From assembly GCF_045037415.1 (NCBI RefSeq), contig NZ_CP173439.1: DNA of 64,000 bases; one strand, written 5' to 3'. Under the pieces are notes generated by a model. That model did no database searches, was not told where the DNA came from, and saw only the letters and a program-made list of their open reading frames with translations. The stretch comes from Escherichia coli. Its GTDB lineage: Bacteria; Pseudomonadota; Gammaproteobacteria; Enterobacterales; Enterobacteriaceae. The translations under genes were made by a program, and so were the position numbers. How positions within the stretch are numbered: the stretch's first letter is position 1; each line of letters starts with the position of its first letter. This document shows positions 1 through 64,000 of this stretch, piece after piece.

Positions 1-317
1 CTACCGGGGAGGAAGGAAAGTACCGGATGGAAAGAGTCCCCACTAAAGCAGACTGACAGACATCACAAATCCCCGGGAGGGGACTTGTGTATAAGAGACA
101 GCTCAGATACAGGGAAAGTGCAGAATGGCAACTATGATGTCTGGCGGCAATGCGAGTTCACCGGAACGATACATAGATTCTGTTTACCTCTCTCTCAACG
201 AGTTTAGTCTCCAGGATTCCCGGGGCGGTTCAGTCTGGCGACTCATCCTAATCATGCCTGTTTCCCATCCAACGGGAAAACCTGGGGTATTTCCCATATA
301 CTGGCCAGAGCATTTTC

Positions 318-1124
318 TCAGGATAATTGTTTCAGCATCACAACCGCATCAGATTCCGGCATCGCAAACTGCACCCGGTGCCGTGCAGCCACATCCAGCG
401 CAAACACCTTCGTGTAGACCTCCGTTGAGCTGATGGACTTATGCCCCATCAGGCTCTGCAGGACCTTCAGCGGTATACCGGCATACAGCATGTGCATCGC
501 ATAGGAATGGCGGAACGTATGTGGCGTGATCGGGACAGAGAACGTCACACCATCAGCGGCAGCGGCGGCAACCGCTTCCCCAATCCAGGTCCTGACCGTT
601 CTGTCCGTCACTTCCCAGATCCGCGCTTTCTCTGTCCTGCCTGTTCGTTTATTACGCCGTTCCATGGGGATTTTCAGTGTTGCCACCATCGTCTGCAGCT
701 GGCTGACGTACCAGGAGTCGGAGAGCGGGACCAGCCGGTGAGTCTGCTGACCGGCTGGCATTCTTCCTGCCGTCCTGGCGGCTTTTTCGGTCCGTTGTTT
801 CAGGGTCGCAAGCTGCACAAACGGATACGGAGGCGTGAGCGAAAAATCCCCCCGCGTCAGCGCTAGTGCTTCATTAATACGCGCGCCGGTGTTCCACAGA
901 GTGGCCAGCAGCATCTTGCGGCGCAGATCCGGGACATAATGAAGCAGGGCACTCACCTCGGGAGCCAGCAGATATTTCGGCAGTTCATCATGAACCATCG
1001 ACATCTGGCGGAGTGCCAGAGCTGCCGGATAATCAATGGCAACAGGAAGTTGTGCAGACTGTCCGGCAGAATACACTGCCGGTACCATGGCTGCAGACTG
1101 GCTGTGTATAACGGAGCCTGACAT
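318..1124 (-). CDS. resD: ResD tyrosine site-specific recombinase (F-plasmid D protein, multimer resolution)
   Basis: 268-aa ORF; translation matches F-plasmid ResD as recalled (MSGSVIHSQSAAMVPAVYS..., HxxR/Y recombinase C-terminus); sits directly downstream of ccdB as in F. Confidence 0.85.
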   Translation of the reverse strand: MSGSVIHSQSAAMVPAVYSAGQSAQLPVAIDYPAALALRQMSMVHDELPKYLLAPEVSALLHYVPDLRRKMLLATLWNTGARINEALALTRGDFSLTPPYPFVQLATLKQRTEKAARTAGRMPAGQQTHRLVPLSDSWYVSQLQTMVATLKIPMERRNKRTGRTEKARIWEVTDRTVRTWIGEAVAAAAADGVTFSVPITPHTFRHSYAMHMLYAGIPLKVLQSLMGHKSISSTEVYTKVFALDVAARHRVQFAMPESDAVVMLKQLS

Positions 1125-1650
<526 letters not shown>

Positions 1651-2244
1651 AATGCACCTCATCTTACATACTCTCTGTACACCATTAAGTATACACCAGT
1701 ATTACGCTATAACATGCCTCCGGCAACGGAATATTGTTATCCAGCTATTATTAACACCACCATCAATAACTGACCTGAAAAGTAATCATGACAATAATAA
1801 CCTGCAATGTAGTAACCATGATAAATTACAGGATGACTGTTTTTCTATGATCCGATTTTTATCGGATTCAGGATTTTCCGGAAGTGAATCAGGATCAGTG
1901 AATAAGCGAAGCGATCTTTTCTGCCGCTGATGACTGGCTCGGGAACACGGGAAGAAACACAACATACAGTGTCATGTCAGCGGAGCGGGACACCACATCC
2001 TGTGAAAGCGGACCAGCGGGCGGCAGCGAAGGATCCGCGGATCCGGAACCACCAGAAACCGGATCTGCGTGATGAGAAAAGAGTAGTAGATATGATTTTA
2101 TATAAAAAACATAAAACCATACCAGGCGTGATGTTTGTCATAATATATAAATTCATACCTGATATGATATTTACCAAAGTAGAGATAAATTATTCGCTGT
2201 ATGATTTTACCTATTAATGCACATAATCAAATGGAGCATGCAGG

Positions 2245-2514
2245 ATGGATGAAAAAGTATACTTTCGCCTCAGCTATGAAACGATGACCGGCGATACGGA
2301 AGACTTCATTAACGCATGTATTGAACGGGCAAACCGTGCGGACTGCAACGATACCGATGCGGAGATTGCCCGCGCACGCAGCACCATTGAACTCTGGTAC
2401 TGTCTGGCACTCGCGGGGCGTGCCCCAGACGACGTCGCCGACAGGGATCATCTGCGGTTCACCGAAATGCTCCTGCGCGCCCCGACAGCAGAACAACGCG
2501 CATGTCAGCTGTAA
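2245..2514 (+). CDS. hypothetical protein (high-GC gene)
   Basis: 89-aa ORF divergent from ccdA; noticeably GC-rich relative to neighbours; no recognisable family. Confidence 0.35.
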   Translation: MDEKVYFRLSYETMTGDTEDFINACIERANRADCNDTDAEIARARSTIELWYCLALAGRAPDDVADRDHLRFTEMLLRAPTAEQRACQL

Positions 2515-3098
2515 CCTCCCGTGGGCCGTCGCCGCTGCAACGACGGGTGCTGATTGTGCTGGCTGCCCTTGATGAAAAACGGCCTGGCCCCGTGCTGACT
2601 CGGGACATAGAACGGGTGCTGGAGCGAAGCGGGGAAGCCCCGGTCTACGGACCAAACCTGCGCGCCTCCTGCCGGCGCATGGAAGCATCAGGCTGGCTTC
2701 GCACACTGCGCGCCCCGAATCTGCAGCTGGCTGTCGAACTGACGGACGCCGGCCGGGCCGTGGCACAGCCTCTGCTGCTGGCAGAACAGGACCGCCTCCG
2801 GGCAAAACAGCGCGCGGCAGAAGTCGTCGTACTGCCGCTGGTCCCGGCATCAGGTCTGCCCGCAGACGGCACTTCTGCCACTGATCTGGCGGTGGAGCTG
2901 AACGGCATGACGTATCAGGCCTGCCGTGGGGATTTTGTGGTACGTCTCGACGGCAGCACCTGTCTGCAGTTATGGAACAGAGAAGGCAAGGTGGTACGCC
3001 GGGAGGGCGATCCGCTGGAAGTGGCGCAGTGGCTGCAGGCCTGTCATGATGCCGGAATAAAAGTTCGTGTACAGGTTAATGAAAGTATCACCCCGTAA
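2502..3098 (+). CDS. hypothetical protein, possible winged-helix N-terminus
   Basis: 198-aa ORF overlapping the upstream ORF end; N-terminal LQRRVLIVLAALDE...VLTRDIERVLE resembles a DNA-binding fold; GC-rich. Confidence 0.45.
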   Translation: MSAVTSRGPSPLQRRVLIVLAALDEKRPGPVLTRDIERVLERSGEAPVYGPNLRASCRRMEASGWLRTLRAPNLQLAVELTDAGRAVAQPLLLAEQDRLRAKQRAAEVVVLPLVPASGLPADGTSATDLAVELNGMTYQACRGDFVVRLDGSTCLQLWNREGKVVRREGDPLEVAQWLQACHDAGIKVRVQVNESITP

Positions 3099-3165
3099 AA
3101 ACATGCCTGCACGATTCACACATCATCCCATGGTGGCAGCCGGTTAACTTTCCTGCACCACCAGT
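3075..3165. repeat. Inverted-repeat copy A (~90 bp) bounding the AT-rich lasso island; partner at 9035..9125
   Basis: Reverse complement of 9035..9125 matches this stretch with a few mismatches (shared ...ccccgtaaaaacatgcctgcacg...catcccatggtggcagccggttaactttcctgc...). Confidence 0.6.
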
Positions 3166-3463
3166 GGAAAGAGGCCATGAGCAGTCCGAACAAAAAACCA
3201 CCCGTGATACTTATAATAATGGCCTCACCGGCCACCATTCCTGACGGCCCCCAGTAGATAAACCACATTGCACATCCCCAGGAAATGCCCCATAAGCCCC
3301 CCGTCAGCACCGTGACCTGCCAGAACGGCATAAAGGGTAATGGCGGAAGCCGGATCCCCAGCCGCCAGAGAATACGCAGAAGAGGAGGGGCATAATTGCT
3401 CCGCCACATCTTTTTGCTGTCCATCAGGGCAATGGCCCGGGCTTTTTTCTGCTCAAAAGTCAC
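3116..3463 (-). CDS. hypothetical small membrane protein
   Basis: 115-aa ORF with hydrophobic helices (LWGISWGCAMWFIYW, IIISITGGFLFGLLMASF); its last ~17 codons are duplicated in inverted orientation near 9040..9090. Confidence 0.5.
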   Translation of the reverse strand: MTFEQKKARAIALMDSKKMWRSNYAPPLLRILWRLGIRLPPLPFMPFWQVTVLTGGLWGISWGCAMWFIYWGPSGMVAGEAIIISITGGFLFGLLMASFHWWCRKVNRLPPWDDV

Positions 3464-3573
3464 AGGAGTACCTCCGTTCCATGATGTAAACGTGACACAG
3501 TTTATTGTTATTGATTATTATTATCATTATGTTATCACGCACCAGTACACGATGACAATAAAGGAGAAACCAG

Positions 3574-3921
3574 ATGAAAGCGGATATATCTGTAAAGTAT
3601 TTTCTGAAAAGCCTGATACCAGGTTTCATTATTCTTACAGTTTTTTATCTGGGATGGAAAGATAACCAGGAAAATTCAAGAATGTTTTATGCGTTCATCG
3701 GATGCATTATCAGCTCCATTACTTTTCCTTTTTCAATGAAGATAATACAGAAAATGGTAATAAGGTTTACAGGGAAAGAAGTCTGGCAAAAAGACTTCTT
3801 TACTAATCCAGTTGGCGGAAGCTTAACTGTAATATTTGAATTATTCTGTTTCGTTATATCAGTTCCTGTAGTTGCCATTTACTTAATATTTATATTCTGC
3901 AAAACCCTTTCAGGAAAATGA
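3574..3921 (+). CDS. small polytopic membrane protein, unknown function (first gene of the AT-rich island)
   Basis: 115-aa ORF with about three hydrophobic segments; AT-rich codon usage like the lasso genes downstream. Confidence 0.5.
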   Translation: MKADISVKYFLKSLIPGFIILTVFYLGWKDNQENSRMFYAFIGCIISSITFPFSMKIIQKMVIRFTGKEVWQKDFFTNPVGGSLTVIFELFCFVISVPVVAIYLIFIFCKTLSGK

Positions 3922-4456
3922 AAGGGCATCATTATATGTCAGATACCAATAAGTTTATTGTTCTGCTCAATAAACTTATCATTAACAAGCGCACTCACAG
4001 CAGCCATAATAATTGCAAAACCCAGAATACCTACAAGGGTCCCCGGCATGACGGAAAACGTCCATGCGGTAACAGATGAAGTAGCTCTTCCTGCTGCCAG
4101 TGATTCAAGTTTTACAAAAAATGGACGCCAGTTATCTGTCCAGACAACCTTACCAAACTCAGTGCTCCAGTCAGCAAAATCGTTGCCTTCAGTACACCGT
4201 GTTTTCTCTTCAGCTCTCTTCTGGTTGATGTCGGCAAGCTGGCAACAAAAATTCTCTTTTTACGTCAAGAACGTCATTTGCATGTTTTTACTCATTTGTT
4301 CTGGCACTGACGTTATTTCTCGCCGAATTTACCGCAGATTCAGCAAAGGTGATTTTATTGTAACTGCAACACCTACCAGATGACGGAAAACGGGTGAACG
4401 GATTAGAGTACGATTTTTCCATTTCGTGATCTTCACCTCAGAACCCCACCATTGAT

Positions 4457-4475
4457 GATAAAAATGATTATCATT
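4457..4475 (+). promoter_or_regulatory. Fur-box-like sequence next to the precursor promoter
   Basis: gataaaaatgattatcatt matches about 13 of 19 positions of the Fur consensus GATAATGATAATCATTATC; inner tgattatcatt is one mismatch from tgataatcatt. Confidence 0.3.
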
Positions 4476-4479
4476 CGCA

Positions 4480-4507
4480 TTGACACTTTGAAATAAGTAG
4501 TTATATT
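4480..4507 (+). promoter_or_regulatory. putative sigma-70 promoter of the lasso precursor gene
   Basis: TTGACA (4480..4485), 16-bp spacer, TATATT (4502..4507); about 70 bp upstream of the precursor ATG, which has an AAGGA Shine-Dalgarno. Confidence 0.35.
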
Positions 4508-4576
4508 TTTCATGGTTATTGAGCAATTGGTAACCAATGTAGGTTGTAGGTGTTTCATTTTCATTAAGGAATATGT

Positions 4577-4765
4577 ATGAAAAAACAATCTAAAGAAGTG
4601 AAAACCTCTGGCTCTGAACATCGTGAAATTATGATAGAAATTGATGCCTCTAAATCGACGAACGGTACCGGTGGAGGCTCCATCATTGAAGGGTCATACA
4701 CTGTCTATCGCTGCGATGGCGGAAGTGTCCCCTCGCGTCCTTTTGGCCCCCCATTCTGTCCTTAA
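4577..4765 (+). CDS. putative lasso-peptide precursor (A gene)
   Basis: 62-aa ORF MKKQSKEVKTSGSEHREIMIEIDASKSTNGTGGGSIIEGSYTVYRCDGGSVPSRPFGPPFCP; good SD; immediately upstream of the cyclase; Thr near the leader end, Gly-rich core start, Glu at a ring-forming distance, aromatic and Cys residues in the tail. Confidence 0.6.
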   Translation: MKKQSKEVKTSGSEHREIMIEIDASKSTNGTGGGSIIEGSYTVYRCDGGSVPSRPFGPPFCP

Positions 4766-4892
4766 ATTTAAAGGCTGGTCATGATTGAAATATTCACTTC
4801 TCTCAAACGAAAGCAATGAATCCGATAATACAGGTATATTCGATAAAAAGGACGTCTTTTGTGGCGTCCTTACCTTAAGGAGATTATTACGA

Positions 4893-6281
4893 ATGTCTTT
4901 GGGGGATAAATTTACATCTGGATACCGTGGGATTAATGCCTTCAATAGTGGCGTGATAAAACTTCTTGTTGCCAGAGAAAATGACTGGATTGAAGAAAAA
5001 CTTAGTGCCATTTTAACTCAATCACCTCGTATTGATTTCGAACCACTCATTGCGAGTATAGTTTTTGGGCGTACTGAGGGGAAAACTTCATTATTTAAAA
5101 ATGTGGAATGTATTGTTCCTGGTTGCAGTTTTAAAATTGACCACACGCACAATGGTGCATCCGTAAGTGAATATATTGACTGGAATGCAATTTCATATAA
5201 GACATTACCGCACGACCCGGCAGAGATTCTTTTTCAGTCTGTATCTGAAGTCGTCAACAGAAATCAAGGCGGATACTTTGTTGTGCGCCTGTCTGGTGGC
5301 ATGGACTCTACTGGCATTCTTCTCTCACTAATGGAGGCAGTTGATGTAAGCAGAATTATTGCCATAACTTATCGGTACCTTATGGGGACAAGCAATCAAG
5401 ATGAAGTATCAGCAAGGTATTTATGTAAAATATTTGGAATCAGGCAAATAATAATTGATTTTGAACCTCATTCATTATTTCATAGGCTTCCTTCACCAGT
5501 GCCTCCTGTTCTAAATATGAGAACAATAAATTTTAAAGTTTATGAAGAGGAAAGAAAGCGTATCGGAAGTATCTGTGGAGATAATTATACCCTGTTTGAT
5601 GGGCATGGGGGGGACCATGTATTTTGTGAGAAAATCCCGTTTGGAATAATAAAAGAGTTATTTTTCCATGGGAGTTTGTTAACCTCATGCCGTAAGTTAT
5701 TACAGATAGCTCGCCTTCATGGCATAAATATGAAAGATGTCTTATTAATGCATACTAATAGTATGCATTATCTTATAACTGAAGCACAGTGTTATTTTTC
5801 CAAAGATGTTATAAAAAACCTTCACTATGACAGAAAAACAGTAAGTGAAGAAAGAAAGTCAGCCCTTCAGGAGGCTATTCTTGATAATGGGACGAGCCTG
5901 ACGCTGAGTCTTACGGAAAACGATATATTCCCTTTTACAGACCAGAGGATGATAGGCTATGGTCTGAAACTCAGAGTTGAGGAGTCATTTGATACTACAT
6001 CAAAACGATTTCAATACAGAAAAGCGATTAATGACAGATATAAATTTGTATTTACCAGAAAAGATAAGGGGCATATAACAGGTGCATATCAGTCGGCCCT
6101 TAGTGTTAATAAGGACCGTGTTATTAATCTTCTGCGCCATGGGCAGTTCGCGACACACGGTTTGTTAAACTTGGAGGGGGTAGAGCGAGCAATAGAAACA
6201 AGTTCTCATGGCATCGGTGGAGTCAGTTTTATTCTTATGAAATTAATTGCTGCAGAACTTATCTTTGAAGGATATTTATAA
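4893..6281 (+). CDS. lasso-peptide cyclase (asparagine synthetase B-like, C protein)
   Basis: ORF 4785..6281 with the likely start at ATG 4893 (AAGGAG SD); PP-loop ATP pyrophosphatase motif VVRLSGGMDSTGIL; size like McjC; stop overlaps the next start (TAATG). Confidence 0.75.
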   Translation: MSLGDKFTSGYRGINAFNSGVIKLLVARENDWIEEKLSAILTQSPRIDFEPLIASIVFGRTEGKTSLFKNVECIVPGCSFKIDHTHNGASVSEYIDWNAISYKTLPHDPAEILFQSVSEVVNRNQGGYFVVRLSGGMDSTGILLSLMEAVDVSRIIAITYRYLMGTSNQDEVSARYLCKIFGIRQIIIDFEPHSLFHRLPSPVPPVLNMRTINFKVYEEERKRIGSICGDNYTLFDGHGGDHVFCEKIPFGIIKELFFHGSLLTSCRKLLQIARLHGINMKDVLLMHTNSMHYLITEAQCYFSKDVIKNLHYDRKTVSEERKSALQEAILDNGTSLTLSLTENDIFPFTDQRMIGYGLKLRVEESFDTTSKRFQYRKAINDRYKFVFTRKDKGHITGAYQSALSVNKDRVINLLRHGQFATHGLLNLEGVERAIETSSHGIGGVSFILMKLIAAELIFEGYL

Positions 6282-6964
6282 TGACTTCATTCTACTTTAA
6301 GCCGAATATACATCATGTCAATATTAATAATGAAATAACTATCCTTGATGAGATATCTGATCGTTATATCCTTCTTTCAGAAAAGCAATCAATTCTCTTA
6401 AAAGAGTATATGAGTGATGGTTCTCATAATTATGTCGGTGATACAATGAACCTGGAAGGTATAATTTCTAAGGAGTCGGGTACTCCTTTGGCAAAGAGTA
6501 CTCCGTCTCCTCAGGGGGTTGGTATATTGACCTGGAACAGTTATGTCAGCACTCGGTTGGGTATTGCCAGTTTTTTTTATATCTCTGAAGCAATAATGAG
6601 AATGATTCTTGTCCGAAAACGTCTCCAGTCAAAGGGTTTTCACCATTGCCTTGAGCATTGTCGTTGTGCGCTTAGCCAGAAGAGTTTTCCGTACATTTCC
6701 CTGAAAGATAAATTAATTATTGGGCAGAAGTTGAGCCAGAGTATTAAAATTGCGGCACCGTTTATCCCGGGCAAGGTTAAATGCCTTGAGTTTTCACTTG
6801 TTTTGTTCGACATGTTAGTGTCAAGAAAAATCAGTCCCACATTATTTATTGGATTCCAGCGCTATGATTTTCTTTCTCATGCATGGCTGGAAATTGATAA
6901 TGAAGTGGTTGCAGACCAAGATAACCTGAAAACAAAACTTACACCAATAATTAGAGTGGGATAA
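6281..6964 (+). CDS. lasso-peptide leader peptidase (transglutaminase-like Cys protease, B protein)
   Basis: 227 aa; candidate Cys...His...Asp triad (KVKCLEF ... LSHAWLEIDNE) with spacing like McjB; translationally coupled on both sides. Confidence 0.7.
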   Translation: MTSFYFKPNIHHVNINNEITILDEISDRYILLSEKQSILLKEYMSDGSHNYVGDTMNLEGIISKESGTPLAKSTPSPQGVGILTWNSYVSTRLGIASFFYISEAIMRMILVRKRLQSKGFHHCLEHCRCALSQKSFPYISLKDKLIIGQKLSQSIKIAAPFIPGKVKCLEFSLVLFDMLVSRKISPTLFIGFQRYDFLSHAWLEIDNEVVADQDNLKTKLTPIIRVG

Positions 6965-8688
6965 TGAAAATAAAAAATGTCATTTGTGAATTAAAATCAG
7001 GGGCAAGTGCTTACTCTTCGGCCTACAAGCTCATACGCTCACTGTATCCCGCATTCACATTTTCTTTTATCGGTGTGTCCATTCTCTTTATTCTGGCTTC
7101 GGTTCTTGGTGCATTACTTCCTTATCTGCTCAAAAAGACAGCGGAGGCGTATACTTTCTCTGAAGGGATATTATCTGCATTTTTCCTGATCACAATGACC
7201 TACGCCGTCAGCTGGACAGTGACCGAAGTACTGAAGAATATCAGAGGCATTTTTTCTGCGGGAATTCTGGCACAAGCAGATGCAGCACTAACCAGTAACA
7301 CGATGGAGATTTTACTTTCTATTAGTTTCCGGAAACAAAAGGAATTTGAGCCGGCGGTCCTGGCTGCAAATATTGATCGTGGCGCGCAATCATTCAGTGC
7401 GCTGACATTATCTGTTTTCTGGACACTACTCCCAATTACTGTAGAAATCAGTATGGCTGTTTATTTTCTTTATCAGAGTCTGGGTTTTACTTATTCACTT
7501 ATTTTCTCAATTTCTGTTATAGGTATGATTTTTCTTGCCTTCAGCATAGCGATCTTTAGTCGTCATATCCATACCGATATAATGAATACTCAGAATGGGG
7601 TGTATTCTTATACGATTGAGCGACTTGCCATGCCGTTGGATATCCGAATTAATTCAGCTCATGCAAAAGAAAGAGTTCTTCGCCAGGAAATTCTTAATCA
7701 GTATGTTAATACAATTAAGCTGACCAATAAAAAAATGGGCTTTTTACTGTCACTACAGGCAGTAGCTGTAGGCGTATTGCTTGCTATATCCGTACTGGTT
7801 CTGGTTTTTTTTAAAAAAGCGTCTCATATTGGAACTGGTGACTTTATTATGATTGTGGGCTATATTAGCATGCTAACATTTCAGTTGCGCACAATAGCCG
7901 GAGCCAGCATTGACATTCAACGCCAGATTGTGTACCTGAAAATTCTTCTGGAATATAACAGTATGCATCCCGAAGGGGTTATCCCTGATACAGTAAGCTC
8001 CCGCAGCACTGAGCGTATTTTTGATGTGCGTAATCTTGGAGCTTTTGCTGACGGCAGACTCCTCTTTAATAATGTGAGCTTCAGGATCCATGAAGGTGAA
8101 ATGTTTGCACTTTCTGCGCCTTCAGGTTTTGGTAAATCCACAATTCTGCAATATTTACTCGGTCTTGATACCCCAACTGAGGGCGATATTTATTTCCGAG
8201 GATACCGGATTAACACAGAGTTGAGTGCGTCTATCCTGGAGGACGTTGCTGTTGTGCCTCAAAAAGCCGTTCTGGTGCAGGGAACTATTCGTGATAATAT
8301 TCTGTATGGAACCGATGACATTCTTCCCGATGATGAACTGTTTTGCATCCTGAATTCATTGGGGTTAATTAAAGAGGACTGCGGAGAACATTTCCTTGCT
8401 TTCCTAGACCGGGATATTAATCCTCTGGGTAGTGGTTTGAGTGGTGGAGAGATCCAGCGATTATGCATAGCCCGCGCCCTAGCCCGTAAGAAAAAGATTA
8501 TCGTACTTGATGAACCCACGGCCTCTATTGGCGAAGAACTCGCGATAAAGATCATTACCTATATCCGGCAGCATTGCCCTACCGTTATTATTACAACTCA
8601 TAATCCACGAATTCTGGAGCTCGCCGATCATTTTTTTGATGGTATGTCAAAGTCTTGCGTCATTGCTGGAGAAGGCAGAGACCAATAA
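6964..8688 (+). CDS. ABC exporter (fused permease-ATPase, McjD-like export/immunity, D protein)
   Basis: 574 aa; N-terminal multi-TM domain; Walker A APSGFGKST, signature LSGGEIQR, Walker B IIVLDEPT. Confidence 0.85.
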   Translation: MKIKNVICELKSGASAYSSAYKLIRSLYPAFTFSFIGVSILFILASVLGALLPYLLKKTAEAYTFSEGILSAFFLITMTYAVSWTVTEVLKNIRGIFSAGILAQADAALTSNTMEILLSISFRKQKEFEPAVLAANIDRGAQSFSALTLSVFWTLLPITVEISMAVYFLYQSLGFTYSLIFSISVIGMIFLAFSIAIFSRHIHTDIMNTQNGVYSYTIERLAMPLDIRINSAHAKERVLRQEILNQYVNTIKLTNKKMGFLLSLQAVAVGVLLAISVLVLVFFKKASHIGTGDFIMIVGYISMLTFQLRTIAGASIDIQRQIVYLKILLEYNSMHPEGVIPDTVSSRSTERIFDVRNLGAFADGRLLFNNVSFRIHEGEMFALSAPSGFGKSTILQYLLGLDTPTEGDIYFRGYRINTELSASILEDVAVVPQKAVLVQGTIRDNILYGTDDILPDDELFCILNSLGLIKEDCGEHFLAFLDRDINPLGSGLSGGEIQRLCIARALARKKKIIVLDEPTASIGEELAIKIITYIRQHCPTVIITTHNPRILELADHFFDGMSKSCVIAGEGRDQ

Positions 8689-8712
8689 ACCACACACGTT
8701 AATTCATTTATA

Positions 8713-8980
8713 TCTAATCGGGGTTGTACGCCGGAAACGCCGAAATTTCCGATACAGCGAATTTGTTGATTTTTGAAGCATGTTTGGCAGGTTTTGACGT
8801 GTACGTTTATGGTGCAGTAAGTGAGAATTTATTCGTACCAGCCATATGATACGTTACGGGCAGTGATTTTTCGCGCTAGACAGCTATTTCTTTGCTGTCC
8901 GGTTAACTGTGGTCTTACGTACAGGTTGCCGAGCATAAAATTTGTGCCTCCCGGAAATTTCGGCGTTTCCGGCGTACAAC
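8713..8980. mobile_element. miniature inverted-repeat element (~268 bp) with 32-bp perfect terminal IRs beginning GGGG
   Basis: GGGGTTGTACGCCGGAAACGCCGAAATTTCCG at 8713..8744 and its exact reverse complement at 8949..8980; no ORF between. Confidence 0.45.
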
Positions 8981-9034
8981 CCCAAATAAATTCAATTAAT
9001 TACCTAAACAAGGTGAGACTTTTAGAGGAAATGA

Positions 9035-9125
9035 GCGCGGAACCCCTCTTTCCACTGGTGGCGCAGGAAAGTTAACCGGCTGCCACCATGGGATGATGTG
9101 TAAACCGTGCAGGCATGTTTTTACG
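9035..9125. repeat. Inverted-repeat copy B (partner of 3075..3165)
   Basis: Contains an inverted duplicate of the 3' end of the 3116..3463 gene (reads ...SFHWWRRKVNRLPPWDDV*) plus its downstream sequence. Confidence 0.6.
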
Positions 9126-9137
9126 GGATGATGCTTT

Positions 9138-9169
9138 CATTTGGATATAGAGAATTATTGTACGTTCAG
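9138..9169. repeat. partial copy of a 38-bp Tn3-family-like terminal repeat (tttggatatagagaattattgtac...)
   Basis: Shares the core tttggatat.ga.aattattgtac with copies at 32001, 42145 and 56465. Confidence 0.4.
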
Positions 9170-9465
9170 CACAACAAACTTAATACTAATGTATGCATAC
9201 ATTAGCATTAACTACACATTTAAGACATTAACCATTAATAATGTGTATTATTACACAATATTACCCATCAGGAAGCACGTCGTCAGTATTAGAAAAAAAT
9301 TACAAACGCTCGCCGCAGGCCCAGCGACCGAACGTTAGTGAGCGAGGAAGCGGAAGAGTGTCAGGTCTGAATTGAGCACATACGCCAGAAATTATATAGT
9401 AAAAAGATATATGATTTTTACATTGCTCAGTAGATTGTAAAATGCTGCTGATTGGATATCTATAT

Positions 9466-9852
9466 CTAATTTAGAATAATGGCTTTAAGATGGTCAGAAA
9501 CCATCTTCCAGTTATATTCTCCTGTTGCAGCATTCAAAGCGATAATTTGCATTTCATCAAACGAAATACGTGAACTAATAATATGTACACCATTCCGTTT
9601 TAAAAAAACCTGTGCAACAAACAAGGCTGTTCGCTTATTTGCATCGTTGAAAATGTGACCACGAGCAATAGCAACTAAATACACGGCAGCCAGATCCATA
9701 ATATCTGTCACACCTTCATAATGATACATGTTCAAAACACGATGAATGATCGCGTCAGCGCGACCGGGTTCTGGCATACCCGCCACGCCACCATCACGCG
9801 AAATCAAGCGGTCATGAAACTCAATCACTTCCTGTGAACTAACGAATTTCAT
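9466..9852 (-). CDS. doc: Doc toxin (Fic/Doc family)
   Basis: 128 aa with the Doc motif HIFNDANKRTA; overall similar to P1 Doc as recalled; overlaps the phd stop. Confidence 0.8.
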   Translation of the reverse strand: MKFVSSQEVIEFHDRLISRDGGVAGMPEPGRADAIIHRVLNMYHYEGVTDIMDLAAVYLVAIARGHIFNDANKRTALFVAQVFLKRNGVHIISSRISFDEMQIIALNAATGEYNWKMVSDHLKAIILN

Positions 9853-10073
9853 CGCTTAGAAAGCTCCGTATAGGCCGTCCCATGACTTTGCATGATCTCA
9901 GCAAACTCAGCATCAAGAGCCGCTTTACGGTATCGTTCAAAAGCGTCTTTATCAACTAGTACAGCCGCGCCACCTTTACGGCGCTGAATCTCAACAGGCT
10001 GATTTTCATCAACCGCCAGCTCGAGCAACGAGGCCAGGTTATCGCGAGCATGGCTATAGTTACATGTAAACAT
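9849..10073 (-). CDS. phd: Phd antitoxin (Phd/YefM family)
   Basis: From internal Met: MFTCNYSHARDNLASLLELAVDENQPVEIQRRKGGAAVLVDKDAFERYRKAALDAEFAEI..., close to P1 Phd. Confidence 0.75.
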   Translation of the reverse strand: MFTCNYSHARDNLASLLELAVDENQPVEIQRRKGGAAVLVDKDAFERYRKAALDAEFAEIMQSHGTAYTELSKR

Positions 10074-10090
10074 AGTGCTTCCTCTTTGAG

Positions 10091-10111
10091 TTGTACAATT
10101 AAATTGTACAA
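10091..10111. promoter_or_regulatory. putative phd-doc operator: two TTGTACAA palindromes
   Basis: ttgtacaattaaattgtacaa about 20 bp upstream of the phd start; each 8-mer is self-complementary. Confidence 0.35.
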
Positions 10112-10260
10112 CAGTTCTGTTCAATATGAAATCACCGTAGTAAGGGGGGCGTGCCCATTTCCTCTAAAAGTCTCACCTTTATTATGTAATTAATTGAGTT
10201 TATTTAGAAAATGTTGCAATTTTAGCATCATTTTTTATTGTTCTTTTTAACCTGAAGTAG

Positions 10261-10297
10261 GGGGCCGCTTGGAATTCGGAAATTTTCCCACGCTAAG
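10261..10297. repeat. Tn21/Tn1721-subgroup-like 38-bp terminal IR remnant abutting IS21 copy 1
   Basis: GGGGCCGCTTGGAATTCGGAAATTTTCCCACGCTAAG resembles the Tn1721 IR as recalled (GGGG...AATTCGGAAA...ACGCTAAG). Confidence 0.4.
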
Positions 10298-10357
10298 TGT
10301 CAACGCCACGATGTTTGACCGTTATTTGCCATTTTCATGCCCGCTAAGATACTTTCG

Positions 10358-12327
<1,970 letters not shown>

Positions 12328-13153
12328 GTTGATGTCCTTTCTGGTGTGAGAACCTTAAGGAAACAACATGTTGGGTGGAGCGGACAATCCAAATGGTGAA
12401 TTACCGTCTTATATCACTGGCGCTGACACGGCGTAGAACCCCGAGAAAACGAGAGCATGAAAACCCCCAGGACAGTCACTGAATGGGGGACCAGCAGCGG
12501 TAAAATAACCGACATAATTTCATAATGATGCCTCCGTTAGTTATGAAGGTTTGCGGGCTGACTATACTGTTGGTGCCTGAGCAGAACTGAAGGATTGAGC
12601 GTGTTTCTGATGGAGAGTTCCACAGGTATCCACGAGATTGATTATGCCACCAGAAACACGCTCGGATGCGTTTTAACGTTACTTTTACTGGCAGGCAAGG
12701 TTTCTTTGTTTTATTTGTATTCTGACTCTCAGAATGACTCTGTTCGCTCCATAAATATTAAAATTATCAGGTAGAAGAACTCTCTTTTGTACAACTTAAC
12801 TGTGTCTTTATGGAAATGTTGTAAAGGTTCTTTTCTTTAGCTGTATCGTATTTAAATATACTTTTCTGTAAGTGGAATCTTTGCATAAGATAATAAAAAA
12901 CAGCAAATTATATTAATGGTTATGATATCCTGGGAACACCTGATTAACTAATAAGTTATTTTAATAAAAACATCTGCACTGGCAAATAATTGTACCCCCT
13001 TCAATAGGAATATTCTTATTTAATGGCCTTGTTTATATTCTAAAAATAAAACTGAGAAACTCATCATATATTTGGTAAGAAAACGCACCGGTGAACACTA
13101 TCATGAGGCTATACTGCACTTCCTCAAATTGGGATATTATGATGCATTGATTC

Positions 13154-13903
13154 ATGAAAAAGAGTATACGCAATTACAACGCATTATGGATTGTCTGGTT
13201 ATTATGGGTTACAGCTATATTATATTTTATGCTAGGCAGTCATCGTGATGGTTTTCCCAATGATGTTATTGTTATACATATAATATATCTGCTATCATTA
13301 ATAATGATTGTGTTTTTCATAATAAAAAAGGTTTATGCAATTACTATGTTTAAAAGTAAGAAAAAGCCAGTATCAACACCACAAAGTTCTTCACAGAATT
13401 TAACTGAAGTTGAACACTCTCCGGAGTTACCTTCTTTATCCGGGACGCTTTGTACCACAAACTTACCAGGATCACTAAAGGAAATGAAAGATTGTTTTAT
13501 TTCGAATGACACTTCATTTAACGGAACTTTCAAATGCGGTGGTAATATAATTATTGAGGGGCATGTTGAGGGCGATGTTATTTGTGATAATCTTGTTAAA
13601 ATTGAGAGTGGGGGGTACATCAGAGGGGAGGTTCGTGGTCAGCAAGTGCTGATCAATGGAAAAGTCGAAGGCAAATGTTATGCTGCTAGATTGTCTGTCT
13701 TGTCTAAAGGCATTATGTATGGAGATATTTTTTCTGACGAAATTTCAATTGAAAAAGGGGGGAGTTTTATCGGGTGTTCACAATTAATGGATCCGTCATC
13801 AACAAAAATAGAACATGCAATTGAGGAGAACGATACTGATAGCGAGTTATTTATAACTGATATTCAGTCAACGCTTATACCTGAAGATAACTCGATAAAG
13901 TAA
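13154..13903 (+). CDS. membrane-anchored bactofilin-domain protein
   Basis: 249 aa; two N-terminal hydrophobic helices, then bactofilin-like beta-helix repeats (GGNIIIEGHVEGDVICDNLVKIESGGYIRGEVRGQQVLINGKVEGK...IEKGGSFIG). Confidence 0.5.
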   Translation: MKKSIRNYNALWIVWLLWVTAILYFMLGSHRDGFPNDVIVIHIIYLLSLIMIVFFIIKKVYAITMFKSKKKPVSTPQSSSQNLTEVEHSPELPSLSGTLCTTNLPGSLKEMKDCFISNDTSFNGTFKCGGNIIIEGHVEGDVICDNLVKIESGGYIRGEVRGQQVLINGKVEGKCYAARLSVLSKGIMYGDIFSDEISIEKGGSFIGCSQLMDPSSTKIEHAIEENDTDSELFITDIQSTLIPEDNSIK

Positions 13904-14056
13904 ACATCGGCTTCATAAATTATCGGTATTCATTCGATAGTTTATAGGAGGAAAATACAGGGTTTATATCCCTGTATCTATTCTTATCTGAATTGTCAGT
14001 GTTGCCATATCAAATACGGATATAATAAACAGGAACTTACGAAAACAATAACTGAT

Positions 14057-14434
14057 ATGACTTCACGGCTATTTCTGAAAGCTAATATCAGGAGTCTTAG
14101 TCAAATGAATTTATACTTAAGATTAAAACAGGTGGATTTATCATTAGGTAAATGGATTGATGGAAAAGACAAGATTAGTCAATTAATAATACTTAACACG
14201 ATGAGGATCCTGTTATTTACTGTTTGCATTTATATCATTGGGTTCGTTGATTTTAATTTCTACCATATAGCTGAAAATATTATATCTAATATATACAGAA
14301 TAGATATTTACATTGTTCATGGCATAATGATAATGCCACTATTAGCTATATCTGCATTCTTCATGTTTAGTGTTTCATTTATATTCTATTATTTATTAAA
14401 GAGATGTTTTATGTTGTGCTATCCAAAAAAATAA
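14057..14434 (+). CDS. hypothetical small membrane protein
   Basis: 125-aa AT-rich ORF with hydrophobic segments; no recognisable family. Confidence 0.3.
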   Translation: MTSRLFLKANIRSLSQMNLYLRLKQVDLSLGKWIDGKDKISQLIILNTMRILLFTVCIYIIGFVDFNFYHIAENIISNIYRIDIYIVHGIMIMPLLAISAFFMFSVSFIFYYLLKRCFMLCYPKK

Positions 14435-14588
14435 TCTGTCAGCAGGCCGCAATAGTTTCTGTCGTATTTGAAACTTGATGGTATGCCTGCGATCAATGCC
14501 AACCCCTGCCAGTTTTTTCGGCACAGGAGCTACCCGGTGAAATGCAATAGCACTCAGCTTACGTGAGAGCTATTGCATATAACATTAT

Positions 14589-15191
14589 TTAAAATGAATA
14601 GCGTACTTTTAAGTTCAGCTCATTATCGATATTGTATTTACCGCCAAATGAACGCTCATAGTCGATGCCAACACGGGTGTTTTTGCCAAGCTCAAATGCA
14701 AGGCGAGCTCCAACAAGTACTCGGCTGTCATGCCCGAATTTGACGGTTGTCTCGTTATAAGCATCACTGAGAATAGTTTGATTATCATTCAATATATCAA
14801 ACTGGTAACTTGTGTCTATCTTTGCTACTATTGACCAGTCCTTACCAGTGAGTTTTCTGGCAAAATCAACACCAGTACGACCGACAAGTACATTATAATC
14901 CTTGTTATCAATAACGGTTTGATTAGCCAGATTTTGTTTACTACCTCCAATCCGTCCATAAGTAAGTTCAAACTGAGACTCAATAAACATTTCATTACTC
15001 AGTCCCCAGCGATATCCTATTTCAGCGTCTGCATAATATGAATTTGTGCTGAAGTTCTCTTTGTCTCTTGGACTTAAATAGCTATAAACGTTTGTTGAAT
15101 GGATGTATTTAGCGATAAAATCAGTATAAAAACCGTTATCAAAGAAGATGGACGTATACCCACCCAGACCATAGCTTTTAGTATCGCCATA
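14589..15191 (-). pseudogene. autotransporter beta-barrel domain, 3' fragment (ends ...LNLKVRYSF)
   Basis: Translation continues upstream of the annotated Met without a start and is cut by the IS911 end at 15192; C-terminal aromatic residue typical of outer-membrane beta-barrels; 5' part found at 43915..44477. Confidence 0.6.
15067..15191. repeat. 125-bp direct repeat copy A (partner 43915..44039), internal to the split autotransporter gene
   Basis: Identical stretch cttggacttaaatagctataaacg...agtatcgccata found at both positions. Confidence 0.75.
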
Positions 15192-15508
15192 TGAAGTGGC
15201 ACACTGAATTTGGCCACCTGAACAGAGGTGATATGCTCACCTCAGAACAACACAGGTGCTCCAATGAAAAAAAGAAATTTCAGCGCAGAGTTTAAACGCG
15301 AATCCGCTCAACTGGTTGTTGACCAGAACTACACGGTGGCAGATGCCGCCAAAGCTATGGATATCGGCCTTTCCACAATGACAAGATGGGTCAAACAACT
15401 GCGTGATGAGCGTCAGGGCAAAACACCAAAAGCCTCTCCGATAACACCAGAACAAATCGAAATACGTGAGCTGAGGAAAAAGCTACAACGCATTGAAATG
15501 GAGAATGA
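15192..15508 (+). mobile_element. IS911 left-end fragment (IS3 family), cut by IS30
   Basis: Begins TGAAGTGGCACACTG; OrfA reads [53 protein letters not shown]...IEMENEIL, then diverges into the IS30 end. Confidence 0.6.
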
Positions 15509-15545
15509 AATATTAATTCAATTGGTCAACGCAACAGTTATGTGA
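15264..15545 (+). pseudogene. IS911 OrfA, C-terminally truncated/altered
   Basis: About 93 OrfA-like residues, then a foreign tail ([11 protein letters not shown]) read from IS30 sequence. Confidence 0.6.
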
Positions 15546-16233
15546 AAACATGGGGTTGCGGAGGTTTTTTGAATGAGACGAACATTTACAGCAGAGGAAA
15601 AAGCCTCTGTTTTTGAACTATGGAAGAACGGAACAGGCTTCAGTGAAATAGCGAATATCCTGGGTTCAAAACCCGGAACGATCTTCACTATGTTAAGGGA
15701 TACTGGCGGCATAAAACCCCATGAGCGTAAGCGGGCTGTAGCTCACCTGACACTGTCTGAGCGCGAGGAGATACGAGCTGGTTTGTCAGCCAACATAAGC
15801 ATTCGTGCGATAGCTACTGCGCTGAATCGCAGTCCTTCGACGATCTCACGTGAAGTTCAGCGTAATCGGGGCAGACGCTATTACAAAGCTGTTGATGCTA
15901 ATAACCGAGCCAACAGAATGGCGAAAAGGCCAAAACCGTGCTTACTGGATCAAAATTTACCATTGCGAAAGCTTGTTCTGGAAAAGCTGGAGATGAAATG
16001 GTCTCCAGAGCAAATATCAGGATGGTTAAGGCGAACAAAACCACGTCAAAAAACGCTGCGAATATCACCTGAGACAATTTATAAAACGCTGTACTTTCGT
16101 AGCCGTGAAGCGCTACACCACCTGAATATACAGCATCTGCGACGGTCGCATAGCCTTCGCCATGGCAGGCGTCATACCCGCAAAGGCGAAAGAGGTACGA
16201 TTAACATAGTGAACGGAACACCAATTCACCGAG
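15509..16233 (+). mobile_element. IS30 fragment (left end and 5' two-thirds of the transposase)
   Basis: ATTCAATTGGTCAACGCAACAGTTATGTG end sequence; transposase matches IS30 InsI for ~220 aa, then diverges after ...NGTPIH. Confidence 0.7.
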
Positions 16234-16283
16234 TAGGCAGCCTGGCGGCTGCGGCTTGTCATGGCCTGAAATTACCGTTATAA
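15573..16283 (+). pseudogene. IS30 transposase, 3'-truncated
   Basis: MRRTFTAEEKASVFELWKNGTGFSEIANILGSKPGTIFTMLRDTGGIKPHERKRAVAHLTLSEREEIRAGLS... matches IS30 transposase N-terminus; tail is junction-derived. Confidence 0.75.
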
Positions 16284-16317
16284 AAACAGACAATATCATT
16301 GTCTTTCAGGTAGTTAT

Positions 16318-16683
16318 ATGTCCCGTTCAGCTAAACCCCGTAAACGAAAACCTGCCCCTCAAAGAAGCAAACTTCCCCGCTATGTCGTGAAGCTTCACGA
16401 CGATGACTTCTTTGACGAAGAAGACGCAGAAGCTCTGCGCTTTGATAATTTTGACGATGCCGTTGAGTGCTGCGCAGACCTGAATATTCCCTTCTTTGTG
16501 GATGCCGGAAACAAAAAGCTGGTCTTCTGGTTTGTACGTGTTGATGACGAAGGGTATCCTGAAATAGCCCGCTGCACGGAGCGGGAGTTTGCGACCATTC
16601 TTGCCGGTATCAGCGCCGGCGGCATGTACTGCCCGGAGTGTGGCACGGTTCACTGGCCGGACGGAGTCCCCCCGCCCTTCTGA
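16318..16683 (+). CDS. IS91 ORF121
   Basis: 121-aa ORF immediately upstream of and overlapping the IS91-family transposase. Confidence 0.65.
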   Translation: MSRSAKPRKRKPAPQRSKLPRYVVKLHDDDFFDEEDAEALRFDNFDDAVECCADLNIPFFVDAGNKKLVFWFVRVDDEGYPEIARCTEREFATILAGISAGGMYCPECGTVHWPDGVPPPF

Positions 16684-17870
16684 TGCTTCCCCGTTTTGCC
16701 GACATTTTTCAGCAGGGAAACCGCTGGCTAAACTGGCTGGAGAAACAACCGGAAGGTTCAGTGCGTCCGGTAGTCATTGAGTCTGTGACAAAAATCATGG
16801 CCTGCGGGACCACGCTGATGGGGTACACACAGTGGTGCTGTTCATCTCCGGACTGCAGCCACATAAAAAAGGTCTGCTTCCGGTGTAAAAGTCGCTCCTG
16901 CCCGCACTGCGGAGTGAAGGCTGGCGCACAGTGGATACAGTATCTGCTGAATCTGGTTCCCGACTGTCCGTGGCAGCATATTGTGTTCACACTTCCCTGC
17001 CAGTACTGGTCCCTGGTGTTCCACAACCGGTGGTTACTGGCAGAGATGAGCCGCATTGCTGCGGATGTGATACAGGAAATCTGCCGCCAGGCAGATGTGG
17101 TGCCGGGAATATTCACGGTCATCCACACATGGGGACGTGACCAGCAGTGGCATCCGCACATTCACCTGTCGACAACGACCGGCGGCGTGACATCAGACCA
17201 CACCTGGAAAAACCTTCATTTTTACGCCCGTAAGGTGATGAGTATGTGGCGTTACCGGATAACGCGGTTACTGTCACGGAAATATCCGGACCTGGTGATA
17301 CCGGATGCGCTGGCAGCAGAAGGAAGCAGTAAACGGGACTGGAATCGCTTCCTGGACAGTCATTACCGGCGGGGCTGGAATGTCAACGTATCCCGGGTGA
17401 TGGATAACGCCACACATGTGGCGGTGTACTTCGGCTCTTACCTGAAAAAACCGCCGGTGCCGATGAGCCGTCTGGAGCACTATGCTGGTCAGGATGAAAT
17501 TGGTCTGCGTTACAACAGTCACCGGACAAAACGGGAAGAATACCTGGTGATGAGTGGTGATGAGTTTATGGAAAGGTTCTCCTGGCATGTGGCGGATAAG
17601 GGGTTCCATATGGTGAGGTACTACGGTTTCCTGAGTCCGGTGAAGCGCCGGTTACTGGAAGATGTTGTGTACGTCATAACGGAGACGGTGAGAAAGACGG
17701 CGATGCAAATCAGGTGGAGAGGGATGTATCAGCGGTTACTGAAGGTTGACCCGCTGAAGTGCATCCTGTGCGGAGGTCAGATGCGTTTTACGGGGCTGAA
17801 GCGGGGCTACCGTCTGACAGAGCTGGTCCTGATGCATGAGCCACTGGCGCAACAGCGGGTGTGCGGCTGA
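16638..17870 (+). CDS. tnpA: IS91-family HUH (Y2) transposase
   Basis: 410 aa; N-terminal Cys-rich zinc-binding region (CFRCKSRSCPHCG), HUH-type motif HPHIHLS, C-terminal CILCGG. Confidence 0.85.
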   Translation: MWHGSLAGRSPPALLMLPRFADIFQQGNRWLNWLEKQPEGSVRPVVIESVTKIMACGTTLMGYTQWCCSSPDCSHIKKVCFRCKSRSCPHCGVKAGAQWIQYLLNLVPDCPWQHIVFTLPCQYWSLVFHNRWLLAEMSRIAADVIQEICRQADVVPGIFTVIHTWGRDQQWHPHIHLSTTTGGVTSDHTWKNLHFYARKVMSMWRYRITRLLSRKYPDLVIPDALAAEGSSKRDWNRFLDSHYRRGWNVNVSRVMDNATHVAVYFGSYLKKPPVPMSRLEHYAGQDEIGLRYNSHRTKREEYLVMSGDEFMERFSWHVADKGFHMVRYYGFLSPVKRRLLEDVVYVITETVRKTAMQIRWRGMYQRLLKVDPLKCILCGGQMRFTGLKRGYRLTELVLMHEPLAQQRVCG

Positions 17871-18063
17871 GAGCCGCATCGGAGAAGTTGCGTCCATTTT
17901 CAGGGGAATGGGGTAAAAAACCATCAGTGATATACAGTATCAATCGATAAGATCCATTTAATTGACGGCGGTGCACTCATGGCACGCAGGCAGTGTTGAA
18001 TAAACATCCGTTTTTGGGTGTTTTTTTAATCTTTTTGGGATTTAAATTCCTATCGATGAACAG

Positions 18064-18330
18064 AGATGAGGACCTTCCATCATGGGCTTCGAGGCGGGCA
18101 CGCCACGCTTTTTCAGCCAGTTCATTATCGAACAGGCTTGCCAGATTCAGTAGCAGCGGGTAACGAAAGGGGGTCCAGTAGGCAACCCTGGGCACTGCAG
18201 GATTCATCCCCTGATCGAAGAACGAAATAATGGCGTGATCCCGTTTAACGACCTGCCAGACATCAAACCGTATCCGGTGCTTCTTCTGCAGGACAAGCAG
18301 CGTATCAACCACCTCATCAAGGCGGTGCAT
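18064..18330 (-). pseudogene. N-terminal fragment of an unknown gene truncated by IS91
   Basis: ORF 17977..18330 runs into IS91 sequence; only ~89 codons lie outside the IS. Confidence 0.3.
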
Positions 18331-18361
18331 GCCAAGCTCTGCGGCGTGCAGACGCTGTACT

Positions 18362-18385
18362 TGTCAACGCCACGATCTTTGACCG
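18362..18385. repeat. solo IS21-like terminal repeat remnant
   Basis: TGTCAACGCCACGATCTTTGACCG matches the first 23 bp of the IS21-like copies with one mismatch, then diverges. Confidence 0.4.
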
Positions 18386-19117
18386 TCTTATATCGACAGA
18401 GTTATCCGGCATGGTGTCAATCCGTTCACAATTTTTCCATCGGAGCAGCCTACCACCGGTGATAACCAGACTTTGCCTGTAGTTTGTATACACAATCCCT
18501 GGCATTGAAACACGCATATGAGGTGTACTTCGGAATATGACCGTGCGCTCAGGAAGTACGGCAGATTCCGTCAAAAATTACCTGTAAAGACAGACTTCAG
18601 AAAAAACAGTGCTCGCCGCAGACCGGTGACCGGGCGAAGCCCGCGAACCGGCGAGGAAGCGCAATATATCTGTAGTTACAGTGAGCAGGTACGCCCTGAA
18701 GCCCTTATAAGCGGTTGTGTATGCTGTTTCCCTGGGATGATTTATCCACATATCCGGAGGCTCGATCCAGTAAACAGATCCATGAATGATCAACAAAGGA
18801 TCCATTAAAGATCCCCATATCGCTGCAAACCTTGTCACTCATGGGCCGGGACCACGATCACATAAGCTGTGGCATGTTACTGATAAACAGTAACATGCTA
18901 ATGATAAGCTGTATTCAGTAATCCATATACTGAAGTAAGTTAATGACATAAACTATGGTCAGTACGCCAGACTCAGTTGTTAAATACAGGCTGCAGGTTT
19001 TTCTTCAGTCAGTTAGCGGAGTTCTGACACACGATTTTCTGTTTATTCTTTTACTGTCCACAGGCTGGAGGCTTTCTGGAAAACGAAAATTCAGACATCA
19101 AAAAACTGTTCGGCGAG

Positions 19118-20095
19118 GTGGATAAGTCGTCCGGTGAGCTGGTGACACTGACACCAAACAATAACAACACCGTACAACCTGTGGCGCTGATGCGTCTGGG
19201 CGTCTTTGTACCTACCCTTAAGTCACTGAAGAACAGTAAAAAAAATACACTGTCACGCACCGATGCCACGGAAGAACTGACGCGTCTTTCTCTGGCCCGT
19301 GCAGAAGGATTCGATAAGGTTGAGATCACCGGCCCCCGCCTGGATATGGATAACGATTTCAAGACCTGGGTGGGGATCATTCATTCCTTTGCCCGCCATA
19401 ACGTAATTGGTGACAAAGTGGAACTGCCTTTTGTCGAGTTTGCAAAACTGTGTGGTATACCTTCAAGCCAGTCATCCCGCAGGCTGCGTGAGCGTATCAG
19501 CCCTTCCCTGAAGCGCATTGCCGGTACCGTGATTTCGTTTTCCCGTACCGATGAGAAGCACACCCGGGAATATATCACCCATCTGGTACAGTCAGCCTAC
19601 TACGATACTGAGCGGGATATTGTGCAGTTACAGGCCGATCCCCGCCTGTTTGAACTGTACCAGTTTGACAGAAAAGTCCTTCTCCAGCTTAAGGCGATTA
19701 ATGCCCTGAAGCGACGGGAGTCCGCCCAGGCACTCTACACCTTTATAGAGAGCCTGCCCCGGGATCCGGCACCGATATCGCTGGCGCGGCTGCGTGCACG
19801 CCTCAATCTGAAGTCTCCTGTATTTTCCCAGAACCAGACGGTCAGACGGGCAATGGAGCAGTTGCGCGAGATTGGATATCTTGATTACACGGAGATCCAG
19901 CGGGGGCGGACAAAATTCTTCTGTATTCACTACCGGCGTCCCCGGTTAAAAGCGCCGAATGATGAGAGTAAGGAAAATCCGTTGCCACCTTCACCTGCGG
20001 AAAAAGTCAGTCCGGAGATGGCGGAGAAGCTTGCCCTGCTTGAGAAACTGGGCATCACGCTGGATGACCTGGAAAAACTCTTCAAATCCCGCTGA
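19118..20095 (+). CDS. repA: RepFIB replication initiator RepA
   Basis: 325 aa, [30 protein letters not shown]..., matches the RepFIB (P307-type) RepA as recalled; flanked by iteron-like repeats. Confidence 0.9.
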
Positions 20096-20099
20096 ATAT

Positions 20100-20370
20100 A
20101 AACTGTAGTCAGTGAAGAGCGCTCCTTTACTGACTACAGCTTATATTAACTGGTGCAGTGAGTGGTCTGCTCACTGCAGTTTATATTCTGTTCCCTGCAG
20201 TGCTGTCTGTAGCTGAGCTGCCATCTGCCTGTCCCTTACGTAAGTGATCCCGTAACCTGATGCTGAGGCATTGCTCCCTTCATAAAACATGACTTACTCA
20301 CTACAGCTTATATACATGCTCCAGCTTATGTTATGTCTGTTCTGCTGACCACAGCTTATATAAGGAAGCG
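20100..20370. repeat. RepFIB iteron region (repeated ACTACAGCTTATAT-type motifs)
   Basis: At least four direct copies and one inverted copy of (c/t)actacagcttatat(a/t) within 270 bp downstream of repA. Confidence 0.6.
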
Positions 20371-20379
20371 CGTATGCCG

Positions 20380-21120
20380 TCACCTCAGGGGAGGCAGTGT
20401 ACGCAGGATCTCCGCAGCATCCCGCCCGTCACCTGTGAAAGGCACTGCCAGCGTGGCAGCCATATCCAGCGCAAAAACTCTGGTATAAACCTCCATCGAA
20501 CGTGGATCCCTGTGACCAGCCAGTGCCTGGATGACTTTCCGGGGCTGGCGGTGATAGAGCATGTGCATGATATAGCTGTGCCGGAAGGTATGTGGTGTGA
20601 CCGGAATCGAAAAGTGAACCCCGTCTGCTTCGGCCCGTCTGACAGCCTGCTTCAGCCAGTTGCGCATGGTTTCGTCGGTCACGGCCCATAATAGTTCACG
20701 ACGCCGGGGCCGGGTGGTGATCATCCAGCTTTCCATCTGCCTGACATAGCTTATATCTGTCAGCGGAACTAGGCGGACTTCATCTTTTGGCGGGCGTCCG
20801 CGTCGCGCACGCACTTTTTCGGACAGGATCCGCACAAACGGTCTTACTCCATCCAGGTCAAATGATTCCGGCGTCAGCATCCGGGCTTCGCCAATACGCA
20901 TTCCGGTATTCCAGAGGGTGGCGAACAGCATATGGTGACGCTGATCCGGCATATAGAAAAGAAGGGCACTCACTTCCGGGGCCAGCAGGTAGGCCGGTGT
21001 GCCCCCCGTGGAAGTGGCCATTCTTCTCAGGGAGAGCGCTGTTGCAAAATCCACCCCCGGCGCAATGGGTAACAGGGAGACGCGTTCTGGTGAATTCTGC
21101 AGGGGAATGACATTGTTCAT
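20380..21120 (-). CDS. int: tyrosine site-specific recombinase (integrase family) next to RepFIB
   Basis: 246 aa; C-terminal catalytic region HTFRHSY...[14 protein letters not shown]; paralogous to ResD at 318..1124. Confidence 0.8.
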
Positions 21121-21790
21121 GAGTTATTTTTCACGTAGCACACGCACTGTTTATGGATACAGGTATTCTGACCTGAACGCCCGGATCCTTCCACGACAAT
21201 AAATCGCAGCGCGCGGATCCTTTTGTTTGATTATCACGCATTATTGCGGGTAAAACCAAATGCGTAAAGGCGCATTTTGCCGCAGGGATCCCGTCTTAAG
21301 CCAGTCATGGTGCGGGCTGAGAGCTGGTTTACCGTTTTTGGGAGAATTGGGGTAATGCCAGGAACAGGCAGATACGGAGAAAAATCCTGCAGATAACCTT
21401 CTACGACAACTGAAGGTGTCTGACGCCATATTCTTAGCTACTTCTCAGTTTTAAGGCGGCTTAGTCACAACATAAGGTTATGCATAATAAGCATATTTTA
21501 TTATGTTATGGTCTTGTTCATGCATGAACTGTTATCTATTCAGTCACTTTTAACGTTTTATATCATACTGCATATGACACAATCATCTTCTATATTCAGA
21601 TTAAAAATATTATGACGACGATCAAATAAATTTAGTGAAATCATTACTTACAATAATATGTTTATGACATAATTTATCAAAAATATCCGACAACCTTCCT
21701 GAAAGGTTACTGCGAGGAGTCAAACAATGAAGTGTAATAACTTATTCAGTCTTTTTTATGCTCTCTTTATAGCAAAACCAGGAAGTTAAA

Positions 21791-22960
21791 ATGAATCAGA
21801 AGTGGAAGACGCTAATAGTTTCAGTATTAACACCATCAAGTATTATATCAGGGATTGCGTTGATAGTTCTCTGGGGATATTTCAGTCGTCTGGATCGACT
21901 TGATATTTTCTTTGATGTGATGAATATTAAAAGCATCTTGGTATTGGTTTGTTGTACAACTATTCTATCATTGATTATGATCATTTTTATTTTTTTTATA
22001 ACATCTTTTTTTATACCAATAGTTATTCCTTATGATATAAAAAATCTTCCTGCTTACAATAAGATTCAGGGTAATTTTTTATCTGTAATGATGTTATCTG
22101 GCCTCTTCCCCATGGCCTTTATATACGTGTTATACTGTGCATTTGATTTTGACCAGAGTGTTAAAGATAACTCTGGCTGGTTATCTATTTTAAGTATAGG
22201 AGTACTAATAGTTGTTATTTCAGCCATAATAAACACGAGGTATCTTGAATATGACTTATCGTTTAAAAATAATAGAATGAAACTGTTGAGACGTGTTCAG
22301 ATCTATCTTGTCATTCCGTTGTCTATTGCTTTACTGGTGCATCTTCAGGTAATTCCACTGGAGATGGTTTTTAGGAATATTGAAACTTCAGATAAGAGTA
22401 TTAATTTCAAAGTGATAGCTGAACTGGCTTTCATGTCATATTTTATTTTTATTCTGACAATACTTCCCGGCCTCATTTATCTAAAAATGAATCCACAGCA
22501 TAAACTTTCTAAAAGAATTAGTTCTGCATTTGTCGCATCCTTGATGATATTATTAGTTATATCGACTCAAATAACCGTATTACCAGTAATTTTTACCCAT
22601 TCAGTTATTAAGCTCTCAGGTATAAGTGACTTCAAAATACATAGCTACATTATTAAAACAAGTGAATATCCGGAGGAGTTTTTTTCCAATGCAGTATGGG
22701 GTAAAAAAAATATAAAACCGGGGGAATATTACTCTGTGCAGGCTGTTTCTATGTTTACGACAAACCAGTTTATTCTCCTTTGTCCCAAGGATATTATAAG
22801 GTTTTATCGGGAAAGCTGGAAGTTCGACCTGCTTAATGTAGACTTCGATACAAATACCAGGAAGAAACTCCAGGAAGAAGCAGCATATTGCGTACCAATT
22901 TCTGCAATATCTGTAAAACGATGGGATATGCCTCTTCAGGGCTCGAAACCCTCAAATTAG
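21791..22960 (+). CDS. hypothetical polytopic membrane protein (AT-rich orphan)
   Basis: 389 aa with about eight hydrophobic helices and a ~90-aa hydrophilic C-terminal domain; flanked by long AT-rich non-coding DNA. Confidence 0.5.
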   Translation: MNQKWKTLIVSVLTPSSIISGIALIVLWGYFSRLDRLDIFFDVMNIKSILVLVCCTTILSLIMIIFIFFITSFFIPIVIPYDIKNLPAYNKIQGNFLSVMMLSGLFPMAFIYVLYCAFDFDQSVKDNSGWLSILSIGVLIVVISAIINTRYLEYDLSFKNNRMKLLRRVQIYLVIPLSIALLVHLQVIPLEMVFRNIETSDKSINFKVIAELAFMSYFIFILTILPGLIYLKMNPQHKLSKRISSAFVASLMILLVISTQITVLPVIFTHSVIKLSGISDFKIHSYIIKTSEYPEEFFSNAVWGKKNIKPGEYYSVQAVSMFTTNQFILLCPKDIIRFYRESWKFDLLNVDFDTNTRKKLQEEAAYCVPISAISVKRWDMPLQGSKPSN

Positions 22961-23038
22961 AAGGCCGCTCGTGCGACTGTATTAGATAGTAATGCGGTAT
23001 GGAAAAATAGTGATGGCAAGATGAACTTGACTTGGCTA

Positions 23039-23290
<252 letters not shown>

Positions 23291-23840
23291 TTATTTCCGA
23301 ACCTCGCCCTTGCCTGCGTAACCATCCGTCGCCCCCATCCTGTTTTCAGACTGCGGAAAAAGGCAAGTTTTTATCCCCCCACAGAGATTCAATCATATAT
23401 CGCGTGTTTTGGAAGTGACAGTTCTTATTCCTGAGAATACTGCATGTGCAACACACTCGGCATCCATCGATACCACTTTTATCTCCAATAGGCAGGATAA
23501 AAAACAAGACTGTGAATTAAAGTAATCGGCAAATGAATGAGTTAGAAGATACTGAAAATGAATCAAGGACTAACCCCATAGGGAATGAAAATAATAAAAG
23601 AACATCTTGTTTTTATTTTAATGAATGAGCATGTTCTTTTATATTAATAACAAAACCTATCATTAAACAAAATGATGAATGACAGAGTTTTCTTTAAAAT
23701 AGCTTATATTATCTTACAGTAGCTGACATAGTGCAATATAAATTATCAGCTATGCCATAACGGCTTAGCAGTGTCTAAGCGTAAGAATCAAGACTTCAGT
23801 TACAGTTTACTCACGGTAGAAATATTTAATGGATTTGCCC

Positions 23841-24746
23841 CTATATTTCCAGACACCTGTTATCACTTAACCCATCACTGGCCCACTGCCGCAGATATTC
23901 CCGTGGCGAGCGATAACCCAGCGCACTATGCGGATGCCATTCGTTATAATGCTCGAACGCCTCTGCAAGGTTCTTTGCTGCCGTTAACCCGTCTGGTTTG
24001 GGCATGATACTGATGTAGTCACGCTTTATCGTTTTCACGAAGCTCTCTGCTATTCCGTTACTCTCCGGACTCCGCACTGCCGTGTTCTTCGGTTCAAGTC
24101 CCAACATCCTGGCGAACTGACGTGTTTCATTCGCCCGGTAGCATGAACCATTATCCGTCAGCCACTCCACTGGAGACGCCGGAAGCTCGCTGCCAAAGCG
24201 GCGTTCCACTGCTCCCAGCATGACGTCCTGTACTGTTTCACTGTCGAAGCCACCCGTTGTGACCGCCCAGTGCAGTGCCTCACGGTCACAGCAGTCCAGC
24301 GCGAACGTGACCCGCAGTTTTTCTCCGTTATCACAGCGGAACTCAAACCCGTCAGAGCACCATCGCTGATTACTTTCTTTCACAGCCACTCTGCCGGTAT
24401 GTGCCCGTTTCGATGGCGGTACAGCGGGTTTTCGCTCAAGCAACAGCGCATTCTGGCGCATGATCCGGTAAACACGTTTGGCATTGATCGCAGGCATACC
24501 ATCAAGTTCTGTTTGTCTGCGAAGCAGCGCCCATACCCGACGATAACCATATGTGGGTAGCTCTCCGATAACATGGTGTATACGGCGAAGCACATCCGTA
24601 TCATCCGTGTGACGGCTGCGGCGGCCGTCCTTCCAGTCATCGGCTCGTCTGAGAATGACGTGCAACTGCGCACGCGACACCCGGAGACAACGGCTGACGA
24701 AGCTTACTCCCCATCCCCGGGCAATAAGGGCGCGTGCGCTATCCAC
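23841..24746 (-). CDS. insD: IS2 InsD (OrfB, DDE transposase)
   Basis: 301 aa matching IS2 InsD ([30 protein letters not shown]...). Confidence 0.9.
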
Positions 24747-25069
24747 TTTTTTGCTCGCCCATATTCAACGGCTTCTTTAAGGAGTTCATTTTCCATCGTT
24801 TTTTTGCCGAGCAGACGCTGGAGTTCTTTAATCTGCTTCATGGCGGCAGCAAGTTCAGAGGCAGGAACGACCTGTTCTCCGGCAGCCACAGCAGTAAGAC
24901 TTCCCTCCTGGTATTGCTTACGCCAGAGAAATAGCTGGCTGGCTGCCACACCATGTTGCCGGGCAACAAGGGAGACCGTCATTCCCGGTTCAAAGCTCTG
25001 CTGAACGATAGCGATCTTTTCCTGTGTAGTACGCCGTCTGCGTTTCTCCGGCCCTAAGACATCAATCAT
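24704..25069 (-). CDS. insC: IS2 InsC (OrfA)
   Basis: [41 protein letters not shown]... from the internal Met of ORF 24704..25114. Confidence 0.9.
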
Positions 25070-25350
25070 CTGTTCTCCAATGACTAGTCTAAAAACTAGT
25101 ATTAAGACTATCACTTAAATAAGTGATATTGGTTGTCTGGAGATTCAGGGGGCCAGTCTAAATTCCGTATTGCTGGTTCTTTATCGGTAGAAAAATCAAT
25201 ATCCATAGCATCGGTCGCAGGCGCTGATACATTGCAGAGCGACCGGGTATTAGAGTCGCTATTCACTGGTTATCACTGAACGCTGCGTGATCAGGGTTGC
25301 ATTAATAAAATGATATGTTATAACATACCAATATTAACATATATTTTCGC

Positions 25351-27321
25351 ATGTATATGAACGTAATCAGAAACGTCATTTGTACATTAATCATACTCCC
25401 GATAGGGTTACAGGCAGAGACCAGTCATTCTTCTATGGCTAAAGATACAATCACCGTTGTCGCGACAGGAAATCAGAACACGGTATTTGAAACGCCGTCA
25501 ATGGTCAGTGTCGTCACGAATGACACGCCATGGAGTCAGAATGCGGTCACATCAGCCGGCATGCTGAAAGGTGTTGCCGGTCTCAGCCAGACTGGTGCAG
25601 GACGGACCAATGGGCAGACCTTTAATCTACGCGGCTATGACAAAAGCGGGGTACTTGTTCTTGTTGACGGCATCCGTCAACTCAGTGACATGGCAAAAAG
25701 CAGTGGCACTTATCTGGATCCGGCACTCGTCAAACGTATCGAAGTTGTCCGCGGACCAAACTCCAGTCTGTACGGCAGTGGCGGGCTGGGAGGTGTTGTG
25801 GACTTCAGAACTGCCGATGCAGCAGATTTCCTTCCCCCCGGAGAGACAAACGGTTTAAGTCTGTGGGGAAATATCGCCAGTGGTGACCACAGCACAGGCT
25901 CGGGGCTCACCTGGTTCGGTAAAACCGGAAAAACAGATGCGCTCCTTTCTGTCATTATGCGTAAAAGAGGTAATATCTATCAAAGTGATGGTGAGCGCGC
26001 ACCTAACAAGGAAAAACCTGCAGCCCTGTTTGCGAAAGGCTCTGTCGGTATAACAGACAGTAACAAAGCAGGTGCCAGCTTGCGTCTCTACCGGAATAAC
26101 ACCACTGAACCGGGCAATCCCACTCAGACACATGGTGACAGCGGCCTGCGTGACAGAAAAACAGTACAAAATGACGTACAGTTCTGGTACCAGTACGCTC
26201 CTGTGGATAACAGCCTCATCAATGTAAAGTCAACTTTATATCTCAGTGATATCACTATCAAGACAAACGGTCACAACAAAACGGCAGAATGGAGAAACAA
26301 CAGAACCTCCGGTGTTAATGTTGTCAACAGGAGTCATACTCTGATTTTTCCGGGAGCCCATCAGTTAAGTTATGGCGCTGAATATTACCGTCAGCAGCAG
26401 AAGCCAGAAGGCTCTGCCACACTATATCCGGAAGGAAACATTGACTTTACATCGTTGTATTTCCAGGATGAAATGACAATGAAAAGCTACCCGGTTAACA
26501 TTATCGTCGGTTCCCGCTATGACCGGTACAAGAGCTTCAATCCCCGTGCCGGAGAACTGAAAGCCGAACGCCTGTCCCCAAGGGCGGCGATTTCAGTCTC
26601 ACCGACAGACTGGCTGATGATGTACGGCTCCATATCCTCTGCATTCCGTGCCCCCACAATGGCAGAAATGTACAGGGATGATGTACATTTTTACCGCAAG
26701 GGTAAACCCAATTACTGGGTACCTAACCTTAATCTGAAACCAGAAAATAACATTACCCGTGAGATTGGCGCAGGTATTCAACTGGACGGCCTGCTTACAG
26801 GCAATGATCGGCTGCAGTTGAAAGGCGGATATTTCGGAACGGATGCCAGAAACTATATTGCCACGCGCGTGGATATGAAACGGATGCGTTCTTATTCTTA
26901 TAATGTATCCCGGGCCCGTATCTGGGGATGGGATATGCAGGGAAATTACCAGTCTGATTATTTTGACTGGATGCTTTCTTATAACCGCACGGAAAGTATG
27001 GATGCCAGCAGCAGGGAATGGCTGGGCTCCGGCAATCCTGACACACTCATCAGTGACATCAGTATACCTGTTGGTCATGGAGGAGTTTCTGCCGGATGGC
27101 GTGCTGAACTTTCGGCAGCAGCCACGCATGTGAAAAAAGGCGATCCCCATCAGGCTGGCTATGCCGTACATTCCTTTTCACTGTCTTATAAGCCTGTAAG
27201 TGTTAAAGGCTTTGAGGCATCAGTGACTCTGGATAATGCCTTCAACAAGCTTGCCATGAATGGCAAAGGAGTGCCGCTTTCAGGCAGAACTGTCAGTCTT
27301 TATACCCGTTATCAGTGGTAA
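25351..27321 (+). CDS. TonB-dependent outer-membrane receptor, heme/hemoglobin (ChuA/ShuA-like) family
   Basis: 656 aa; signal peptide, plug-domain motifs, C-terminal ...RYQW; overall resemblance to ChuA. Confidence 0.8.
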   Translation: MYMNVIRNVICTLIILPIGLQAETSHSSMAKDTITVVATGNQNTVFETPSMVSVVTNDTPWSQNAVTSAGMLKGVAGLSQTGAGRTNGQTFNLRGYDKSGVLVLVDGIRQLSDMAKSSGTYLDPALVKRIEVVRGPNSSLYGSGGLGGVVDFRTADAADFLPPGETNGLSLWGNIASGDHSTGSGLTWFGKTGKTDALLSVIMRKRGNIYQSDGERAPNKEKPAALFAKGSVGITDSNKAGASLRLYRNNTTEPGNPTQTHGDSGLRDRKTVQNDVQFWYQYAPVDNSLINVKSTLYLSDITIKTNGHNKTAEWRNNRTSGVNVVNRSHTLIFPGAHQLSYGAEYYRQQQKPEGSATLYPEGNIDFTSLYFQDEMTMKSYPVNIIVGSRYDRYKSFNPRAGELKAERLSPRAAISVSPTDWLMMYGSISSAFRAPTMAEMYRDDVHFYRKGKPNYWVPNLNLKPENNITREIGAGIQLDGLLTGNDRLQLKGGYFGTDARNYIATRVDMKRMRSYSYNVSRARIWGWDMQGNYQSDYFDWMLSYNRTESMDASSREWLGSGNPDTLISDISIPVGHGGVSAGWRAELSAAATHVKKGDPHQAGYAVHSFSLSYKPVSVKGFEASVTLDNAFNKLAMNGKGVPLSGRTVSLYTRYQW

Positions 27322-27327
27322 CAAATC

Positions 27328-28119
27328 ATGATGAAAAATACAGGTTATATCTTAGCTCTTTGTCTGACAGCATCGGGGCATGTCCTGGCCCACGATGTCT
27401 GGATTACAGGTAAACAGGCAGAGAACAACATTACCGCAGAGATTGGTTATGGTCATAATTTCCCCTCAAAGGGCACAATTCCTGACAGAAGGAATTTCTT
27501 TGAAAATCCCCGGATTTATAACGGGAAAGAGACAATAACACTGAAGCCAGCGTCCACGGATTATGTCTATAAAACTGAGTCTGCAAGCAAAGATAATGGC
27601 TACGTTTTGTCAACATATATGAAACCGGGATACTGGTCGAGAACCTCTTCAGGATGGAAACCGGTCAGCCGGGAGGGCAGAAATGATGTGGCTTACTGTG
27701 AGTTTGTCACTAAATATGCGAAATCTTTTATTCCTGGTGAACAGCAGATGCCAGCACAACTCTATCAGTCTCCAACGGGGCATGAGCTTGAAATCATTCC
27801 GTTATCCGATATAAGTCGTTTCAGTGAAGATGTGAAGCTGAAAGTCCTGTATAAAACGTCCCCGCTCGCCGGAGCTATCATGGAGCTTGACTCGGTCAGT
27901 TATCTGAAATCATCCCGTCATACTCATGCAGTTGAGCACAAACATCCTGTTCATAAAGCAGAACTCACCTTTGTAACTAATGAGGATGGTATCGTCACAG
28001 TACCTTCTCTTCATATTGGACAGTGGCTGGCGAAAGTCCAAAATAAGAAAAGTTTTCAGGACAAAAGCCTGTGTGATGAAACTGTCGATGTGGCAACTTT
28101 AAGTTTCTCCCGAAATTAA
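27328..28119 (+). CDS. periplasmic protein co-encoded with the receptor (possibly DUF4198-like)
   Basis: 263 aa with signal peptide, start 6 bp after the receptor stop; family assignment from memory only. Confidence 0.45.
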   Translation: MMKNTGYILALCLTASGHVLAHDVWITGKQAENNITAEIGYGHNFPSKGTIPDRRNFFENPRIYNGKETITLKPASTDYVYKTESASKDNGYVLSTYMKPGYWSRTSSGWKPVSREGRNDVAYCEFVTKYAKSFIPGEQQMPAQLYQSPTGHELEIIPLSDISRFSEDVKLKVLYKTSPLAGAIMELDSVSYLKSSRHTHAVEHKHPVHKAELTFVTNEDGIVTVPSLHIGQWLAKVQNKKSFQDKSLCDETVDVATLSFSRN

Positions 28120-28142
28120 CAATACTATTCCCTGCCCTGAAA

Positions 28143-28847
28143 TTGTAAGCGTGCAGCAAGAACCGTATTGACGGGGATGTGTTATTCAGTCGGCAGTGCT
28201 ACGCGCCAGGGGAGCAGTTCGCCGACCCGGTTTATCGGCCAGTCGGCTATGACGTCAAGGACATAGCGGAGGTAGCTTTCTGGCTCCACTCCGTTCAGTT
28301 TGCACGTCCCGATCAGGCTGTACAGCAGCGCTCCCCGCTCTCCTCCATGATCCGAACCGAAGAACAGGTAGTTTTTGCGGCCCAGACTGACCATCCGCAA
28401 CGCATTTTCAGCGATGTTATTGTCCGCCTCAGCCCAGCCATCATCTGCATAGTACGTCAGCGCCGGCCACTGGTTCAGGGCGTATGCGAACGCTTTCGCC
28501 AGTTCTGAGTGTCGCGACAGGGTTTTCATCTTTTCACGCAGCCAGCTTTCCAGGGATTTCAGCAGCGGTTTCGTTTTCAACTGACGTTCGGCAAGGCGCT
28601 GCTCCGCCGTCATTCCCCTTATCTCTGCCTCGATGGCGTACAGTTCGCCGATCCGTTTCAGCGCTTCCTCCGTCAGGGTTGACGGGGTGCGAACGTGCAC
28701 ATCGTGGATTTTACGGCGGGCGTGAGCCCAACAGGCGGCTTCCGTTATCCGGTCATCCCGGTACAGCTCGTTGAACCCGGCGTATGCATCCGCCTGCAGT
28801 ACACCACTGAACCCCGCAAGATGGGTCTGCGGATGGATGCCTTTTCT
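28143..28847 (-). mobile_element. IS66-family element fragment, truncated by IS21-like copy 2
   Basis: Terminal GTAAGCGTGCAGCAAGAACCG characteristic of IS66-family IRs; adjacent ORF is the C-terminal part of an IS66-type transposase. Confidence 0.6.
28182..28847 (-). pseudogene. IS66-family transposase, 5'-truncated
   Basis: ...[56 protein letters not shown] is a conserved IS66 TnpC C-terminus; reading frame enters the IS21 end. Confidence 0.65.
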
Positions 28848-28908
28848 GTGTCAACGCCACGATGTTTGACCGTTATTTGCCATTTTCATGCCCGCTAAGA
28901 TACTTTCG

Positions 28909-30878
<1,970 letters not shown>

Positions 30879-32000
30879 GTTGATGTCCTTTCTGGTGTGA
30901 GAACCTTAAGGAAACAACATGTTGGGTGGAGCGGACAATCCAAATGGTGAATTACCGTCTTATATCACTGGCGCTGACAAACAGGGATATTGCGACAATT
31001 CACAGCAATATCGTGCAGGAATACAACACCCTTAAAGGGTATAGCTGGAAATGGCTGGGTGGGGTGTCAGTGGCTTTTCTGGTTATGTTCTGTGTGCTCG
31101 GATGGGGAATGAAAACAATACTCGACAGGAACTACAACGCCACAGCGGCGGTGTATCAGAAAGTTGTGACACTGGAAGATAAACTGGTGGAGAAACCTGT
31201 CACGGGGAAGAGCCGGAAAAACTGACGCGCTTCGCTTGTCCAACGCCTCACGACCCGCGAAAGAATTTCGCGAACCGTTCACTGTTTTTTTCAATATGAT
31301 TCTGTCTGCTTTGGTCGATAAAGCAGACGATAGTATTCCAGCCTTCGTATATATAACGGTACGTGCTCATCAGTAAGAGCTGGCGGTATTGTGTTATCAG
31401 GGGGAAGTTTTTTCAGATACTCACGAAATGCCTGGCTTGATGCCATAAAATCTACAGCTGCATCGATAATATGTGGGATATTTTCATCTAATTTTGTCAT
31501 GATGATTGATCTGATATTATCACGGTTCGTGAATTATAGTATGTCACTATTATTTATGCTTTAGTGAACCAGAAAAAATCCCCCGTTGGTATAGGGGGAT
31601 ATGTAAGGAGAAATAACTTCGCAGGTGTTCTTGTTTGTATTATAACGTGAAAAGAATGCACGCAACTTAATTAATCTGCCGTACTTCCTTTCAGTTTTCA
31701 AGATAAGGTTTATAATAAAACATGGAATGGAAGCAAGCTTTAAGGTTTCAGCTCTAAAATTTTTAATATCTATTAACTAGCTAGTTGTTGTCCTTGTGAG
31801 CATGTTGTATATAAAAGCTAGGATAATATCCTGACCGGAGTATTCATATTCCTTATCCCCTCTGTGTTCTCAGAGGTTTTTTTCTGTATTTAATGATATG
31901 AGCTGGAATGCGATTCCGGCCCCCCCCGTTTACATAATTCTCCCTGACATACGGCACCGGAATCGCATTGATTTTGCATTGCTAATGTCTAACTGTGCTG

Positions 32001-32038
32001 GTGAATGTTGGGGGCAGTTTGGATATCGAAAATTATTG
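32001..32038. repeat. 38-bp Tn3-family-like terminal repeat copy (GGGGCAGTTTGGATATCGAAAATTATTGTACGTTAAGG)
   Basis: Starts GGGG, ends ...GTTAAG like Tn3-family IRs; related copies at 42145 and 56465. Confidence 0.45.
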
Positions 32039-32042
32039 TACG

Positions 32043-32389
32043 TTAAGGTTGTTTTTTGACCTTGTCGGGGTCCGCCTGCGGGCAGTAGAGATCATATAAG
32101 GTATTCAATAACGTCATGATGCGGTTATCCCCGATACGGTAATATACCATTTTACCTGCCCGTCGGGTTCGACCAGCTTCAGGCGACGCATGACACCCAA
32201 CTGCTGAGACAGGGTCGGCTGAGTGATACCGACCGCCGCTTCCAGCTCGGTCACATTCGCTTCCCCCTGGCTTAACTGACACATCAACAATAGCCGGTCG
32301 CTGTTGGCCAGTCCCCGTAGGACATCTGCTGCCCCCAGGGCTGCATTTTTCATATCAGTCTGACGTTTTGTGTCTTCATTCATGGGCAT
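32043..32389 (-). pseudogene. ArsR/SmtB-family regulator (BigR/YgaV-like), apparent frameshift
   Basis: HTH region (NVTELEAAVGITQPTLSQQLGVMRRLKLVE) in one frame and the expected wing (GKMVYYRIGDNRI...LYDLYCP) in an overlapping frame; break near a G-run around 32160..32200. Confidence 0.55.
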
Positions 32390-32510
32390 TGCTGGTTTCT
32401 TATATTATGTATTTTTATATAATATTGTTCAGTATAATGATAGTGGCGTAATTTTGCCACCGTGATCTTCAGGTCTGCAGCGTCCAGCTGGACCGGGTAA
32501 CTAATTATAT

Positions 32511-34208
32511 ATGGCAGATATTTTGCCCCGAGTGAACAGAGAGGATGTAATGAAAATAGTGATTGTTGGTGGTGTTGCCGGGGGAGCATCCGCTGCAGCC
32601 AGGGCTCGTCGGTTATCAGAGGATGTCAGTATTGTTGTGTTTGAGCGGGGAAGCGATGTCTCTTTCGCCAACTGTGGATTGCCTTATCATATAGGCGGAA
32701 AAATTCCGTTACGGCAGTCGCTGATTCTGAAAACCCCGGAGGATTTTAAATCCCGTTTTAACATAGACGTCCGTATCCGTCATGAAGTGATGTCAGTAGA
32801 CCCGGTTAATAAGATGGTGACGGTTAAAAATCTGACCTCCGGGGAGGTCTATACCGAAGAATGGGATCGTCTGCTCCTCAGTACCGGTGCCGCTCCGGTT
32901 GTTCCCCCCTTGCCCGGACTACAGGAAGCGGGTGTCTTTACACTGCGAAATCTTACTGACATGGATGCTATCCAGGCGTGGATTGAGCAACATAATATCG
33001 CTCACACCACGCTTGTCGGGGGGGGATTTATCGGGCTCGAAGTGATGGAGGCACTGAGCGAAAGGGGGATCAGTGTGACCCTGCTGGAGATGGGGGAACA
33101 GGTTATGGCTCCGGTTGATCCTGAAATGGCATCGGCCCTGCATCAGGAAATCAGGAGTCATGGCGTGGATCTGCGTCTCAGAACGGCGCTCACCGAGGTA
33201 CTGCGGACAGAGACGGGATTCCGCGTTGCACTGTCTGACGGTGGGTTTCTGCAGACCGACATGGTTATTCTCGCCATCGGGGTAAAACCTGAGAGCAGCC
33301 TTGCCACAGGAGCCGGGCTCGCCGTGGGTAAACGGGGAGGCATAAGTGTCAATGCCTGTATGCAGACAAGTATCCCTGACATCTATGCCGTGGGGGATGC
33401 AGTTGAAACACCTGACCTTGTCTTTCAGGAACCCGCTAATGTTCCTCTGGCAGGGCCAGCCAACCGCCAGGGACGCATTGCTGCTGATAATATGCTCGAT
33501 CGTCACAGCCTTTACCATGGCAGTCAGGGGACATCCATTTGTAAGGTATTTTCGCTGAGTATTGGCAGTGTCGGGGCGAATGAAAAGCAGCTGAAAGCCC
33601 ATGGTACCCGATACGAGAAGGTTTACGTCCATGCCGCTGATCATGCCAGTTACTACCCGGGGGCAACAATGATCAGTCTGAAACTGCTGTTCAGCCCCGA
33701 TACCGGTAAAATTCTCGGGGCCCAGGCGTCAGGGAAAAAAGGGGTTGATAAACGCATCGATGTCCTGGCTGTCGTACAGCGCGCGGGGCTTACCGTTAAC
33801 GATCTCGAGCATCTGGAGCTGACCTATGCTCCGCCTTTCAACAGTGCAAGGGACGTCGTTAACCAGGCTGGAATGGTGGCGGCAAATGTTATCAAGGGTG
33901 ATACGGTCATCTGTCATGTCCGCGATGTGTTACAACGGGAACCGGGCAGTTATTGTTTACTTGATATTCGTTCTCCTGCAGAACTGAAACAATTTGGTGA
34001 ATATCCTGACGCGCTATCCATCCCTCTTGATTCCCTGCGGGAGAATCTTGATAAGTTGCCTGAAGATAAAGAGATTATTATCGGGTGTCAGAGTGGTCTG
34101 CGGGGGCATGTGGCATACCGTATGCTTCAGTCTCACGGCTTCCGGACATATAATCTGAGTGGTGGTTTTATAACTTGGCAGGCGGTTACGGAATCAATGA
34201 GTCAATAA
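32511..34208 (+). CDS. CoA-disulfide/persulfide reductase with C-terminal rhodanese domain
   Basis: 565 aa; FAD-binding GGVAGG start, pyridine-nucleotide disulfide oxidoreductase core with redox Cys (SFANCGLPY), C-terminal rhodanese with active-site Cys (IIIGCQSGLRG). Confidence 0.85.
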   Translation: MADILPRVNREDVMKIVIVGGVAGGASAAARARRLSEDVSIVVFERGSDVSFANCGLPYHIGGKIPLRQSLILKTPEDFKSRFNIDVRIRHEVMSVDPVNKMVTVKNLTSGEVYTEEWDRLLLSTGAAPVVPPLPGLQEAGVFTLRNLTDMDAIQAWIEQHNIAHTTLVGGGFIGLEVMEALSERGISVTLLEMGEQVMAPVDPEMASALHQEIRSHGVDLRLRTALTEVLRTETGFRVALSDGGFLQTDMVILAIGVKPESSLATGAGLAVGKRGGISVNACMQTSIPDIYAVGDAVETPDLVFQEPANVPLAGPANRQGRIAADNMLDRHSLYHGSQGTSICKVFSLSIGSVGANEKQLKAHGTRYEKVYVHAADHASYYPGATMISLKLLFSPDTGKILGAQASGKKGVDKRIDVLAVVQRAGLTVNDLEHLELTYAPPFNSARDVVNQAGMVAANVIKGDTVICHVRDVLQREPGSYCLLDIRSPAELKQFGEYPDALSIPLDSLRENLDKLPEDKEIIIGCQSGLRGHVAYRMLQSHGFRTYNLSGGFITWQAVTESMSQ

Positions 34209-34486
34209 GAGATGAGGTGCCATACACATGGCACCTCATCTTCCAGATTCATTGAAAACGTATTATATGGAATAGAAATCTACAAAAATAATTAACACCC
34301 TGGATGGTACCCTATTGCGATAATGTGGACTGTTCAAAAAACAGGCTTACCGTACAATAATTCTCTATATCCAAACTGACCCCAATGTTCCTGAATGTAA
34401 ATCTCCGTACAAAGATATCGTTGAGTTTTATATAATTCATTGTTTTTATTGTGTTTTGTTTTTTTTGGTTGTGCTGGTTTGTAGTT

Positions 34487-34512
34487 ATAAAAAACCCCTG
34501 GGAATCCAGGGG
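34487..34512 (-). terminator. possible Rho-independent terminator (minus strand)
   Basis: GC stem cccctgg/ccagggg with a 4-nt loop, followed on the minus strand by a T-run. Confidence 0.3.
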
Positions 34513-35571
34513 TAGGTAAGGAAAACAAATGATACTCAGTTAGTGTTGCACTTTAAACGGGTTGAAGTATAACTCGTATTAAATGAGATGTTGAAAATAA
34601 GTGAAAACCATTGCTGGTTGCAATAGGGCAGTATGCGTAAAAAATAAATTTGTGATGCTTTTCAAAAAAACAATTAATACATGAATATTACAGCTCATAT
34701 ATTACAGTTTATAAAAAACTGTGTTTTATCTATTACATAGAGAAAAATTCTTATCCTGAGCTGTGAACTTGGTTGTTTCGTTTGATATATATCTTTGTAA
34801 ATGTGGTTTATTATGCGGGCATTTTTTATTGAGTATTGAATCAGAATAAGTGATGCAGCTAAATTTATTTGCGTAACTATTTCATTGTCAATATTCTGAC
34901 TCAATCTGACACCTATCGTTTCTCTTGGATTCCCCACTTTTGTGGTTTTTTATCCGGAACGGGATAGTGCCAGTTGTTTTTTATCAGCCTCAGGGTATTT
35001 TGGGGCGGTTGCGAACATTGACGCATTCCACAACTAAAAAAAATTTCTCACAGACTCTGATTCTTGCCCCGACCCTTGGTCGGTTTTTTTTTGTCCTGGC
35101 GAAACGTGAAGCTCTGAAACAGGAAACCCCGTCAGAGCGCCACGCACCAGGGGAGAAAACTTGTCGTTTTGAGCCGTTCGGTGTTCAGAACGCACGAAAC
35201 CGATCGCACATCGCTTTCGTGCATAGTTATGCAACGCCCTGAAAACGATTCTGACGCGTTTTTCTGGTTTGGCCTGGTGTTTTCTTGTCTTTTTGCGTTT
35301 TTTGCGCCAGAAAGCGATTGAGGGCGTTTTACATGGTACGTACAACGGGAGTTATGGTAAATGGATCGGGTTTTCGGGAAGGTTCGACAGGATTTGCCGT
35401 TGGGTGTAGTGTAAGCGACTGAAAAACAAACGCCCCTGAAATCATGTCCAGATCCGGCAGAACCAGCCTCATGCGCAGTTCTGGCTGGTTTTTGACGTTG
35501 ATCGCGAGGGGGCAGCGATTGACTGGAGCGACCGGAACGCTCCCGCGCCGAACATCACCGTAAAAAATCCT

Positions 35572-36138
35572 GTGAACGGTCATGCTCACCTGCTCTACGC
35601 GCTCAATATCGCCGTGAGAACCGCGCCGGACAGCTCGGTTAAGGCGCTGAAATACGCCGCTGCGATTGAACGTTCGCTGTGTGAGAAACTTTGTGCTGAT
35701 GTGAACTACAGCGGACTGATTTGTAAAAATCCGTTCCACCTGGAATGGCAGGTGATGGAGTGGCGAGAGGAAGCCTATACCCTCGATGAACTGGCTGATT
35801 ATCTCGATTTGAGCGCCTCAGCGCGCCGTAGCATCGATAAACATTACGGGATGGGGCGAAACTGCCACCTGTTCGAAATGACGCGCAAATGGGCTTACAG
35901 GGCGATTCGTCAGGGCTGGCCCGAATTCTCACAGTGGCTTGATGCCGTGATTCAGCGTGTCGAAATGTACAACGCATCGCTTTCCGTTCCGCTTTCACCG
36001 CCTGAATGTCGGGCTATTGGCAAGAGCATTGCGAAATACACGCACAGGAACTTCACGCCGGAAACTTTCGCACAGTATGTGGCTGATACGCACACATTAA
36101 CGTACGTTTTCGTTCCATTGGCCCTCACCCCCCGATAA
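35572..36138 (+). CDS. ColE2-type replicase / PriCT-domain Rep protein, probably 5'-truncated or frameshifted
   Basis: Conserved sequence continues ~45 codons upstream of the annotated start (..FWLVFDVDREGAAIDWSDRNAPAPNITVKNPVNGHAHLLYAL..) with no start codon and stops just beyond; C-terminal PriCT-like region (ECRAIGKSIAKYTHRNFTPETF). Confidence 0.5.
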   Translation: MNGHAHLLYALNIAVRTAPDSSVKALKYAAAIERSLCEKLCADVNYSGLICKNPFHLEWQVMEWREEAYTLDELADYLDLSASARRSIDKHYGMGRNCHLFEMTRKWAYRAIRQGWPEFSQWLDAVIQRVEMYNASLSVPLSPPECRAIGKSIAKYTHRNFTPETFAQYVADTHTLTYVFVPLALTPR

Positions 36139-36377
36139 CGACCCAGGTAGCGCGCCGTATTCCCCCCGCCGGCCGTTTTCTTCGACATGTACATCAGGCG
36201 CGGAACTCATCGGGGCGCGGGAATGAAATCCCATTCAGACTCCGGATAGATTCAAGCAAGCCCACTTATCGTCAAAATCGGTGTTGCAAAAACGGGAGTG
36301 ACCATAGATCCGTTTTCCAAGCGGACCCCATAATATCGGCTGGTAAACATCACTCGCTAGTGCATTCTTTTTGTTGG

Positions 36378-36394
36378 TAATGATAATCATTTAC
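36378..36394 (+). promoter_or_regulatory. Fur box upstream of the ChaN-like/TonB/receptor cluster
   Basis: taATGATAATCATTtac contains a 13-bp perfect match to the Fur-box core AATGATAATCATT. Confidence 0.5.
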
Positions 36395-36470
36395 ATTCAT
36401 TCTTTGATGTTTTATCATAATTAATGTTTTGTCAATAAATATATGGAAACATATTGTTTCAGATGGGAAT

Positions 36471-37346
36471 ATGAGAAAGTTCATCCTTATTTCTATGATA
36501 ACGTTAGCTAGTGTTAGTCTGGGAGCCTGCAGACAGAATGTCACCATAAAGCAGGATGCGCCAGGGCAGAAAGCTTTCCTGACTGACGGGCAGATTTACG
36601 ATTTGCACAGTGGCAAAATTATTTCTAGCAGCGAGCTTTTGGCGGATCTTGCTACCGCTCAACATCTTATTATTGGTGAAAAACACGATAATGCCGAGCA
36701 TCATCAGATTGAGCTTTGGCTTATTCAAAATTTGCTCATCCAGCGACCACAGGGGAGTGTGTTGCTTGAGATGTTGACGTCAGAGCAACAGCCCCGAGTT
36801 AACCAAGTTAAATGTTGGCTGAAAGATAATCCTGTGGTTCGAGATAGCCGTGTTCAGGAACTACTTAACTGGCAAAAAGGGTGGTCCTGGGAGATGTATG
36901 GCGACATCGTCATGCAGCTATTACGTGGGCCTTACCCGCTGCTCAATGCCAACATTGGCCGGGAGCAGATATTGGCACTGTACAAAAAAAACGAATTTCC
37001 TAAAGGAAAAAAATCCACTGCACCTGTGGTACAAGAAGCTCTGCGTGAAACCATCATATCTATGCATGAAGGCAACCTTGAAAGCCAGCAACTGACGTCA
37101 ATGCTCTCTATTCAGCAGCAGCGGGATCGCTACATGGCCCGCCAGCTTCTGAGTGCCCCGGTACCGTCGTTGTTGATTGCAGGTGGTTATCACGCGTCAA
37201 AAAGCATGGGCGTACCGTTACACATGGAAGATCTTGCCACCGGCACCCATCCAGTGGTGTTGATGCTTGCAGAAAAAGGAATGAACATCACAGTAGATCA
37301 TGCTGACTACGTGTGGTTTGTAGCGCCAGATACAACAAAAAGGTAA
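36471..37346 (+). CDS. ChaN-like lipoprotein (Tiki/haem-binding-uptake family)
   Basis: Lipoprotein signal with lipobox LGAC; motif GEKHDNAEHH typical of the ChaN family as recalled; start taken at the internal Met of ORF 36429..37346. Confidence 0.55.
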   Translation: MRKFILISMITLASVSLGACRQNVTIKQDAPGQKAFLTDGQIYDLHSGKIISSSELLADLATAQHLIIGEKHDNAEHHQIELWLIQNLLIQRPQGSVLLEMLTSEQQPRVNQVKCWLKDNPVVRDSRVQELLNWQKGWSWEMYGDIVMQLLRGPYPLLNANIGREQILALYKKNEFPKGKKSTAPVVQEALRETIISMHEGNLESQQLTSMLSIQQQRDRYMARQLLSAPVPSLLIAGGYHASKSMGVPLHMEDLATGTHPVVLMLAEKGMNITVDHADYVWFVAPDTTKR

Positions 37347-37353
37347 ACCATGG

Positions 37354-38130
37354 ATGATGAATATTCTCCACTTCTCACAGTCGGTAAAATGGAGCAGCTG
37401 GTTTATCTGTTCTCTACTGCTTCATGGACTGATTTTCCTTGCGTTTATCTGGCGTTTTTCCGAAGTTCAGCCCGCTATGTCTCCTGCACCGGCGATCATG
37501 CTGCAATGGGCAGAAATTATAGAGGCTCCTTCTTCTCCACTTTCGCTTCCGGTGGGAATCGCTCAACAGGAGTCCGCAGTGACAGAAGAAAAGCAACAAA
37601 CTGAGGACAGACAACAACGTCCTGTCACTGAAGACAGTGATGCAACCATTGAAATAACTAGGAAGAAAAAGTCATCCGATGGAGAAAAGAAAAAGACACG
37701 TCCACCTCGTAAGATAAAGGCTCAAACCAGCGACAGCAACCCCACAGCCGTTTCCAGTAATGCTGCACCTCAGGCTCTGGTCGAATCGTCCCGTATTGCT
37801 GCGCCTTTTAACAGTGACTCAACAAAGCGAGATAATTCTGAGGCATCTTGGGAAAGCAGAGTAAAAGGCCACCTAAACCGTTATAAACGTTACCCTGGCG
37901 ATGCCAGAAAACGTGCACGAACCGGCACAGCCGTCGTGACTTTTACCGTAAACACGGAAGGCACTATTGTCAGTAGTTTCTTGGAAATCTCTTCAGGAAC
38001 CTTTTCTCTTGACCGCGAAGCTATTGCTGTTTTAGAACGCGCTCAACCACTTCCCAAACCACCGCCTGAAATATTGGAGGGAGGATTATTTAAAGTAAAA
38101 ATGCCGATTACCTTTAAGTTGAAGGAGTAA
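37354..38130 (+). CDS. tonB: TonB-family energy transducer
   Basis: N-terminal membrane anchor, Pro/Lys/Glu-rich spacer, C-terminal TonB domain (YPGDARKRARTGTAVVTFTVNTEGTIVSSFLEISSGTFSLDREAIAVL). Confidence 0.8.
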   Translation: MMNILHFSQSVKWSSWFICSLLLHGLIFLAFIWRFSEVQPAMSPAPAIMLQWAEIIEAPSSPLSLPVGIAQQESAVTEEKQQTEDRQQRPVTEDSDATIEITRKKKSSDGEKKKTRPPRKIKAQTSDSNPTAVSSNAAPQALVESSRIAAPFNSDSTKRDNSEASWESRVKGHLNRYKRYPGDARKRARTGTAVVTFTVNTEGTIVSSFLEISSGTFSLDREAIAVLERAQPLPKPPPEILEGGLFKVKMPITFKLKE

Positions 38131-38298
38131 AGGGATAATTGGCCGTTCAAGTTCATTTAACTGAAATTTAATTTTCATTTTTATGCTGAACATTTTATCA
38201 AACTTTTCCACTGTCAAAAAAATCAAAAAGACAGTAGAACATAATTAATAAACAAATAGTTATACTTATCTTTATTAATATTATACCCAAGGAAATTT

Positions 38299-40560
38299 AT
38301 GAACGTTATAAAACTGGCTATCGGCTCAGGCATATTATTGCTCAGCTGCGGTGCTTACTCACAATCCATCAGTGAAAAAACTAATTCCGACAAAAAAGGA
38401 GCGGCAGAATTCAGTCCGCTCAGCGTTTCTGTCGGGAAGACGACCAGTGAGCAGGAAGCTCTCGAGAAAACAGGCGCGACCAGTTCCCGGACAACGGACA
38501 AAAACCTGCAATCACTTGACGCAACAGTGCGTAGTATGCCTGGTACTTATACTCAAATAGATCCTGGTCAGGGAGCAATCAGTGTGAATATTCGAGGCAT
38601 GAGCGGATTTGGTCGTGTAAACACTATGGTCGATGGTATTACCCAGAGTTTTTACGGAACCTCTACCTCCGGAACAACGACGCATGGTTCAACTAACAAT
38701 ATGGCTGGCGTACTTATAGATCCTAACTTACTGGTAGCAGTTGATGTTACACGCGGTGACAGCAGTGGCTCTGAAGGGATCAACGCCCTTGCCGGTAGTG
38801 CAAATATGCGTACTATTGGCGTTGACGATGTAATATTTAACGGTAATACATATGGCCTTCGTTCACGTTTCTCTGTCGGTAGTAATGGGCTGGGACGCAG
38901 CGGAATGATCGCCCTTGGTGGAAAAAGCGACGCTTTTACGGATACGGGAAGCATTGGCGTTATGGCTGCTGTGAGCGGCAGTTCTGTGTACTCTAATTTC
39001 TCAAATGGTTCTGGAATTAACAGCAAAGAGTTTGGTTATGATAAATATATGAAGCAGAACCCCAAATCCCAACTGTATAAAATGGATATCAGACCAGACG
39101 AATTTAACAGCTTCGAACTTTCCGCTCGAACCTATGAAAATAAATTTACACGTCGTGATATAACCAGTGACGACTATTACATTAAATATCATTACACCCC
39201 TTTTTCTGAATTAATTGACTTTAACGTAACGGCCAGTACCAGTCGCGGTAATCAAAAGTATCGTGATGGCTCGCTGTATACTTTCTACAAAACCTCAGCG
39301 CAAAATCGTTCTGACGCGCTGGATATCAACAATACCAGCCGGTTCACTGTCGCGGACAATGACCTGGAGTTTATGCTGGGCAGCAAACTGATGCGTACCC
39401 GCTATGACCGGACCATTCACTCAGCGGCGGGCGACCCGAAAGCGAATCAGGAATCGATCGAGAACAATCCGTTCGCACCCTCCGGCCAGCAGGATATTTC
39501 AGCGCTGTATACCGGGCTGAAGGTTACGCGCGGCATCTGGGAGGCAGATTTCAATCTCAACTACACACGTAACAGGATCACAGGGTACAAGCCCGCCTGC
39601 GATTCACGCGTTATCTGCGTGCCACAGGGTAGCTACGATATTGACGATAAAGAGGGTGGCTTCAACCCTTCAGTTCAGCTTTCTGCTCAGGTAACACCAT
39701 GGCTTCAGCCGTTCATTGGCTACAGCAAATCCATGCGCGCCCCGAACATCCAGGAGATGTTCTTCTCTAATTCAGGAGGCGCATCCATGAACCCATTCCT
39801 GAAGCCTGAACGTGCAGAAACCTGGCAGGCGGGTTTTAACATTGATACCAGAGATTTACTGGTCGAACAGGATGCCCTGCGCTTTAAGGCTCTGGCGTAC
39901 CGCAGCAGGATCCAGAACTACATCTACAGCGAGTCTTATCTGGTTTGTTCTGGAGGTCGTAAATGCAGTCTGCCTGAGGTGATTGGCAATGGCTGGGAGG
40001 GCATTAGCGATGAATACAGCGACAATATGTACATCTACGTTAACTCGGCAAGCGACGTTATCGCAAAGGGCTTCGAACTGGAGATGGATTATGATGCAGG
40101 TTTTGCTTTTGGTCGACTCTCTTTCAGCCAGCAGCAAACAGACCAGCCAACCTCCATCGCCAGCACCCACTTTGGCGCAGGGGATATAACCGAACTGCCC
40201 AGAAAATACATGACGCTGGATACTGGTGTTCGCTTCTTCGATAACGCGTTGACCCTGGGCACTATCATAAAATACACAGGCAAGGCTCGTCGCCTGTCGC
40301 CTGATTTTGAGCAGGACGAACATACCGGCGCAATAATCAAACAGGATTTGCCGCAGATCCCAACGATTATCGATCTCTATGGTACTTACGAGTACAACCG
40401 CAACCTGACACTGAAACTTTCGGTACAAAACCTGATGAACAGAGATTATTCGGAGGCGCTGAATAAGCTCAACATGATGCCAGGTCTTGGTGACGAAACC
40501 CACCCAGCCAATTCCGCGCGTGGCAGAACATGGATATTTGGCGGGGATATTCGTTTCTGA
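38299..40560 (+). CDS. TonB-dependent outer-membrane receptor (YncD-like)
   Basis: 753 aa; signal peptide, plug then beta-barrel, C-terminal ...WIFGGDIRF. Confidence 0.85.
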   Translation: MNVIKLAIGSGILLLSCGAYSQSISEKTNSDKKGAAEFSPLSVSVGKTTSEQEALEKTGATSSRTTDKNLQSLDATVRSMPGTYTQIDPGQGAISVNIRGMSGFGRVNTMVDGITQSFYGTSTSGTTTHGSTNNMAGVLIDPNLLVAVDVTRGDSSGSEGINALAGSANMRTIGVDDVIFNGNTYGLRSRFSVGSNGLGRSGMIALGGKSDAFTDTGSIGVMAAVSGSSVYSNFSNGSGINSKEFGYDKYMKQNPKSQLYKMDIRPDEFNSFELSARTYENKFTRRDITSDDYYIKYHYTPFSELIDFNVTASTSRGNQKYRDGSLYTFYKTSAQNRSDALDINNTSRFTVADNDLEFMLGSKLMRTRYDRTIHSAAGDPKANQESIENNPFAPSGQQDISALYTGLKVTRGIWEADFNLNYTRNRITGYKPACDSRVICVPQGSYDIDDKEGGFNPSVQLSAQVTPWLQPFIGYSKSMRAPNIQEMFFSNSGGASMNPFLKPERAETWQAGFNIDTRDLLVEQDALRFKALAYRSRIQNYIYSESYLVCSGGRKCSLPEVIGNGWEGISDEYSDNMYIYVNSASDVIAKGFELEMDYDAGFAFGRLSFSQQQTDQPTSIASTHFGAGDITELPRKYMTLDTGVRFFDNALTLGTIIKYTGKARRLSPDFEQDEHTGAIIKQDLPQIPTIIDLYGTYEYNRNLTLKLSVQNLMNRDYSEALNKLNMMPGLGDETHPANSARGRTWIFGGDIRF

Positions 40561-40628
40561 TGACAATTTCCGCTAGGTTCAGACAATACGTTTTCTCTCT
40601 TATGTCAATTTTATTGCAGGAACGAAAA

Positions 40629-41804
40629 ATGAATATTTTCACTTTATCCAAAGCACCGCTATACCTGTTAATTTCACTATTTTTACCCACGATGGCCATG
40701 GCTATCGATCCACCTGAACGCGAACTTTCGCGATTTGCCCTGAAAACGAATTACCTTCAGTCCCCTGATGAAGGCGTCTATGAACTGGCGTTTGATAATG
40801 CCAGTAAAAAGGTGTTTGCAGCAGTCACCGATCGTGTAAATCGTGAAGCCAATAAAGGCTATCTGTATTCGTTTAATTCAGATTCGCTGAAAGTCGAAAA
40901 TAAATACACGATGCCATACCGGGCATTTTCGCTGGCGATAAATCAGGATAAACATCAGCTCTATATCGGACACACCCAGTCAGCGTCCCTGCGTATCAGT
41001 ATGTTTGACACCCCAACCGGCAAACTGGTAAGAACCAGCGACAGGTTAAGTTTTAAAGCGGCAAACGCTGCAGATTCGCGTTTTGAGCATTTTCGCCATA
41101 TGGTTTACAGCCAGGATTCCGATACCCTGTTTGTGAGTTATAGCAATATGCTGAAAACGGCCGAGGGCATGAAGCCTCTGCATAAGCTGTTAATGCTCGA
41201 CGGGACGACGCTTGCCTTAAAAGGCGAGGTTAAGGATGCTTACAAAGGTACAGCGTATGGTCTGACGATGGATGAAAAAACACAGAAAATCTACGTTGGC
41301 GGAAGAGATTACATCAACGAAATTGATGCGAAAAATCAGACGCTGCTGCGTACCATCCCGTTGAAAGATCCGAGACCACAAATCACAAGTGTGCAGAATC
41401 TGGCGGTGGACTCCGCTTCTGACCGTGCCTTTGTGGTGGTATTCGACCATGACGATCGTTCCGGTACAAAAGATGGACTCTATATTTTTGACTTACGCGA
41501 CGGTAAACAGCTTGGCTATGTGCACACAGGAGCCGGAGCTAACGCGGTGAAATACAATCCGAAATATAACGAACTGTATGTCACCAACTTCACTAGCGGC
41601 ACCATCAGCGTAGTGGATGCCACCAAATACAGCATCACCCGTGAATTTAACATGCCGGTCTACCCAAACCAGATGGTGTTGTCGGACGATATGGATACCC
41701 TTTACATTGGCATCAAAGAAGGCTTTAACCGCGATTGGGATCCTGATGTGTTTGTGGAAGGAGCTAAAGAACGTATTCTGAGCATTGATTTGAAAAAGTC
41801 GTGA
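40629..41804 (+). CDS. periplasmic beta-propeller protein (YncE-like)
   Basis: Signal peptide from internal Met (MNIFTLSKAPLYLLISLFLPTMAMA); repeated YV/beta-propeller blades (LYIGHTQS, IYVGG, LYVTNFTSGTISVVD); E. coli yncE likewise sits beside yncD. Confidence 0.65.
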   Translation: MNIFTLSKAPLYLLISLFLPTMAMAIDPPERELSRFALKTNYLQSPDEGVYELAFDNASKKVFAAVTDRVNREANKGYLYSFNSDSLKVENKYTMPYRAFSLAINQDKHQLYIGHTQSASLRISMFDTPTGKLVRTSDRLSFKAANAADSRFEHFRHMVYSQDSDTLFVSYSNMLKTAEGMKPLHKLLMLDGTTLALKGEVKDAYKGTAYGLTMDEKTQKIYVGGRDYINEIDAKNQTLLRTIPLKDPRPQITSVQNLAVDSASDRAFVVVFDHDDRSGTKDGLYIFDLRDGKQLGYVHTGAGANAVKYNPKYNELYVTNFTSGTISVVDATKYSITREFNMPVYPNQMVLSDDMDTLYIGIKEGFNRDWDPDVFVEGAKERILSIDLKKS

Positions 41805-42067
41805 TCGGGGGGAAAAAACATGGGATAAAAACTCCGTTATTCCACTAAACTGGCCGGACTAGGAAAAGCAAACATCTCTGTCCTGCCGGTACGCCTGTTA
41901 CGCCGCTCCATGAGGCTGAGGAATCTCCAGAAAACGAGACAGGCACAGCATTGTACGATCAACTGATTTGTGCCAATAATTAAATGAAATCACAGCTATG
42001 CCTGTTCATGGGGTTCTAGGCCGGAACCCCAGATTTTTCCGATTGTTTGTTTTCTAACTGATTATTC

Positions 42068-42105
42068 AGTAGTTTTAGAGGGCTGACGCTCAGTGGAACG
42101 AAAAC
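42068..42105. repeat. Tn3 (TnA)-type 38-bp terminal IR remnant
   Basis: ...CTGACGCTCAGTGGAACGAAAACTCACGTTAAG identical to the Tn3 IR over 33 bp. Confidence 0.55.
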
Positions 42106-42144
42106 TCACGTTAAGAGGTTTTGACTATGATAAAAGTCAAAGTA

Positions 42145-42182
42145 GGGGTGAGTTTGGATATGGAAATTATTGTACTATAAGG
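42145..42182. repeat. 38-bp Tn3-family-like terminal repeat copy (GGGGTGAGTTTGGATATGGAAATTATTGTACTATAAGG)
   Basis: Same family as 32001 and 56465; followed by ~85 bp that recurs at 12437..12520. Confidence 0.45.
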
Positions 42183-42326
42183 AGAGCATGAAAAACCCTG
42201 GGGCAGTCACTGAATGAGGGACCAGCAGCGGTAAAATAACCAGCATAATTTCTGCGTGGTCGATTTTTATACCGTGACAGGCTGTTTTTTATACTTGCAC
42301 CGATTCCCGGGCACACTTAGCCTGTG

Positions 42327-42593
42327 TCAGGCCGGCATATACCTCAGCAGACTGATATCCCGCGCGTTTTTCTTCAGCCCTGATACATTCAGCCCCGCAA
42401 TGGCCCGGCGGTATACCATCCGGCCGCCGCACAGCACGCATTCGAACGGGTCACGACTCAGGAACTGTTTCACCATTTGTGCATAGCACACTTTCGCCAC
42501 TGCTTCCGGTTTATCCATCCCCAGAGCACGGTACACCTGCGGCAGCTTCTCTCCACACACCCGGTTGGCAAGGAACCCGAAGTACCTCACCAT
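42327..42593 (-). pseudogene. IS91-family transposase, C-terminal fragment
   Basis: 88 aa (MVRYFGFLANR...FECVLCGGRMV...) parallels the C-terminus of the IS91 TnpA at 16638..17870; no N-terminal part. Confidence 0.6.
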
Positions 42594-42657
42594 CTTAAAA
42601 AACTGAACCGCCCCGGGAATCCTGGAGACTAAACTTCCTGAGAAAGAGGTAAACAGG

Positions 42658-42984
42658 ATGACTAAAAATACTCGTTTTTCCCCCGAAGTCCGTCAACGGG
42701 CAGTCCGTATGGTTCTGGAAAGTCAGGGCGAATATGACTCACAATGGGCGACAATTTGTTCCATTGCCCCAAAGATTGGCTGTACACCGGAGACTCTGCG
42801 TGTCTGGGTACGCCAGCATGAGCGGGATACCGGAGGCGGTGATGGCGGGCTCACCACCGCTGAACGTCAGCGTCTGAAAGAGCTGGAACGTGAAAATCGT
42901 GAACTGCGCCGCAGTAACGATATCCTTCGCCAGGCTTCCGCTTATTTTGCGAAGGCGGAGTTCGACCGCCTCTGGAAAAAGTGA
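42658..42984 (+). CDS. IS629-like OrfA
   Basis: 108 aa, HTH plus leucine-zipper region. Confidence 0.85.
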
Positions 42985-43872
42985 TGCCACTGCTGGATAA
43001 GCTGCGTAAGCTGTACGGGGTCGGACCGGTATGCAGTGAACTACATATTGCCCCGTCAACGTATTACCACTGTCAGCAACAGCGACATCATCCTGATAAA
43101 CGCAGTGCCCGTGCGCAGCGCGATGACTGGCTGAAGAAAGAGATACTGCGCGTATACGATGGGAATCATCAGGTATACGGTGTGCGTAAAGTCTGGCGTC
43201 AGTTGTTACGGGAAGGAATCAGGGTAGCCAGATGTACAGTGGCGCGCCTCATGGCGGTTATGGGACTTGCCGGTGTTCTCCGGGGTAAAAAGGTCCGCAC
43301 TACCGTCAGCCGGAAAGCCGTTGCCGCAGGCGACCGCGTAAACCGTCAGTTTGTGGCAGAACGTCCTGACCAGTTGTGGGTGGCTGATTTTACTTACGTC
43401 AGCACATGGCAGGGGGTCGTCTATGTGGCGTTCATCATTGATGTGTTTGCCGGATACATCGTGGGGTGGCGGGTTCTCATCGTCCATGGAAACGACATTC
43501 GTGCTGGATGCACTGGAGCAGGCGTTATGGGCCCGTCGACCGTCCGGCACGGTCCATCACAGTGATAAAGGTTCTCAGTATGTATCGCTGGCCTACACAC
43601 AGCGGCTTAAGGAAGCCGGATTACTGGCATCAACAGGAAGTACAGGCGACTCGTATGACAACGCGATGGCGGAGAACATCAATGGTCTTTACAAAGCGGA
43701 GGTAATACACCGTAAGAGCTGGAAAAACCGTGCAGAAGTGGAACTGGCCACACTCACGTGGGTGGACTGGTATAACAATCGACGATTGCTGGAAAGGCTG
43801 GGCCATACTCCTCCGGCAGAAGCAGAAAAAGCTTATTATGCTTCCATCGGAAACGATGATCTGGCAGCCTGA
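42981..43872 (+). pseudogene. IS629-like OrfB (DDE transposase) with an internal frameshift
   Basis: Two overlapping ORFs (42981..43565 and 43351..43872) each carry part of the OrfB sequence; frame switch near 43480. Confidence 0.7.
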
Positions 43873-43914
43873 GTTCACAGATAAAACACTCTCCAGGAAA
43901 CCCGGGGCGGTTCA

Positions 43915-44477
43915 CTTGGACTTAAATAGCTATAAACGTTTGTTGAATGGATGTATTTAGCGATAAAATCAGTATAAAAACCGTTATCAAAGAAGATGGA
44001 CGTATACCCACCCAGACCATAGCTTTTAGTATCGCCATAATAGCTGCCGCTCAGCTCTGCATTGGTACTTGTATGGGTAAATATTAAGCCAGTGTATAGC
44101 ATTGCTGATTCAATTCTTATGCCTTTGTCTGCACCGAGTTGCAGGTGGTTGTATGTATTCTGATAACCGTCAGTGCCACTCCCCTGACCGAGCATATAGC
44201 GTCCCCAGACCCCGGCTTCTCCACTGTCGCGAATGTCCCCCATACGTTTATTGAGGTTATTCATTTCTGTAGAGAAAAGGCGGTAGCTGCTATTAGCAAA
44301 ACTGGCCGCCGTACTGACTGCTTTTTTATCAGGCTCTGAGTTAAAGCCAATAATTGCCAGATTTGTACCGTTACCGTTATCACTAGTACCAAGTATCGGT
44401 GTTACGTTACTGAGCCCCGTTTTCTGGCTTATTGCCGAGAACATACTGAAATCGGTACCATCCGGTGCTTCAATTAG
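43915..44477 (-). pseudogene. autotransporter beta-domain, 5'-proximal fragment (continues the 14589..15191 fragment)
   Basis: Translation ...YGDTKSYGLGGYTSIFFDNGFYTDFIAKYIHSTNVYSYLSP then runs into the IS629 end; upstream part cut by IS5; first 125 bp identical to 15067..15191. Confidence 0.55.
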
Positions 44478-45671
<1,194 letters not shown>

Positions 45672-46306
45672 CTAAAGGCGTCTTTGGCTTCGGTCAGCGA
45701 ACACTGCTGTTTTTCTTTGCAGGACGGTGAATCTTTGTAGTCCGTCATCTGCGCCAGCAGCTGATAGCTGTTGTCAAGCTGCATCTGGCTGCGCTCTTTT
45801 TCCATCGCCTGCACCGCTTTCTGGCTAAACGCCGCAGAGTCATCGGTGATCACCGGATTAAACGTTGGGTCCATCGTGCCCATTTTTTCCTGATGATGTA
45901 CCGGAATGTCGCACCCAGGGAAAGCGCCGGTGATAAAGAATTGTGCCGTCGCAACGGTGCGTTGCAGACTGTTGGCATAGGTATATACCGTGTCCGGCGT
46001 CGGGCATTCGCCTGACGTGACCATCCCCAGCTCCGCCAGCCATTCTCGCATGTAGTGGCCCATATAAATTTCCAGCACACCGCCTTTCGTGGTGAGCTGC
46101 CCGCCGGGCACATCCCACTCCGGCCACTGATTCGGCGTGGACTGCTCCAGCACGCTGCCATTATTGGCCAACGGCGCGCGCAAGTTGTGTCGGCTCATCA
46201 TCAACACTTGTTGCAGTTGATAACCTTCCGGCGTTGTCTGCGCTTGCGCGGCGGACGACAATAAAACAGCCCCTGCCACAGCGGCGGCGAGTATCAATTT
46301 TTTCAT
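45672..46306 (-). pseudogene. agp: glucose-1-phosphatase/histidine acid phosphatase (Agp-like), 3'-truncated by IS5
   Basis: Signal peptide plus RHNLRAP (RHGxRxP) motif; close to E. coli Agp over ~210 aa, then enters IS5. Confidence 0.7.
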
Positions 46307-46427
46307 CCCTACAACCTCTTGTTGTTATCAATCCTCATAGAGTGTGACAGAAATATGACATTTTTCCGGGAACGGTTTCGCAAAACGGGAGATTCCAGAA
46401 GATAACCGGCAGGTCAGCGTGTTCCGG

Positions 46428-46913
46428 TTACTCCGAGATAAAAACCTCATACTTAATATTGCGGGCGCAATAAAAAGTGCCGTCCGTCAGATACAGTTCA
46501 CGAAATCGCGTGTTATCAGAGATGTTGTCCAGCAGGGAACGTTCCGTATCGACAAATTCTTTTTGCACGCGGTAATGAACGGCGTTCTCCGTTTCAAAAG
46601 AGACATATTCCGTGGTGGCGTAGGGCTTATTTTTTGATTTCACGTACACGATATATTGCACGGTACTGGCCGTCAGCCCCGTTTTCGCCGCGATCTCTTT
46701 GAGACTCAACGTCTCAGAGGCATAAAGCGCCTGAACCTGCGCTATGCGTCGGTGATTATACGCCGTCACCCGAAGGCTCAGTTTCAGCCGATAGGCCATA
46801 TTCCGCACGGCGGTAATATTAGTGTGAAGCAGTTGCGCTATCTGCTCTGTCGTGAGGATGCCCGCGTTTTCCCGCAGAATCGCAAGGCTTTCGTCGTTCC
46901 AGATAAATGCCAT
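46428..46913 (-). CDS. hypothetical protein (possible HTH-containing)
   Basis: 161-aa ORF immediately downstream of the thioredoxin-like gene; no recognisable motif. Confidence 0.4.
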   Translation of the reverse strand: MAFIWNDESLAILRENAGILTTEQIAQLLHTNITAVRNMAYRLKLSLRVTAYNHRRIAQVQALYASETLSLKEIAAKTGLTASTVQYIVYVKSKNKPYATTEYVSFETENAVHYRVQKEFVDTERSLLDNISDNTRFRELYLTDGTFYCARNIKYEVFISE

Positions 46914-46937
46914 TGGGTATCTCTCCGTACGCGTCGT

Positions 46938-47423
46938 TCATCGCGCCGCCAGGCGCGCAAACGTGGCCTCTAACTCAGGCGGCTTACGCATACCCTGGTG
47001 TAGCTCCAGAACGCGTCCTTCGGAGTCAATCAGTACGGAGGTCGGCGTGCCGATCACCTGATAACGTTCCTGGGTAATGTTGAGCTGATCGCGCACCACC
47101 GGATAGGTTATCTGATGTTTTGCCAGCAGATCGTTGATCCTGACCGTTTCAGGGTCGGTATTGACCGCCACAACCACCACTTTATCGCCCCATTTTTTGC
47201 TCAGCGCTTCCAGCGTGTCCATTTCCGCCAGGCACCCCCCGCATCCCGCAGACCAAAAATTCAGGTACACCGCCTTTCCTTGCCAGCGTTCAAGGCCTGA
47301 CTCCTGGCCTTGCAGATCAAACGCCGCCAGCGCCGGGGCCGGTGCCCCGACCGCCAGCTTTTCTTCTTTACACCCGCTTATCAGGATCGCCGCCGCGAGT
47401 AACAGCACATTATGCCAGCGCAT
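46938..47423 (-). CDS. thioredoxin-like thiol:disulfide oxidoreductase (TlpA/ResA-like)
   Basis: Signal/anchor then WSAGCGGC CxxC motif; last gene of the fetMP-associated ABC operon. Confidence 0.7.
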   Translation of the reverse strand: MRWHNVLLLAAAILISGCKEEKLAVGAPAPALAAFDLQGQESGLERWQGKAVYLNFWSAGCGGCLAEMDTLEALSKKWGDKVVVVAVNTDPETVRINDLLAKHQITYPVVRDQLNITQERYQVIGTPTSVLIDSEGRVLELHQGMRKPPELEATFARLAAR

Positions 47424-48105
47424 GTTGATTGGCCTCCTCACCCAGATATTTACCGTGTTGCAGCCGCAGAATACGGTCGGCAAACTGCCCAAGCGCAGGG
47501 TTGTGCGTCACCATCACAATCGTGCGCCCCTGACGATGCAGATCGGTGAGCAGATCCAGCACCCGCTGCTCATTCTCTTCATCCAGGTTGCCCGTCGGTT
47601 CATCCGCGAAAATAACCGGCGGTTCGTTGACCAGCGCCCGGGCGATACACACACGCTGCTGCTCACCACCGGAAAGCTGGCTCGGCAGGTGCGTCACACG
47701 ATGCCCAAGCCCTACCTGTTCCAGCACCTTCCTCGCCGCCGCTTCATCCACCACGCTGTGGTAATGCTGGGCGAGCATGATGTTTTCCAGCGCAGTTAAG
47801 AACGGGATCAAATGGAACTGCTGAAATACCAGGCCGATTTTCTCGGCGCGAAAGCGACGGCGCCCCTCTTCATCCAGCGCGGCGGCATCGGTGCCATCAA
47901 GAAACACCTGCCCTTCCGTCGCCGTATCAAGGCACGTCAGAATATTCATCAGCGTGGTTTTACCAGAACCAGAAGCGCCCATAATGGCGACAAATTCACC
48001 CTGCGCAATGCGCAGATTAATGTCATCCAGGGCGGTAACGTCACCGAACCGTTTGTATAAGTGGCGGGTTTCGATCGCCACCTGAGGGATATGCGTAACG
48101 GACAT
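47410..48105 (-). CDS. ABC transporter ATP-binding protein (LolD/MacB-type)
   Basis: Walker [10 protein letters not shown], signature LSGGEQQR, Walker [12 protein letters not shown]. Confidence 0.85.
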
Positions 48106-48109
48106 GGCG

Positions 48110-49240
48110 CTACTCTCCTTTCAGCACTTTAGCAGGCTCGACGCTTACCGCGCGTCGCACCGGAACAATCGCCGCCAGAATGGCGACCAGTAAAGACAAC
48201 ACCAGAGTAATGGGCAACACCGGCAGACGCAGTGAAATGGCGGCATTAAACACCGTTAATCCCAACAGTTGCGCCAGCAAATATCCCAGCACCCAGCCGC
48301 ACGCCACCGCCGCCAGCGCGATGATGCTGGTTTCCAGCAGAATTTGCCGCACGATATCGCCGTTGCTGGAACCAAGCGCTTTTTGCAGCGCAAACTCGTG
48401 CGCCCGCTCGCCGACAATCGCCATCAGCGTGGTATTCACGCACAGCGAAGAGAGCGCCAGAATCACGATCGAGACCAGTCCCATCAGACCTTTAATTTTA
48501 TCCAGCACCTGCCCTTCGGAAGCAGAGACCTTACGCACCGGACGAATCTCCTGGTCAGGATACTGCGCCTGCAACCGGCTGGCATAGTTCTCCACCTGGC
48601 CGACATCGTTACTGACGCTCAGCAAGCCGTGGCTGATTTTGCCCGGCTGATGCAGCCAGGCCTGCGCCACGTCGAGGCTGACGATCAGCATGTTGTCCGT
48701 CGCATCGCCAGACTCCACAATGCCTTTAATCTGCAAATTCTTACGCTGATTGTGATCCACCAGCGTGATGCTGTCGCCCGGCTGCACGTTGAGGCGTTCC
48801 GCCAGTTTGACGCCGATCATCGCATTACGGTCGTCAAAACTGACGCCAATCCAGCTACCGGTGACCTGCCAGTACGGCACCAGTTTTTGCAGCGACTCGA
48901 ACCACACGCCAACCATCACCACTTTTTCCAGCTCGGTACGCGCCATGCCGTACAACCACGGACTGGCGCCATGCACCAGCCCCTGCGGCGCCTGATCGAG
49001 AATGCTCTGCAACTCCTGCTGCGGCATACTGGAACCGTGCCCCGGCCCGATGTAAAAATTCGCGCCGAAGGTGCGCAGTTCTTCGCTCATTTTGGTGTTA
49101 ATGTCGAACCAGACGGCAGAAAGCGCCGTCACGATGGTCGCCCCCACCATCAGCGCGGCAAACACCACGCTGACCCGCTGAAAACGCAGACGCAGCGCCC
49201 GCCACACCAGCAGCCAGAGCATGGTACGTTTAGCGGCCAT
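48110..49240 (-). CDS. ABC transporter permease, FtsX-like
   Basis: N-terminal TM, large periplasmic domain, C-terminal multi-TM bundle; start estimated at an internal Met. Confidence 0.7.
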   Translation of the reverse strand: MAAKRTMLWLLVWRALRLRFQRVSVVFAALMVGATIVTALSAVWFDINTKMSEELRTFGANFYIGPGHGSSMPQQELQSILDQAPQGLVHGASPWLYGMARTELEKVVMVGVWFESLQKLVPYWQVTGSWIGVSFDDRNAMIGVKLAERLNVQPGDSITLVDHNQRKNLQIKGIVESGDATDNMLIVSLDVAQAWLHQPGKISHGLLSVSNDVGQVENYASRLQAQYPDQEIRPVRKVSASEGQVLDKIKGLMGLVSIVILALSSLCVNTTLMAIVGERAHEFALQKALGSSNGDIVRQILLETSIIALAAVACGWVLGYLLAQLLGLTVFNAAISLRLPVLPITLVLSLLVAILAAIVPVRRAVSVEPAKVLKGE

Positions 49241-50513
49241 ACAGCACCTCCACAGGATACAGCCGGGCAATCCGCCGGGCCGGGAACCAGGTGCCGATCA
49301 ACGCAATCAGTACCGCAATCACCAGTACGCACGGCACCACAATCCAGGCAAAATTAAGCGGCGCGTCGAAGAGCATGACGCCAATCGCTTTCGCCAGCCC
49401 CCACCCGGCAATACATCCCAGCGCACCGCCAGCCAGCCCGCTGGACGCCGCTTCCAGGTAGAACAGCAGCATAATTTGCCACTGTCGCGCACCCAGCGCT
49501 TTCATCAAACCGATCTCTTTGGCGCGTTCCATAATGGTGCTGGTCATCAGCGAGGCGATCCCCATTGCGGAAGCCACCAGCGCCGCGACGGTAACGACCG
49601 CCATCAGCAACTGAATTTTATCGATCACCACCCCTTCGGACGCCGCGACCTGCCATACCGGGCGCACTTCCGCACCGGAAATCGCCTCTTCCAGCTGATG
49701 CGCGATCGACGACACATAGGCCGTGCAATACCAGAGGTCGTACTCTTCGGCATTGAGCGCGTCCAGGTTTTCCCGCGCGCGGCGGGACAGTTCGTTTTCC
49801 GGCACCGTCAGCGCCGAGACGCGAATCGCCTGCACTTTTCCGGGGAGCCCCAGCAGGTGCTGTACCGTGCTTAGCGGCATCACCAGTTGGTTATCTTCAT
49901 CGCCGCCGCTGGAGAGGATACCGCTGACGGTGACCTGCACTGCTTCGCCTTCGGTACGTAATGTCAGCTTATCACCGGGTTTCCAGCCCATTTGCCGCGC
50001 CAGCGCGTGCCCGACTAAGGTCTGCGGCTCTGCGCCTGCGGGTTCCTGCGGCCAGTCGCCGGTCACCTGCCAGTATGGGCTGACCGTTTTCTGCCCCGTC
50101 TCATATCCCTCTTCATCAGGAATATCCACTGGCTGACTGAAGAAAGTGCCCAGAATCCGCACTGGTTCTCCCTCCACGCTGGCTTCGCCGCCGAGCATCG
50201 GCGCAAACCCGACAATGTTGTTTCGCCAGAAGATATCTTTGATGTTCGGCAGCTCGGCTTCATCAAGAAAATCCTGACCGGAAAGCGGATTACTGCTCTC
50301 ACTAAACAGCGCGGGCAGCGCAGCCTGTCCGGCGGGTTCAATCAAAATGTTCGCACCATAAGACTTCAGCTCTCTGGACATTTTGTCGCCGATATCAATG
50401 GACACCGCCAGCAGCGCCGAGATCAGGCTGGAGGCCAGAAAAACGGTGATTATCGCCAGCACTTTGCGGCGTAAATTGCGCCCCCAGGATTGTCGTAACA
50501 TCCGCCACAGCAT
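49230..50513 (-). CDS. ABC transporter permease, FtsX-like
   Basis: 427 aa, same architecture as its neighbour. Confidence 0.75.
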   Translation of the reverse strand: MLWRMLRQSWGRNLRRKVLAIITVFLASSLISALLAVSIDIGDKMSRELKSYGANILIEPAGQAALPALFSESSNPLSGQDFLDEAELPNIKDIFWRNNIVGFAPMLGGEASVEGEPVRILGTFFSQPVDIPDEEGYETGQKTVSPYWQVTGDWPQEPAGAEPQTLVGHALARQMGWKPGDKLTLRTEGEAVQVTVSGILSSGGDEDNQLVMPLSTVQHLLGLPGKVQAIRVSALTVPENELSRRARENLDALNAEEYDLWYCTAYVSSIAHQLEEAISGAEVRPVWQVAASEGVVIDKIQLLMAVVTVAALVASAMGIASLMTSTIMERAKEIGLMKALGARQWQIMLLFYLEAASSGLAGGALGCIAGWGLAKAIGVMLFDAPLNFAWIVVPCVLVIAVLIALIGTWFPARRIARLYPVEVLYGR

Positions 50514-50515
50514 GA

Positions 50516-51895
50516 TTATTCCTCCCTCATGTCGGCAGGAACAAACTGCTCCGGCGTTTCACGGAAGCGTTCATAGTTAGCCTCTGACGAGAAGAACCAG
50601 GTCTTGCCGCCATAGCTGTATTTGTAATCGGCTGAGGTATTGGTCAACGTTGAACCATCGACCGGATCGGTCACTTTAATAGTCATGACCGTCGAGAAGT
50701 AGTTCACCCCTGTCGCCAGTTCTTTACCGGGGATCACCAGCTCTTTTTCATCATTGTGCCAGTTTTCAATCGGCACCGGGTTACAGCCACCGGCCTTGCC
50801 GATAGACGGAATAAAAATATGCACTCCGCAGGCGACGCAGATAACCTGATTGCCCTCCATGACATAACCCTGATCGCCGCACAGCAGGCAGGCGTCGAAC
50901 ACCACGCCAAAACGCAGCTTGTCGGGATAGCGGTTAATCACGAAGAAGCGCACCGCTTTGCCATCGTCCGCCACCCAGACGAAACGATGCAGTTTACCGT
51001 CACGAAGCTGTTCAACCGGCAGGCGCACCATGCCATCGCTCCCCAGCGTTACGGGCACGGCTTCAGAGAGTTGCGGCGGCTGCGAGGCCACTTTATCCCA
51101 CCACAGTTGGCCTGCGATAACGACCACCGCGCAGCCGATTGTGACCAACCACAGCCGCAAAGCGTTGCGACGCTGCGCCAGCGCCAGACGGTGAGCAATC
51201 GGTTCTTCGGTTTCCCGCGTCTGTCGAAAAGCCCGCAACAGCGCCGGAAGCCAGCACAGCGCCAGGGCCAGCAGCAGCGCGGCTCCCGTCCAGTTATACA
51301 GCGCCGTGTTATTTGTGACTTTCGCCACGAAGCTCAGCAGTGATTTTCCCAGCGGAACAACCTGTAATTTCATCAGCAACAACAGCAGGTTGCCGCTCAG
51401 CGGCAGCCAGATCATCACCAGCAGAATCAGCGTTAACGGCCAGTACAGGCCGCGAATACGCCGCAGCAGCATCGCGCAGAGTACGCCCGCCAGACAGAGG
51501 ATCGCAAAAGCGAGAACGACGGCCGTCAGGTTTAACAGCAGGTCAGTATTCAGCACATGCGTACTGGTCAGCCCGCCCAGATTAGGGTCCAGCGCCCAAT
51601 GGCGGGCAGCGCCGAAAATCAGAATCCCCTGCCACAGATAGCGGATACGCGTTGAAGCCCACCAGAAACTGAGGACAAACAGCAGCGATACCATGACCTC
51701 CGCCCCAACCAGCAGCAGTTGTACCGGTTGGCTGCCGTGAATAAACAGTCCCGCCAGCACGCCGGCAATCAGCCCGGTCAGCAGCGTCCAGGTCAGCGGA
51801 CGTAAAGAGGGAGGATCGTTTCGACTCCAGAGAACACCGGAAAGAAGCGCAATGCAGAAAAAGACCTGTAGCGTCGTGACGAAAAAGTAACTCAT
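50516..51895 (-). CDS. integral membrane protein with C-terminal Cys-rich/YHS-like domain (Cj1660-like)
   Basis: 459 aa; multiple TM helices; C-terminal CLLCGD...CVACG and KYSYGGKTWFFSSEANYERF. Confidence 0.55.
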   Translation of the reverse strand: MSYFFVTTLQVFFCIALLSGVLWSRNDPPSLRPLTWTLLTGLIAGVLAGLFIHGSQPVQLLLVGAEVMVSLLFVLSFWWASTRIRYLWQGILIFGAARHWALDPNLGGLTSTHVLNTDLLLNLTAVVLAFAILCLAGVLCAMLLRRIRGLYWPLTLILLVMIWLPLSGNLLLLLMKLQVVPLGKSLLSFVAKVTNNTALYNWTGAALLLALALCWLPALLRAFRQTRETEEPIAHRLALAQRRNALRLWLVTIGCAVVVIAGQLWWDKVASQPPQLSEAVPVTLGSDGMVRLPVEQLRDGKLHRFVWVADDGKAVRFFVINRYPDKLRFGVVFDACLLCGDQGYVMEGNQVICVACGVHIFIPSIGKAGGCNPVPIENWHNDEKELVIPGKELATGVNYFSTVMTIKVTDPVDGSTLTNTSADYKYSYGGKTWFFSSEANYERFRETPEQFVPADMREE

Positions 51896-51998
51896 AACTT
51901 CGACTCTGTACGGCGGGTTGAATTAAGCGACGGGCATATGATCGGTCTGACCAACGCGCCAGAAGGGGGAATCCTCCTGGCGCGTTGGTTAGTCGGTT

Positions 51999-52529
51999 TT
52001 AGTTCAGACCGACATATTTAAACTCGTAGCTCACATCAAACGGTTTCCACCAGCGGCCTACGCCTGTTTCGCTGTCAGTATGGCGATGCATCCCGGCTTT
52101 TGACGGCGGTTCAATGTGGTAGGTCACTTTATAGTTGCCCACGCCCATCATTTTGATGTTCGCGCCATAGTGCGGGCCATCGCTGGCAACCATCGGCATG
52201 AAGGTGCCTTCCTGTTTTTCGCCCGTGTCGTTGTTGACCAGGGTGTAGCTGATGGTCAGGTACGGGATCCATTCCCCTGCGCCAAAGCCGTTTTTATTGC
52301 CTTCTACAGCGTGGATATCCGCTTCAAGGTGAACATCGGCTTTTGCTGCCGGTAAGCCCATGCCGCGCGGTTCCATATCAATCGGTTGCAGGTAAACGGC
52401 CGCCAGCTCCATTTCATTCATGGTGACAGGCTCGCCTGCCGGGTACTCTTTAAAAGCAAACGCGGCTGGCGCAATGAAAATGCTGGCCATCACTGCGCTG
52501 GCAATCAGGGTTTTCTTCATGGTCATCAA
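51999..52529 (-). CDS. fetP: periplasmic iron transport protein FetP/P19 family
   Basis: 176 aa with signal peptide; size and position immediately after the FTR1-type permease match FetP/P19. Confidence 0.7.
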   Translation of the reverse strand: MMTMKKTLIASAVMASIFIAPAAFAFKEYPAGEPVTMNEMELAAVYLQPIDMEPRGMGLPAAKADVHLEADIHAVEGNKNGFGAGEWIPYLTISYTLVNNDTGEKQEGTFMPMVASDGPHYGANIKMMGVGNYKVTYHIEPPSKAGMHRHTDSETGVGRWWKPFDVSYEFKYVGLN

Positions 52530-52566
52530 ACGTATCCTCTCGTCTAAAACAACGGCTATACAACGA

Positions 52567-54513
52567 TTATGGGTTATTTTTTATCGTCTCCCCGGGAACC
52601 GCGCTTTTGCGCCGCATCACCCACAGCGCCACCAGCGCCGCGAGCAGCAATACGACCTGCGGTAACAACGTTTCCACGTAGGGATAAATCCCCAGCCAGC
52701 TGATTTCAGGGAAGCCGTTAATCAACGTAGGCTGGAACAGTTTGCCTTCCACCAGTTCCAGAACGCCTTTGCCCGCAAAGACGAAGGCCATCAGATACAT
52801 GAAACTGCCGGTAAACATAAAGAAGGGTTTCAGCGGCAGGCGCACTACTGAGTAACGCATCACCAGCCAGGCGAGCAGCAGCACCACGCAGCCAATCACA
52901 AAACCGGCGCCAATCGCCATATGGCCGGATACCGTGTTTGCATCGCCAATCAGAGCGTAATAGAACAGCACCGTTTCCGCCCCTTCGCGGTACACCGCCA
53001 GGAAGCTGGTCAGCCATAGTCCGACCAGGGAGCCTCGCGACAGGGAATGAGACAGTTTGCCTTCCAGCCAGGCTTTCCAGTGGCGCGCTTCCACTTTGGA
53101 CAGCAGCCAGTAACTCATAAAGAACAGCATCACGACGGCAATCAGCATCGTTATGCCTTCCAGCAGTTCACGGCTGGCGCCGGAGTTAGTAAACAGCATC
53201 TGGAAGATAGCGGCGGTGATGACGCTGGCGATCAGCGCCACAATTACCGACTGACGAATAAGCGGCAGCTTATCCTGATGGTTGTTTTTCACCATGTAGG
53301 CCACGATTGCCGCAACAATCAGCAGCGCTTCCAGCCCCTCGCGCACGATGATCATCAGACTATAGAGCAGCAGACTCCACTGGGTTTCTTCGCCTTCGCC
53401 CAGCATCGTCACGGCTTTTTGCAGATCCTGCGCCAGCGCGCTGGCCTCTGCATTCAGGCGCTCAACCGGCTGACCGGCCTTCATCAGACTGACCAAGCGG
53501 GTAAAATACGCCTCCAGCGTGGTTTTAAATGCCGAATCGCGAGAGCCGATTTTGTTTTCCATGCCGCTGGCTTCGAAGCGGTCGAAGTAGGTATCCTGGA
53601 TATCCAGAATCGCATTCTTCGCATCGCCGCCCTGATAGCGCGCTATCGCGTCCTGAATGCTCTGGTTAATTCCCGTCGTCACCTCAGCCCAGTCGGTGCG
53701 GTTATTTCCCTCGTCCGCCGCCGGAATGTTGTCTGCGCTTTGCGCTGCGGCAACCTGCTGATCGTCACGGGTGGTTGGCAAGCCGGGTAAGATATCCTCG
53801 ATATCCTGTAGCAGCGTAGTGACCTGATAGGAGACATCGTTGAGATGGTCAGGTTGCGCGGTCAGCGCAATCAGGGATGAGAATTGTTGGTTAATGGAGG
53901 CGGCATCTTTTGCAGAACGGTTTTGTCTGAGGGACATCTCCATCTCAGAGTTTTTAAAGCCCTGATAGTGCGCCTGTTGAACGTGCTGACTGGCAACGCT
54001 GTAATTCCCGGCCTGATATTCAGTGACCGCCTGCGCCAGCAGATCGTCGATCGTCCTGAAACTCTCCTGCCAGTGAACGGCAATGTCGTCCCTGGACAGC
54101 GCGTTGTGCTGCTCTTCGGCCACCAGACGATGTCCGCCATCCAGCACCGGTTCCACTTCGCGCAGTGCGGCTTTCAGCCAGTCAATGCGCGCCTGGACGT
54201 CAGCGAGCGGTTTTTTCTCGCCAATCATTCGACGGATCTCGCCGAATGCGCTCTCCATCTCGTAACTTTTGCGCGCGGAAATGTTGATGCGGATCGGCCC
54301 TTCCAGGTTCTCGAACACCTCAAAATAGGCCATTTGTACCGTGCGGCGCGCCTCGTCGGCATGCTGTTGCTGATAAAGTTCCGCTGTTTTATCAAGACGT
54401 TGCTCGATATCTTCAATCAAAGGCGCATAATTCGTCGACGCCCAGACACTCATGCTTATAAACAAGCCAAAGAGAGTAACCAACAAAGAGTTACGAAAGT
54501 TACGCACGTGCAC
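52567..54513 (-). CDS. fetM: FTR1-family iron permease with large N-terminal periplasmic domain (FetM-like)
   Basis: 648 aa; REGLEALLIVAAI (RExxE motif) in the C-terminal membrane domain; Fur box immediately upstream. Confidence 0.8.
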   Translation of the reverse strand: MHVRNFRNSLLVTLFGLFISMSVWASTNYAPLIEDIEQRLDKTAELYQQQHADEARRTVQMAYFEVFENLEGPIRINISARKSYEMESAFGEIRRMIGEKKPLADVQARIDWLKAALREVEPVLDGGHRLVAEEQHNALSRDDIAVHWQESFRTIDDLLAQAVTEYQAGNYSVASQHVQQAHYQGFKNSEMEMSLRQNRSAKDAASINQQFSSLIALTAQPDHLNDVSYQVTTLLQDIEDILPGLPTTRDDQQVAAAQSADNIPAADEGNNRTDWAEVTTGINQSIQDAIARYQGGDAKNAILDIQDTYFDRFEASGMENKIGSRDSAFKTTLEAYFTRLVSLMKAGQPVERLNAEASALAQDLQKAVTMLGEGEETQWSLLLYSLMIIVREGLEALLIVAAIVAYMVKNNHQDKLPLIRQSVIVALIASVITAAIFQMLFTNSGASRELLEGITMLIAVVMLFFMSYWLLSKVEARHWKAWLEGKLSHSLSRGSLVGLWLTSFLAVYREGAETVLFYYALIGDANTVSGHMAIGAGFVIGCVVLLLAWLVMRYSVVRLPLKPFFMFTGSFMYLMAFVFAGKGVLELVEGKLFQPTLINGFPEISWLGIYPYVETLLPQVVLLLAALVALWVMRRKSAVPGETIKNNP

Positions 54514-54528
54514 ACCGCCAAAGAATAC

Positions 54529-54547
54529 AAATGATAATTATTATCAT
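54529..54547 (-). promoter_or_regulatory. Fur box upstream of fetM
   Basis: AATGATAATTATTATCAT, one mismatch from the Fur core; lies 15-35 bp upstream of the annotated GTG start, so the true start or promoter geometry needs checking. Confidence 0.5.
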
Positions 54548-54799
54548 ATCTTTTTGTCGCGTTGTACATGACCTGGATCATAAAAATGTCAGCAGACGAC
54601 AAGTTATGTAAACTTATTTCATCAAATCGTGATGAACACACACATTATGCGTTGATAAAAGGGACGTTATCTCCCTGTTTTTCTCATGGAATTAACGGCA
54701 AGGCAGGCGCGGTAACAGAGGAATAAATCCCCCTGCCGACAGTGATATTATTCATTATCGGCAGGCAGAAATAAAACGCGTTATTGCGTACAGCAATAT

Positions 54800-55561
54800 T
54801 CAAAGATTAAGGTTATTTCGATCGCTGGCAAGACGCTGTAAGAATTGACCATATCCCTGCGGCCCCATCCAGTAGTTAATACTTTTCTCAACGCCGGTTG
54901 ATGTCAACGTCGCACCGGAAATACCGTCAACGGTATATTCATCGGCATGTTCAGGTTTATCCTGTACTATTTTCAATGCAGGATGTCCGCTGTTATCTAA
55001 TAATCGTTTCCCTGGCCACTGTTTGCGCCAGTTGGCGTCTTCCACCCTAGCCCCCAGAAACGGCGTTTCCCGTTGCTGATAATAATACAGATTTCTCACC
55101 GTACGACCGTCCAGCCCCAGAGCAAGAAACGCATGCATCATGGATTTCGCGCCCTTACCGGTAACTGGAATGATAACCTGCTGAATTTCATTATTTTTAT
55201 CTTTCACAAAGAACACATCCGCCACCGTACAGCGCTGACGAACCTGCGCTGGGTCGCGTTCAGGGGCAAGTTTTTCACACTTCTGCCGCGCGGTGTCCGC
55301 GCTGCTGCCAGCCACCAGTTCGCCGGAATCTAAATTAACATGGCGTTGAATAATATAACGATGATAGAGCGTTTCGACTGATTTTTTATCCTGGGTCTCT
55401 GATTTCATCAGGCCCGCAGCGTGTAAAATTGCCGCCTGTTTTTCCTCCTCTGTCGGCTCCGTCATTTCTCCCTGGAACAGCATAAACCATGCCGCCGCCG
55501 CAACAAAAATAAGGACACAAAGCACCATCATTGATGCAACAATAATTTTACCCTTGCGCAT
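54800..55561 (-). CDS. FMN-binding domain membrane protein (NqrC/RnfG-like)
   Basis: Membrane anchor then a domain with the conserved GISGATLTS motif; start estimated at an internal Met. Confidence 0.55.
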   Translation of the reverse strand: MRKGKIIVASMMVLCVLIFVAAAAWFMLFQGEMTEPTEEEKQAAILHAAGLMKSETQDKKSVETLYHRYIIQRHVNLDSGELVAGSSADTARQKCEKLAPERDPAQVRQRCTVADVFFVKDKNNEIQQVIIPVTGKGAKSMMHAFLALGLDGRTVRNLYYYQQRETPFLGARVEDANWRKQWPGKRLLDNSGHPALKIVQDKPEHADEYTVDGISGATLTSTGVEKSINYWMGPQGYGQFLQRLASDRNNLNL

Positions 55562-55797
55562 TGAATTGTTATCCCTGTCAAAATGGAAATCGAAAAAATC
55601 GCCTGAACGTATCACAGACTTTCATTCAATTAAAACAGATATGCCATTATCAATTCAGGTTTGCAACGTCAGGCAGCGGTAAAAAATAATAACTGGCGTC
55701 GGTAAAAAAGCAGCAAAAATAACAGAAAACACGCTCTCCGCTCGTTTTACACATCCTTACAATGGGTTAAAAAATGCCGGGTTTCCCCGGCACGCTA

Positions 55798-56304
55798 TCA
55801 AAACATGGCTGCCCGCCACAGACGTAACTTCATGCCCCAGTAGCTGGTCCAGCCGCTGGTCGTAGTTACCACCTGCCCCTTCGACACCACCACCAGCGTT
55901 GGCGTGACGCTGATTTCCCAGTTTCGTGATATCTCACCGCCGCTATCATTCACGACGGGGAACGTCACCCTTTTACGCGATAACCAGCGGGAAACCTCCC
56001 CGTCATTACCGGAACGCAGCGCGATGGTCATGACGCTCTCCCCTTCCGACTGCAAACGGGCGACATCCGGCGTGGTGAAACGGCAGATACCGCACCAGCT
56101 CGCCCAGAAGTAGAGCAGCACCGGGCGTTCTTCACTGATCGACGCCAGCGTTACGGTTTCCCCGTCCAGCGTATGCAGCGGCGTGCTGTCAAACATGGCC
56201 GGCATCTGCGGAGAACGCCAGACATCCAGCAGGATTATCACGCCAGCCAGCAGAACCAGTAAGATCGCGCCTTCACGCAGCCAGCGGCGCAGTTTACTGA
56301 GCAT
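55798..56304 (-). CDS. scsD: thiol:disulfide interchange protein ScsD-like (TlpA family)
   Basis: 168 aa; membrane anchor and WASWCGICR CxxC motif; sits directly after an ScsC-like fragment. Confidence 0.65.
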   Translation of the reverse strand: MLSKLRRWLREGAILLVLLAGVIILLDVWRSPQMPAMFDSTPLHTLDGETVTLASISEERPVLLYFWASWCGICRFTTPDVARLQSEGESVMTIALRSGNDGEVSRWLSRKRVTFPVVNDSGGEISRNWEISVTPTLVVVSKGQVVTTTSGWTSYWGMKLRLWRAAMF

Positions 56305-56464
56305 GGGCCACCGCCAGTTTTTCTTTCACCACCGCCTCAAGGGTCTCCCACGATACCGCGCCGGGGATCATCTCGTCGCCAATGATGGTTGCCGGCGTCC
56401 CCTGAACGCCAACCAGCCGGGCGAGTTGCAGATTGGTGCTCAACGTCTCCATGCTTTTCTCATC
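56294..56464 (-). pseudogene. scsC: DsbA-like ScsC, C-terminal fragment only
   Basis: ...GVQGTPATIIGDEMIPGAVSWETLEAVVKEKL is a DsbA-family C-terminus; the 5' part is replaced at the 38-bp repeat at 56465. Confidence 0.5.
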
Positions 56465-56503
56465 GGGGTCAGTTTGGATATAGAGAATTATTGTACTATA
56501 AGG
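56465..56503. repeat. 38-bp Tn3-family-like terminal repeat copy (GGGGTCAGTTTGGATATAGAGAATTATTGTACTATAAG)
   Basis: 38 bp from GGGG to TAAG; forms the junction that truncates scsC. Confidence 0.5.
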
Positions 56504-56757
56504 GCTTCCCCGGCATGTCAACGCCGGTGTTTACGGTTTCTGTCTGCACTATAGTAAAAAAATAAAGGGGAGAGACTGCGGTACTATAAACGGTCATGAT
56601 GAATCGTCATCGATTCGGACCCTGATGAAAGACGCTCGTGAGGCTCTAGTTCGTTAGTCGGGTACACTTGCCCTGTACAATAAGCAGATATACCTCACGG
56701 GGTCTAACCCTTTATCATCAACGAGTTGCAGATCAGATGGTCATACAGCTTTGTACT

Positions 56758-57071
56758 TTAGCTGGCTGAGTACAACCTGAAATCATCACCGTAATGCAAT
56801 GATGCCCAGCACAGTCTTGCATTTTTGGCAGCGATGGCAACAACAGCGCGCCAGTATCCTCTGCGTTCGACCAGTGAGCAGACCCAACGACTGAATAAAT
56901 CAGTCCTTTTCTCCGCCCCGATCAGTACCGAGCGGGCACCCTGAACCAGAAGTGTTCTCAGATACGAATCGCCAGCTTTCGTTATCCTGCCAAGCTTCGA
57001 CTTTCCGCCGCTGCTGTACTGCGATGGTGTCAGTCCCAGCCAGGCTGCCAGCTGGCGCCCATTCTTAAAAT
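56758..57071 (-). pseudogene. IS110/IS1111-family transposase (IS4321/IS5075-like), C-terminal fragment cut by IS26
   Basis: ...NGRQLAAWLGLTPSQYSSGGKSKLGRITKAGDSYLRTLLVQGARSVL is the conserved IS110-family C-terminus; reading frame enters the IS26 IR. Confidence 0.6.
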
Positions 57072-57891
57072 GGCACTGTTGCAAAGTTAGCGATGAGGCA
57101 GCCTTTTGTCTTATTCAAAGGCCTTACATTTCAAAAACTCTGCTTACCAGGCGCATTTCGCCCAGGGGATCACCATAATAAAATGCTGAGGCCTGGCCTT
57201 TGCGTAGTGCACGCATCACCTCAATACCTTTGATGGTGGCGTAAGCCGTCTTCATGGATTTAAATCCCAGCGTGGCGCCGATTATCCGTTTCAGTTTGCC
57301 ATGATCGCATTCAATCACGTTGTTCCGGTACTTAATCTGTCGGTGTTCAACGTCAGACGGGCACCGGCCTTCGCGTTTGAGCAGAGCAAGCGCGCGACCA
57401 TAGGCGGGCGCTTTATCCGTGTTGATGAATCGCGGGATCTGCCACTTCTTCACGTTGTTGAGGATTTTACCCAGAAACCGGTATGCAGCTTTGCTGTTAC
57501 GACGGGAGGAGAGATAAAAATCGACAGTGCGGCCCCGGCTGTCGACGGCCCGGTACAGATACGCCCAGCGACCATTGACCTTCACGTAGGTTTCATCCAT
57601 GTGCCACGGGCAAAGATCGGAAGGGTTACGCCAGTACCAGCGCAGCCGTTTTTCCATTTCAGGCGCATAACGCTGAACCCAGCGGTAAATCGTGGAGTGA
57701 TCGACATTCACTCCGCGTTCAGCCAGCATCTCCTGCAGCTCACGGTAACTGATGCCGTATTTGCAGTACCAGCGTACGGCCCACAGAATGATGTCACGCT
57801 GAAAATGCCGGCCTTTGAATGGGTTCATGTGCAGCTCCATCAGCAAAAAGGGATGATAAGTTTATCACCACCGACTATTTGCAACAGTGCC
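57072..57891 (-). mobile_element. IS26, complete, 820 bp
   Basis: GGCACTGTTGCAAA terminal repeats at both ends; intact tnp26. Confidence 0.95.
57124..57828 (-). CDS. tnpA: IS26 transposase Tnp26
   Basis: MNPFKGRHFQRDIILWAVRWYCKYGISYRELQEMLAERGVNVDHSTIYRWVQRYAPEMEKRLRWYWRNPSDL... (234 aa from the internal Met). Confidence 0.95.
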   Translation of the reverse strand: MNPFKGRHFQRDIILWAVRWYCKYGISYRELQEMLAERGVNVDHSTIYRWVQRYAPEMEKRLRWYWRNPSDLCPWHMDETYVKVNGRWAYLYRAVDSRGRTVDFYLSSRRNSKAAYRFLGKILNNVKKWQIPRFINTDKAPAYGRALALLKREGRCPSDVEHRQIKYRNNVIECDHGKLKRIIGATLGFKSMKTAYATIKGIEVMRALRKGQASAFYYGDPLGEMRLVSRVFEM

Positions 57892-59064
57892 ATTCTGAGC
57901 ACTGTCGCGCTCGACGCTGTCGGCATCGGCCTGATTATGCCGGTGCTGCCGGGCCTCCTGCGCGATCTGGTTCACTCGAACGACGTCACCGCCCACTATG
58001 GCATTCTGCTGGCGCTGTATGCGTTGATGCAATTTGCCTGCGCACCTGTGCTGGGCGCGCTGTCGGATCGTTTCGGGCGGCGGCCGGTCTTGCTCGTCTC
58101 GCTGGCCGGCGCTGCTGTCGACTACGCCATCATGGCGACGGCGCCTTTCCTTTGGGTTCTCTATATCGGGCGGATCGTGGCCGGCATCACCGGGGCGACT
58201 GGGGCGGTAGCCGGCGCTTATATTGCCGATATCACTGATGGCGATGAGCGCGCGCGGCACTTCGGCTTCATGAGCGCCTGTTTCGGGTTCGGGATGGTCG
58301 CGGGACCTGTGCTCGGTGGGCTGATGGGCGGTTTCTCCCCCCACGCTCCGTTCTTCGCCGCGGCAGCCTTGAACGGCCTCAATTTCCTGACGGGCTGTTT
58401 CCTTTTGCCGGAGTCGCACAAAGGCGAACGCCGGCCGTTACGCCGGGAGGCTCTCAACCCGCTCGCTTCGTTCCGGTGGGCCCGGGGCATGACCGTCGTC
58501 GCCGCCCTGATGGCGGTCTTCTTCATCATGCAACTTGTCGGACAGGTGCCGGCCGCGCTTTGGGTCATTTTCGGCGAGGATCGCTTTCACTGGGACGCGA
58601 CCACGATCGGCATTTCGCTTGCCGCATTTGGCATTCTGCATTCACTCGCCCAGGCAATGATCACCGGCCCTGTAGCCGCCCGGCTCGGCGAAAGGCGGGC
58701 ACTCATGCTCGGAATGATTGCCGACGGCACAGGCTACATCCTGCTTGCCTTCGCGACACGGGGATGGATGGCGTTCCCGATCATGGTCCTGCTTGCTTCG
58801 GGTGGCATCGGAATGCCGGCGCTGCAAGCAATGTTGTCCAGGCAGGTGGATGAGGAACGTCAGGGGCAGCTGCAAGGCTCACTGGCGGCGCTCACCAGCC
58901 TGACCTCGATCGTCGGACCCCTCCTCTTCACGGCGATCTATGCGGCTTCTATAACAACGTGGAACGGGTGGGCATGGATTGCAGGCGCTGCCCTCTACTT
59001 GCTCTGCCTGCCGGCGCTGCGTCGCGGGCTTTGGAGCGGCGCAGGGCAACGAGCCGATCGCTGA
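57892..59064 (+). pseudogene. tetA: tet(A) class A tetracycline efflux gene, 5'-truncated by IS26
   Basis: From the IS26 junction the frame reads ILSTVALDAVGIGLIMPVLPGLLRDLVHSNDVTAHYGILLALYALMQFACAPVLGALSDRFGRRP...; about 10 N-terminal codons, the start codon and tetR are absent. Confidence 0.85.
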
Positions 59065-59095
59065 TCGTGGAAACGATAGGCCTATGCCATGCGGG

Positions 59096-59856
59096 TCAAG
59101 GCGACTTCCGGCAAGCTATACGCGCCCTAGGAGTGCGGTTGGAACGTTGGCCCAGCCAGATACTCCCGATCACGAGCAGGACGCCGATGATTTGAAGCGC
59201 ACTCAGCGTCTGATCCAAGAACAACCATCCTAGCAACACGGCGGTCCCCGGGCTGAGAAAGCCCAGTAAGGAAACAACTGTAGGTTCGAGTCGCGAGATC
59301 CCCCGGAACCAAAGGAAGTAGGTTAAACCCGCTCCGATCAGGCCGAGCCACGCCAGGCCGAGAACATTGGTTCCTGTAGGCATCGGGATTGGCGGATCAA
59401 ACACTAAAGCTACTGGAACGAGCAGAAGTCCTCCGGCCGCCAGTTGCCAGGCGGTAAAGGTGAGCAGAGGCACGGGAGGTTGCCACTTGCGGGTCAGCAC
59501 GGTTCCGAACGCCATGGAAACCGCCCCCGCCAAGCCCGCTGCGACGCCGACAGGATCTAGCGCTGCGTTTGGTGTCAACACCAACAGCGCCACGCCCGCA
59601 GTTCCGCAAATAGCCCCCAGGACCGCCATCAATCGTATCGGGCTACCTAGCAGAGCGGCAGAGATGAACACGACCATCAGCGGCTGCACAGCGCCTACCG
59701 TCGCCGCGACCCCGCCCGGCAGGCGGTAGACCGAAATAAACAACAAGCTCCAGAATAGCGAAATATTAAGTGCGCCGAGGATGAAGATGCGCATCCACCA
59801 GATTCCCGTTGGAATCTGTCGGACGATCATCACGAGCAATAAACCCGCCGGCAACG
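59096..59856 (-). pseudogene. EamA/DMT transporter (PecM-like, Tn1721-associated), 5'-truncated by IS1
   Basis: 252-aa hydrophobic ORF downstream of and convergent with tet(A), as in Tn1721; N-terminal part replaced by the IS1 end. Confidence 0.6.
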
Positions 59857-59871
59857 GGTAATGACTCCAAC

Positions 59872-60375
59872 TTATTGATAGTGTTTTATGTTCAGATAAT
59901 GCCCGATGACTTTGTCATGCAGCTCCACCGATTTTGAGAACGACAGCGACTTCCGTCCCAGCCGTGCCAGGTGCTGCCTCAGATTCAGGTTATGCCGCTC
60001 AATTCGCTGCGTATATCGCTTGCTGATTACGTGCAGCTTTCCCTTCAGGCGGGATTCATACAGCGGCCAGCCATCCGTCATCCATATCACCACGTCAAAG
60101 GGTGACAGCAGGCTCATAAGACGCCCCAGCGTCGCCATAGTGCGTTCACCGAATACGTGCGCAACAACCGTCTTCCGGAGCCTGTCATACGCGTAAAACA
60201 GCCAGCGCTGGCGCGATTTAGCCCCGACGTATCCCCACTGTTCGTCCATTTCCGCGCAGACGATGACGTCACTGCCCGGCTGTATGCGCGAGGTTACCGA
60301 CTGCGGCCTGAGTTTTTTAAATGGCGGAAAATCGTGTTGAGGCCAACGCCCATAATGCGGGCGGTTGCCCGGCAT
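59872..60375 (-). CDS. insB: IS1 InsB
   Basis: 167-aa ORF matching IS1 InsB. Confidence 0.9.
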
Positions 60376-60569
60376 CCAACGCCATTCATGGCCATATCAA
60401 TGATTTTCTGGTGCGTACCGGGTTGAGAAGCGGTGTAAGTGAACTGCAGTTGCCATGTTTTACGGCAGTGAGAGCAGAGATAGCGCTGATGTCCGGCGGT
60501 GCTTTTGCCGTTACGCACCACCCCGTCAGTAGCTGAACAGGAGGGACAGCTGATAGAAACAGAAGCCAC
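60294..60569 (-). CDS. insA: IS1 InsA
   Basis: 91 aa, [43 protein letters not shown]... Confidence 0.9.
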
Positions 60570-60624
60570 TGGAGCACCTCAAAAACACCATCATACACTA
60601 AATCAGTAAGTTGGCAGCATCACC

Positions 60625-61059
60625 CACTTTCTCCTGCCAGAGACGCCGGATATCCTTTTCATCCCGACCAGTCAGTTTTTTACCGGACAGCAGACGGTTA
60701 AGCAGTTCCTGTCTCGCATCCGGTACGTCTTCAGTCAGACGCATAAGCCGGAGTAATTCCTGACGACTGAGTACCATGCGTGATTCCTCCGGTACGCTGT
60801 AATAATTAAAAATACGACTGAATACCCCACAACAGCAGGCAACGGACAGGCACAGGGATTTCAGATACAGGCCAGAAACACAGAATGTGGCAACACCACA
60901 AAGAATAGCTATAACTAAAAATCCCTTACCCAGTGCCATACACAAAGAACCCTGTTTTCTGGATATCCGCTCATGCTCATCCAGAATAAAATCTATTTTT
61001 TCATTTTCTGATTTATGCATAGTGTTTCCTCTGCCTTTCCTGATACGCCTGACATTCAA
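60625..61059 (-). pseudogene. hypothetical tra-region protein, 3' end replaced by IS1
   Basis: ORF 60598..61059; its last 8 codons (GDAANLLI*) are encoded by the IS1 terminal repeat. Confidence 0.4.
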
Positions 61060-61234
61060 CGCACAACGTCACACCGGGAAATATTTTCCGCCGGGCTTCC
61101 GGAATAGGATTTCCGCATGCTTCACAGAGATAAACAGGAATACCATGAGCATTTATTTTCTGGCGTATCCGGTTTATTCCTGTCATGGTCAGTTGTTCTG
61201 TTACTGAATATGCTTCATCGGCTTCATCACTCAC
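61013..61234 (-). CDS. traR: TraR (DksA-like zinc-finger protein)
   Basis: 73 aa with CxxC...CxxC zinc finger; matches F TraR as recalled. Confidence 0.85.
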   Translation of the reverse strand: MSDEADEAYSVTEQLTMTGINRIRQKINAHGIPVYLCEACGNPIPEARRKIFPGVTLCVECQAYQERQRKHYA

Positions 61235-61368
61235 GGAATATTCCTCCCGACATGTTCTGACACGCTACCGCCCATCCCTTTTCACGCACAGGGCACTCGT
61301 TTTACAGGCAGATTTTGAATACAGAAAGCCCGCCGGCATTGCCGGCTGATATACAACTTCAGGGCCAG

Positions 61369-61884
61369 TTAATTAATACGTGGTTTTCCCCACGCAGACG
61401 GTTTAATAACAAAAAACACACTGGATGGTTGATGATAAACATCCTGATTATCAATATAAGGCGCTATCCATAATGCTGCCGTCTGCTCACCCGTTCTTAG
61501 CGGGCGGGGAGGTGTTACCGACGCAACTGAACTGACCGGAATAATCGTTTTCACTTCCCGGGCAGCCGTAAACAACGGACGTGGTGCCAGCAGTTTCTGC
61601 TCCGGAAGTGCAGTCACAGCAGGCCTGCTGCGGGACGGCGTTGTCGCCGCAACGGCCTGCACCGACGTGGTCCGGAAGTTCCCGTCAGCCAGGCGCGGCA
61701 GTGATGCCGCAGCCGGCTTTGCTTCTGAGGACTGCTCCAGTTTTTTGGCCTTCTCATTGGCCTGCTCCATAGTCATACAGGTATCGGATGTGGTGGCATC
61801 ACACTCAAAATCGGAGTTCGTTCCGGCACAGCCGGAAAGTAATAACGTCCCCAGCAGCGGAATAAATAAAGAAATCTGTTTCAT
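61369..61884 (-). CDS. traV: TraV lipoprotein (type IV secretion outer-membrane component)
   Basis: 171 aa; lipoprotein signal LLLSGCAG; F-operon position between trbG and traR. Confidence 0.85.
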   Translation of the reverse strand: MKQISLFIPLLGTLLLSGCAGTNSDFECDATTSDTCMTMEQANEKAKKLEQSSEAKPAAASLPRLADGNFRTTSVQAVAATTPSRSRPAVTALPEQKLLAPRPLFTAAREVKTIIPVSSVASVTPPRPLRTGEQTAALWIAPYIDNQDVYHQPSSVFFVIKPSAWGKPRIN

Positions 61885-62132
61885 TGTCCCTCACCTTTCT
61901 CATCGCAGTTCACAAAATCATTCTTCAAATCCCTGACCGTACAGTTTTTTACAATGTCAGGATTTTCAAAAACCGTATTCCGTGATGATTTATAAACATA
62001 TGCCACAATGCGTTCTTCCCCCGCATCAGCTTCTGGTGCACTGACTTCACATAACGGAGGTGTTATTCCGGACTCATACAGCACCGGATAATTTATTTTT
62101 TTGACGCTGCCATCAGAAACCAGCTTATTCAT
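61881..62132 (-). CDS. trbG: TrbG
   Basis: 83-aa ORF at the F-operon position between trbD and traV. Confidence 0.7.
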   Translation of the reverse strand: MNKLVSDGSVKKINYPVLYESGITPPLCEVSAPEADAGEERIVAYVYKSSRNTVFENPDIVKNCTVRDLKNDFVNCDEKGEGQ

Positions 62133-62481
62133 CGAAGGGTTCCTTATATTTCTGAATAATTCTGTCGATTAGTTCTTTCACCGGAACAGATTTTCCGCCA
62201 CCGGATTGTCCGGCAACCACAATATGCCCCGGAGAAGAAAATAAACGCATCGACATTCCCTCCTTCATCACACCGACAGCAGCCATATTAAAATTGTGCG
62301 GCAATGATTCAGAACCGAATTTCTTCAGTGCAGGAAGAACTATCCTTGTGGTGCAGTTACTGAGAACAGCATGCATAAAATCATCTGATACGTTTTTATC
62401 CGGCACAGCGCGGGCAGTAATAACATTAATATTACGCATGTTCATTTTTATCTCCGTTGCTTCTGTTTGTTCTGTCATCAT
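62125..62481 (-). CDS. trbD: TrbD-like protein (start uncertain)
   Basis: ORF at the trbD position between traP and trbG; longer than F TrbD as recalled, so the true start may be internal. Confidence 0.45.
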   Translation of the reverse strand: MMTEQTEATEIKMNMRNINVITARAVPDKNVSDDFMHAVLSNCTTRIVLPALKKFGSESLPHNFNMAAVGVMKEGMSMRLFSSPGHIVVAGQSGGGKSVPVKELIDRIIQKYKEPFDE

Positions 62482-63022
62482 GGAAATAAACAGGGCATTT
62501 CCTGATTTTTTCCGGCAGGGAAGCGTCTTCCGTATAAACTTCCTTCAGATGTTCATCTGCGGTTCCCACCCGGACACATTTCATTTTTCCGGGCCACATC
62601 GGATATTTCCCGGTGCCTGCCGCAAACGACATATACATCAGTGCCAGCGTTGCCCAGAATGCGGTGACCAGTTGCATCAGTGACCGGTCAGTCTCCCTGA
62701 CATAATCTGCAGCATCAGCCGCGCGGTAATGGCAGATATCCTGTATTTCTGATCTGCCTGAAGAATCAGAGGAAGAAAACCAGCATTCACTGACCGGGAA
62801 CTGTCCGGCAGGTGCTGTTTGTCTTACGAAGTTAATCTCCTTAACCAGTAATTTCCCCGGCGTGGTGTTGTCCTTCCATAAAACAAACAGAGCCATCAGG
62901 GCCATTGTGGCCAGTGGCAGAATGACGGTGTACTTCAGACACCAGAACAGTCCTCGCAGAACCCGGGCGACAACATACCGGGCGGCATGGCACGCCTGAC
63001 GGGACGACATATTATTTGCCAT
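62432..63022 (-). CDS. traP: TraP
   Basis: 196-aa membrane protein at the F-operon position after traB; length matches F TraP. Confidence 0.8.
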   Translation of the reverse strand: MANNMSSRQACHAARYVVARVLRGLFWCLKYTVILPLATMALMALFVLWKDNTTPGKLLVKEINFVRQTAPAGQFPVSECWFSSSDSSGRSEIQDICHYRAADAADYVRETDRSLMQLVTAFWATLALMYMSFAAGTGKYPMWPGKMKCVRVGTADEHLKEVYTEDASLPEKIRKCPVYFHDDRTNRSNGDKNEHA

Positions 63023-64000
63023 CGTTGCCTCCTCCCTGGCTGCCGGACATAAACTGCTGCGGATTCAGGTTGCCCAGCTGCTTCAGCATCTGGTCAGTAT
63101 TAAAGCCGTTAAGATGACTTTCAGCTGATGGCGGAACAGGAACCGGACTTTCCGGATTATCTTCTTCCGCTCTGTTCTGCGTGCGCTCCAGCGCCATCTC
63201 TTCCACGGTTTTCAGCTGGAAGCCGTCCTGGAACACCACGGTCACTTCGTTGCCCGCACCAATCGGTATCACCGGGTGATACTGTTCGGCACGTTTGATG
63301 TAGTAGTCACTGAGCGTCTGTGCGGCTTTCGATGCGCCGCCACCGATACCCATTTTCAGGACATCACCAGCCCCGTAAGCGGCTGTGGCACCCAGCCCGA
63401 CAGCCGGCTGGGAGGCGCGCTCCATTCCCTGACCGATACCGTCAACAAATCCCGCGCCCCATGCCCAGCCGAGGATTTTGCCGTTACGCATCACCACTTC
63501 GCCCTTGATACCGTTTTTACCCCGGAAGCTGACATGCCCCTTAATCGGCATATCAATAGTTTTGCCGTCCTTCAGGCAACTGATATTGCGGGTGCGTACA
63601 ATGGCACGCTCACTGGACACATCCCCCCAGGCTTCCAGCCCCACAAAACATCCCGTTGCGTCATACGTCTTGCTGTTCGGCATTTCCACCAGGCCGGTGA
63701 TACGCAACTGCATCGGCACCGTGGATTCATTACCGGTGACTGAGGCATTGGCATCCGCCCCTTCAATCAGCATGGCTTTCGCAAAACTTCCTGACGGAAT
63801 GTACGGCAGCGATGTTCCCTGTTTTCCCTCATTACGGGTAAACACCTTACGCTGTATCCGGTTAGGCACCGGCACAGACTGGTACGTCACCTGTGGTGGT
63901 GGCGTGACACCATTCCCGGGATAAAACGCCGTCGGCGGTGGAACAGCAACGCTGCCCTGCGGCGGGAAGGATACGGGGGTGTTTCCTGGCTGTGGTTCGC
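63012..64000 (-). CDS. traB: TraB (VirB10-like), 5' end beyond the window
   Basis: Open frame to the window edge; Gly-rich C-terminal domain; followed by traP as in F. Confidence 0.85.
   Translation of the reverse strand, partial: EPQPGNTPVSFPPQGSVAVPPPTAFYPGNGVTPPPQVTYQSVPVPNRIQRKVFTRNEGKQGTSLPYIPSGSFAKAMLIEGADANASVTGNESTVPMQLRITGLVEMPNSKTYDATGCFVGLEAWGDVSSERAIVRTRNISCLKDGKTIDMPIKGHVSFRGKNGIKGEVVMRNGKILGWAWGAGFVDGIGQGMERASQPAVGLGATAAYGAGDVLKMGIGGGASKAAQTLSDYYIKRAEQYHPVIPIGAGNEVTVVFQDGFQLKTVEEMALERTQNRAEEDNPESPVPVPPSAESHLNGFNTDQMLKQLGNLNPQQFMSGSQGGGNDGK

Follow-up and report, generated by a model that had tools for sequence, protein, structure and literature searches.

Two short open reading frames lie near the start of the window (the whole 64,000-nucleotide stretch of the Escherichia coli contig NZ_CP173439.1 analysed here), between the ccd genes on one side and a bacteriocin island with a lasso-peptide cluster on the other. 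The first-pass annotation had described them as a GC-rich pair divergent from ccdA, had suggested that they were acquired from a donor of higher GC content, and had found no explanation for their position at the edge of the ccd module and next to the inverted repeat that bounds the island. The locus thus raises the question of whether these frames are genes at all and, if so, whether they are foreign to their surroundings, why they are found at this place and what their products would do.

Two overlapping genes and their base composition

The features that frame the locus are given below by their positions in the window.

318-1124, minus strand: resD, at the start of the window
To about 1662, minus strand: ccdB and ccdA, after resD
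2036-2069, no strand assigned: probable rfsF (ResD) crossover core, GCGGATCCGG-N12-CCGGATCTGCG, an imperfect inverted repeat at a homology breakpoint
2227-2850, minus strand: antisense ORF, 207 aa
2245-2514, plus strand: ORF89, 89 aa, ATG start, with GGAG 8 nt 5' of the ATG
2502-3098, plus strand: ORF198, 198 aa, YdeA-family protein
3078-3174, no strand assigned: left arm of the inverted repeat, 97 bp, composed of 21 nt from the 3' end of ydeA, a 17-nt spacer and 59 nt from the 3' end of the DUF6404 gene
3116-3463, minus strand: DUF6404 membrane-protein gene (Pfam E 1.8e-36), convergent to ydeA
9045-9141, no strand assigned: right arm of the inverted repeat, a remnant of a ydeA/DUF6404 junction in opposite orientation

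Both frames occupy exactly the coordinates that had been reported for them, on the plus strand and with a small overlap, which amounts to 13 nt (ATGTCAGCTGTAA). The start of ORF198 within the end of ORF89 suggests translational coupling between the two. A programmed -1 frameshift that would fuse ORF89 to ORF198 was considered and rejected, as the overlap bears no slippery site and its geometry is not conserved, the YdfA-type gene of other cassettes simply abutting ydeA.

Comparison of ORF89 with its Klebsiella homologue revealed 22.5 synonymous and 16.5 non-synonymous differences (dN/dS 0.16), and eight comparisons of ORF198 gave dN/dS values of 0.18-0.35. Overall, the ratios for both ORFs against diverged homologues fall between 0.15 and 0.35, and the coding signal of each is far over the chance level. 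Homologous clusters number more than 1100 for ORF198 and 42 for ORF89. Transcripts of the homologues on pS88 have been detected by qRT-PCR (PMC3438092), ydfA, ydeA and ibfA of pUA1135 form a single transcription unit by RT-PCR (PMC12111858), and the Klebsiella homologues WP_004152102 (of ORF89) and WP_004152103 were both quantified in a proteome (PMC12470040). With purifying selection on both frames and homologues that are transcribed and seen by proteomics, the pair are conserved protein-coding genes that are expressed as homologues. They are genuine genes without an assigned function, as the first-pass annotation had held, and its proviso that homologues and coding signal might both be wanting is answered by the presence of each for both frames.

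The same annotation had considered both ORFs to be richer in GC than ccd and resD. This is true of ORF198 (0.630) but not of ORF89, which at 0.563 does not exceed resD (0.572; ccdA and ccdB stand at 0.539 and 0.513, respectively). At third codon positions ORF89 and ORF198 have GC3 values of 0.600 and 0.638, against 0.618-0.644 for resD, ccdB, ccdA and the DUF6404 gene. The GC excess of ORF198 resides in the first and second codon positions (GC1 0.759; GC2 0.492), and is therefore an effect of the amino acid composition of a protein rich in Ala, Arg, Gly, Leu, Pro and Val. The contrast that meets the eye comes mainly from the flanks, namely intergenic DNA of 0.40 GC and the bacteriocin island of 0.33-0.42. 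Among homologues, GC3 is 0.76-0.81 in Klebsiella and distant metagenomic relatives are AT-rich (0.44-0.47), and the composition of the cassette therefore tracks that of its host.

Two readings would make an anomaly of the locus, either as recent foreign DNA from a higher-GC donor or as a region whose true gene is the 207-aa antisense ORF at 2227-2850, and we find them very hard to credit. They could draw on the GC content of ORF198 against a window mean of 0.49, on the high GC3 of the Klebsiella homologues, and on the antisense frame over the ORFs, which is open for 282 codons in this window. Against them, the GC3 of the pair equals that of its ccd, resD and DUF6404 neighbours, and the family is an old one, widespread on enterobacterial plasmids (at least 5000) and represented in 38% of complete E. 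coli genomes, such that the proposed acquisition from a higher-GC donor is not upheld. The antisense frame is interrupted in diverged homologues (L005 and L018), whereas the plus-strand ORFs are intact in all homologues and under purifying selection, and it is the plus-strand products, those of the Klebsiella homologues, that proteomics has detected. The reading as a spurious or antisense gene is accordingly rejected; judging from these alignments, the antisense ORF is the shadow of a GC-rich coding frame.

The edge of the ccd module and the downstream flank

The RepFIA unit opens with the rfsF sites, which are followed by oriV-1, ccdAB and resD (PMC4398462). The segment at 1663-2068 of the window is common to hundreds of ccd-carrying plasmids, with identity of up to 100%, and homology with 781 ccd-type plasmids stops at 2049-2068. 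Homology to other ydeA cassettes begins at this same breakpoint in the core. A matching core is located at about nt 45922-45950 of the F plasmid (reference NC_002483), and because it lies in F where the rfsF sites have been placed (PMC4398462), the core at 2036-2069 is very probably rfsF, the crossover site of ResD. The cargo found beyond the core is pifC/pifA in F, vapBC together with an AAA ATPase and a UvrD helicase in p4_2_1.1, and the ORF89/ydeA cassette followed by the bacteriocin island in this window. Earlier work has suggested that gene sets are exchanged at rfsF (PMC8004404; PMC9412624), and such exchange of cargo explains the presence of the cassette at the edge of the ccd module. 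The placement that had seemed unexplained is now accounted for, the cassette starting at the probable rfsF core that closes the RepFIA ccd/oriV-1 unit. It also follows from exchange at rfsF that the ORFs are not the divergent operon partner of ccdA; the description 'divergent from ccdA' holds for the geometry alone, as about 580 bp bearing oriV-1 and rfsF stand between them. Repeats on the ccd side of the core, at 1829-1906, could serve ResD.

On the other flank, the DUF6404 gene is followed by a colicin-E1-type immunity gene and then by the lasso-peptide cluster. The convergent arrangement of ydeA and the DUF6404 gene is also found at loci L001, L004 and L008, DUF6404 being a frequent neighbour of the cassette, and the ydeA-DUF6404(-cim) arrangement recurs on other plasmids without the lasso cluster. 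The inverted repeat noticed near the 3' end of the ORFs is real, with 95% identity between 3078-3174 and the reverse complement of 9045-9141, and the boundary that it forms has an explanation, its left arm being the 3' ends of ydeA and of the DUF6404 gene. Because the repeated segment comprises the end of ydeA, the spacer and the end of the DUF6404 gene, the right arm is, by its sequence content, what is left of another ydeA/DUF6404 junction, truncated and in opposite orientation. The repeat is no transposon end that chanced to come to rest beside ydeA. The genes downstream of the cassette differ in every context examined, in keeping with an autonomous cassette, and those on the same strand elsewhere include ibfA (IncI1) and Hha-type genes (Klebsiella IncFIB(K)).

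The YdeA protein and its acidic partner

ORF198 is a member of the plasmid YdeA family according to its full-length homology to the YdeA proteins of IncI and IncF plasmids. It is 91.2% identical over residues 6-198 (E 3e-105) to the product of a pN537 gene annotated as ydeA, and the UniRef cluster of its family carries the name 'YdeA protein'. The family is present in at least 5000 PLSDB plasmid records by tblastn, mostly of conjugative plasmids, in the genera Escherichia, Klebsiella, Salmonella, Enterobacter, Citrobacter and Serratia. Among complete E. coli genomes, 2079 of 5426 contain ydeA-related DNA, and 2779 of the 2812 places at which it occurs are plasmid-borne. A search of a phage genome collection for a YdeA homologue found none. 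When both proteins and four partner alleles were scanned against Pfam, NCBIfam, PADLOC and PHROGs, nothing passed the threshold except phrog_19460, a group of unassigned function that matches the winged helix-turn-helix (wHTH) of YdeA.

The ydfA/ydeA pairs of IncI1 and ColV plasmids (R64, ColIb-P9, pS88, pUA1135 and pN537) are like the cassette of this window in gene order, in the promoter/RBS block and in their dyads, and the homologues there are co-transcribed (PMC12111858; PMC3438092). They differ in that YdfA abuts ydeA, whereas the ORF89 allele of this window, 30% identical to YdfA, overlaps it, and in that ibfA lies downstream in the IncI1 cassette, whereas no ibfA follows on the same strand here. 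Several distant homologues consist of ydeA without a small partner gene. Both ydeA and ydfA are frequently truncated or interrupted, and a Tn21 insertion inside ydfA has been described (PMC9412624).

Three segments of ORF198 are distinguished within the predicted structure or by comparison of homologues.

2523-2819, plus strand: basic MarR/PadR-like wHTH and long helix, YdeA residues 8-106 (AlphaFold2, Foldseek, profile search and charge)
2781-2801, plus strand: heptad AEQDRLR in the linker helix (comparison of close homologues)
2886-3077, plus strand: beta domain, YdeA residues 129-192, five strands, a helix and a strand (AlphaFold2, pLDDT above 90)

The AlphaFold2 model of ORF198, built from a 22-sequence alignment with a pLDDT of 88.8, displays a wHTH at residues 11-80, a long helix at residues 82-106, a low-confidence linker and the beta domain; pLDDT exceeds 90 over residues 11-106. 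A Foldseek search of the PDB with the N-terminal half retrieved MftR, MepR, LmrR, PadR and SSV1 F-93 with a probability of 1.0 and E values of 5e-4 to 4e-3 (TM-scores up to 0.7, normalised to target), and a profile search against PDB sequences gave a MarR match at the recognition helix and wing (E 0.004). In this model, the N-terminal part of YdeA is of the MarR/PadR-like wHTH fold, and the possible winged helix that had been noticed at the N-terminus of the second ORF is thereby corroborated. The MarR and PadR HMMs of Pfam gave no match, and only AbiEi_4 (E 0.025; 15.2 bits, cut-off 25) and PaaX (12.8 bits, cut-off 24.8) appeared below their cut-offs. YdeA shares with MarR/PadR subfamily 2 proteins (MftR, MepR and LmrR) and with SSV1 F-93 a wHTH of three helices and a beta wing that leads into a long helix, and a further MarR/PadR-like trait is the overlap of candidate palindromic operators with its own predicted promoter. 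It differs from them in an additional 70-residue beta domain without a solved relative and in a dedicated small partner gene. The two halves differ in charge (pI 11.2 for the wHTH; pI 4.9 for the C-domain), and in the recognition helix N52 and R54 hardly vary.

The C-domain had no match at E <0.001 when searched by Foldseek against the PDB; its best weak ones were the PH-like FACT domains Pob3N, Spt16D and SSRP1, and it is possibly PH-like itself. The domain had no Pfam match, its profile found nothing among PDB sequences, and against 5.8 billion proteins the profile recovered only fragments of the YdeA family and no new architectures. Between these domains, the copy number of the AEQDRLR heptad differs among close homologues. 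Their lengths step by seven residues (191/198/205/212 aa and 189/196/203/210 aa) because copies of the heptad are gained or lost in the linker helix; this variation is visible between homologues only, and a tandem-repeat search of the window copy found nothing relevant. The extension of long-form YdeA was also compared with the downstream 'DNA-binding protein' of Klebsiella, to which it proved unrelated.

The usual partner encoded upstream of ydeA is YdfA, a protein of 83-86 aa to which ORF89 is 30% identical by BLASTP (E 1e-6). Both occupy the same position directly 5' of ydeA behind the same RBS block, and the motifs M-D-x3-F-x-L-S-Y-E (N-terminal) and LW[YH]xLAxxG (central) are common to four allelic partner types. 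By these resemblances, ORF89 is a diverged YdfA-type partner, and not a close member of that family. At least four partner alleles were distinguished, comprising the ORF89 type, two YdfA types, and those of L007 and L018. The full combination of ORF89 with ydeA is present in 30 of 5426 complete E. coli genomes and is the standard form in Klebsiella IncFIB(K) plasmids.

ORF89 is acidic (pI 4.55; 18 Asp and Glu against 11 Lys and Arg) and is predicted to form a three-helix bundle with a pLDDT of about 90 over residues 10-80. This prediction derives from a fused-chain AlphaFold2 model in which ORF89 was joined by a Gly-Ser linker to the YdeA C-domain only, one job serving for both folds; both were confident, and the pTM of 0.43 indicates no confident docking of ORF89 to the C-domain. 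No covariation is seen between the allele type of the partner and that of YdeA, and this speaks against a close-fitting, specific contact of the two proteins. Family scans and structure search gave no similarity of ORF89 to ArdA, Ocr, KlcA or any other known family.

A candidate operator, a proposed mechanism and its rivals

The 180 bp or so immediately 5' of ORF89 are about 30% GC and contain the following elements.

2089-2211, plus strand: promoter and candidate operator array (repeats and motif conservation)
2089-2096: half-site GATATGAT of the array
2113-2136: degenerate dyad of the array
2152-2168: dyad TTCATACCTGATATGAT of the array
2160-2168, plus strand: candidate extended -10 TGATATGAT, the right arm of the central dyad, read from the sequence
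2189-2205: dyad ATTATTCGCTGTATGAT of the array

The consensus of the dyads upstream of the cassette is ATCATA-N5-TATGAT. The candidate extended -10 would imply a transcription start near 2176, in agreement with the BProm prediction for pUA1135, which puts the start 69 bp before ydfA (PMC12111858). Cassettes from IncI, IncF and Klebsiella plasmids have kept the dyads, with their spacing of about 37 bp, and the RBS/start block despite a small protein of 30% identity, and versions of the motif recur upstream of homologues of only 51% (L018), 54% (L017) and 42% (L015) identity. In the upstream regions of 11 loci, several of which are related to each other, exact half-sites number 30, against 6.3 +/- 2.4 in dinucleotide shuffles (maximum 14). 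The upstream regions of the most distant homologues, L010, L012 and L014, are without the dyad motif. Of the three dyads in this window two are degenerate, and the dyad pattern has 7 matches window-wide where 2.9 are expected, a marginal enrichment. Conservation of TGATATGAT may reflect the promoter element alone.

AT-rich ATGAT/ATCAT motifs also resemble Fur-box hexamers. Two further places in the window were considered as second targets of YdeA and rejected, the match at 54531 being a Fur-box-like sequence upstream of an FTR1 permease and that at 21562 a single weak match. An Rfam scan of 1500-3600 found no RNA family.

Taken with the fold of YdeA, these elements incline us, somewhat beyond even balance, to regard the region as a self-contained two-gene autoregulated plasmid cassette of the ydfA/ydeA type. 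In such a cassette, YdeA would dimerise through its long helix, and perhaps also through the C-domain, and a dimer or higher oligomer would bind the array of dyads, where the extended -10 (TGATATGAT) falls on one arm. Bound there, YdeA would repress its own promoter. ORF89 would be made in fixed ratio to it through translational coupling and may modulate it as co-repressor or anti-repressor; it is from the predicted fold and the dyads that we infer DNA binding, repression and the partner's role. Same-strand downstream genes in other plasmids, e.g. ibfA of IncI1 or the Hha-type genes of Klebsiella IncFIB(K), might be co-regulated, and since the next gene here is convergent, the cassette would regulate only itself in this window. 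Its spread over IncF, IncI and Klebsiella plasmids would have come about by ResD/rfsF-mediated and homologous exchange next to rfsF.

A cassette of this kind has likenesses among the repressors of conjugative-plasmid backbones, including PifC of F, a plasmid-borne DNA-binding protein whose own promoter contains repeated sites and which occupies the slot beside rfsF equivalent to that of the cassette here. ArdK, StbA and KorA of R388/RP4 are likewise small autoregulated backbone repressors. Neither these three nor PifC have any relationship to YdeA in sequence or fold past a generic HTH. In pUA1135, deletion of the whole ydfA-ydeA-ibfA unit had no phenotype other than that of ibfA loss (PMC12111858).

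The layout of the locus also recalls a toxin-antitoxin-like addiction module in which one product would inhibit growth, the other would counteract it and the wHTH protein would autoregulate as well, either of a reverse-order type II or of the AbiEi type. Antitoxins of the AbiEi type have an N-terminal wHTH followed by a C-terminal domain, as does YdeA, and the weak AbiEi_4 match (E 0.025) falls on this wHTH. The two genes are small, overlapping, plasmid-borne and adjoining ccdAB and resD, their small partner is mosaic and fast-evolving, palindromic sites overlap the predicted promoter, and vapBC or vagCD occupy the same rfsF-side slot in other RepFIA and in IncR plasmids (PMC9412624). We nevertheless hold an addiction module to be unlikely. 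For neither protein does Pfam, NCBIfam, PADLOC or PHROG return a toxin or antitoxin model, the plain acidic three-helix bundle of ORF89 is unlike known toxins, and no AbiEii-type nucleotidyltransferase is found nearby or at any locus examined. AbiE (type IV) systems have AbiEii as partner, whereas here the neighbours are the DUF6404 gene, the colicin-E1-type immunity gene and ccdA, the partner is a small helical protein encoded upstream, and the AbiEi_4 match lies under the Pfam cut-off. Moreover, several distant ydeA homologues have no small partner, and truncation or interruption of ydeA and ydfA is common and comes with no sign of compensation, as with Tn21 in ydfA (PMC9412624).

The dyad array begins about 20 bp from the core, and IncF, IncI and Klebsiella plasmids, as well as L017 (with an F-type core), carry core and cassette together. 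Both facts would suit YdeA as an architectural accessory for multimer resolution by ResD at rfsF, the dyads acting like the accessory sites of cer or res. Such adjacency is, however, to be expected wherever DNA has been exchanged through crossover at this site. In F and L013-type plasmids other DNA (pifC, vapBC) stands beside the core, L018 has the dyad motifs and no core, and ResD may be served by the repeats on the ccd side at 1829-1906; an accessory role is thus highly improbable. The remaining alternatives turn on ORF89. If it were itself the effector, as an acidic DNA mimic or an anti-defence or establishment protein, YdeA would merely be its repressor. The protein is small, helical and strongly acidic, it has diverged rapidly into allelic types beside a conserved promoter and YdeA, and its neighbourhood is rich in genes of defence and competition (ibfA, pif and the bacteriocin island), but acidity by itself is weak evidence, the cassette lies outside the leading region, and ORF89 has no similarity to the known families of such proteins, including ArdA, Ocr and KlcA. 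We consider this quite unlikely, and assign a low probability to the wider proposal of a previously unrecognised two-protein module in which an ORF89 effector, whether toxin-like, anti-defence or for establishment, is held by YdeA through the dyads. The autoregulated cassette remains the reading that we favour.

In this window, the two ORFs are ordinary plasmid backbone or accessory genes and no anomaly, and it is the family to which they belong that is of modest interest. Few unannotated features of enterobacterial plasmids are as widespread as this gene pair, which is without a Pfam family and whose carriers include IncF, IncI and Klebsiella IncFIB(K) plasmids of resistance and virulence. 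What is new here is the assignment at the level of the fold, namely a wHTH, a new beta domain and an acidic partner, together with a candidate operator and the logic of first cargo on the rfsF side. Two misreadings are corrected, that of foreign high-GC DNA and the confusion of this protein with the chromosomal sugar exporter YdeA. Should the two-protein module prove true, it would constitute a new functional system, present in over one third of the complete E. coli genomes and on major resistance plasmids of Klebsiella.

Variation of the YdeA proteins and of their small partner

The linker helix of YdeA, the plasmid protein encoded by ORF198 (2502-3098, +), contains a heptad, AEQDRLR, that is specified by a single unit of 21 bp:

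2781-2801, AEQDRLR-encoding 21-bp unit, YdeA residues 94-100

Among near-identical homologues (P0001-P0120), this unit is found in anything from zero to at least three copies, and it is this difference in copy number that gives rise to the two length series of 191/198/205/212 and 189/196/203/210 aa. Further in-frame deletions in YdeA homologues sit between short repeats, and the length of the linker helix appears to be either tuned or prone to slippage. Larger forms of 303-428 aa also exist (P0163, P0170, P0173, and the protein encoded at 5001-6221 of L007, Klebsiella pneumoniae pTMTA63633), in which the C-terminus is extended by about 100-230 residues that are conserved and have no Pfam match. 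In pTMTA63633, the operon continues beyond the long ydeA with genes for a DUF6884 protein, an acyltransferase and a thermonuclease.

A small upstream ORF, the counterpart of ORF89 (2245-2514, +), is retained even with YdeA homologues of 30-51% identity (L010, 1516-1689; L018, 2742-3008), and these distant partners display the motif LxxW/Y-H/Y-x-x-A/F-x-x-G-x-P. The partner in L010 comprises only 52-57 aa and does not overlap ydeA, and the small ORF is absent altogether at the YdeA homologue loci L014, L015 and L017.

Decay and naming of the ydfA/ydeA cassette

Assemblies of E. coli and Salmonella contain a great many ydeA remnants, cut down to 100-140 aa (P0323, P0334 and others), with clusters of truncated sequences holding 382 and 668 members, and IncI1 plasmids with a Tn21 insertion in ydfA have been reported (PMC9412624). 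Inactivation of the cassette is thus frequent, and the cassette seems to be dispensable.

The plasmid 'ydeA' shares its name with the chromosomal ydeA, which encodes an L-arabinose exporter of the MFS type. A 2026 GWAS of IncK2 plasmids read a plasmid 'ydeA' as the arabinose exporter (PMC12987596), which may reflect a mix-up of names.

The search for YdeA dyads (ATCATA-N5-TATGAT, candidate operators upstream of ORF89) also returned a false candidate, rejected as a Fur-box-like sequence lying a short way upstream of the gene for an iron permease of the FTR1 family (52567-54513, -):

54529-54547, AAATGATAATTATTATCAT, Fur-box-like sequence

Repeats and cargo on either side of the rfsF core

The bacteriocin island is bracketed by an inverted repeat and includes a colicin fragment:

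3078-3174 and 9045-9141, inverted repeat of 97 bp, arms 95% identical
about 3939-4229, -, 96-aa 'colicin-like pore-forming protein' fragment (pVR50B annotation, L001)

The repeated segment runs from the 3' end of ydeA across the spacer into the 3' end of the DUF6404 gene, and its right copy is a truncated relic. This arrangement suggests that two ydeA/DUF6404 cassettes recombined, or that an inversion occurred between them. Between the arms lie the DUF6404 gene, a colicin-E1-type immunity gene (3574-3921), the adjoining colicin fragment and a lasso-peptide cluster; the fragment is probably a decayed colicin gene of which the immunity gene was kept.

On the ccd side of the rfsF core, the conserved oriV-1/rfsF-proximal unit holds short direct repeats, possibly ResD or replication-related sites:

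1829-1936, direct repeats CAGGATGACTG/CAGGATCAGTG, GATTCAGGAT/GAATCAGGAT and AGTGAATCAG/AGTGAATAAG

Beyond the core, the adjacent slot carries different cargo among RepFIA plasmids:

Window (core at 2036-2069): ORF89/ydeA and the bacteriocin island
F plasmid (L019, core at about 3423-3451): pifC/pifA (T7 exclusion)
p4_2_1.1 (L013), 2394-2534: vapBC, an AAA ATPase and a UvrD helicase

The ATPase and helicase of p4_2_1.1 are possibly a defence pair, and the slot past the rfsF core appears to be a hotspot for cargo involved in defence and competition.

Follow-up and report, generated by a model that had tools for sequence, protein, structure and literature searches.

The inverted repeat around a plasmid-borne lasso-peptide cluster of Escherichia coli is probably a rearrangement scar and not the ends of a mobile element

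Introduction

When a block of AT-rich bacteriocin genes on a plasmid lies between two long inverted copies of the same sequence, are these copies the ends of the element that brought the genes, or do they have another origin? The question is raised by a stretch of 64,000 nucleotides of Escherichia coli contig NZ_CP173439.1, referred to here in its full length as the window, in which a lasso-peptide cluster is bracketed in this way. A first-pass annotation proposed that the cluster is a horizontally acquired module bounded by an inverted duplication of the 3' end of a neighbouring gene, and left the insertion mechanism unclear. Our analysis confirms the underlying observation and supports its interpretation in part. 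Comparison loci from other plasmids are given below by accession or by L number.

Results

The two arms of the repeat lie at 3078-3174 and 9045-9141, 5.9 kb apart on the replicon, and are each 97 nt long. They are complementary at 92 of 97 positions over an ungapped alignment, a match with a chance expectation of about 3e-39, and such complementary sequence at both extremities is what terminal inverted repeats would present. The repeat described earlier thus exists, with its limits moved from 3075-3165 and 9035-9125 to the positions given here. The five mismatches fall at 3086, 3091, 3114, 3117 and 3157, similarity ends abruptly at all four edges, and the 64-kb window contains only these two arms and no third copy.

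The left arm is resident plasmid backbone, which in IncI and IncF plasmids adjoins the genes for colicin Ia/Ib and its immunity protein. It is the native convergent junction of two genes, containing the last 7 codons of hyp198 on the plus strand, a 17-nt spacer, and the stop and about 19 codons of a DUF6404 gene on the minus strand. The gene hyp198 (2502-3098, plus strand) is an open reading frame for a hypothetical protein of 198 aa that is annotated in the identical plasmid NZ_CP091758 and adjoins DUF6404 in IncI and IncF plasmids, while the annotated DUF6404 membrane-protein gene (3116-3463, minus strand) is intact and shares 95% amino-acid identity with the copy in L012. The arm is collinear with the native loci L003, L006, L012 and L014 and with the order hyp198, DUF6404, immunity, colicin of IncI-gamma plasmids. 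In addition, the native 97-bp junction segment occurs in about 3,100-3,400 PLSDB records, and more than 3,000 plasmids carry the hyp198/DUF6404 junction without any lasso genes. The proposal that the left arm marks an island boundary, against which island-free occurrences had been named in advance as evidence, does not hold, as the arm is plain backbone.

Beyond this junction the backbone continues as in the colicin Ia/Ib locus of IncI-type plasmids (hyp-hyp-DUF6404-immunity-colicin), with which the segment 2526-4359, including the left arm, is collinear at about 94% identity. An intact colicin Ia/Ib-type immunity gene is annotated at 3574-3921 on the plus strand, native IncI colicin loci sharing 94% DNA identity over 2526-4133, and is followed by a remnant of the colicin Ia/Ib gene at 3939-4359 on the minus strand. 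Unlike the native locus, only the last 80 codons of colicin (81% identity in amino acids) and a fragment are left here, and about 300 bp are deleted internally; the part at 4202-4359 is 85% identical to the native gene. Homology to the colicin gene ends at 4359 and lasso-associated DNA begins at 4360, where the rest of the native locus is replaced by the lasso cluster. As such, the lasso genes took the place of the 5' part of the colicin Ia/Ib gene.

The lasso-peptide cluster itself occupies 4577-8688 on the plus strand, as delimited by open reading frames, annotation and the B2 domain. It comprises a putative precursor of 62 aa (4577-4765), which matched no protein family and whose core and ring-forming Asp/Glu are putative, an Asn-synthase-like cyclase (4785/4893-6281), a lasso B protein (6281-6964) and an ABC exporter (6964-8688). 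The B protein is a B-type (transglutaminase-like) leader peptidase with 82.4 bits to NF033537 lasso_biosyn_B2 against a cutoff of 33, and the cyclase, assigned from its open reading frame and annotation, stays below the cutoffs of the macrolactam-cyclase families (56 bits against 300). This plasmid-borne set of precursor, Asn-synthase-like cyclase, B-type protease and ABC exporter/immunity resembles mcjABCD of microcin J25, which is likewise found on E. coli plasmids. The genes here differ in running A-C-B-D along a single strand, and their 62-aa precursor presumably has no relation to McjA. A literature search found no paper on this lasso cluster.

The suggestion of an AT-rich island between the arms is borne out by composition and fails on its limits. 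GC content is 0.40 between the arms, against 0.51-0.61 in the resD, ccd and hyp genes and 0.52 in the IS21 element. The AT-rich tract, however, spans 3464-10297, so that the arms do not coincide with its ends: GC falls at about 3464, some 290 bp inside the left arm, and stays low to 10297, about 1.15 kb past the right arm. Its first 900 bp or so consist of native sequence from the colicin immunity and colicin genes; past the right arm, it includes an annotated toxin-antitoxin pair on the minus strand (9466-10073), doc at 9466-9852 and phd at 9849-10073.

That the lasso region is horizontally mobile, as first proposed, is supported by near-identical copies (>99%) in IncFIA/FIC, IncFIA/FII, IncK2/Z and IncI-gamma/K1 plasmids; plasmids agree at 99.7-100% in the flanking island DNA, and the pairing of both arms recurs in about 14 near-identical IncF plasmids. 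The limits of the shared segment vary between relatives; in window coordinates, they fall on the left at about 3330, 3587 and 4266 and on the right at 8719, about 9150 and 10297. Two relatives have the island with the right arm alone. CP057792 contains window positions from about 3330 to 10297, abutted by a complete Tn3-family transposon, and NZ_CP027324 has 3587-9150 between Tn3-type inverted repeats (IRs). NZ_CP097714 and NZ_CP132731 hold only 4266-8719, the smallest lasso segment common to the plasmids, with neither arm adjoining. No boundary in any relative falls at an arm edge, which is at odds with a module bounded by the arms. The unit that moves is thus not defined by the arms.

The reading implied by the first-pass annotation, in which the arms are the ends of an element that brought in immunity gene, lasso genes and exporter together, is therefore hardly credible. 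It draws on the long, high-identity inverted repeat around AT-rich cargo, and terminal repeats of insertion sequences and composite transposons do place two inverted copies around several kb of compositionally distinct genes. Here, by contrast, no target-site duplication lies outside the arms (AGGTT at 3073-3077 against TGGAT at 9142-9146, with no shared 2-9-mer in register), and no cognate transposase, integrase or site-specific recombinase is encoded between them, where open reading frames and annotation give only DUF6404, immunity, the colicin remnant and lasso A/C/B/D, as had been noted before. One arm, moreover, is host sequence that codes for the ends of two backbone genes and occurs in more than 3,000 cargo-free plasmids, the genes beside it stand in the native synteny of colicin Ia/Ib plasmids, and the breakpoints of relatives lie off the arms. 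A mobile element with the arms as its termini was accordingly rejected on duplication, recombinase, breakpoint and host-gene grounds.

The right arm (9045-9141) has a different character, as it is a leftover of a second, diverged copy of the backbone junction, caught between Tn3-type ends. This orphan sliver of the hyp198/DUF6404 junction is inverted and non-coding. It is identical at 96/97 positions to NZ_CP024291 and at least 12 other plasmids (the STEC IncF copies) as opposed to 92/97 to the left arm, a contrast of one against five mismatches that rests on 97 nt and might be blurred had the left arm undergone gene conversion afterwards. The sliver encodes WWRRK, as in NZ_CP024291-type plasmids, and the left arm WWCRK. 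Since the right arm is closer to other plasmids than to its neighbour, it is not a local duplication, and the description of it as a duplicate of the neighbouring gene end is not sustained.

A local inverted duplication of the left arm, for instance through a template switch or fold-back repair during assembly of the island, would need the copies to have diverged since or the left arm to have been replaced by recombination with another plasmid, and we regard it as very unlikely. The 5.9-kb distance on one replicon and the shared pairing in near-identical IncF plasmids speak for such an origin. Yet the arms differ at five positions amid otherwise almost invariant island DNA, the close matches of the right arm are in unrelated STEC plasmids, and, judged by identity bands, about half of the matching plasmid records are at least as close to the right arm as the left arm is. 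In addition, the right arm travels without the left arm beside it in L002 and L013, and both its edges are transposon-end junctions instead of duplication joints. The right-arm junctions were found only together with the lasso cluster, in about 20 of 72,556 plasmids and in 17+1 of 5,426 E. coli genomes.

A miniature TIME-like element that lacks a transposase and several Tn3-family terminal repeats are present at and beyond the right arm. At its inner edge the right arm coincides, with a 2-nt overlap, with the GGGG terminus (9043-9046) of a Tn3-family end, I2L. This is a 63-bp terminal fragment at 8984-9046 on the minus strand, matching at 24/38 positions the IR of a complete Tn3-family transposon of the tnpR-tnpA type in L013. 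The same sharp I2-type terminus occurs in five contexts (two sites in the window, L007, L008/L014 and L018), the second site in the window being I2R (10144-10259, plus strand), a diverged I2-type end that is inverted relative to 8984-9046 and contains the last 19 or so codons of a serine-recombinase gene. A solo Tn3-family IR (GGGGGCCGC...ACGCTAAG) follows at 10260-10297 on the plus strand, with 22/38 identity to the L013 IR and 25/38 to that of MITESen1, and is directly cut by the IS21 element starting at 10298.

The outer edge of the right arm is fused across a TCA/TT microhomology to a MITESen1-type Tn3-family IR (9140-9169, plus strand), of which positions 9-38 are present and the outer 8 nt (GGGGTCAG) are missing. 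L011 has the complete IR at the same position, 36/38 identical to MITESen1 of pLAO96. Because the junction is imprecise and lacks these 8 nt, illegitimate recombination, as opposed to clean transposition, must account for at least one step. This IR type has transposed in the lineage, as it bounds a 2,374-bp element at 32010-34383 with AATGTT direct repeats on both sides, and its terminus stands next to unrelated DNA in L011, L017 and at window positions 32010, 34383 and 56465.

The assignment of these ends to the Tn3 family rests on three features. Repeats of about 38 bp with an outer GGGG were found at 9009-9046, 10144-10183, 10260-10297, 8720-8757 and 8946-8983, with 9140-9169 as the exception; they resemble IRs next to an annotated Tn3-family transposase gene or of a named TIME; and the same sharp termini stand beside unrelated DNA in independent contexts. 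No target duplication of 5 bp (or 6 bp) was found at any junction around the right arm, and direct repeats are likewise reported to be missing from some MITESen1 structures. The lack of a transposase between the arms had been taken to leave the mechanism unclear, a view that overlooks the Tn3-family termini at both edges of the right arm as well as the complete Tn3-family transposon abutting the island in CP057792, a tnpR-tnpA transposon adjoining the same island in a relative.

The TIME-like element (8720-8983) makes up the right-hand junction of the lasso unit. TIMEs measure 50-500 bp, have Tn3-type IRs and carry no transposase gene; the element here is 264 bp long, is bounded by 38-bp Tn3-family IRs and has only short spurious open reading frames. 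Its arms match each other at 33/38 positions and the IR at the 3' end of a Tn3-family tnpA in L002 at 28/38, and further copies exist in L014, L017 and L018. Unlike MITESen1, it showed no BLAST similarity outside the IR class, and no named TIME was matched. Its own mobility is putative, as none of six distinct sampled contexts (one shared by the window, L001, L002, L013 and L015; two in L014; L017; L018) has 5-bp direct repeats. A TIME-COMP, the composite form with a TIME at each end, would need copies on both sides of the lasso genes, and a single TIME-like copy was found, on the right side only, so that the locus does not count as an established TIME-COMP. The nearby cargo is a bacteriocin cluster, not a resistance gene. 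The segment 4410-4447 was considered as a second flanking IR and rejected, its 17-19/38 matches and local alignments lying inside the shuffle range and not above chance.

Discussion

Taken directly from the plasmids, the anatomy of the locus, its junction sequences, the divergence pattern of the arms and their distribution fit a repeat that arose by rearrangement. The order of events and the recombination route that joined the pieces are what we infer, and as no donor plasmid was found with both transposon ends around an otherwise intact hyp198/DUF6404 locus, this history is reconstructed and not observed. Here we propose that the right arm would be a 93-97-bp leftover of a second, diverged junction copy from another plasmid lineage. 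A Tn3-family element whose end lies within DUF6404, 19 codons ahead of its stop, may have cut it on one side, and the other side may have been joined by imprecise microhomology to the MITESen1-type IR, 21 nt ahead of the stop of hyp198. The many Tn3-family ends and miniature elements would then have recombined with one another, leaving the sliver in inverted orientation on the right-hand side of the lasso cluster, which itself would already have replaced the 5' part of colicin Ia/Ib. The sliver could have been placed by cointegration and resolution, by intramolecular transposition, or by homologous exchange between element copies.

Another origin for sliver and IR would be a single ancestral ColV-type IncF locus such as that of pH2332-166, where DUF6404 has a MITESen1-type IR about 200 bp upstream. 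An inversion-type intramolecular transposition of the element with this IR into the hyp198 3' end would have flipped the entire DUF6404 cassette and so carried the arm up to the IR, and an I2-type element would later have removed most of DUF6404. From the established Tn3-family mechanism, this route predicts the order that is seen (DUF6404 3' end, reverse-complement hyp198 3' end, facing IR terminus), and in L009 the arm and the IR lie 486 nt apart on opposite sides of DUF6404. However, the IR terminus at the junction is truncated by 8 nt, the L009 IR is only 86% identical, the L009 arm (94/97) is less close than those of the STEC plasmids, and no intermediate was found, so we consider this route unlikely.

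It might also be asked whether the arms are retained for a function, either as a recombination switch that inverts the 5.9-kb segment or as a structured RNA or terminator element. RecA-dependent inversion could occasionally take place between repeats of this length (97 bp) and identity (95%), and an imperfect hairpin is present in the arm. Against a switch, a chimeric query mimicking the flipped junction matched 0 of 72,556 plasmids, no flipped segment was seen in relatives, and all plasmids with the right-arm junctions share a single orientation; against an RNA or terminator role, the arm has no Rfam matches, fold z-scores of +0.6 to -1.4 that are not significant, and no terminator-like site. 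Retention for either function is, in our view, most improbable.

In the history that we favour, based on recombination among Tn3-family ends, the whole patchwork (at least 3330-10297) would then have passed from one plasmid backbone to another and may have been trimmed by additional Tn3-family insertions or by adjacent deletions; no near-identical relative free of the island was found. Together, these results make it probable that the inverted repeat is an ordinary rearrangement scar in a transposon-riddled mosaic and not a working part of a mobile element.

The inverted repeat and its arms

Repeat search of 2000-11000 returned one long inverted repeat, formed by a left arm at 3078-3174 and a right arm at 9045-9141 (97 nt, 95% complementary), and base-by-base comparison gave 92/97 matches without gaps, with mismatches at 3086, 3091, 3114, 3117 and 3157. 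Similarity drops at once outside all four arm edges, BLAST found only these two copies in the whole window, and the chance expectation is about 3e-39. Thus, the inverted repeat reported by the first-pass annotation is real, to within about 15 bp, with the arms 5.9 kb apart. The annotation had further taken the arms as brackets of an AT-rich island, and here the composition contrast is correct in outline, as GC is 0.40 between the arms versus 0.51-0.61 in the resD/ccd/hypothetical genes and 0.52 in IS21. The limits of the low-GC tract (about 3464-10297) differ from the arms: its onset lies inward of the left arm by about 290 bp, and its end is about 1.15 kb past the right arm. The original observation is confirmed, while its interpretation is supported only in part.

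The left arm comprises the last 7 codons of a 198-aa hypothetical gene (hyp198, 2502-3098, +), a 17-nt spacer, and the stop and about 19 codons of the DUF6404 gene (3116-3463, -). In NZ_CP091758, whose sequence matches 1-13000 of the window exactly, the gene order is a resD-like integrase, ccdB, ccdA, two hypotheticals of 85 and 198 aa, DUF6404 (-), a colicin-type immunity gene (+), a 96-aa 'colicin-like pore-forming protein' fragment (-), the lasso genes, doc/phd and IS21. IncI-gamma plasmids with an intact colicin Ia/Ib gene have the identical order hyp85-hyp198-DUF6404-immunity-colicin, and they align with the window continuously over 2526-4133 (94% identity) and again over 4202-4359 (85%); between these two blocks, the window lacks about 300 bp of colicin gene sequence. 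Given this collinearity, the left arm is not island DNA but the point in the resident backbone at which two convergent genes meet. Of the 626-aa colicin, the surviving ORF matches the C-terminal 80 residues (81% identity), and the lasso-associated DNA starts at 4360, within the former colicin gene, which places the insertion point at 4359/4360. The lasso cluster (4577-8688, +), whose 62-aa precursor has no family match, displaced most of the colicin Ia/Ib gene, with the cognate immunity gene (3574-3921, +) intact.

The 97-bp segment is native in about 3,100-3,400 PLSDB records, nearly all annotated as 'DUF6404' beside 'hypothetical protein', and colicin-free IncI and IncF plasmids retain hyp198 together with 70-94 nt from the 3' end of DUF6404. 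This short stretch draws insertions, with Tn3-family insertions at about 3330 and 3587 in other plasmids and an IS21-family insertion in the hyp198/DUF6404 spacer of CP057678, within left-arm sequence at the equivalent of 3111/3112. The latter plasmid, in which the hyp85-hyp198 pair is also present twice, was rejected as an empty site because its match ends at 3111 owing to that insertion; pETEC_80 was rejected because it is not collinear, and the comparison yielded no IncF plasmid that lacks the island and is nearly identical over the left flank.

Origin of the right arm

Read on the + strand, the right arm gives ...SFHWWRRKVNRLPPWDDV with its stop, the spacer, and then the reverse complement of ...NESIIP with its stop. 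No ORF extends past it on either side, and it is a dead fragment. The first-pass annotation regarded it as a duplicate of the neighbouring gene end, which does not agree with its affinities: it matches native copies in NZ_CP024291 (a STEC O178:H19 IncFIB/FIC plasmid) and at least 12 other plasmids at 96/97, versus only 92/97 for the left arm on its own plasmid, and it shares with NZ_CP024291-type plasmids an Arg codon where the DUF6404 gene of the window has Cys. Counting the best-matching place per plasmid record, about 1,570 records are at least 95% identical to the right arm and 1,580 fall below, which suggests that the left arm (94.8%) is no closer to it than a typical plasmid's copy and argues against local duplication of the left arm. 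This evidence argues for a second, diverged copy of the hyp198/DUF6404 locus as the source.

Both edges of the right arm are Tn3-type ends. At the inner edge, read on the - strand, the arm ends ...GGAAAGAGG and passes directly into GGGGTTCCGCGCTCATTTCCTCTAAAAGTCTCACC... (terminus 9043-9046), the start of a 63-bp segment (8984-9046, -; hereafter I2L) that is the inverted partner of 10144-10205 (89% identity). In the donor, an end of this I2 type (GGGGTTCCGCGCTCATTTCC...) would have interrupted DUF6404 19 codons before its stop. The second copy (I2R, 10144-10259, +) has an equally sharp start after phd and runs on into the final ~19 codons of a serine-recombinase gene that is intact in the O104:H4 pAA plasmid, and I2-type sequence starts at the identical base beside unrelated DNA in the comparison loci L007, L008/L014 and L018. 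In addition, the first 38 nt of I2L match at 24/38 the inverted repeat (IR) GGGGTTCCGTGGGCATTTCTGCGATAACACACGCTAAG, which closes a complete tnpR-tnpA Tn3-family transposon in CP057792. From the sharp terminus, the recombinase tail, the several contexts and the IR likeness, we conclude that in the donor a Tn3-family element had its end at this position within DUF6404.

At the outer edge the arm ends ...GCTTTCA(TT), followed by TTTGGATATAGAGAATTATTGTACGTTCAG, the join lying 21 nt before the hyp198 stop. In comparison locus L011, GGGGTCAG precedes the same sequence and completes a 38-bp IR (GGGGTCAGTTTGGATATAG...) that matches at 36/38 the IR of MITESen1 on pLAO96, a documented Tn3-derived miniature element (PMC13367494). 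The window copy lacks the first 8 nt and joins within TCA/TT microhomology, so the outer junction is an imprecise join rather than a clean insertion. With Tn3-type ends at both edges, the right arm is a sliver of target DNA stranded between two transposon ends that face it.

The window has three further copies of the MITESen1-type IR. Two of them, at 32010-32047 (+) and 34346-34383 (-), bracket a 2,374-bp element with AATGTT on both sides, which is direct evidence for transposition of this IR type within this lineage. That element carries a single 565-aa ORF (32511-34208) resembling CoA-disulfide reductase (491 bits versus an equivalog cutoff of 579), and its structure resembles that of a non-autonomous Tn3-type transposon with cargo, whose target duplication is still intact. 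The other is a solo IR at 56465-56502 (GGGGTCAGTTTGGATATAGAGAATTATTGTACTATAAG), and a further Tn3-family end at 42010-42041 matches at 31/32 the IR closing the transposon left of the island in NZ_CP027324.

The right flank of the lasso cluster

The exporter stop codon is followed by 30 nt that match no assigned feature and then by a 264-bp miniature element (8720-8983) without transposase and with Tn3-type IRs at its ends. It has the structure of a Tn3-derived inverted-repeat miniature element (TIME), but 5-bp direct repeats are absent at all copies sampled (window 8720-8983; L014 6353-6617 and 16056-16319; L017 4991-5254; L018 4001-4264). These copies sit at recombination joints and are not simple insertions, as has been reported for some MITESen1 structures (PMC13367494). 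The element itself is not MITESen1, having no BLAST similarity to the pLAO96 copies; copies of 95% identity are present in many IncI/K plasmids, within or beside sequence annotated as a 'colicin E5-related ribonuclease' gene. In complete E. coli genomes, 2,393 of the 5,371 places matching some part of 8690-9470 are chromosomal.

After I2L and the sliver come the truncated MITESen1-type IR, about 90 nt common to L011, about 80 nt of ColE1-like sequence (9307-9385; 77-85% identity to small ColE1-type plasmids of 1.2-7 kb), doc/phd (96% identity to an IncK2/Z plasmid), I2R from 10144, a solo IR at 10260-10297 (GGGGGCCGC...ACGCTAAG) and IS21 from 10298. Just inside the truncated IR lies a near-perfect 32-bp palindrome (9180-9211, TTAATACTAATGTATGCATACATTAGCATTAA), which could be an operator; two copies of it flank a 160-aa hypothetical gene in pH2332-166. 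Carriage of phd-doc as cargo of a MITESen1-type element is unsupported, as the L010 module is flanked by separate miniature elements without a shared IR pair. A candidate Tn3-type IR immediately left of the gene for the precursor (4410-4447) was rejected: it scores only 17-19/38 against real IRs, and when 4360-4447 was aligned locally with TIMEs and transposon ends, the results were within shuffle range.

Absence of a working function

There are no direct repeats outside the arms, no recombinase between them and no presence/absence polymorphism at their edges, and one arm is host coding sequence; the arms therefore serve neither as island boundary nor as element ends, and we regard them as without working function. 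For an RNA role, no Rfam match was found in 2000-10500 at E<=1 and fold z-scores were +0.6 to -1.4, and no terminator-like site lies within the arm. Inversion between the arms was likewise rejected, as a 920-nt chimeric flipped-junction query returned 0 records at >=80% coverage and no flipped plasmid; its best match, Shigella NZ_CP058848, is not the donor arrangement, having a TIME copy upstream of hyp198 and an intact DUF6404. The repeat is thus an orphan backbone fragment and not an island boundary.

Distribution and proposed history

About 14 IncF plasmids match 1-13000 almost perfectly, and other relatives break the block elsewhere. CP057792 (IncFIA/FII) shares about 3330-10297, bounded on the left by the IR of its complete Tn3-family transposon, and NZ_CP027324 (IncK2/Z) shares 3587-9150, with a tnpA 3' end and IR on the left and another Tn3-type miniature element inserted within the truncated IR on the right; both keep the right arm and have no left arm beside the island. 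NZ_CP097714 (IncK2/Z) and NZ_CP132731 (IncI-gamma/K1) share only 4266-8719, and neither arm adjoins their lasso genes. To their left lie 621 bp from one end of the CP057792 transposon, in inverted orientation, so that these three plasmids have one transposon end in common; the element in NZ_CP027324 differs, and an identical Tn3-family element beside the island in all relatives is therefore rejected. In NZ_CP132731, which also encodes microcin B17, the native hyp198/DUF6404 locus lies 7 kb from the lasso genes. All relatives retain part of the colicin remnant, which makes the lasso-into-colicin junction older than the spread. The I2L/sliver/IR junctions are confined to lasso plasmids, namely 19 full-length PLSDB records and NZ_CP027324 (about 20 of 72,556 plasmids), and occur in 17+1 of 5,426 complete E. 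coli genomes. The lasso cluster is found on at least four replicon types and is rare (the junction associated with it is present in about 18/5,426 complete E. coli genomes).

The most likely history would comprise four steps, whose order and routes we infer from these structures. The lasso cluster would have entered a colicin Ia/Ib plasmid, replacing the 5' portion of its colicin gene. In another plasmid from the same broad backbone family, two Tn3-family elements would have ended up on either side of the hyp198/DUF6404 junction with 97 bp between them. Exchange between Tn3-family copies, through a cointegrate, intramolecular transposition or homologous recombination, would then have attached this block of two ends and the sliver, in inverted orientation, on the right side of the lasso cluster, and the patchwork would have spread and been trimmed by additional Tn3-family events. 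Intramolecular transposition of the inversion type, with the hyp198 3' end as its target, would yield exactly the observed order and is only a possibility: ColV-type IncF plasmids such as pH2332-166 do carry a degenerate MITESen1-type IR about 200 bp upstream of DUF6404, but the IR terminus is damaged at the window junction and the identities of the pH2332-166 copies are lower.

Relation to known systems and implications

The closest known systems are Tn3-family ends, their miniature derivatives and the resulting mosaics (PMC4133298, PMC13367494), followed by the colicin Ia/Ib locus of IncI-type plasmids. The lasso genes do not lie within a demonstrable TIME-COMP, a composite bounded by two TIMEs. 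No new kind of element is required, and since our literature search found no paper on this lasso cluster or this junction, the region represents an undescribed instance of a familiar phenomenon.

The repeat itself is of little weight, a molecular fossil of two backbone-locus copies that met and were trimmed by transposon ends. Since it is unique to the lasso-cluster lineage, the I2L/sliver/truncated-IR junction can be used as a tracer of that lineage. The anatomy of the island is also corrected, with the insertion inside the colicin Ia/Ib gene and a right flank that is a dense patchwork of Tn3-family ends, and the region is thus mobile without a transposase of its own. An unlikely reading is that Tn3-family transposons and TIME-like derivatives are shuffling the lasso cluster, with the kept colicin immunity gene, between plasmids of the IncF, IncK2/Z and IncI-gamma types; if this were true, it would represent spread of a bacteriocin (RiPP) cluster driven by TIMEs and Tn3 ends, with the 97-bp sliver as a passenger marking one such event, and the TIME survey covered resistance genes only (PMC13367494). 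Of more interest are neighbouring questions, among them the uncharacterised lasso peptide that displaced a colicin and kept its immunity gene, and the density of Tn3-derived miniature elements across this plasmid family.

Follow-up and report, generated by a model that had tools for sequence, protein, structure and literature searches.

[quoted passage not shown] Three transmembrane helices are characteristic of the E1 type of immunity protein, which includes those for colicins E1, Ia and K (PMC10906532). At colicin Ib loci, the immunity gene, imm, is transcribed opposite to the colicin gene, cib, and its product blocks pore formation (bioRxiv 10.1101/2024.06.29.601355; PMC3879352); the experimentally studied cib/imm locus is that of pCol1B9_SL1344 (PMC3879352). 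In the reference plasmid ColIb-P9 (NC_002122.1), a gene for a 626-aa colicin is followed, on the opposite strand, by one for a 115-aa 'colicin 1B immunity protein'. Immunity genes for pore-forming toxins are also commonly found as orphans beside heavily truncated toxin genes in E. coli plasmids, where the same toxin truncation has spread across distinct plasmids and where the orphans have been argued to be under selection (PMC12546727).

The window analysed here, a 64,000-nucleotide stretch of E. coli DNA, carries an intact gene of this kind upstream of a lasso-peptide gene cluster (Table 1). The original prediction of a 115-aa protein with about three transmembrane helices was borne out: Kyte–Doolittle analysis places three hydrophobic segments at residues ~9–28, 37–58 and 83–110, and an AlphaFold2 model computed from an alignment of 40 family sequences is entirely helical (residues 7–30, 35–66, 68–75 and 81–114; mean pLDDT 83, pTM 0.67). 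The protein had also been described as having no recognisable family, a description that does not survive comparison with Pfam. PF03526, 'Colicin E1 (microcin) immunity protein', matches it at 30.3 bits (E = 3.6e-07; gathering cut-off, 25 bits), the model covering residues 44–81 only, and the same model matches 36 of the 40 aligned family representatives. When 1.84 billion cluster representatives were scanned exhaustively with HMMER, 64 relatives emerged, nearly all of ~110 aa, and the family alignment identifies an invariant proline (P52) and two nearly invariant residues (W71 and P98), all of which are present in the window protein. NCBIfam contained no match to the protein. Neither a sequence-profile search of the PDB nor a Foldseek search with the AlphaFold2 model returned anything meaningful, and no solved structure of the family was found. 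The exact protein has a RefSeq record, WP_001554926.1, named 'colicin E1 family microcin immunity protein', in pVR50B, a plasmid of E. coli VR50 that matches the window at 99.93% identity over 12.4 kb.

Table 1. Positions of imm, its regulatory sites and the neighbouring features, numbered from the first nucleotide of the window
Feature	Position	Strand	Details and basis
imm, colicin Ib-type (E1-type, three-helix) pore-forming-colicin immunity protein	3574-3921	+	115 aa, intact; ATG at 3574, stop codon at 3919-3921; ORF list, PF03526, identity to ColIb-P9
imm Shine–Dalgarno sequence, AAGGAG	3561-3566	+	7 nt before the ATG; read from sequence; identical in ColIb-P9 (alignment)
imm promoter-like site, GTGACA-18-TATTAT	3492-3521	+	consensus scan only; function putative
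Fur-box-like 19-mers	3507-3525, 3513-3531		15/19 each; overlap the putative imm promoter (motif scoring)
Two overlapping hypothetical genes opening the colicin-I module	2245-2514, 2502-3098	+	collinear with ColIb-P9 and an IncI plasmid, 92-94% nucleotide identity
DUF6404 gene, whose place beside imm is conserved in colicin Ia and Ib modules	3116-3463	-	PF19942, E = 1.8e-36
Dead colicin Ib-like remnant, convergent with imm	3939-4359	-	tblastn with the ColIb-P9 colicin; nucleotide alignment
Breakpoint from colicin homology to lasso-island sequence	4359/4360		sequence comparison
Lasso cluster (context, outside the imm unit)	4462-8688	+	precursor 4577-4765, cyclase C 4785-6281, B2 protease 6281-6964, ABC exporter 6964-8688
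Promoter-like site of the lasso cluster, TTGACA-16-TATATT	4480-4507		strong, 11/12 consensus (scan)
Left arm of the 97-nt inverted repeat	3078-3174		native junction where the hypothetical and DUF6404 genes meet tail to tail (3' ends), collinear with ColIb-P9
Right arm of the 97-nt inverted repeat	9045-9141		stray inverted fragment of the same junction; still encodes the DUF6404 C terminus

Comparison with the reference loci places the gene with colicin Ib. The encoded protein is identical to the ColIb-P9 immunity protein at 104 of 115 residues (90%), the eleven substitutions being mostly conservative, and to that of an IncI plasmid at 105 of 115; at the nucleotide level, the gene is 94.8% identical to its counterpart in pCol1B9_SL1344 (NC_017718.1). 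We assigned it to the Ib type, rather than the Ia type, because its identity to the colicin Ia immunity protein (Iia) is only 24%. Iia, at 111 aa against 115, nevertheless shares the Pfam family, the three-helix layout and the module of neighbouring genes, and it too occurs as an orphan adjoining a truncated colicin gene (locus L007), for example beside the IS1-truncated colicin Ia gene of ColV-type IncF plasmids. The wider colicin E1 immunity family (PF03526) shares the HMM match, the P52, W71 and P98 residues, a length of ~110 aa and three transmembrane helices, whereas the ColE1 immunity protein itself is distant from the window protein. Both the length and the helix number are those given for the E1 type (~110 aa, three transmembrane helices; PMC10906532), and a pore-forming colicin gene, albeit as a remnant, directly adjoins on the opposite strand. 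With the ColIb-P9 and pCol1B9_SL1344 genes, imm has in common its length of 115 aa, a conserved ribosome-binding site and promoter-like region, and an upstream flank of two hypothetical genes and a DUF6404 gene. Its upstream region resembles that of ColIb-P9 except for an 8-bp deletion in the leader, downstream of the −10 element. The eleven substitutions, the leader deletion and the truncated, decayed partner colicin, which leaves imm an orphan, set the window copy apart from both reference loci.

The colicin-I module extends well beyond imm. Window positions 2526–4139 are collinear with ColIb-P9 (93% identity) and with an IncI-gamma/K1 plasmid (94%), in the shared order of two overlapping hypothetical genes, DUF6404 (−), imm (+) and the colicin gene (−). 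The same gene module also encloses colicin Ia on a colicin Ia plasmid, and the DUF6404 gene has the same position there, in the IncI colicin Ib plasmid and in ColIb-P9 DNA. As in ColIb-P9 and pCol1B9_SL1344, in which the colicin stop codon lies 17 bp from that of imm, the two genes of the window converge, the colicin homology beginning 17 bp after the imm stop codon; this convergent, nearly abutting layout matches the published one (bioRxiv 2024.06.29.601355). The imm gene and its family are both known, its module is the usual one, and it had already been annotated.

The colicin gene itself is dead. The remnant covers only residues ~385–440 and 550–626 of the ColIb protein, and it carries a stop codon, a frameshift and an in-frame deletion of ~110 codons; residues 1–384 and the promoter are missing. 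Its last 77–80 residues are ~83% identical to colicin Ib (ColIb residues 550–626), and the C-terminal domain of the reference colicin matches PDB entry 8iom, 'Colicin Ib'. At 4359/4360 colicin homology gives way to lasso-island sequence, and every lasso-linked plasmid examined shares this junction, even one whose colicin Ib allele is canonical. The 64-kb window holds no second colicin-I pore domain, and pVR50B contains one matching place only. We regard imm as an orphan because the remnant is dead and neither the window nor the near-identical pVR50B holds another colicin-I pore domain; thus, no intact cognate toxin gene was found on the replicon as represented by the two. The occurrence of the imm/lasso locus on both IncF and IncK2/Z backbones fits the pattern reported for truncated toxins in E. 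coli plasmids (PMC12546727).

The remnant is otherwise Ib-like and includes a hydrophobic hairpin, but positions 4125–4180 form a colicin Ia-like patch with a 'FADWxTEFGK' stretch; the pore-domain string of this mosaic reads DFADWSTEFGKVVWTDNWRPFFVKLESLAAGRATSSV. The mosaic raises the question of whether the gene might have served a third, unsampled colicin-I type, an Ib/Ia mosaic, and might confer protection from that variant, not from classical colicin Ib. The 11 differences among 115 residues from the ColIb-P9 immunity protein would accord with such a type, as would the 82.5% identity to colicin Ib over the last 80 residues of the remnant's pore domain together with its Ia-like stretch. Among the 72,556 plasmids of PLSDB, no intact colicin with the pore domain of the remnant was found, and nothing lay between 83% and 95% identity. 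The empty range cuts both ways: the lack of any intact colicin of intermediate identity (90–95%) is in keeping with a distinct type, whereas the lack of any intact toxin of that type among so many plasmids argues against its existence. Furthermore, the substitutions in imm are mostly conservative, and pseudogene decay and recombination could explain the divergence of the remnant. We consider a third type improbable, and slightly more so the fuller proposal that the imm allele and the mosaic remnant are the footprint of a third colicin-I toxin/immunity pair, with the orphan kept for protection against that colicin. Nonetheless, the eleven substitutions could have altered the specificity of the protein for colicin Ib.

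The original prediction offered two roles for the gene: an accessory factor for immunity or export in the lasso cluster, or an unrelated passenger. Several features lend the first role some appeal. The gene is codirectional with the lasso genes, as had been stated, and lies ~650 bp upstream of the precursor gene; a scan found no terminator-like site between the two; and imm travels with the cluster over IncF and IncK2/Z backbones. We considered transcriptional read-through from imm into a lasso operon, against which stands the cluster's own 11/12 promoter-like site; this site falls inside the sequence shared with an imm-less cluster from Salmonella salamae. The AT-richness that had been taken to tie the gene to its neighbours is real (32.5% G+C) but is no link to them, as the canonical colicin Ib imm gene itself has 34% G+C.

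Self-immunity in microcin J25 is provided by an ABC exporter of the McjD type. This is the kind of function that had been proposed for imm, which belongs to an unrelated class of protein, and here the role would most plausibly be filled by the 574-aa ABC exporter encoded by the cluster itself (6964–8688). The protein is of no class known from lasso clusters; its only family match is to colicin immunity proteins, which act on the channel domains of colicins, and a dead antisense colicin fragment stands between the gene and the cluster.

The distribution of the two loci among plasmids separates them in both directions. DNA homologous to imm was found in 731 plasmids, 672 of which contain at least 80% of the gene, and an imm at least 99% identical to that of the window, which is the lasso-linked allele, in 18 only. 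In the remaining imm plasmids that were inspected, the gene adjoins colicin Ia or Ib genes and there are no lasso genes; in total, ~650 plasmids contain most of imm but no lasso genes. Likewise, a query comprising imm and its flanks matched 666 of 5,426 complete E. coli genomes, and the imm/lasso junction was present in 18 only. The presence of homologues in contexts devoid of lasso genes had been named in advance as a finding that would tell against a lasso function, and it applies to nearly all of the ~670 plasmids that carry most of the gene.

The lasso cluster, which 23 plasmids (the Salmonella salamae one among them) carry at a coverage of at least 80%, in turn occurs without an intact imm. 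Five E. coli plasmids have the cluster at 99.4% identity, with the A, C, B and D genes intact, and have imm deleted; in these, a Tn3-family fragment abuts the equivalent of window position 4266 and 94 bp of the colicin remnant is kept. In the Salmonella salamae plasmid the cluster is 87% identical and mostly intact (the ABC gene is split), with homology starting at 4462 and toxin–antitoxin genes on its flanks; no imm was found within 6 kb of this cluster, which never had one. Three further plasmids have a damaged imm beside a 99.8–100%-identical cluster: in one, the gene is split after codon 73 by an IS3-family element; in another, it is frameshifted; and in the third, its first 13 nt and the upstream region are replaced. 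Co-occurrence of imm with lasso genes across independent contexts was therefore not observed.

One plasmid, LR890264.1, joins the lasso island at exactly the junction of the window with a different imm allele. This plasmid has a canonical Ib imm beside a colicin Ib frame that is headless but otherwise open (residues 385–626; positions 1630–2376 of the locus extracted from it); the frame retains the whole pore-forming domain at 99% identity to ColIb-P9 and has neither promoter nor N-terminal domains. Two imm alleles, ~91% identical, therefore adjoin the same lasso junction, which means that recombination with colicin plasmids swaps the imm side without involving the lasso side. Taken together with the promoter-like site and ABC exporter that the cluster has of its own, these observations show imm to be independent of it and render a self-immunity or export role extremely improbable. 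The relation between imm and the lasso cluster is one of physical linkage only; the gene is not a lasso immunity or export factor, and it was the second suggestion, that of an unrelated passenger, that proved correct.

The lasso cluster itself appears to be uncharacterised: searches by core-peptide string, RefSeq accession and the topic of lasso peptides on E. coli plasmids found no papers on it. Its 62-aa precursor, MKKQSKEVKTSGSEHREIMIEIDASKSTNGTGGGSIIEGSYTVYRCDGGSVPSRPFGPPFCP, has two cysteines in the putative core. The cyclase gene of the window is an uninterrupted 498-codon ORF, and that of pVR50B (positions 10594–11709 of the locus extracted from that plasmid) is annotated with only 1116 nt where other plasmids have 1389 nt, which suggests a disrupting mutation in pVR50B. 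The last 589 bp of the ABC-exporter region (window 8212–8800) also occurs alone, at 99.7% identity, in over 100 large plasmids of the IncF/ColV type from E. coli and Klebsiella, where it is annotated 'ATP-binding cassette domain-containing protein'; relics of the cluster have thus spread much more widely than intact copies.

The gene had further been described as lying inside an island bounded by inverted repeats. It does lie, with the lasso genes, between the arms of a 97-nt inverted repeat that are 95% complementary. We considered these arms as the ends of a mobile island or transposon carrying imm and rejected them, as both are fragments of the colicin module. Other repeats occur nearby. 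Just downstream of the lasso ABC gene is a 264-bp element (8720–8983) that looks like a Tn3-derived miniature element; the inverted repeats at its termini are perfect and 32 nt long (GGGGTTGTACGCCGGAAACGCCGAAATTTCCG). Similar sequence is present upstream of the Salmonella salamae cluster (positions 4439–4547 of that locus). A 56-nt inverted repeat (8984–9039 and 10150–10205, 89% complementary) brackets a phd/doc toxin–antitoxin cassette at 9466–10124 (−). In several plasmids, among them CP057792.1 and NZ_CP141225.1, a full-length Tn3-family transposase gene lies upstream; it ends ~27 bp before window homology starts, at the equivalent of position 3323, inside DUF6404. Together with the Tn3-family fragment at 4266 in the imm-deleted plasmids, this indicates that elements of the Tn3 family have struck the imm locus repeatedly.

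Such losses bear on whether the orphan still has a function. It might be a functionless relic that hitch-hikes with the cluster and decays neutrally, its intact frame being a matter of luck and recent ancestry. The lasso-linked copies are nearly clonal, 15 of them being identical at the protein level, so the intactness of the gene says little about selection. In other lasso plasmids the gene is deleted (five plasmids), split by the IS3-family element, frameshifted or replaced at its 5′ end; as ~8 of 25 lasso-bearing plasmids, roughly a third, lack imm or have a broken copy, any selection to keep it is not strong. The dN/dS relative to the canonical IncI-plasmid allele is 0.62, which fits relaxed constraint, although it is based on 17 substitutions only, too few to decide on selection. 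By contrast, the adjacent colicin remnant has decayed far more over the same history: in nucleotide alignments it shows ~15% divergence, a stop codon, a frameshift and several indels, compared with 5% divergence in imm, which has no indels. Both the ribosome-binding site and the promoter-like site of imm are also conserved, and the case made for selection on orphan immunity genes in E. coli plasmids (PMC12546727) speaks against mere decay. A relic is thus possible, yet we think it unlikely.

Our preferred reading, to which we assign a probability of about 0.85, is that imm is a colicin Ib immunity gene that was orphaned by the lasso island, is likely still protective and is now a linked passenger of the cluster. 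The convergent colicin gene was cut at about codon 385, where the lasso island joins, losing its promoter and its translocation and receptor-binding domains; it then decayed further, leaving imm an orphan. The promoter-like site at 3492–3521, the Fur-box-like 19-mers and the conserved ribosome-binding site suggest that imm is still expressed. If so, it would most likely still protect the host plasmid against colicin Ib released by competing E. coli and Salmonella that carry IncI-type plasmids. The immunity protein would meet the channel-forming domain of an incoming colicin Ib inside the membrane and would block pore opening through helix–helix contacts, a mechanism drawn from what is known of this immunity family.

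For annotation, these results mean that imm should be excluded from the lasso cluster, whose boundary starts near 4462, and that the gene is not worth pursuing as a lasso immunity factor. From the junction at 4359/4360, the lasso island's arrival in the colicin-I module can be dated and oriented. The locus is a further case of a common pattern in E. coli plasmids, that of an immunity gene outliving its toxin, and here the cause of the loss can be named: most of the colicin gene gave way to another cluster of antimicrobial genes.

What the first reader, a model, noticed from the sequence alone, without database searches (positions are those of the whole stretch)
4457..8688. Complete-looking lasso-peptide (microcin J25-type) gene cluster on an IncF plasmid backbone
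Four co-directional, tightly packed genes: a 62-aa precursor; a cyclase with the PP-loop motif SGGMDS (asparagine-synthetase-like); a ~227-aa protein with a Cys/His/Asp arrangement like the McjB leader peptidase; and a fused ABC exporter with Walker A/B and signature motifs. The cyclase-peptidase-exporter genes overlap by one nucleotide at each junction (TAATG), implying translational coupling. Gene order is A-C-B-D rather than the MccJ25 layout, and the precursor core does not match MccJ25, microcin Y, klebsidin or citrocin as I recall them. I cannot exclude that it corresponds to a recently described peptide.
Basis: partly seen in the sequence, partly recalled or inferred. Interest (0 to 1): 0.92.

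Follow-up and report, generated by a model that had tools for sequence, protein, structure and literature searches.

The report
Uncharacterised plasmid-borne lasso peptide cluster
This E. coli plasmid carries an intact four-gene cluster that very probably makes and exports a knotted "lasso" peptide antibiotic; it is a distant, apparently unstudied relative of microcin J25, and the type of system is well known.

Summary
Window 4577-8688 carries four co-directional genes:
- a 62-aa precursor
- a 462-aa asparagine-synthetase-like cyclase (true start ATG 4893, not the mechanical TTG 4785)
- a 227-aa fused leader-binding/cysteine-protease B protein
- a 574-aa ABC exporter

Both TAATG overlaps are real. 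Profile comparison links C and B to McjC and McjB (98.8% and 97.9% probability). All catalytic residues align and are invariant or nearly so in the family.

Thirteen precursors from Escherichia, Salmonella, Klebsiella, Pantoea, Pseudomonas, Cupriavidus and Aidingimonas share Gly1, Gly5 and Glu9, usually with Thr at -2. This predicts a Gly1-Glu9 nine-residue ring. The E. coli core is 33 residues long, with two tail cysteines.

All three compared genes are under purifying selection (omega 0.12-0.18). The module is intact in this window. It occurs whole in 23 of 5,426 complete E. coli genomes, always on plasmids (IncF or IncK2/Z where typed).

Every source calls the precursor "hypothetical", and nine literature searches found no description.

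Verdict: a new, divergent member of a known kind (short cyclase, A-C-B-D order, probable disulfide-looped tail). Product, lasso topology and antibacterial activity are inferred, not shown.

The parts
4480..4507 (+). Promoter-like site: TTGACA, 16 nt spacer, TATATT (11 of 12 consensus matches), about 70 nt upstream of the precursor ATG.
   Evidence: Best-scoring site in the scan. Both hexamers are conserved in the 87%-identical Salmonella salamae copy. The conserved DNA module shared with that copy begins at about 4462.
4577..4765 (+). Precursor gene A (62 aa). Predicted leader is residues 1-29, ending ...KSTN with Thr at -2. Predicted core is 33 aa: GTGGGSIIEGSYTVYRCDGGSVPSRPFGPPFCP, with a Gly1-Glu9 ring and Cys17/Cys32 in the tail.
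   Evidence: ORF, annotated as WP_000744815.1 hypothetical protein. Omega is 0.117 against S. salamae. The family alignment shows Gly1 and Glu9 invariant. The exact sequence is found on at least 1000 public contigs, never with a name.
4848..4871 (+). Hairpin in the A-C spacer (9-bp stem, 6-nt loop), just upstream of the Shine-Dalgarno sequence of C. Likely a transcript-stabilising or partial-termination element that sets the precursor:enzyme ratio (inferred).
   Evidence: Present in both the MFE and centroid structures. Nearly every family member examined has a strong hairpin of unrelated sequence in the same spacer. The spacer as a whole does not fold better than shuffles (z = -0.56).
4893..6281 (+). 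Gene C: 462-aa short-form lasso cyclase, an ATP-dependent macrolactam synthetase with PP-loop SGGMDS at residues 134-139 and GHGGDH at 237-242.
   Evidence: Pfam Asn_synthase E = 1.8e-4. NCBIfam macrolactam cyclase model 56 bits, below its cutoff of 300. AlphaFold model pLDDT 89.7. Foldseek hits to TsnB9, carbapenam synthetase, beta-lactam synthetase and AsnB at probability 1.0. hhalign to McjC 98.8%.
6281..6964 (+). Gene B: 227-aa fused B1(RRE)-B2 leader peptidase with Cys168/His200/Asp212. Its start overlaps the stop codon of C (TAATG).
   Evidence: NF033537 lasso_biosyn_B2 82.4 bits, cutoff 33. PF13471 E = 2.7e-16. hhalign to McjB 97.9% over residues 17-225. Triad conserved: Cys168 and His200 invariant, Asp212 in at least 90% of sequences. 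The model N-terminus is three strands plus helices, and the best small-domain Foldseek hits are lasso RREs TbiB1 and 6jx3.
6964..8688 (+). Gene D: 574-aa ABC half-transporter (N-terminal TMD, C-terminal NBD). Presumed exporter and self-immunity pump. Its start overlaps the stop codon of B (TAATG).
   Evidence: Many NCBIfam ABC exporter models match. 24% identity to McjD over 501 aa, E = 2e-25. The closest solved TMD is the Atm1 type.

Best explanation
This is a functional lasso-peptide biosynthesis and export operon.

Proposed mechanism:
1. Transcription starts at the promoter at about 4480.
2. The 62-aa precursor is made in excess, helped by the hairpin after its gene.
3. The N-terminal RRE-like domain of B binds the leader.
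4. The Cys168/His200/Asp212 protease of B cuts after Asn29, with Thr at -2, exposing Gly1.
5. C adenylates the Glu9 side chain through its PP-loop and joins it to the Gly1 amine. This closes a nine-residue macrolactam around the tail.
6. Conserved bulky residues Tyr12, Tyr15 and Arg16 act as plugs.
7. D exports the 33-residue product. This probably also protects the producer.
8. Cys17 and Cys32 probably form a tail disulfide after export.
9. The peptide most likely acts as a narrow-spectrum antibacterial (a microcin) that helps plasmid-bearing cells compete.

Shown here: gene content, homology, catalytic residues, precursor motif, purifying selection and mobility.

Inferred: cleavage site, ring, threading, disulfide, export/immunity and antibacterial activity.
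For: - B passes the curated lasso B2 threshold. It aligns over its full length to McjB with the triad at identical spacing.
- C has the AsnB / beta-lactam-synthetase fold. It is homologous to McjC, and the equivalents of S199/D203/D302 are invariant.
- A profile built from the C family reaches canonical cyclases of about 590 aa.
- Thirteen precursors from seven genera keep Gly1, Gly5 and Glu9, mostly with Thr at -2.
- Pro at position 3 in P. citronellolis excludes a ring starting at residue 3.
- Omega against S. salamae is 0.117 for A, 0.162 for C and 0.182 for B.
- The A-C-B-D order with overlapping or near-abutting C/B and B/D junctions is conserved.
- A hairpin follows the precursor gene in nearly every member examined.
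- The promoter is conserved.
- An exporter is linked to the cluster, as in mcjD.
- The module moves between IncF and IncK2/Z plasmids with an identical precursor.
Against: - No product or activity data exist.
- C scores far below the curated cyclase cutoffs: 19 bits against 525, and 56 against 300. It is about 50 to 130 residues shorter than canonical cyclases.
- Foldseek support for B is weak (best E = 0.06).
- Some copies elsewhere are decayed: C is truncated in pVR50B, and C and B are split in pEco118UIb.
- Most of the roughly 108 other matching E. coli genomes, judging from the sampled rows, keep only a 540-bp 3' remnant.
- The TMD of D is not specifically McjD-like, so an immunity role is argued by analogy only.
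- A few relatives have Ile rather than Thr at -2.
Confidence: 0.8

Rival explanations
1. The cluster is a silent or decaying relic carried passively on plasmids and no longer makes a mature peptide.
For: - Disrupted copies exist: C is truncated in pVR50B, C and B are split in pEco118UIb, an IS5 is inserted in NZ_CP103975, and D is frameshifted in S. salamae.
- Most of the roughly 108 other matching genomes, judging from the sampled rows, keep only the last 540 bp of D, next to an IS3.
- The module is flanked by IS and Tn3 debris.
Against: - All four ORFs are intact in this window and in many other plasmids.
- Omega of 0.12-0.18 on A, C and B shows long-term purifying selection.
- The promoter, Shine-Dalgarno sequences and stop/start overlaps are preserved.
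- The identical precursor occurs on at least 1000 contigs.
Confidence: 0.08
2. The enzymes are active, but either the product is not a threaded lasso (for example a branched-cyclic macrolactam) or its role is not antibacterial (signalling, metal binding or receptor antagonism).
For: - C belongs to a short, divergent clade whose best curated match is the albusnodin/ikarugamycin macrolactam-cyclase model, not the lasso cyclase model.
- From general knowledge, many lasso peptides have no known antibacterial activity.
- Nothing in the sequence identifies a target.
Against: - The complete B(RRE+protease)/C/precursor logic, and the Gly1/Glu9/Thr(-2) pattern, match threaded lasso systems.
- Conserved aromatic and basic residues follow the ring at plug-like positions 12, 15 and 16.
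- From general knowledge, a dedicated ABC exporter in proteobacterial lasso clusters goes with antibacterial peptides such as MccJ25 and capistruin.
Confidence: 0.1
3. The 62-aa ORF is not the substrate. The true precursor lies elsewhere, or the enzymes act on another peptide.
For: NCBIfam has no model that hits the ORF, and all sources call it hypothetical.
Against: - A homologous small ORF with the same G-x3-G-x3-E motif lies immediately upstream of the biosynthetic genes in all 13 loci examined, across seven genera.
- It has the lowest omega in the cluster.
- It has its own Shine-Dalgarno sequence and a downstream hairpin.
Confidence: 0.02

Closest known systems
Microcin J25 system (mcjABCD; E. 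coli plasmids such as pTUC100)
   Same: - Plasmid-borne in E. coli.
- Fused B1-B2 protease with an identical triad and spacing.
- AsnB-like cyclase with the same PP-loop and GHGGDH motifs.
- Dedicated ABC half-transporter.
- Gly1 and Thr(-2) in the precursor.
- Similar prevalence in PLSDB: 43 records for mcjA against 23 full-length records here.
   Different: - Only 23% identity for C, 37% over the last 62 aa for B, and 24% for D.
- Predicted 9-residue Gly1-Glu9 ring rather than the 8-residue Gly1-Glu8 ring.
- 33-aa core with two Cys, against 21 aa with none.
- Co-directional A-C-B-D order, whereas mcjA is divergent from mcjBCD.
- C is about 50 aa shorter.
- The TMD of D is not detectably McjD-like by phmmer.
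- No core sequence similarity, so the target and uptake route cannot be carried over.
Other proteobacterial ABCD-type antibacterial lasso peptides (capistruin, klebsidin, citrocin, ubonodin, microcin Y, cloacaenodin). This comparison rests on my own knowledge.
   Same: Four-gene logic with an exporter. Gly-rich ring with a hydrophobic pair before the ring-closing Glu (..SIIE here; ..KIIE in citrocin and ..PIIE in klebsidin, as I recall them).
   Different: The recalled peptides have 8-residue rings followed by Tyr/Phe-Phe. Here the ring has 9 residues and is followed by Gly-Ser-Tyr. The gene order is C before B. No direct sequence comparison was possible with the tools.
Astexin/caulosegnin-type proteobacterial clusters with A-C-B order (my own knowledge; a literature search found no open-access confirmation).
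   Same: C precedes B. Nine-residue rings closed on Glu/Asp9 are common in that group.
   Different: As I recall, those clusters carry an isopeptidase and TonB-dependent receptor genes instead of an ABC exporter, and are not known to be antibacterial. Here an exporter follows B directly.
Class IV lasso peptide LP2006 and class III BI-32169 (single-disulfide lasso peptides from actinobacteria; my own knowledge).
   Same: Exactly two Cys in the core. In the E. coli peptide both are in the tail (Cys17, Cys32), as in class IV. In the Pseudomonas relatives one is in the ring (Cys6) and one in the tail, as in class III.
   Different: Proteobacterial origin and a much larger predicted disulfide loop (16 residues). 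The disulfide is only inferred. Cys-free minimal relatives exist.

Membership tests
Lasso peptide (RiPP) biosynthetic gene cluster | Precursor with a leader and a core that starts with a small residue (Gly/Ala/Ser/Cys) and has Asp/Glu at core position 7-9. | tested here: met
   The core is GTGGGSIIE... Gly1 and Glu9 are invariant in 13 family precursors.
Lasso peptide (RiPP) biosynthetic gene cluster | Thr at the penultimate leader position (-2). | tested here: met
   The leader ends ...K-S-T-N before Gly1 in E. coli. Thr is at -2 in most relatives and Ile in some Pseudomonas and Aidingimonas members. An Ile(-2) variant is documented in the literature (title of PMC10368454).
Lasso peptide (RiPP) biosynthetic gene cluster | B2 transglutaminase-like cysteine protease with a Cys-His-Asp triad. 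| tested here: met
   NF033537 82.4 bits, cutoff 33. PF13471 E = 2.7e-16. C168/H200/D212 align to McjB C150/H182/D194.
Lasso peptide (RiPP) biosynthetic gene cluster | Leader-binding RRE (B1), either fused or separate. | tested here: met
   hhalign to fused McjB runs from residue 17 to 225. The model has three beta-strands plus helices at residues 10-58. Foldseek finds TbiB1 (probability 0.93, E = 0.06) and 6jx3 B1. Support is moderate.
Lasso peptide (RiPP) biosynthetic gene cluster | AsnB-like ATP-dependent cyclase with a PP-loop (SGGxDS) and a Mg-binding Asp. | tested here: met
   Fold match to AsnB, beta-lactam synthetase and carbapenam synthetase at probability 1.0. hhalign to McjC 98.8%. 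S134/D138/D241 are invariant.
Lasso peptide (RiPP) biosynthetic gene cluster | Score above the curated NCBIfam cyclase thresholds (NF033535 or NF033561). | tested here: not met
   19 bits against a cutoff of 525, and 56.5 bits against a cutoff of 300. The cyclase belongs to a divergent short clade that is not covered by these narrow models. Canonical cyclases of about 590 aa reached by the family profile also fall below the cutoffs.
Lasso peptide (RiPP) biosynthetic gene cluster | Mature product is a threaded macrolactam. | not testable with these tools
   Needs MS/NMR and protease or thermal stability assays.
Microcin J25-type (class I microcin, RNAP inhibitor taken up through FhuA/SbmA) | Core related to MccJ25: 8-residue Gly1-Glu8 ring, 21 aa. 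| tested here: not met
   No core similarity. The predicted ring has 9 residues and the core is 33 aa. The enzymes are only 23-37% identical locally.
Microcin J25-type (class I microcin, RNAP inhibitor taken up through FhuA/SbmA) | Antibacterial activity, with immunity conferred by the D exporter. | not testable with these tools
   D is an ABC exporter homologous to McjD at 24% identity. The TMD is not specifically McjD-like.
Class IV (tail-tail disulfide) lasso peptides | One disulfide between two tail cysteines. | not testable with these tools
   Exactly two Cys, at core positions 17 and 32, both in the tail. The two-Cys count recurs in 10 of 13 relatives at varying positions. Oxidation state is unknown.

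The most novel reading that the evidence does not exclude
The module encodes a genuinely undescribed lasso microcin, the founder of a separate proteobacterial lasso family. The family would be defined by a short cyclase, C-before-B order with an exporter, and a conserved 16-residue 'ring plus plug' unit (G-x3-G-x-h-h-E-G-x-Ar-x-V-Ar-R). Onto this unit a variable, disulfide-closed C-terminal loop is grafted, which could specify the receptor or the target. If so, E. coli clinical and animal plasmids have been carrying a second or third lasso antibiotic with a new target or uptake route, about half as common as MccJ25.
Probability: 0.45. Interest if true: 0.65.

Novelty: new member of a known kind. 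Interest (0 to 1): 0.5.

Why it matters
Few lasso microcins from Enterobacteriaceae have been characterised. From my own knowledge these are MccJ25 and microcin Y, plus klebsidin, citrocin and cloacaenodin. They are valued as narrow-spectrum anti-Gram-negative leads and as engineering scaffolds.

This module is compact (4.3 kb) and native to E. coli, so it should be easy to express. It is found in human clinical, poultry, pig and environmental isolates.

If active, it would add a new scaffold: a 9-residue ring with a long disulfide-looped tail. It could also help explain competition between strains that carry IncF or IncK plasmids.

The short cyclase clade could help define the minimal lasso cyclase. 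The natural series runs from Cys-free cores of 16-20 aa to disulfide-bearing cores of about 25-33 aa. That series is a ready-made structure-function set.

Tried and rejected
- **Literature.** Nine searches found no description of this peptide. They used accessions and core strings; lasso/microcin/plasmid terms; and ACB cluster order. The library holds open-access papers only, so this is absence of evidence.
- **Sequence search of solved structures.** phmmer found nothing for B and only noise for C, so I used structure prediction instead.
- **D as 'McjD-type'.** The TMD alone finds Atm1-type exporters, and McjD is not among the hits at E <= 1. Only a pairwise BLAST shows 24% identity. I therefore describe D as analogous to McjD, not as a member of its subfamily.
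- **TTG 4785 as the start of C.** Rejected in favour of ATG 4893, which has a Shine-Dalgarno sequence, is the RefSeq start, and is where the family alignment begins.
- **Alternative rings.** Rings starting at residue 2 or 3 were rejected. The -2 position would then not be Thr, and P. citronellolis has Pro at position 3.
- **Upstream colicin-immunity gene and colicin fragment as part of the system.** Rejected. They are absent next to the module in IncK2/Z plasmids and in the Salmonella, Klebsiella and Pseudomonas relatives.
- **A-C spacer as a structured RNA overall.** Its folding energy is not better than shuffles (z = -0.56). Only the local hairpin is conserved as a feature.
- **Foldseek for B.** It gave no significant hit (best E = 0.06). 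I treat it only as consistent, not as proof.

Full report
**1. Observation**

The + strand of window 4457-8688 holds four tightly packed ORFs:
- A, 4577-4765 (62 aa)
- C, mechanical ORF 4785-6281
- B, 6281-6964 (227 aa)
- D, 6964-8688 (574 aa)

The sequence shows TAATG at 6279-6283 and 6962-6966. The stop codons of C and B therefore overlap the next ATG by one base.

C most likely starts at ATG 4893, not at TTG 4785. An AAGGAG Shine-Dalgarno sequence lies 7 nt upstream of that ATG, RefSeq uses it (WP_001554924.1, 462 aa), and the family alignment begins there.

The best promoter-like site in the region is TTGACA-16-TATATT at 4480-4507, about 70 nt before A. It is conserved in a Salmonella copy that is 87% identical.

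**2. What the proteins are**

*B.*
- It scores 82.4 bits on the NCBIfam lasso B2 model, whose cutoff is 33, and hits Pfam Transglut_core3 at 2.7e-16.
- I retrieved mcjABCD from an E. coli plasmid for direct comparison. B aligns to McjB over nearly its whole length (hhalign 97.9%, residues 17-225 against 11-207).
- Cys168/His200/Asp212 fall on McjB Cys150/His182/Asp194 with identical 32- and 12-residue spacing. That McjB triad is known to me from the literature.
- Cys168 and His200 are invariant and Asp212 nearly invariant in 12 homologues.
- The AlphaFold model (pLDDT 87.9) has an N-terminal unit of three strands plus helices, followed by a helical and beta-sheet protease domain.
- Foldseek hits are weak (best E = 0.06) but point the right way: lasso RREs TbiB1 and 6jx3 for the N-terminus, and transglutaminase-like cysteine proteases for the C-terminus.

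*C.*
- It is very divergent. Pfam Asn_synthase gives only E = 1.8e-4. The curated cyclase models fall far below cutoff (19 against 525, and 56 against 300 bits). phmmer finds no solved structure.
- The model is nonetheless confident (pLDDT 89.7). It matches TsnB9, carbapenam synthetase, beta-lactam synthetase and E. coli AsnB at probability 1.0 over about 420-520 columns.
- A 15-sequence family profile aligns to McjC at 98.8% probability.
- In the BLASTP alignment, McjC S199/D203 (PP-loop) and D302 (GHGGDH) correspond to S134/D138/D241. All three are invariant in the family.
- A profile search of 1.84 billion representatives finds about 40 short (roughly 430-530 aa) relatives above 200 bits. 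After those come proteins mostly of 530-610 aa, and the five sampled have lasso/macrolactam cyclase as their best curated match.
- C is therefore a short-form branch of the lasso cyclases.

*D.*
- It has Walker A, signature and Walker B motifs and hits many ABC exporter models.
- It is 24% identical to McjD over 501 aa (E = 2e-25).
- Its TMD alone finds Atm1-type exporters and not McjD.

**3. The precursor and its family**

Homologues of C and B are rare: 30 and 20 clusters at 90% identity, and six loci in a pattern-limited scan of the 100,044 species-representative genomes. They occur in:
- Salmonella
- Klebsiella
- Enterobacter (B homologue only; its locus could not be retrieved)
- Pantoea
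- Pseudomonas
- Cupriavidus
- Aidingimonas

In every locus examined, a small ORF lies just upstream of the biosynthetic genes. The 13 precursors share these features:
- Pattern: hydrophobic-alternating leader, then A-[ST]-x-x-[TI]-[NRK] | G-x-x-x-G-x-h-h-E-G-x-Ar-x-[VI]-Ar-[RKH].
- Gly1, Gly5 and Glu9 are invariant.
- Thr is at -2 in most.

Only a Gly1-Glu9 nine-residue ring fits all members. P. citronellolis has Pro at position 3, which excludes a shorter ring.

Two relatives have minimal, Cys-free cores: P. citronellolis GNPGGVFLEGTFFVRK (16 aa) and Aidingimonas GTGGGAIIEGTYAVYRDPWS (20 aa). The first ~16 residues therefore look like the lasso unit proper.

The other ten have a variable C-terminal extension with exactly two Cys:
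- In E. coli these are Cys17 and Cys32, both in the tail.
- In several Pseudomonas they are Cys6 (ring) and Cys19 (tail).

This suggests a disulfide, but nothing here shows it.

The A-C-B-D order holds in Enterobacteriaceae, Pseudomonas and Cupriavidus, and is A-B-D-C in Aidingimonas. In Pantoea the exporter gene appears split. Nearly every member examined has a strong hairpin of unrelated sequence after the precursor gene. This fits control of the precursor:enzyme ratio.

**4. Selection, distribution and mobility**

- Against the S. salamae copy (dS about 0.4), omega is 0.117 for A, 0.162 for C and 0.182 for B.
- The whole module is present at 99.4% identity or better in 22 PLSDB plasmids, plus the 87%-identical Salmonella copy.
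- It is present whole in 23 of 5,426 complete E. coli genomes, always on plasmids.
- mcjA, for comparison, is in 43 PLSDB records.
- Host plasmids are IncF (FIA/FIB/FIC/FII) and IncK2/Z.
- In an IncK2/Z plasmid the module abuts a Tn3-family transposase fragment. In the window a 280-bp element with 40-bp GGGG-initiated inverted repeats follows D.
- The exact precursor sequence is found on at least 1000 public contigs. Every source calls it hypothetical or uncharacterised.
- Some copies are damaged. Most of the roughly 108 other matching genomes, judging from the sampled rows, keep only the last 540 bp of D next to an IS3.
- The copy in the window is intact.

**5. Mechanism (inferred by homology)**

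1. The RRE of B binds the leader.
2. The protease of B cleaves after Asn29.
3. C adenylates Glu9 and closes the Gly1-Glu9 lactam around the tail.
4. Tyr12, Tyr15 and Arg16 act as plugs.
5. D exports the peptide and probably confers immunity.
6. Cys17-Cys32 is oxidised outside the cytoplasm.

From general knowledge, an exporter in a proteobacterial lasso cluster goes with antibacterial peptides. A microcin role is therefore the most likely one, but the target and uptake route cannot be inferred.

**6. Comparison and novelty**

The cluster works like mcjABCD but is not MccJ25-type in the narrow sense. It differs in ring size, core, gene layout, a shorter cyclase and an exporter TMD that is not McjD-like.

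From memory, no known lasso core resembles GTGGGSIIEG. Nine searches of the literature library (open-access papers, author manuscripts not searched), including exact strings and accession numbers, found nothing. RefSeq already labels B as a lasso B2 protein, so the cluster type is visible to annotation pipelines.

I classify it as a new, divergent member of a known kind. It is of moderate interest and cheap to test.

Noticed in passing
window 3574-3921 (+) and 3939-4229 (-): An intact colicin-E1-family immunity gene (115 aa) sits next to a 96-aa C-terminal fragment of a pore-forming colicin. The missing 5' part of the colicin gene would lie where the lasso module now begins. This is an orphan immunity gene with a colicin remnant, and it is not co-conserved with the lasso module.
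   Followed up: partly
window 8712-8991: A 280-bp element bounded by 40-bp inverted repeats (93% complementary) lies 24 nt after the stop codon of D. In the IncK2/Z plasmids the match to the module ends at about window 8719, near the start of its left repeat (~8716). From memory, the GGGG-initiated repeats (GGGGTTGTACGCCGGAAACGCC...) resemble Tn3-family terminal repeats. It looks like a miniature Tn3-derived element marking the right edge of the mobile module.
   Followed up: partly
window 1125-1650 (by collinearity with pVR50B); L003 3497-4022; L010 1-369: ccdA/ccdB lies a few kb upstream of the lasso cluster in the E. coli IncF plasmids. The same is true upstream of the Salmonella and Klebsiella relatives, which are only about 50% identical. 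This suggests a long-standing position next to the F-type maintenance region.
   Followed up: partly
window 9466-10124 (-): A Doc toxin (128 aa) and a Phd/YefM antitoxin pair lie immediately downstream of the module. Relatives have other toxin-antitoxin pairs in the same place: ParDE in Salmonella L003, and RelE/MqsA-like in L011.
   Followed up: no
window 12428-28848: A 16-kb segment absent from the otherwise collinear pVR50B. It is bracketed by two IS21 copies (10358-12327 and 28909-30878). It carries IS30, IS91, IS2 and IS66 transposase genes, a tyrosine recombinase, and a TonB-dependent haem/haemoglobin receptor (25351-27321).
   Followed up: partly
E. coli plasmids outside the window (matching window 8212-8750): Of the roughly 108 complete E. 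coli genomes that match the module but lack it whole, most (judging from the sampled rows; many from poultry, pigs and humans) keep only the last 540 bp of gene D abutting an IS3-family transposase. This is a widespread scar of an ancestral lasso module.
   Followed up: partly
L018/L020 (Aidingimonas) 221-4577; L017 (P. citronellolis) about 3040-3160: Minimal family members have Cys-free cores of 16-20 aa. In Aidingimonas the genes are rearranged to A-B-D-C, with a longer (about 555-aa) cyclase. These could be useful natural 'minimal' comparators.
   Followed up: partly
window about 36471-41801 (mapped from pVR50B by collinearity): A ChaN-like lipoprotein, a TonB homologue, a TonB-dependent receptor and senB/tieB lie here. 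This is the cjrABC-senB virulence region typical of pUTI89-like ExPEC plasmids. A plasmid-encoded TonB/receptor pair near a lasso cluster could bear on uptake or immunity. This was not examined.
   Followed up: no

Follow-up and report, generated by a model that had tools for sequence, protein, structure and literature searches.

A predicted Fur operator at the promoter of a plasmid-borne lasso-peptide operon in Escherichia coli

Does iron control the production of an uncharacterised lasso peptide encoded on E. coli plasmids? The question is raised by a 64,000-nucleotide stretch of E. coli DNA (contig NZ_CP173439.1), referred to here as the window, in which a sequence resembling a Fur box lies at the upstream edge of the promoter of a small precursor gene. 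A first-pass annotation, made from the sequence alone, had proposed that this element renders peptide production iron-repressed. Every computational test applied, covering the score of the element on a Fur position weight matrix (PWM), its organization as a phased array, and its conservation, supports this proposal, in which repression itself is what we infer. We put the probability that positions 4454-4484 are a functional, repressing Fur operator on the lasso precursor promoter at roughly three in four.

Downstream of the promoter, four co-directional genes form a lasso-peptide operon in the order A-C-B-D. The features of the promoter and the operon are as follows.

4454..4484, no strand assigned: putative Fur operator, three 19-mers in 6-bp phase (PWM, null tests, phase conservation)
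4480..4485, plus strand: -35 hexamer TTGACA (promoter scan; invariant in nine of nine homologous loci)
4502..4507, plus strand: -10 hexamer TATATT (promoter scan; 16-bp spacer)
4514..4576, plus strand: predicted 5' UTR, with the transcription start probably near 4514
4577..4765, plus strand: precursor gene A, 62 amino acids (open reading frame; annotated as hypothetical protein WP_000744815.1)
4849..4870, plus strand: G+C-rich hairpin of 8 bp in the A-C spacer (folding; analogous hairpins in the related loci L022-L026)
4893..6281, plus strand: C gene, asparagine-synthase-like lasso cyclase (PF00733, similarity to McjC, RefSeq annotation)
6281..6964, plus strand: B gene, lasso peptide biosynthesis B2 protein, a transglutaminase-like leader peptidase (NF033537, PF13471)
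6964..8688, plus strand: D gene, ABC exporter (matches to ABC permease and ATPase families)

The B protein is recognized by NF033537 with 82.4 bits (cut-off 33) and by PF13471 with an E value of 2.7e-16. The C protein matches PF00733 (E = 1.5e-4), is 23% identical to McjC (E = 1e-7), and is annotated in RefSeq as an asparagine synthase-related protein; its scores on the NCBIfam macrolactam/lasso cyclase models are far below their cut-offs, and the synteny of its gene with B and D is conserved across related clusters. The D protein, 24% identical to McjD over 500 amino acids, is predicted to be an exporter that probably mediates both export of the peptide and self-immunity. An alignment of the precursor family revealed the invariant pattern AS..TNG.G.G...E....VY plus two Cys residues, and with it the Thr at position -2, the Gly1 and the acidic residue at core positions 7 to 9 that characterize lasso clusters. 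Cleavage after TN would place Thr at -2 and leave a core beginning with GTGGGSIIE, in which Gly1 and Glu9 would close a nine-residue ring. The predicted core of 33 amino acids, GTGGGSIIEGSYTVYRCDGGSVPSRPFGPPFCP, probably carries a disulfide in its tail, which is, to our knowledge, unusual for proteobacterial lasso peptides. No paper reporting the peptide sequence was found in the searchable literature, and searches of the general lasso and microcin literature returned no description of the cluster.

The precursor promoter combines TTGACA and TATATT with 11 of 12 consensus matches and was the best promoter-like site that the promoter scan detected within 3500-6000. Its -10 hexamer ends 70 bp before the precursor ATG at 4577, just as the first-pass annotation had described it. 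TATTTT at 4504-4509 provides an alternative -10 hexamer with an 18-bp spacer. Neither the promoter scan nor inspection identified, on either strand, an alternative promoter overlapping the Fur box.

Candidate Fur sites were scored with a palindromic 19-bp PWM of 15 bits information, which we refined iteratively from the consensus. Training was performed on a hand-picked set of 16 intergenic regions from classic Fur-repressed operons of E. coli K-12 (fepA-fes, fepD-entS, fepB-entC, fhuA, cirA, fiu, tonB, exbB, fecI, feoA, sufA, ryhB, sodA, fur, fhuF, and fhuE). Scored in a leave-one-out scheme, these promoters spread over 4.8-21.9 bits around a median of about 15.6. As an independent control we used the aerobactin iucA operator, a footprinted site that was retrieved from plasmids by its sequence and was 100% identical in hundreds of records; it reached 24.0 bits on the same PWM.

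At the lasso promoter, the top 19-mer spans 4460-4478 (AAAAATGATTATCATTCGC) and scores 19.56 bits, which is far above any sensible threshold and higher than what 12 of the 16 training promoters attain in the leave-one-out scheme. It ends 1 nt before the -35 hexamer and differs from the Fur consensus GATAATGATAATCATTATC at 4 positions, as does its phased neighbour at 4454-4472 (16.0 bits); at least 4 mismatches were also present in the best site of 10 of the 16 known K-12 regions. A third register at 4466-4484 (12.2 bits) covers five of the six bases of the -35 hexamer. Offsets from 4460 that are not multiples of 6 bp scored at most 5.7 bits and were mostly negative. Overlapping registers in 6-bp phase are typical of Fur hexamer arrays, built from hexamers of the NATWAT type. 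The core of the array, AATGATTATCATT at 4463-4475, forms a perfect 6-1-6 palindrome and matches the centre of the Fur consensus exactly, and the only other exact occurrence of AATGATWATCATT in the window lies within the box at 36379. The first-pass annotation was thus right to see a Fur-box-like sequence beside the promoter, but it had read the element in the register 4457-4475 (gataaaaatgattatcatt), which is shifted by 3 bp from the phase of the array and reaches 5.7 bits. It had also let the box end 5 bp before the -35 hexamer, a distance that has to be corrected, as the array abuts and overlaps this hexamer.

A comparable arrangement is found at the aerobactin promoter P1 (iucA) of pColV-K30-type plasmids, likewise a plasmid-borne sigma-70 promoter with TTGACA and a Fur box at its upstream edge; the aerobactin operator sequence occurred in 804 plasmid records, where it immediately precedes iucA. 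The 19-mer of P1 overlaps TTGACA by 2 nt, whereas that of the lasso promoter ends 1 nt before it. A difference of only 3 bp from the aerobactin operator suggests that classical exclusion of RNA polymerase is likely. In contrast to P1, no secondary Fur site was detectable over the spacer, the -10 hexamer or the +1 position of the lasso promoter, and the cargo differs as well, with a siderophore pathway in the case of aerobactin and a RiPP antibiotic-type operon here.

According to the mechanism that we favour, the predicted promoter drives the precursor gene and, by read-through, probably the whole A-C-B-D operon. Under iron-replete conditions, dimers of Fe2+-loaded Fur would fill the phased hexamers, thereby blocking access of RNA polymerase to the -35 hexamer and the DNA upstream of it. 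When iron becomes scarce, Fur would leave and the near-consensus promoter would fire. The peptide, presumably antibacterial, would thus be made at a time when competitors expose their iron-regulated outer-membrane receptors.

Most Fur-repressed promoters have their Fur site between the -35 and -10 hexamers. At the lasso promoter, the highest-scoring 19-mer has its centre at about -45 and thus lies ahead of the -35 hexamer, which is covered by the weakest register (12.2 bits) alone. This position further upstream than in most cases leaves activation or anti-silencing as a minority possibility. Fur might then bind to the array but activate transcription, counteract silencing by H-NS, or only fine-tune expression, and production would not be iron-repressed. 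Many regulators activate from sites upstream of the -35 hexamer, and the low G+C content of the cluster (39.7%, compared to 49% in the window) makes it a plausible H-NS target. Activation by Fe-Fur through anti-silencing is established for E. coli ftnA. However, a promoter with 11 of 12 consensus matches should need no activator, and array registers extend into the -35 hexamer not only in the window but also in L002 (11.4 bits) and L022 (16.3 bits), two of the homologous loci considered below. Moreover, the aerobactin operator, which is a classic example of repression, differs in geometry by only 3 bp, and the ecological logic and all bacteriocin precedents favour repression. We therefore regard a non-repressing role of Fur at this promoter as improbable.

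Another explanation would dispense with Fur altogether. The array occupies about -38 to -60, the zone of UP elements, and might be an A+T-rich sequence akin to these elements or a palindrome that arose by chance upstream of a strong promoter, with its conservation reflecting promoter strength. The A+T richness of both motif and cluster inflates PWM matches, as illustrated by two intragenic ones at 6592 (17.6 bits) and 5754 (14.6 bits). Both were considered as extra operators, but two changes lower the score of the former to 8.7 bits in Salmonella; because of this loss, it is probably a chance match in A+T-rich coding DNA.

Several estimates of chance expectation speak against such an origin of the promoter array. 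Per position, the exact tail probability of its score amounts to 8.6e-8 if the background is uniform and to 9e-7 if it follows the A+T-rich composition around the promoter, corresponding to about 3e-4 expected matches at that score in the 350-bp upstream region. None of 123,510 K-12 control positions outside the training regions reached 19.56 bits (maximum 15.67), and only one of them had 4 or fewer consensus mismatches. Dinucleotide shuffles of 4230-4576 attained the score in 5 of 20,000 cases (0.025%); the proportion of such shuffles rose to 0.3% when the whole cluster was considered and to 2% for the whole window.

Conservation of the array provides a further line of evidence. A homology search with the precursor recovered only four near-identical clusters, and more distant relatives were reached via the cyclase. 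The allele of an IncF plasmid (CP148386) carries 6 substitutions within 4454-4479, yet its best register, shifted by -6, reaches 21.7 bits, and that of an IncK2 plasmid scores 16.0 and 15.0 bits. A Salmonella salamae plasmid (CP053317), 87% identical over the cluster, shows 9 differences in the array and retains 19.2 bits. When an equal number of random substitutions was introduced, 21.7 or 19.2 bits were reached in 0.1-0.2% of trials, and in 0.4% when the new bases were drawn from the observed A+T-biased set; since some substitutions are common to several lineages, these allele tests are not fully independent.

Distant A-C-B-D clusters with different precursors and cyclases of about 50% identity were represented by L022, L023 (Salmonella enterica), and L025. 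Further relatives were L024, from a sediment metagenome (about 50% identical), and L026, of the Pantoea agglomerans type (about 33%). Searches of the plasmid collection for clusters of the L022 and L025 types gave no match. The promoter DNA of these distant relatives cannot be aligned with the window, and yet TTGACA was situated 85-104 bp upstream of the precursor ATG in all nine loci compared. The position of the -10-like hexamer was kept in the nine loci too: TATATT recurs unchanged in all E. coli alleles as well as in Salmonella salamae and L025, and L022, L023, and L024 have TATGTT, TACCTT, and TATCTT, respectively, at 18-bp spacing. Fur 19-mers in the relatives keep the same 6-bp phase, with starts at 26 and/or 20 bp ahead of the -35 hexamer. 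The in-phase registers scored 22.7 and 18.8 bits in L023, 21.1 and 16.3 bits in L022, and 15.0, 14.0, and 10.8 bits in L025; they were weak in L024 (5.8 and 7.7 bits) and L026 (5.7, 7.9, and 7.5 bits). The array was the top match of the entire fetched locus in L017 (21.7 bits), L002 (19.2 bits), L022, L023, and L025. The sequence of the array thus turns over while its consensus quality and its phase relative to the -35 hexamer are kept, which is strong evidence of function.

These observations bear directly on the explanation that dispenses with Fur. Unalignable lineages nevertheless share the G and C positions specific to Fur as well as the 6-bp phase, for example as GATAACGCAAATCATTATC and GATAATGAAAATCACTATC, the match at the promoter is conserved whereas the intragenic one is lost, and UP elements need no palindrome. 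Together with the rarity of the score under the local composition, this renders an origin in A+T richness or chance unlikely, about as much so as a non-repressing role of Fur. We consider it very unlikely that the palindrome is instead the operator of another Fur-family or plasmid regulator, or a recombination or mobile-element end: homology to the Salmonella salamae plasmid does start inside the array, at about 4462, and ends at about 8643, and an imperfect 14-nt inverted repeat (12 of 14 positions; 4455-4468 and 8627-8640) lies near both homology ends, but with 13 pairs of this kind in 4.8 kb the repeat is probably due to chance, the non-homologous Salmonella sequence upstream still supplies Fur-like bases, lineages with unrelated flanks keep Fur-consensus arrays phased to the -35 hexamer, and the conserved A-C-B-D module is without a regulator gene. 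The consensus sequences of Zur, FNR/CRP, ArgR, and LexA were compared with the array by eye only.

Fur-regulated promoters have precedents among bacteriocins of enterobacterial plasmids or islands, where iron depletion turns on toxin, immunity or export genes through a Fur site at the promoter. The siderophore-microcins H47, M, and E492 are regulated by Fur. In the colicin V system, the cvi and cvaA promoters carry a Fur site, and cvi is induced by iron depletion (PMC6795089). These peptides belong to the class II linear or siderophore-modified types, whereas the product of the operon described here is predicted to be a lasso RiPP. A comparison within the lasso peptides is provided by microcin J25 (MccJ25), whose mcjABCD cluster is likewise plasmid-borne and enterobacterial and comprises a precursor gene, B, C, and an ABC exporter gene. 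Transcription of mcjA is repressed by Fe2+, and this repression is relieved by bipyridyl or by replacement of the promoter (PMC12967822). However, the Mcj proteins are only 23-37% identical to their counterparts in the window, the precursors are unrelated, and mcjA is divergent from mcjBCD, in contrast to the co-directional A-C-B-D order. The best Fur-PWM match in the mcjB-mcjA intergenic region (L020:4162-4500) amounts to 9.05 bits, and no strong box was found there, compared to arrays of 15-23 bits in the lasso family studied here. With this best match, the analogy stops short of a shared operator, and the lack of a strong Fur box at the MccJ25 promoter implies that lasso microcins are not under Fur control as a rule; iron may affect MccJ25 indirectly or via a weak or non-canonical site. 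The parallel with several microcins drawn in the first-pass annotation is imperfect for MccJ25, which is repressed by Fe2+ and yet offers no match above 9.05 bits.

The operon thus represents a distinct lasso family, whose predicted Fur operator is much clearer than that of MccJ25. Judging from the phased arrays, the family has conserved its predicted direct control by Fur, unlike the situation in MccJ25, which is iron-sensitive but has no comparable Fur box. This extends the well-known theme of bacteriocin-type promoters operated by Fur and introduces no new concept. In practice, the predicted induction of the uncharacterised lasso peptide by iron limitation or by a fur mutation might be the key to its detection and purification. 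Related clusters occur in Salmonella and Pantoea. Fur control furthermore points to an iron-regulated outer-membrane receptor as a likely entry route.

It is tempting to speculate that the peptide itself is an iron-starvation effector, either metal-binding in the manner of a metallophore or acting as a ligand on a TonB-dependent receptor under iron regulation, which it would exploit or block. The invariant Gly1...Glu9 ring motif, the invariant Cys pair, and the presence of adjacent iron-uptake cargo on the plasmids prompted this idea, which we nevertheless consider quite improbable. If it were true, direct Fur control would be an ancestral, family-defining trait, in contrast to MccJ25.

Downstream of the promoter, the predicted leader transcript shows structural features of its own. 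Its 5' end would fold into a stem-loop of 9 bp (4514-4535, -14 kcal/mol, z = -2.4), and a perfect 13-bp palindrome, ATTGGTAACCAAT at 4526-4538, forms part of this stem-loop region. The changes that Salmonella salamae carries in the stem (4518 A>G and 4530 G>A) preserve pairing. Smaller 5' hairpins are present in L023 and L024, and none is clear in L022 or L025. The leader ends with a Shine-Dalgarno sequence, AAGGA at 4566-4570, before the precursor gene. A stable hairpin follows the precursor gene in every family member, and the copy in the window is without a following T-run. This hairpin is possibly a partial terminator or an mRNA stabiliser, which would adjust how much precursor transcript is made relative to that of the enzymes. 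A second Fur-like box directly follows the hairpin in the A-C spacer of L022 (L022:2431-2449, 17.6 bits) and L023 (L023:2430-2448, 18.2 bits); no such box was detected in the A-C spacer of the window (best match in 4766-4892, 6.1 bits), L025, or L024.

The 4.6-kb segment 4200-8800 is 100% identical to several E. coli plasmids, and the matching plasmid that was typed, NZ_CP146683.1, has Col156 and IncFIB replicons. Among 5,426 complete E. coli genomes, 26 contained the promoter and precursor segment, always on plasmids and never on the chromosome. Directly upstream of the cluster, at about 3939-4229 on the minus strand, lies a truncated pore-forming colicin gene, of which only the C-terminal fragment is left, and an orphan colicin-E1-family immunity gene (3574-3921) is intact. 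It appears that the 5' part of a colicin operon has been replaced by the lasso cluster. The related cluster in L023 adjoins the same ccdAB-integrase backbone. Just downstream of the exporter gene, a 40-nt inverted repeat (8712-8751 and 8952-8991), with arms 93% complementary and 200 nt apart, looks like a miniature mobile element or the remnant of an insertion sequence. An Rfam scan of the whole window gave no match near the lasso locus; its sole match was the ALIL pseudoknot RF01497 at 42939-43055 (116 bits), which belongs to an IS3-family insertion sequence as its frameshift element.

The four top-scoring Fur-like loci of the window are all intergenic and start at 36376 (20.7 bits), 54527 (19.6 bits), 4460 (19.6 bits), and 3507 (19.3 bits). 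The predicted box at 36376-36394 (GGTAATGATAATCATTTAC) overlaps a TTTACA -35 hexamer and is followed by an operon at 36429-41804, which encodes a cjrA-like protein of 305 amino acids, a TonB-family protein, a TonB-dependent receptor of the haem/siderophore type, and a YncE-like beta-propeller, an arrangement that resembles cjrABC-senB. The predicted box at 54527-54545 (ACAAATGATAATTATTATC) is located just upstream of a minus-strand gene for an iron permease of the EfeU/Ftr1 family (648 amino acids, 52567-54513). The first-pass annotation had listed these two boxes, at 36378 and 54529, as stronger than the one at the lasso promoter. Their existence is borne out by the PWM, but their scores are about equal to that of the 4460 site. 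Since both precede iron-uptake operons, the annotation was correct in noting Fur-regulated cargo on this replicon. The fourth locus, an array at 3507-3531 with registers of 19.3 and 16.3 bits and 3 consensus mismatches in two registers, occupies part of a 110-bp spacer that is flanked by a DUF6404 gene (3116-3463, minus strand) on one side and by the colicin-E1-family immunity gene, which is on the plus strand, on the other.
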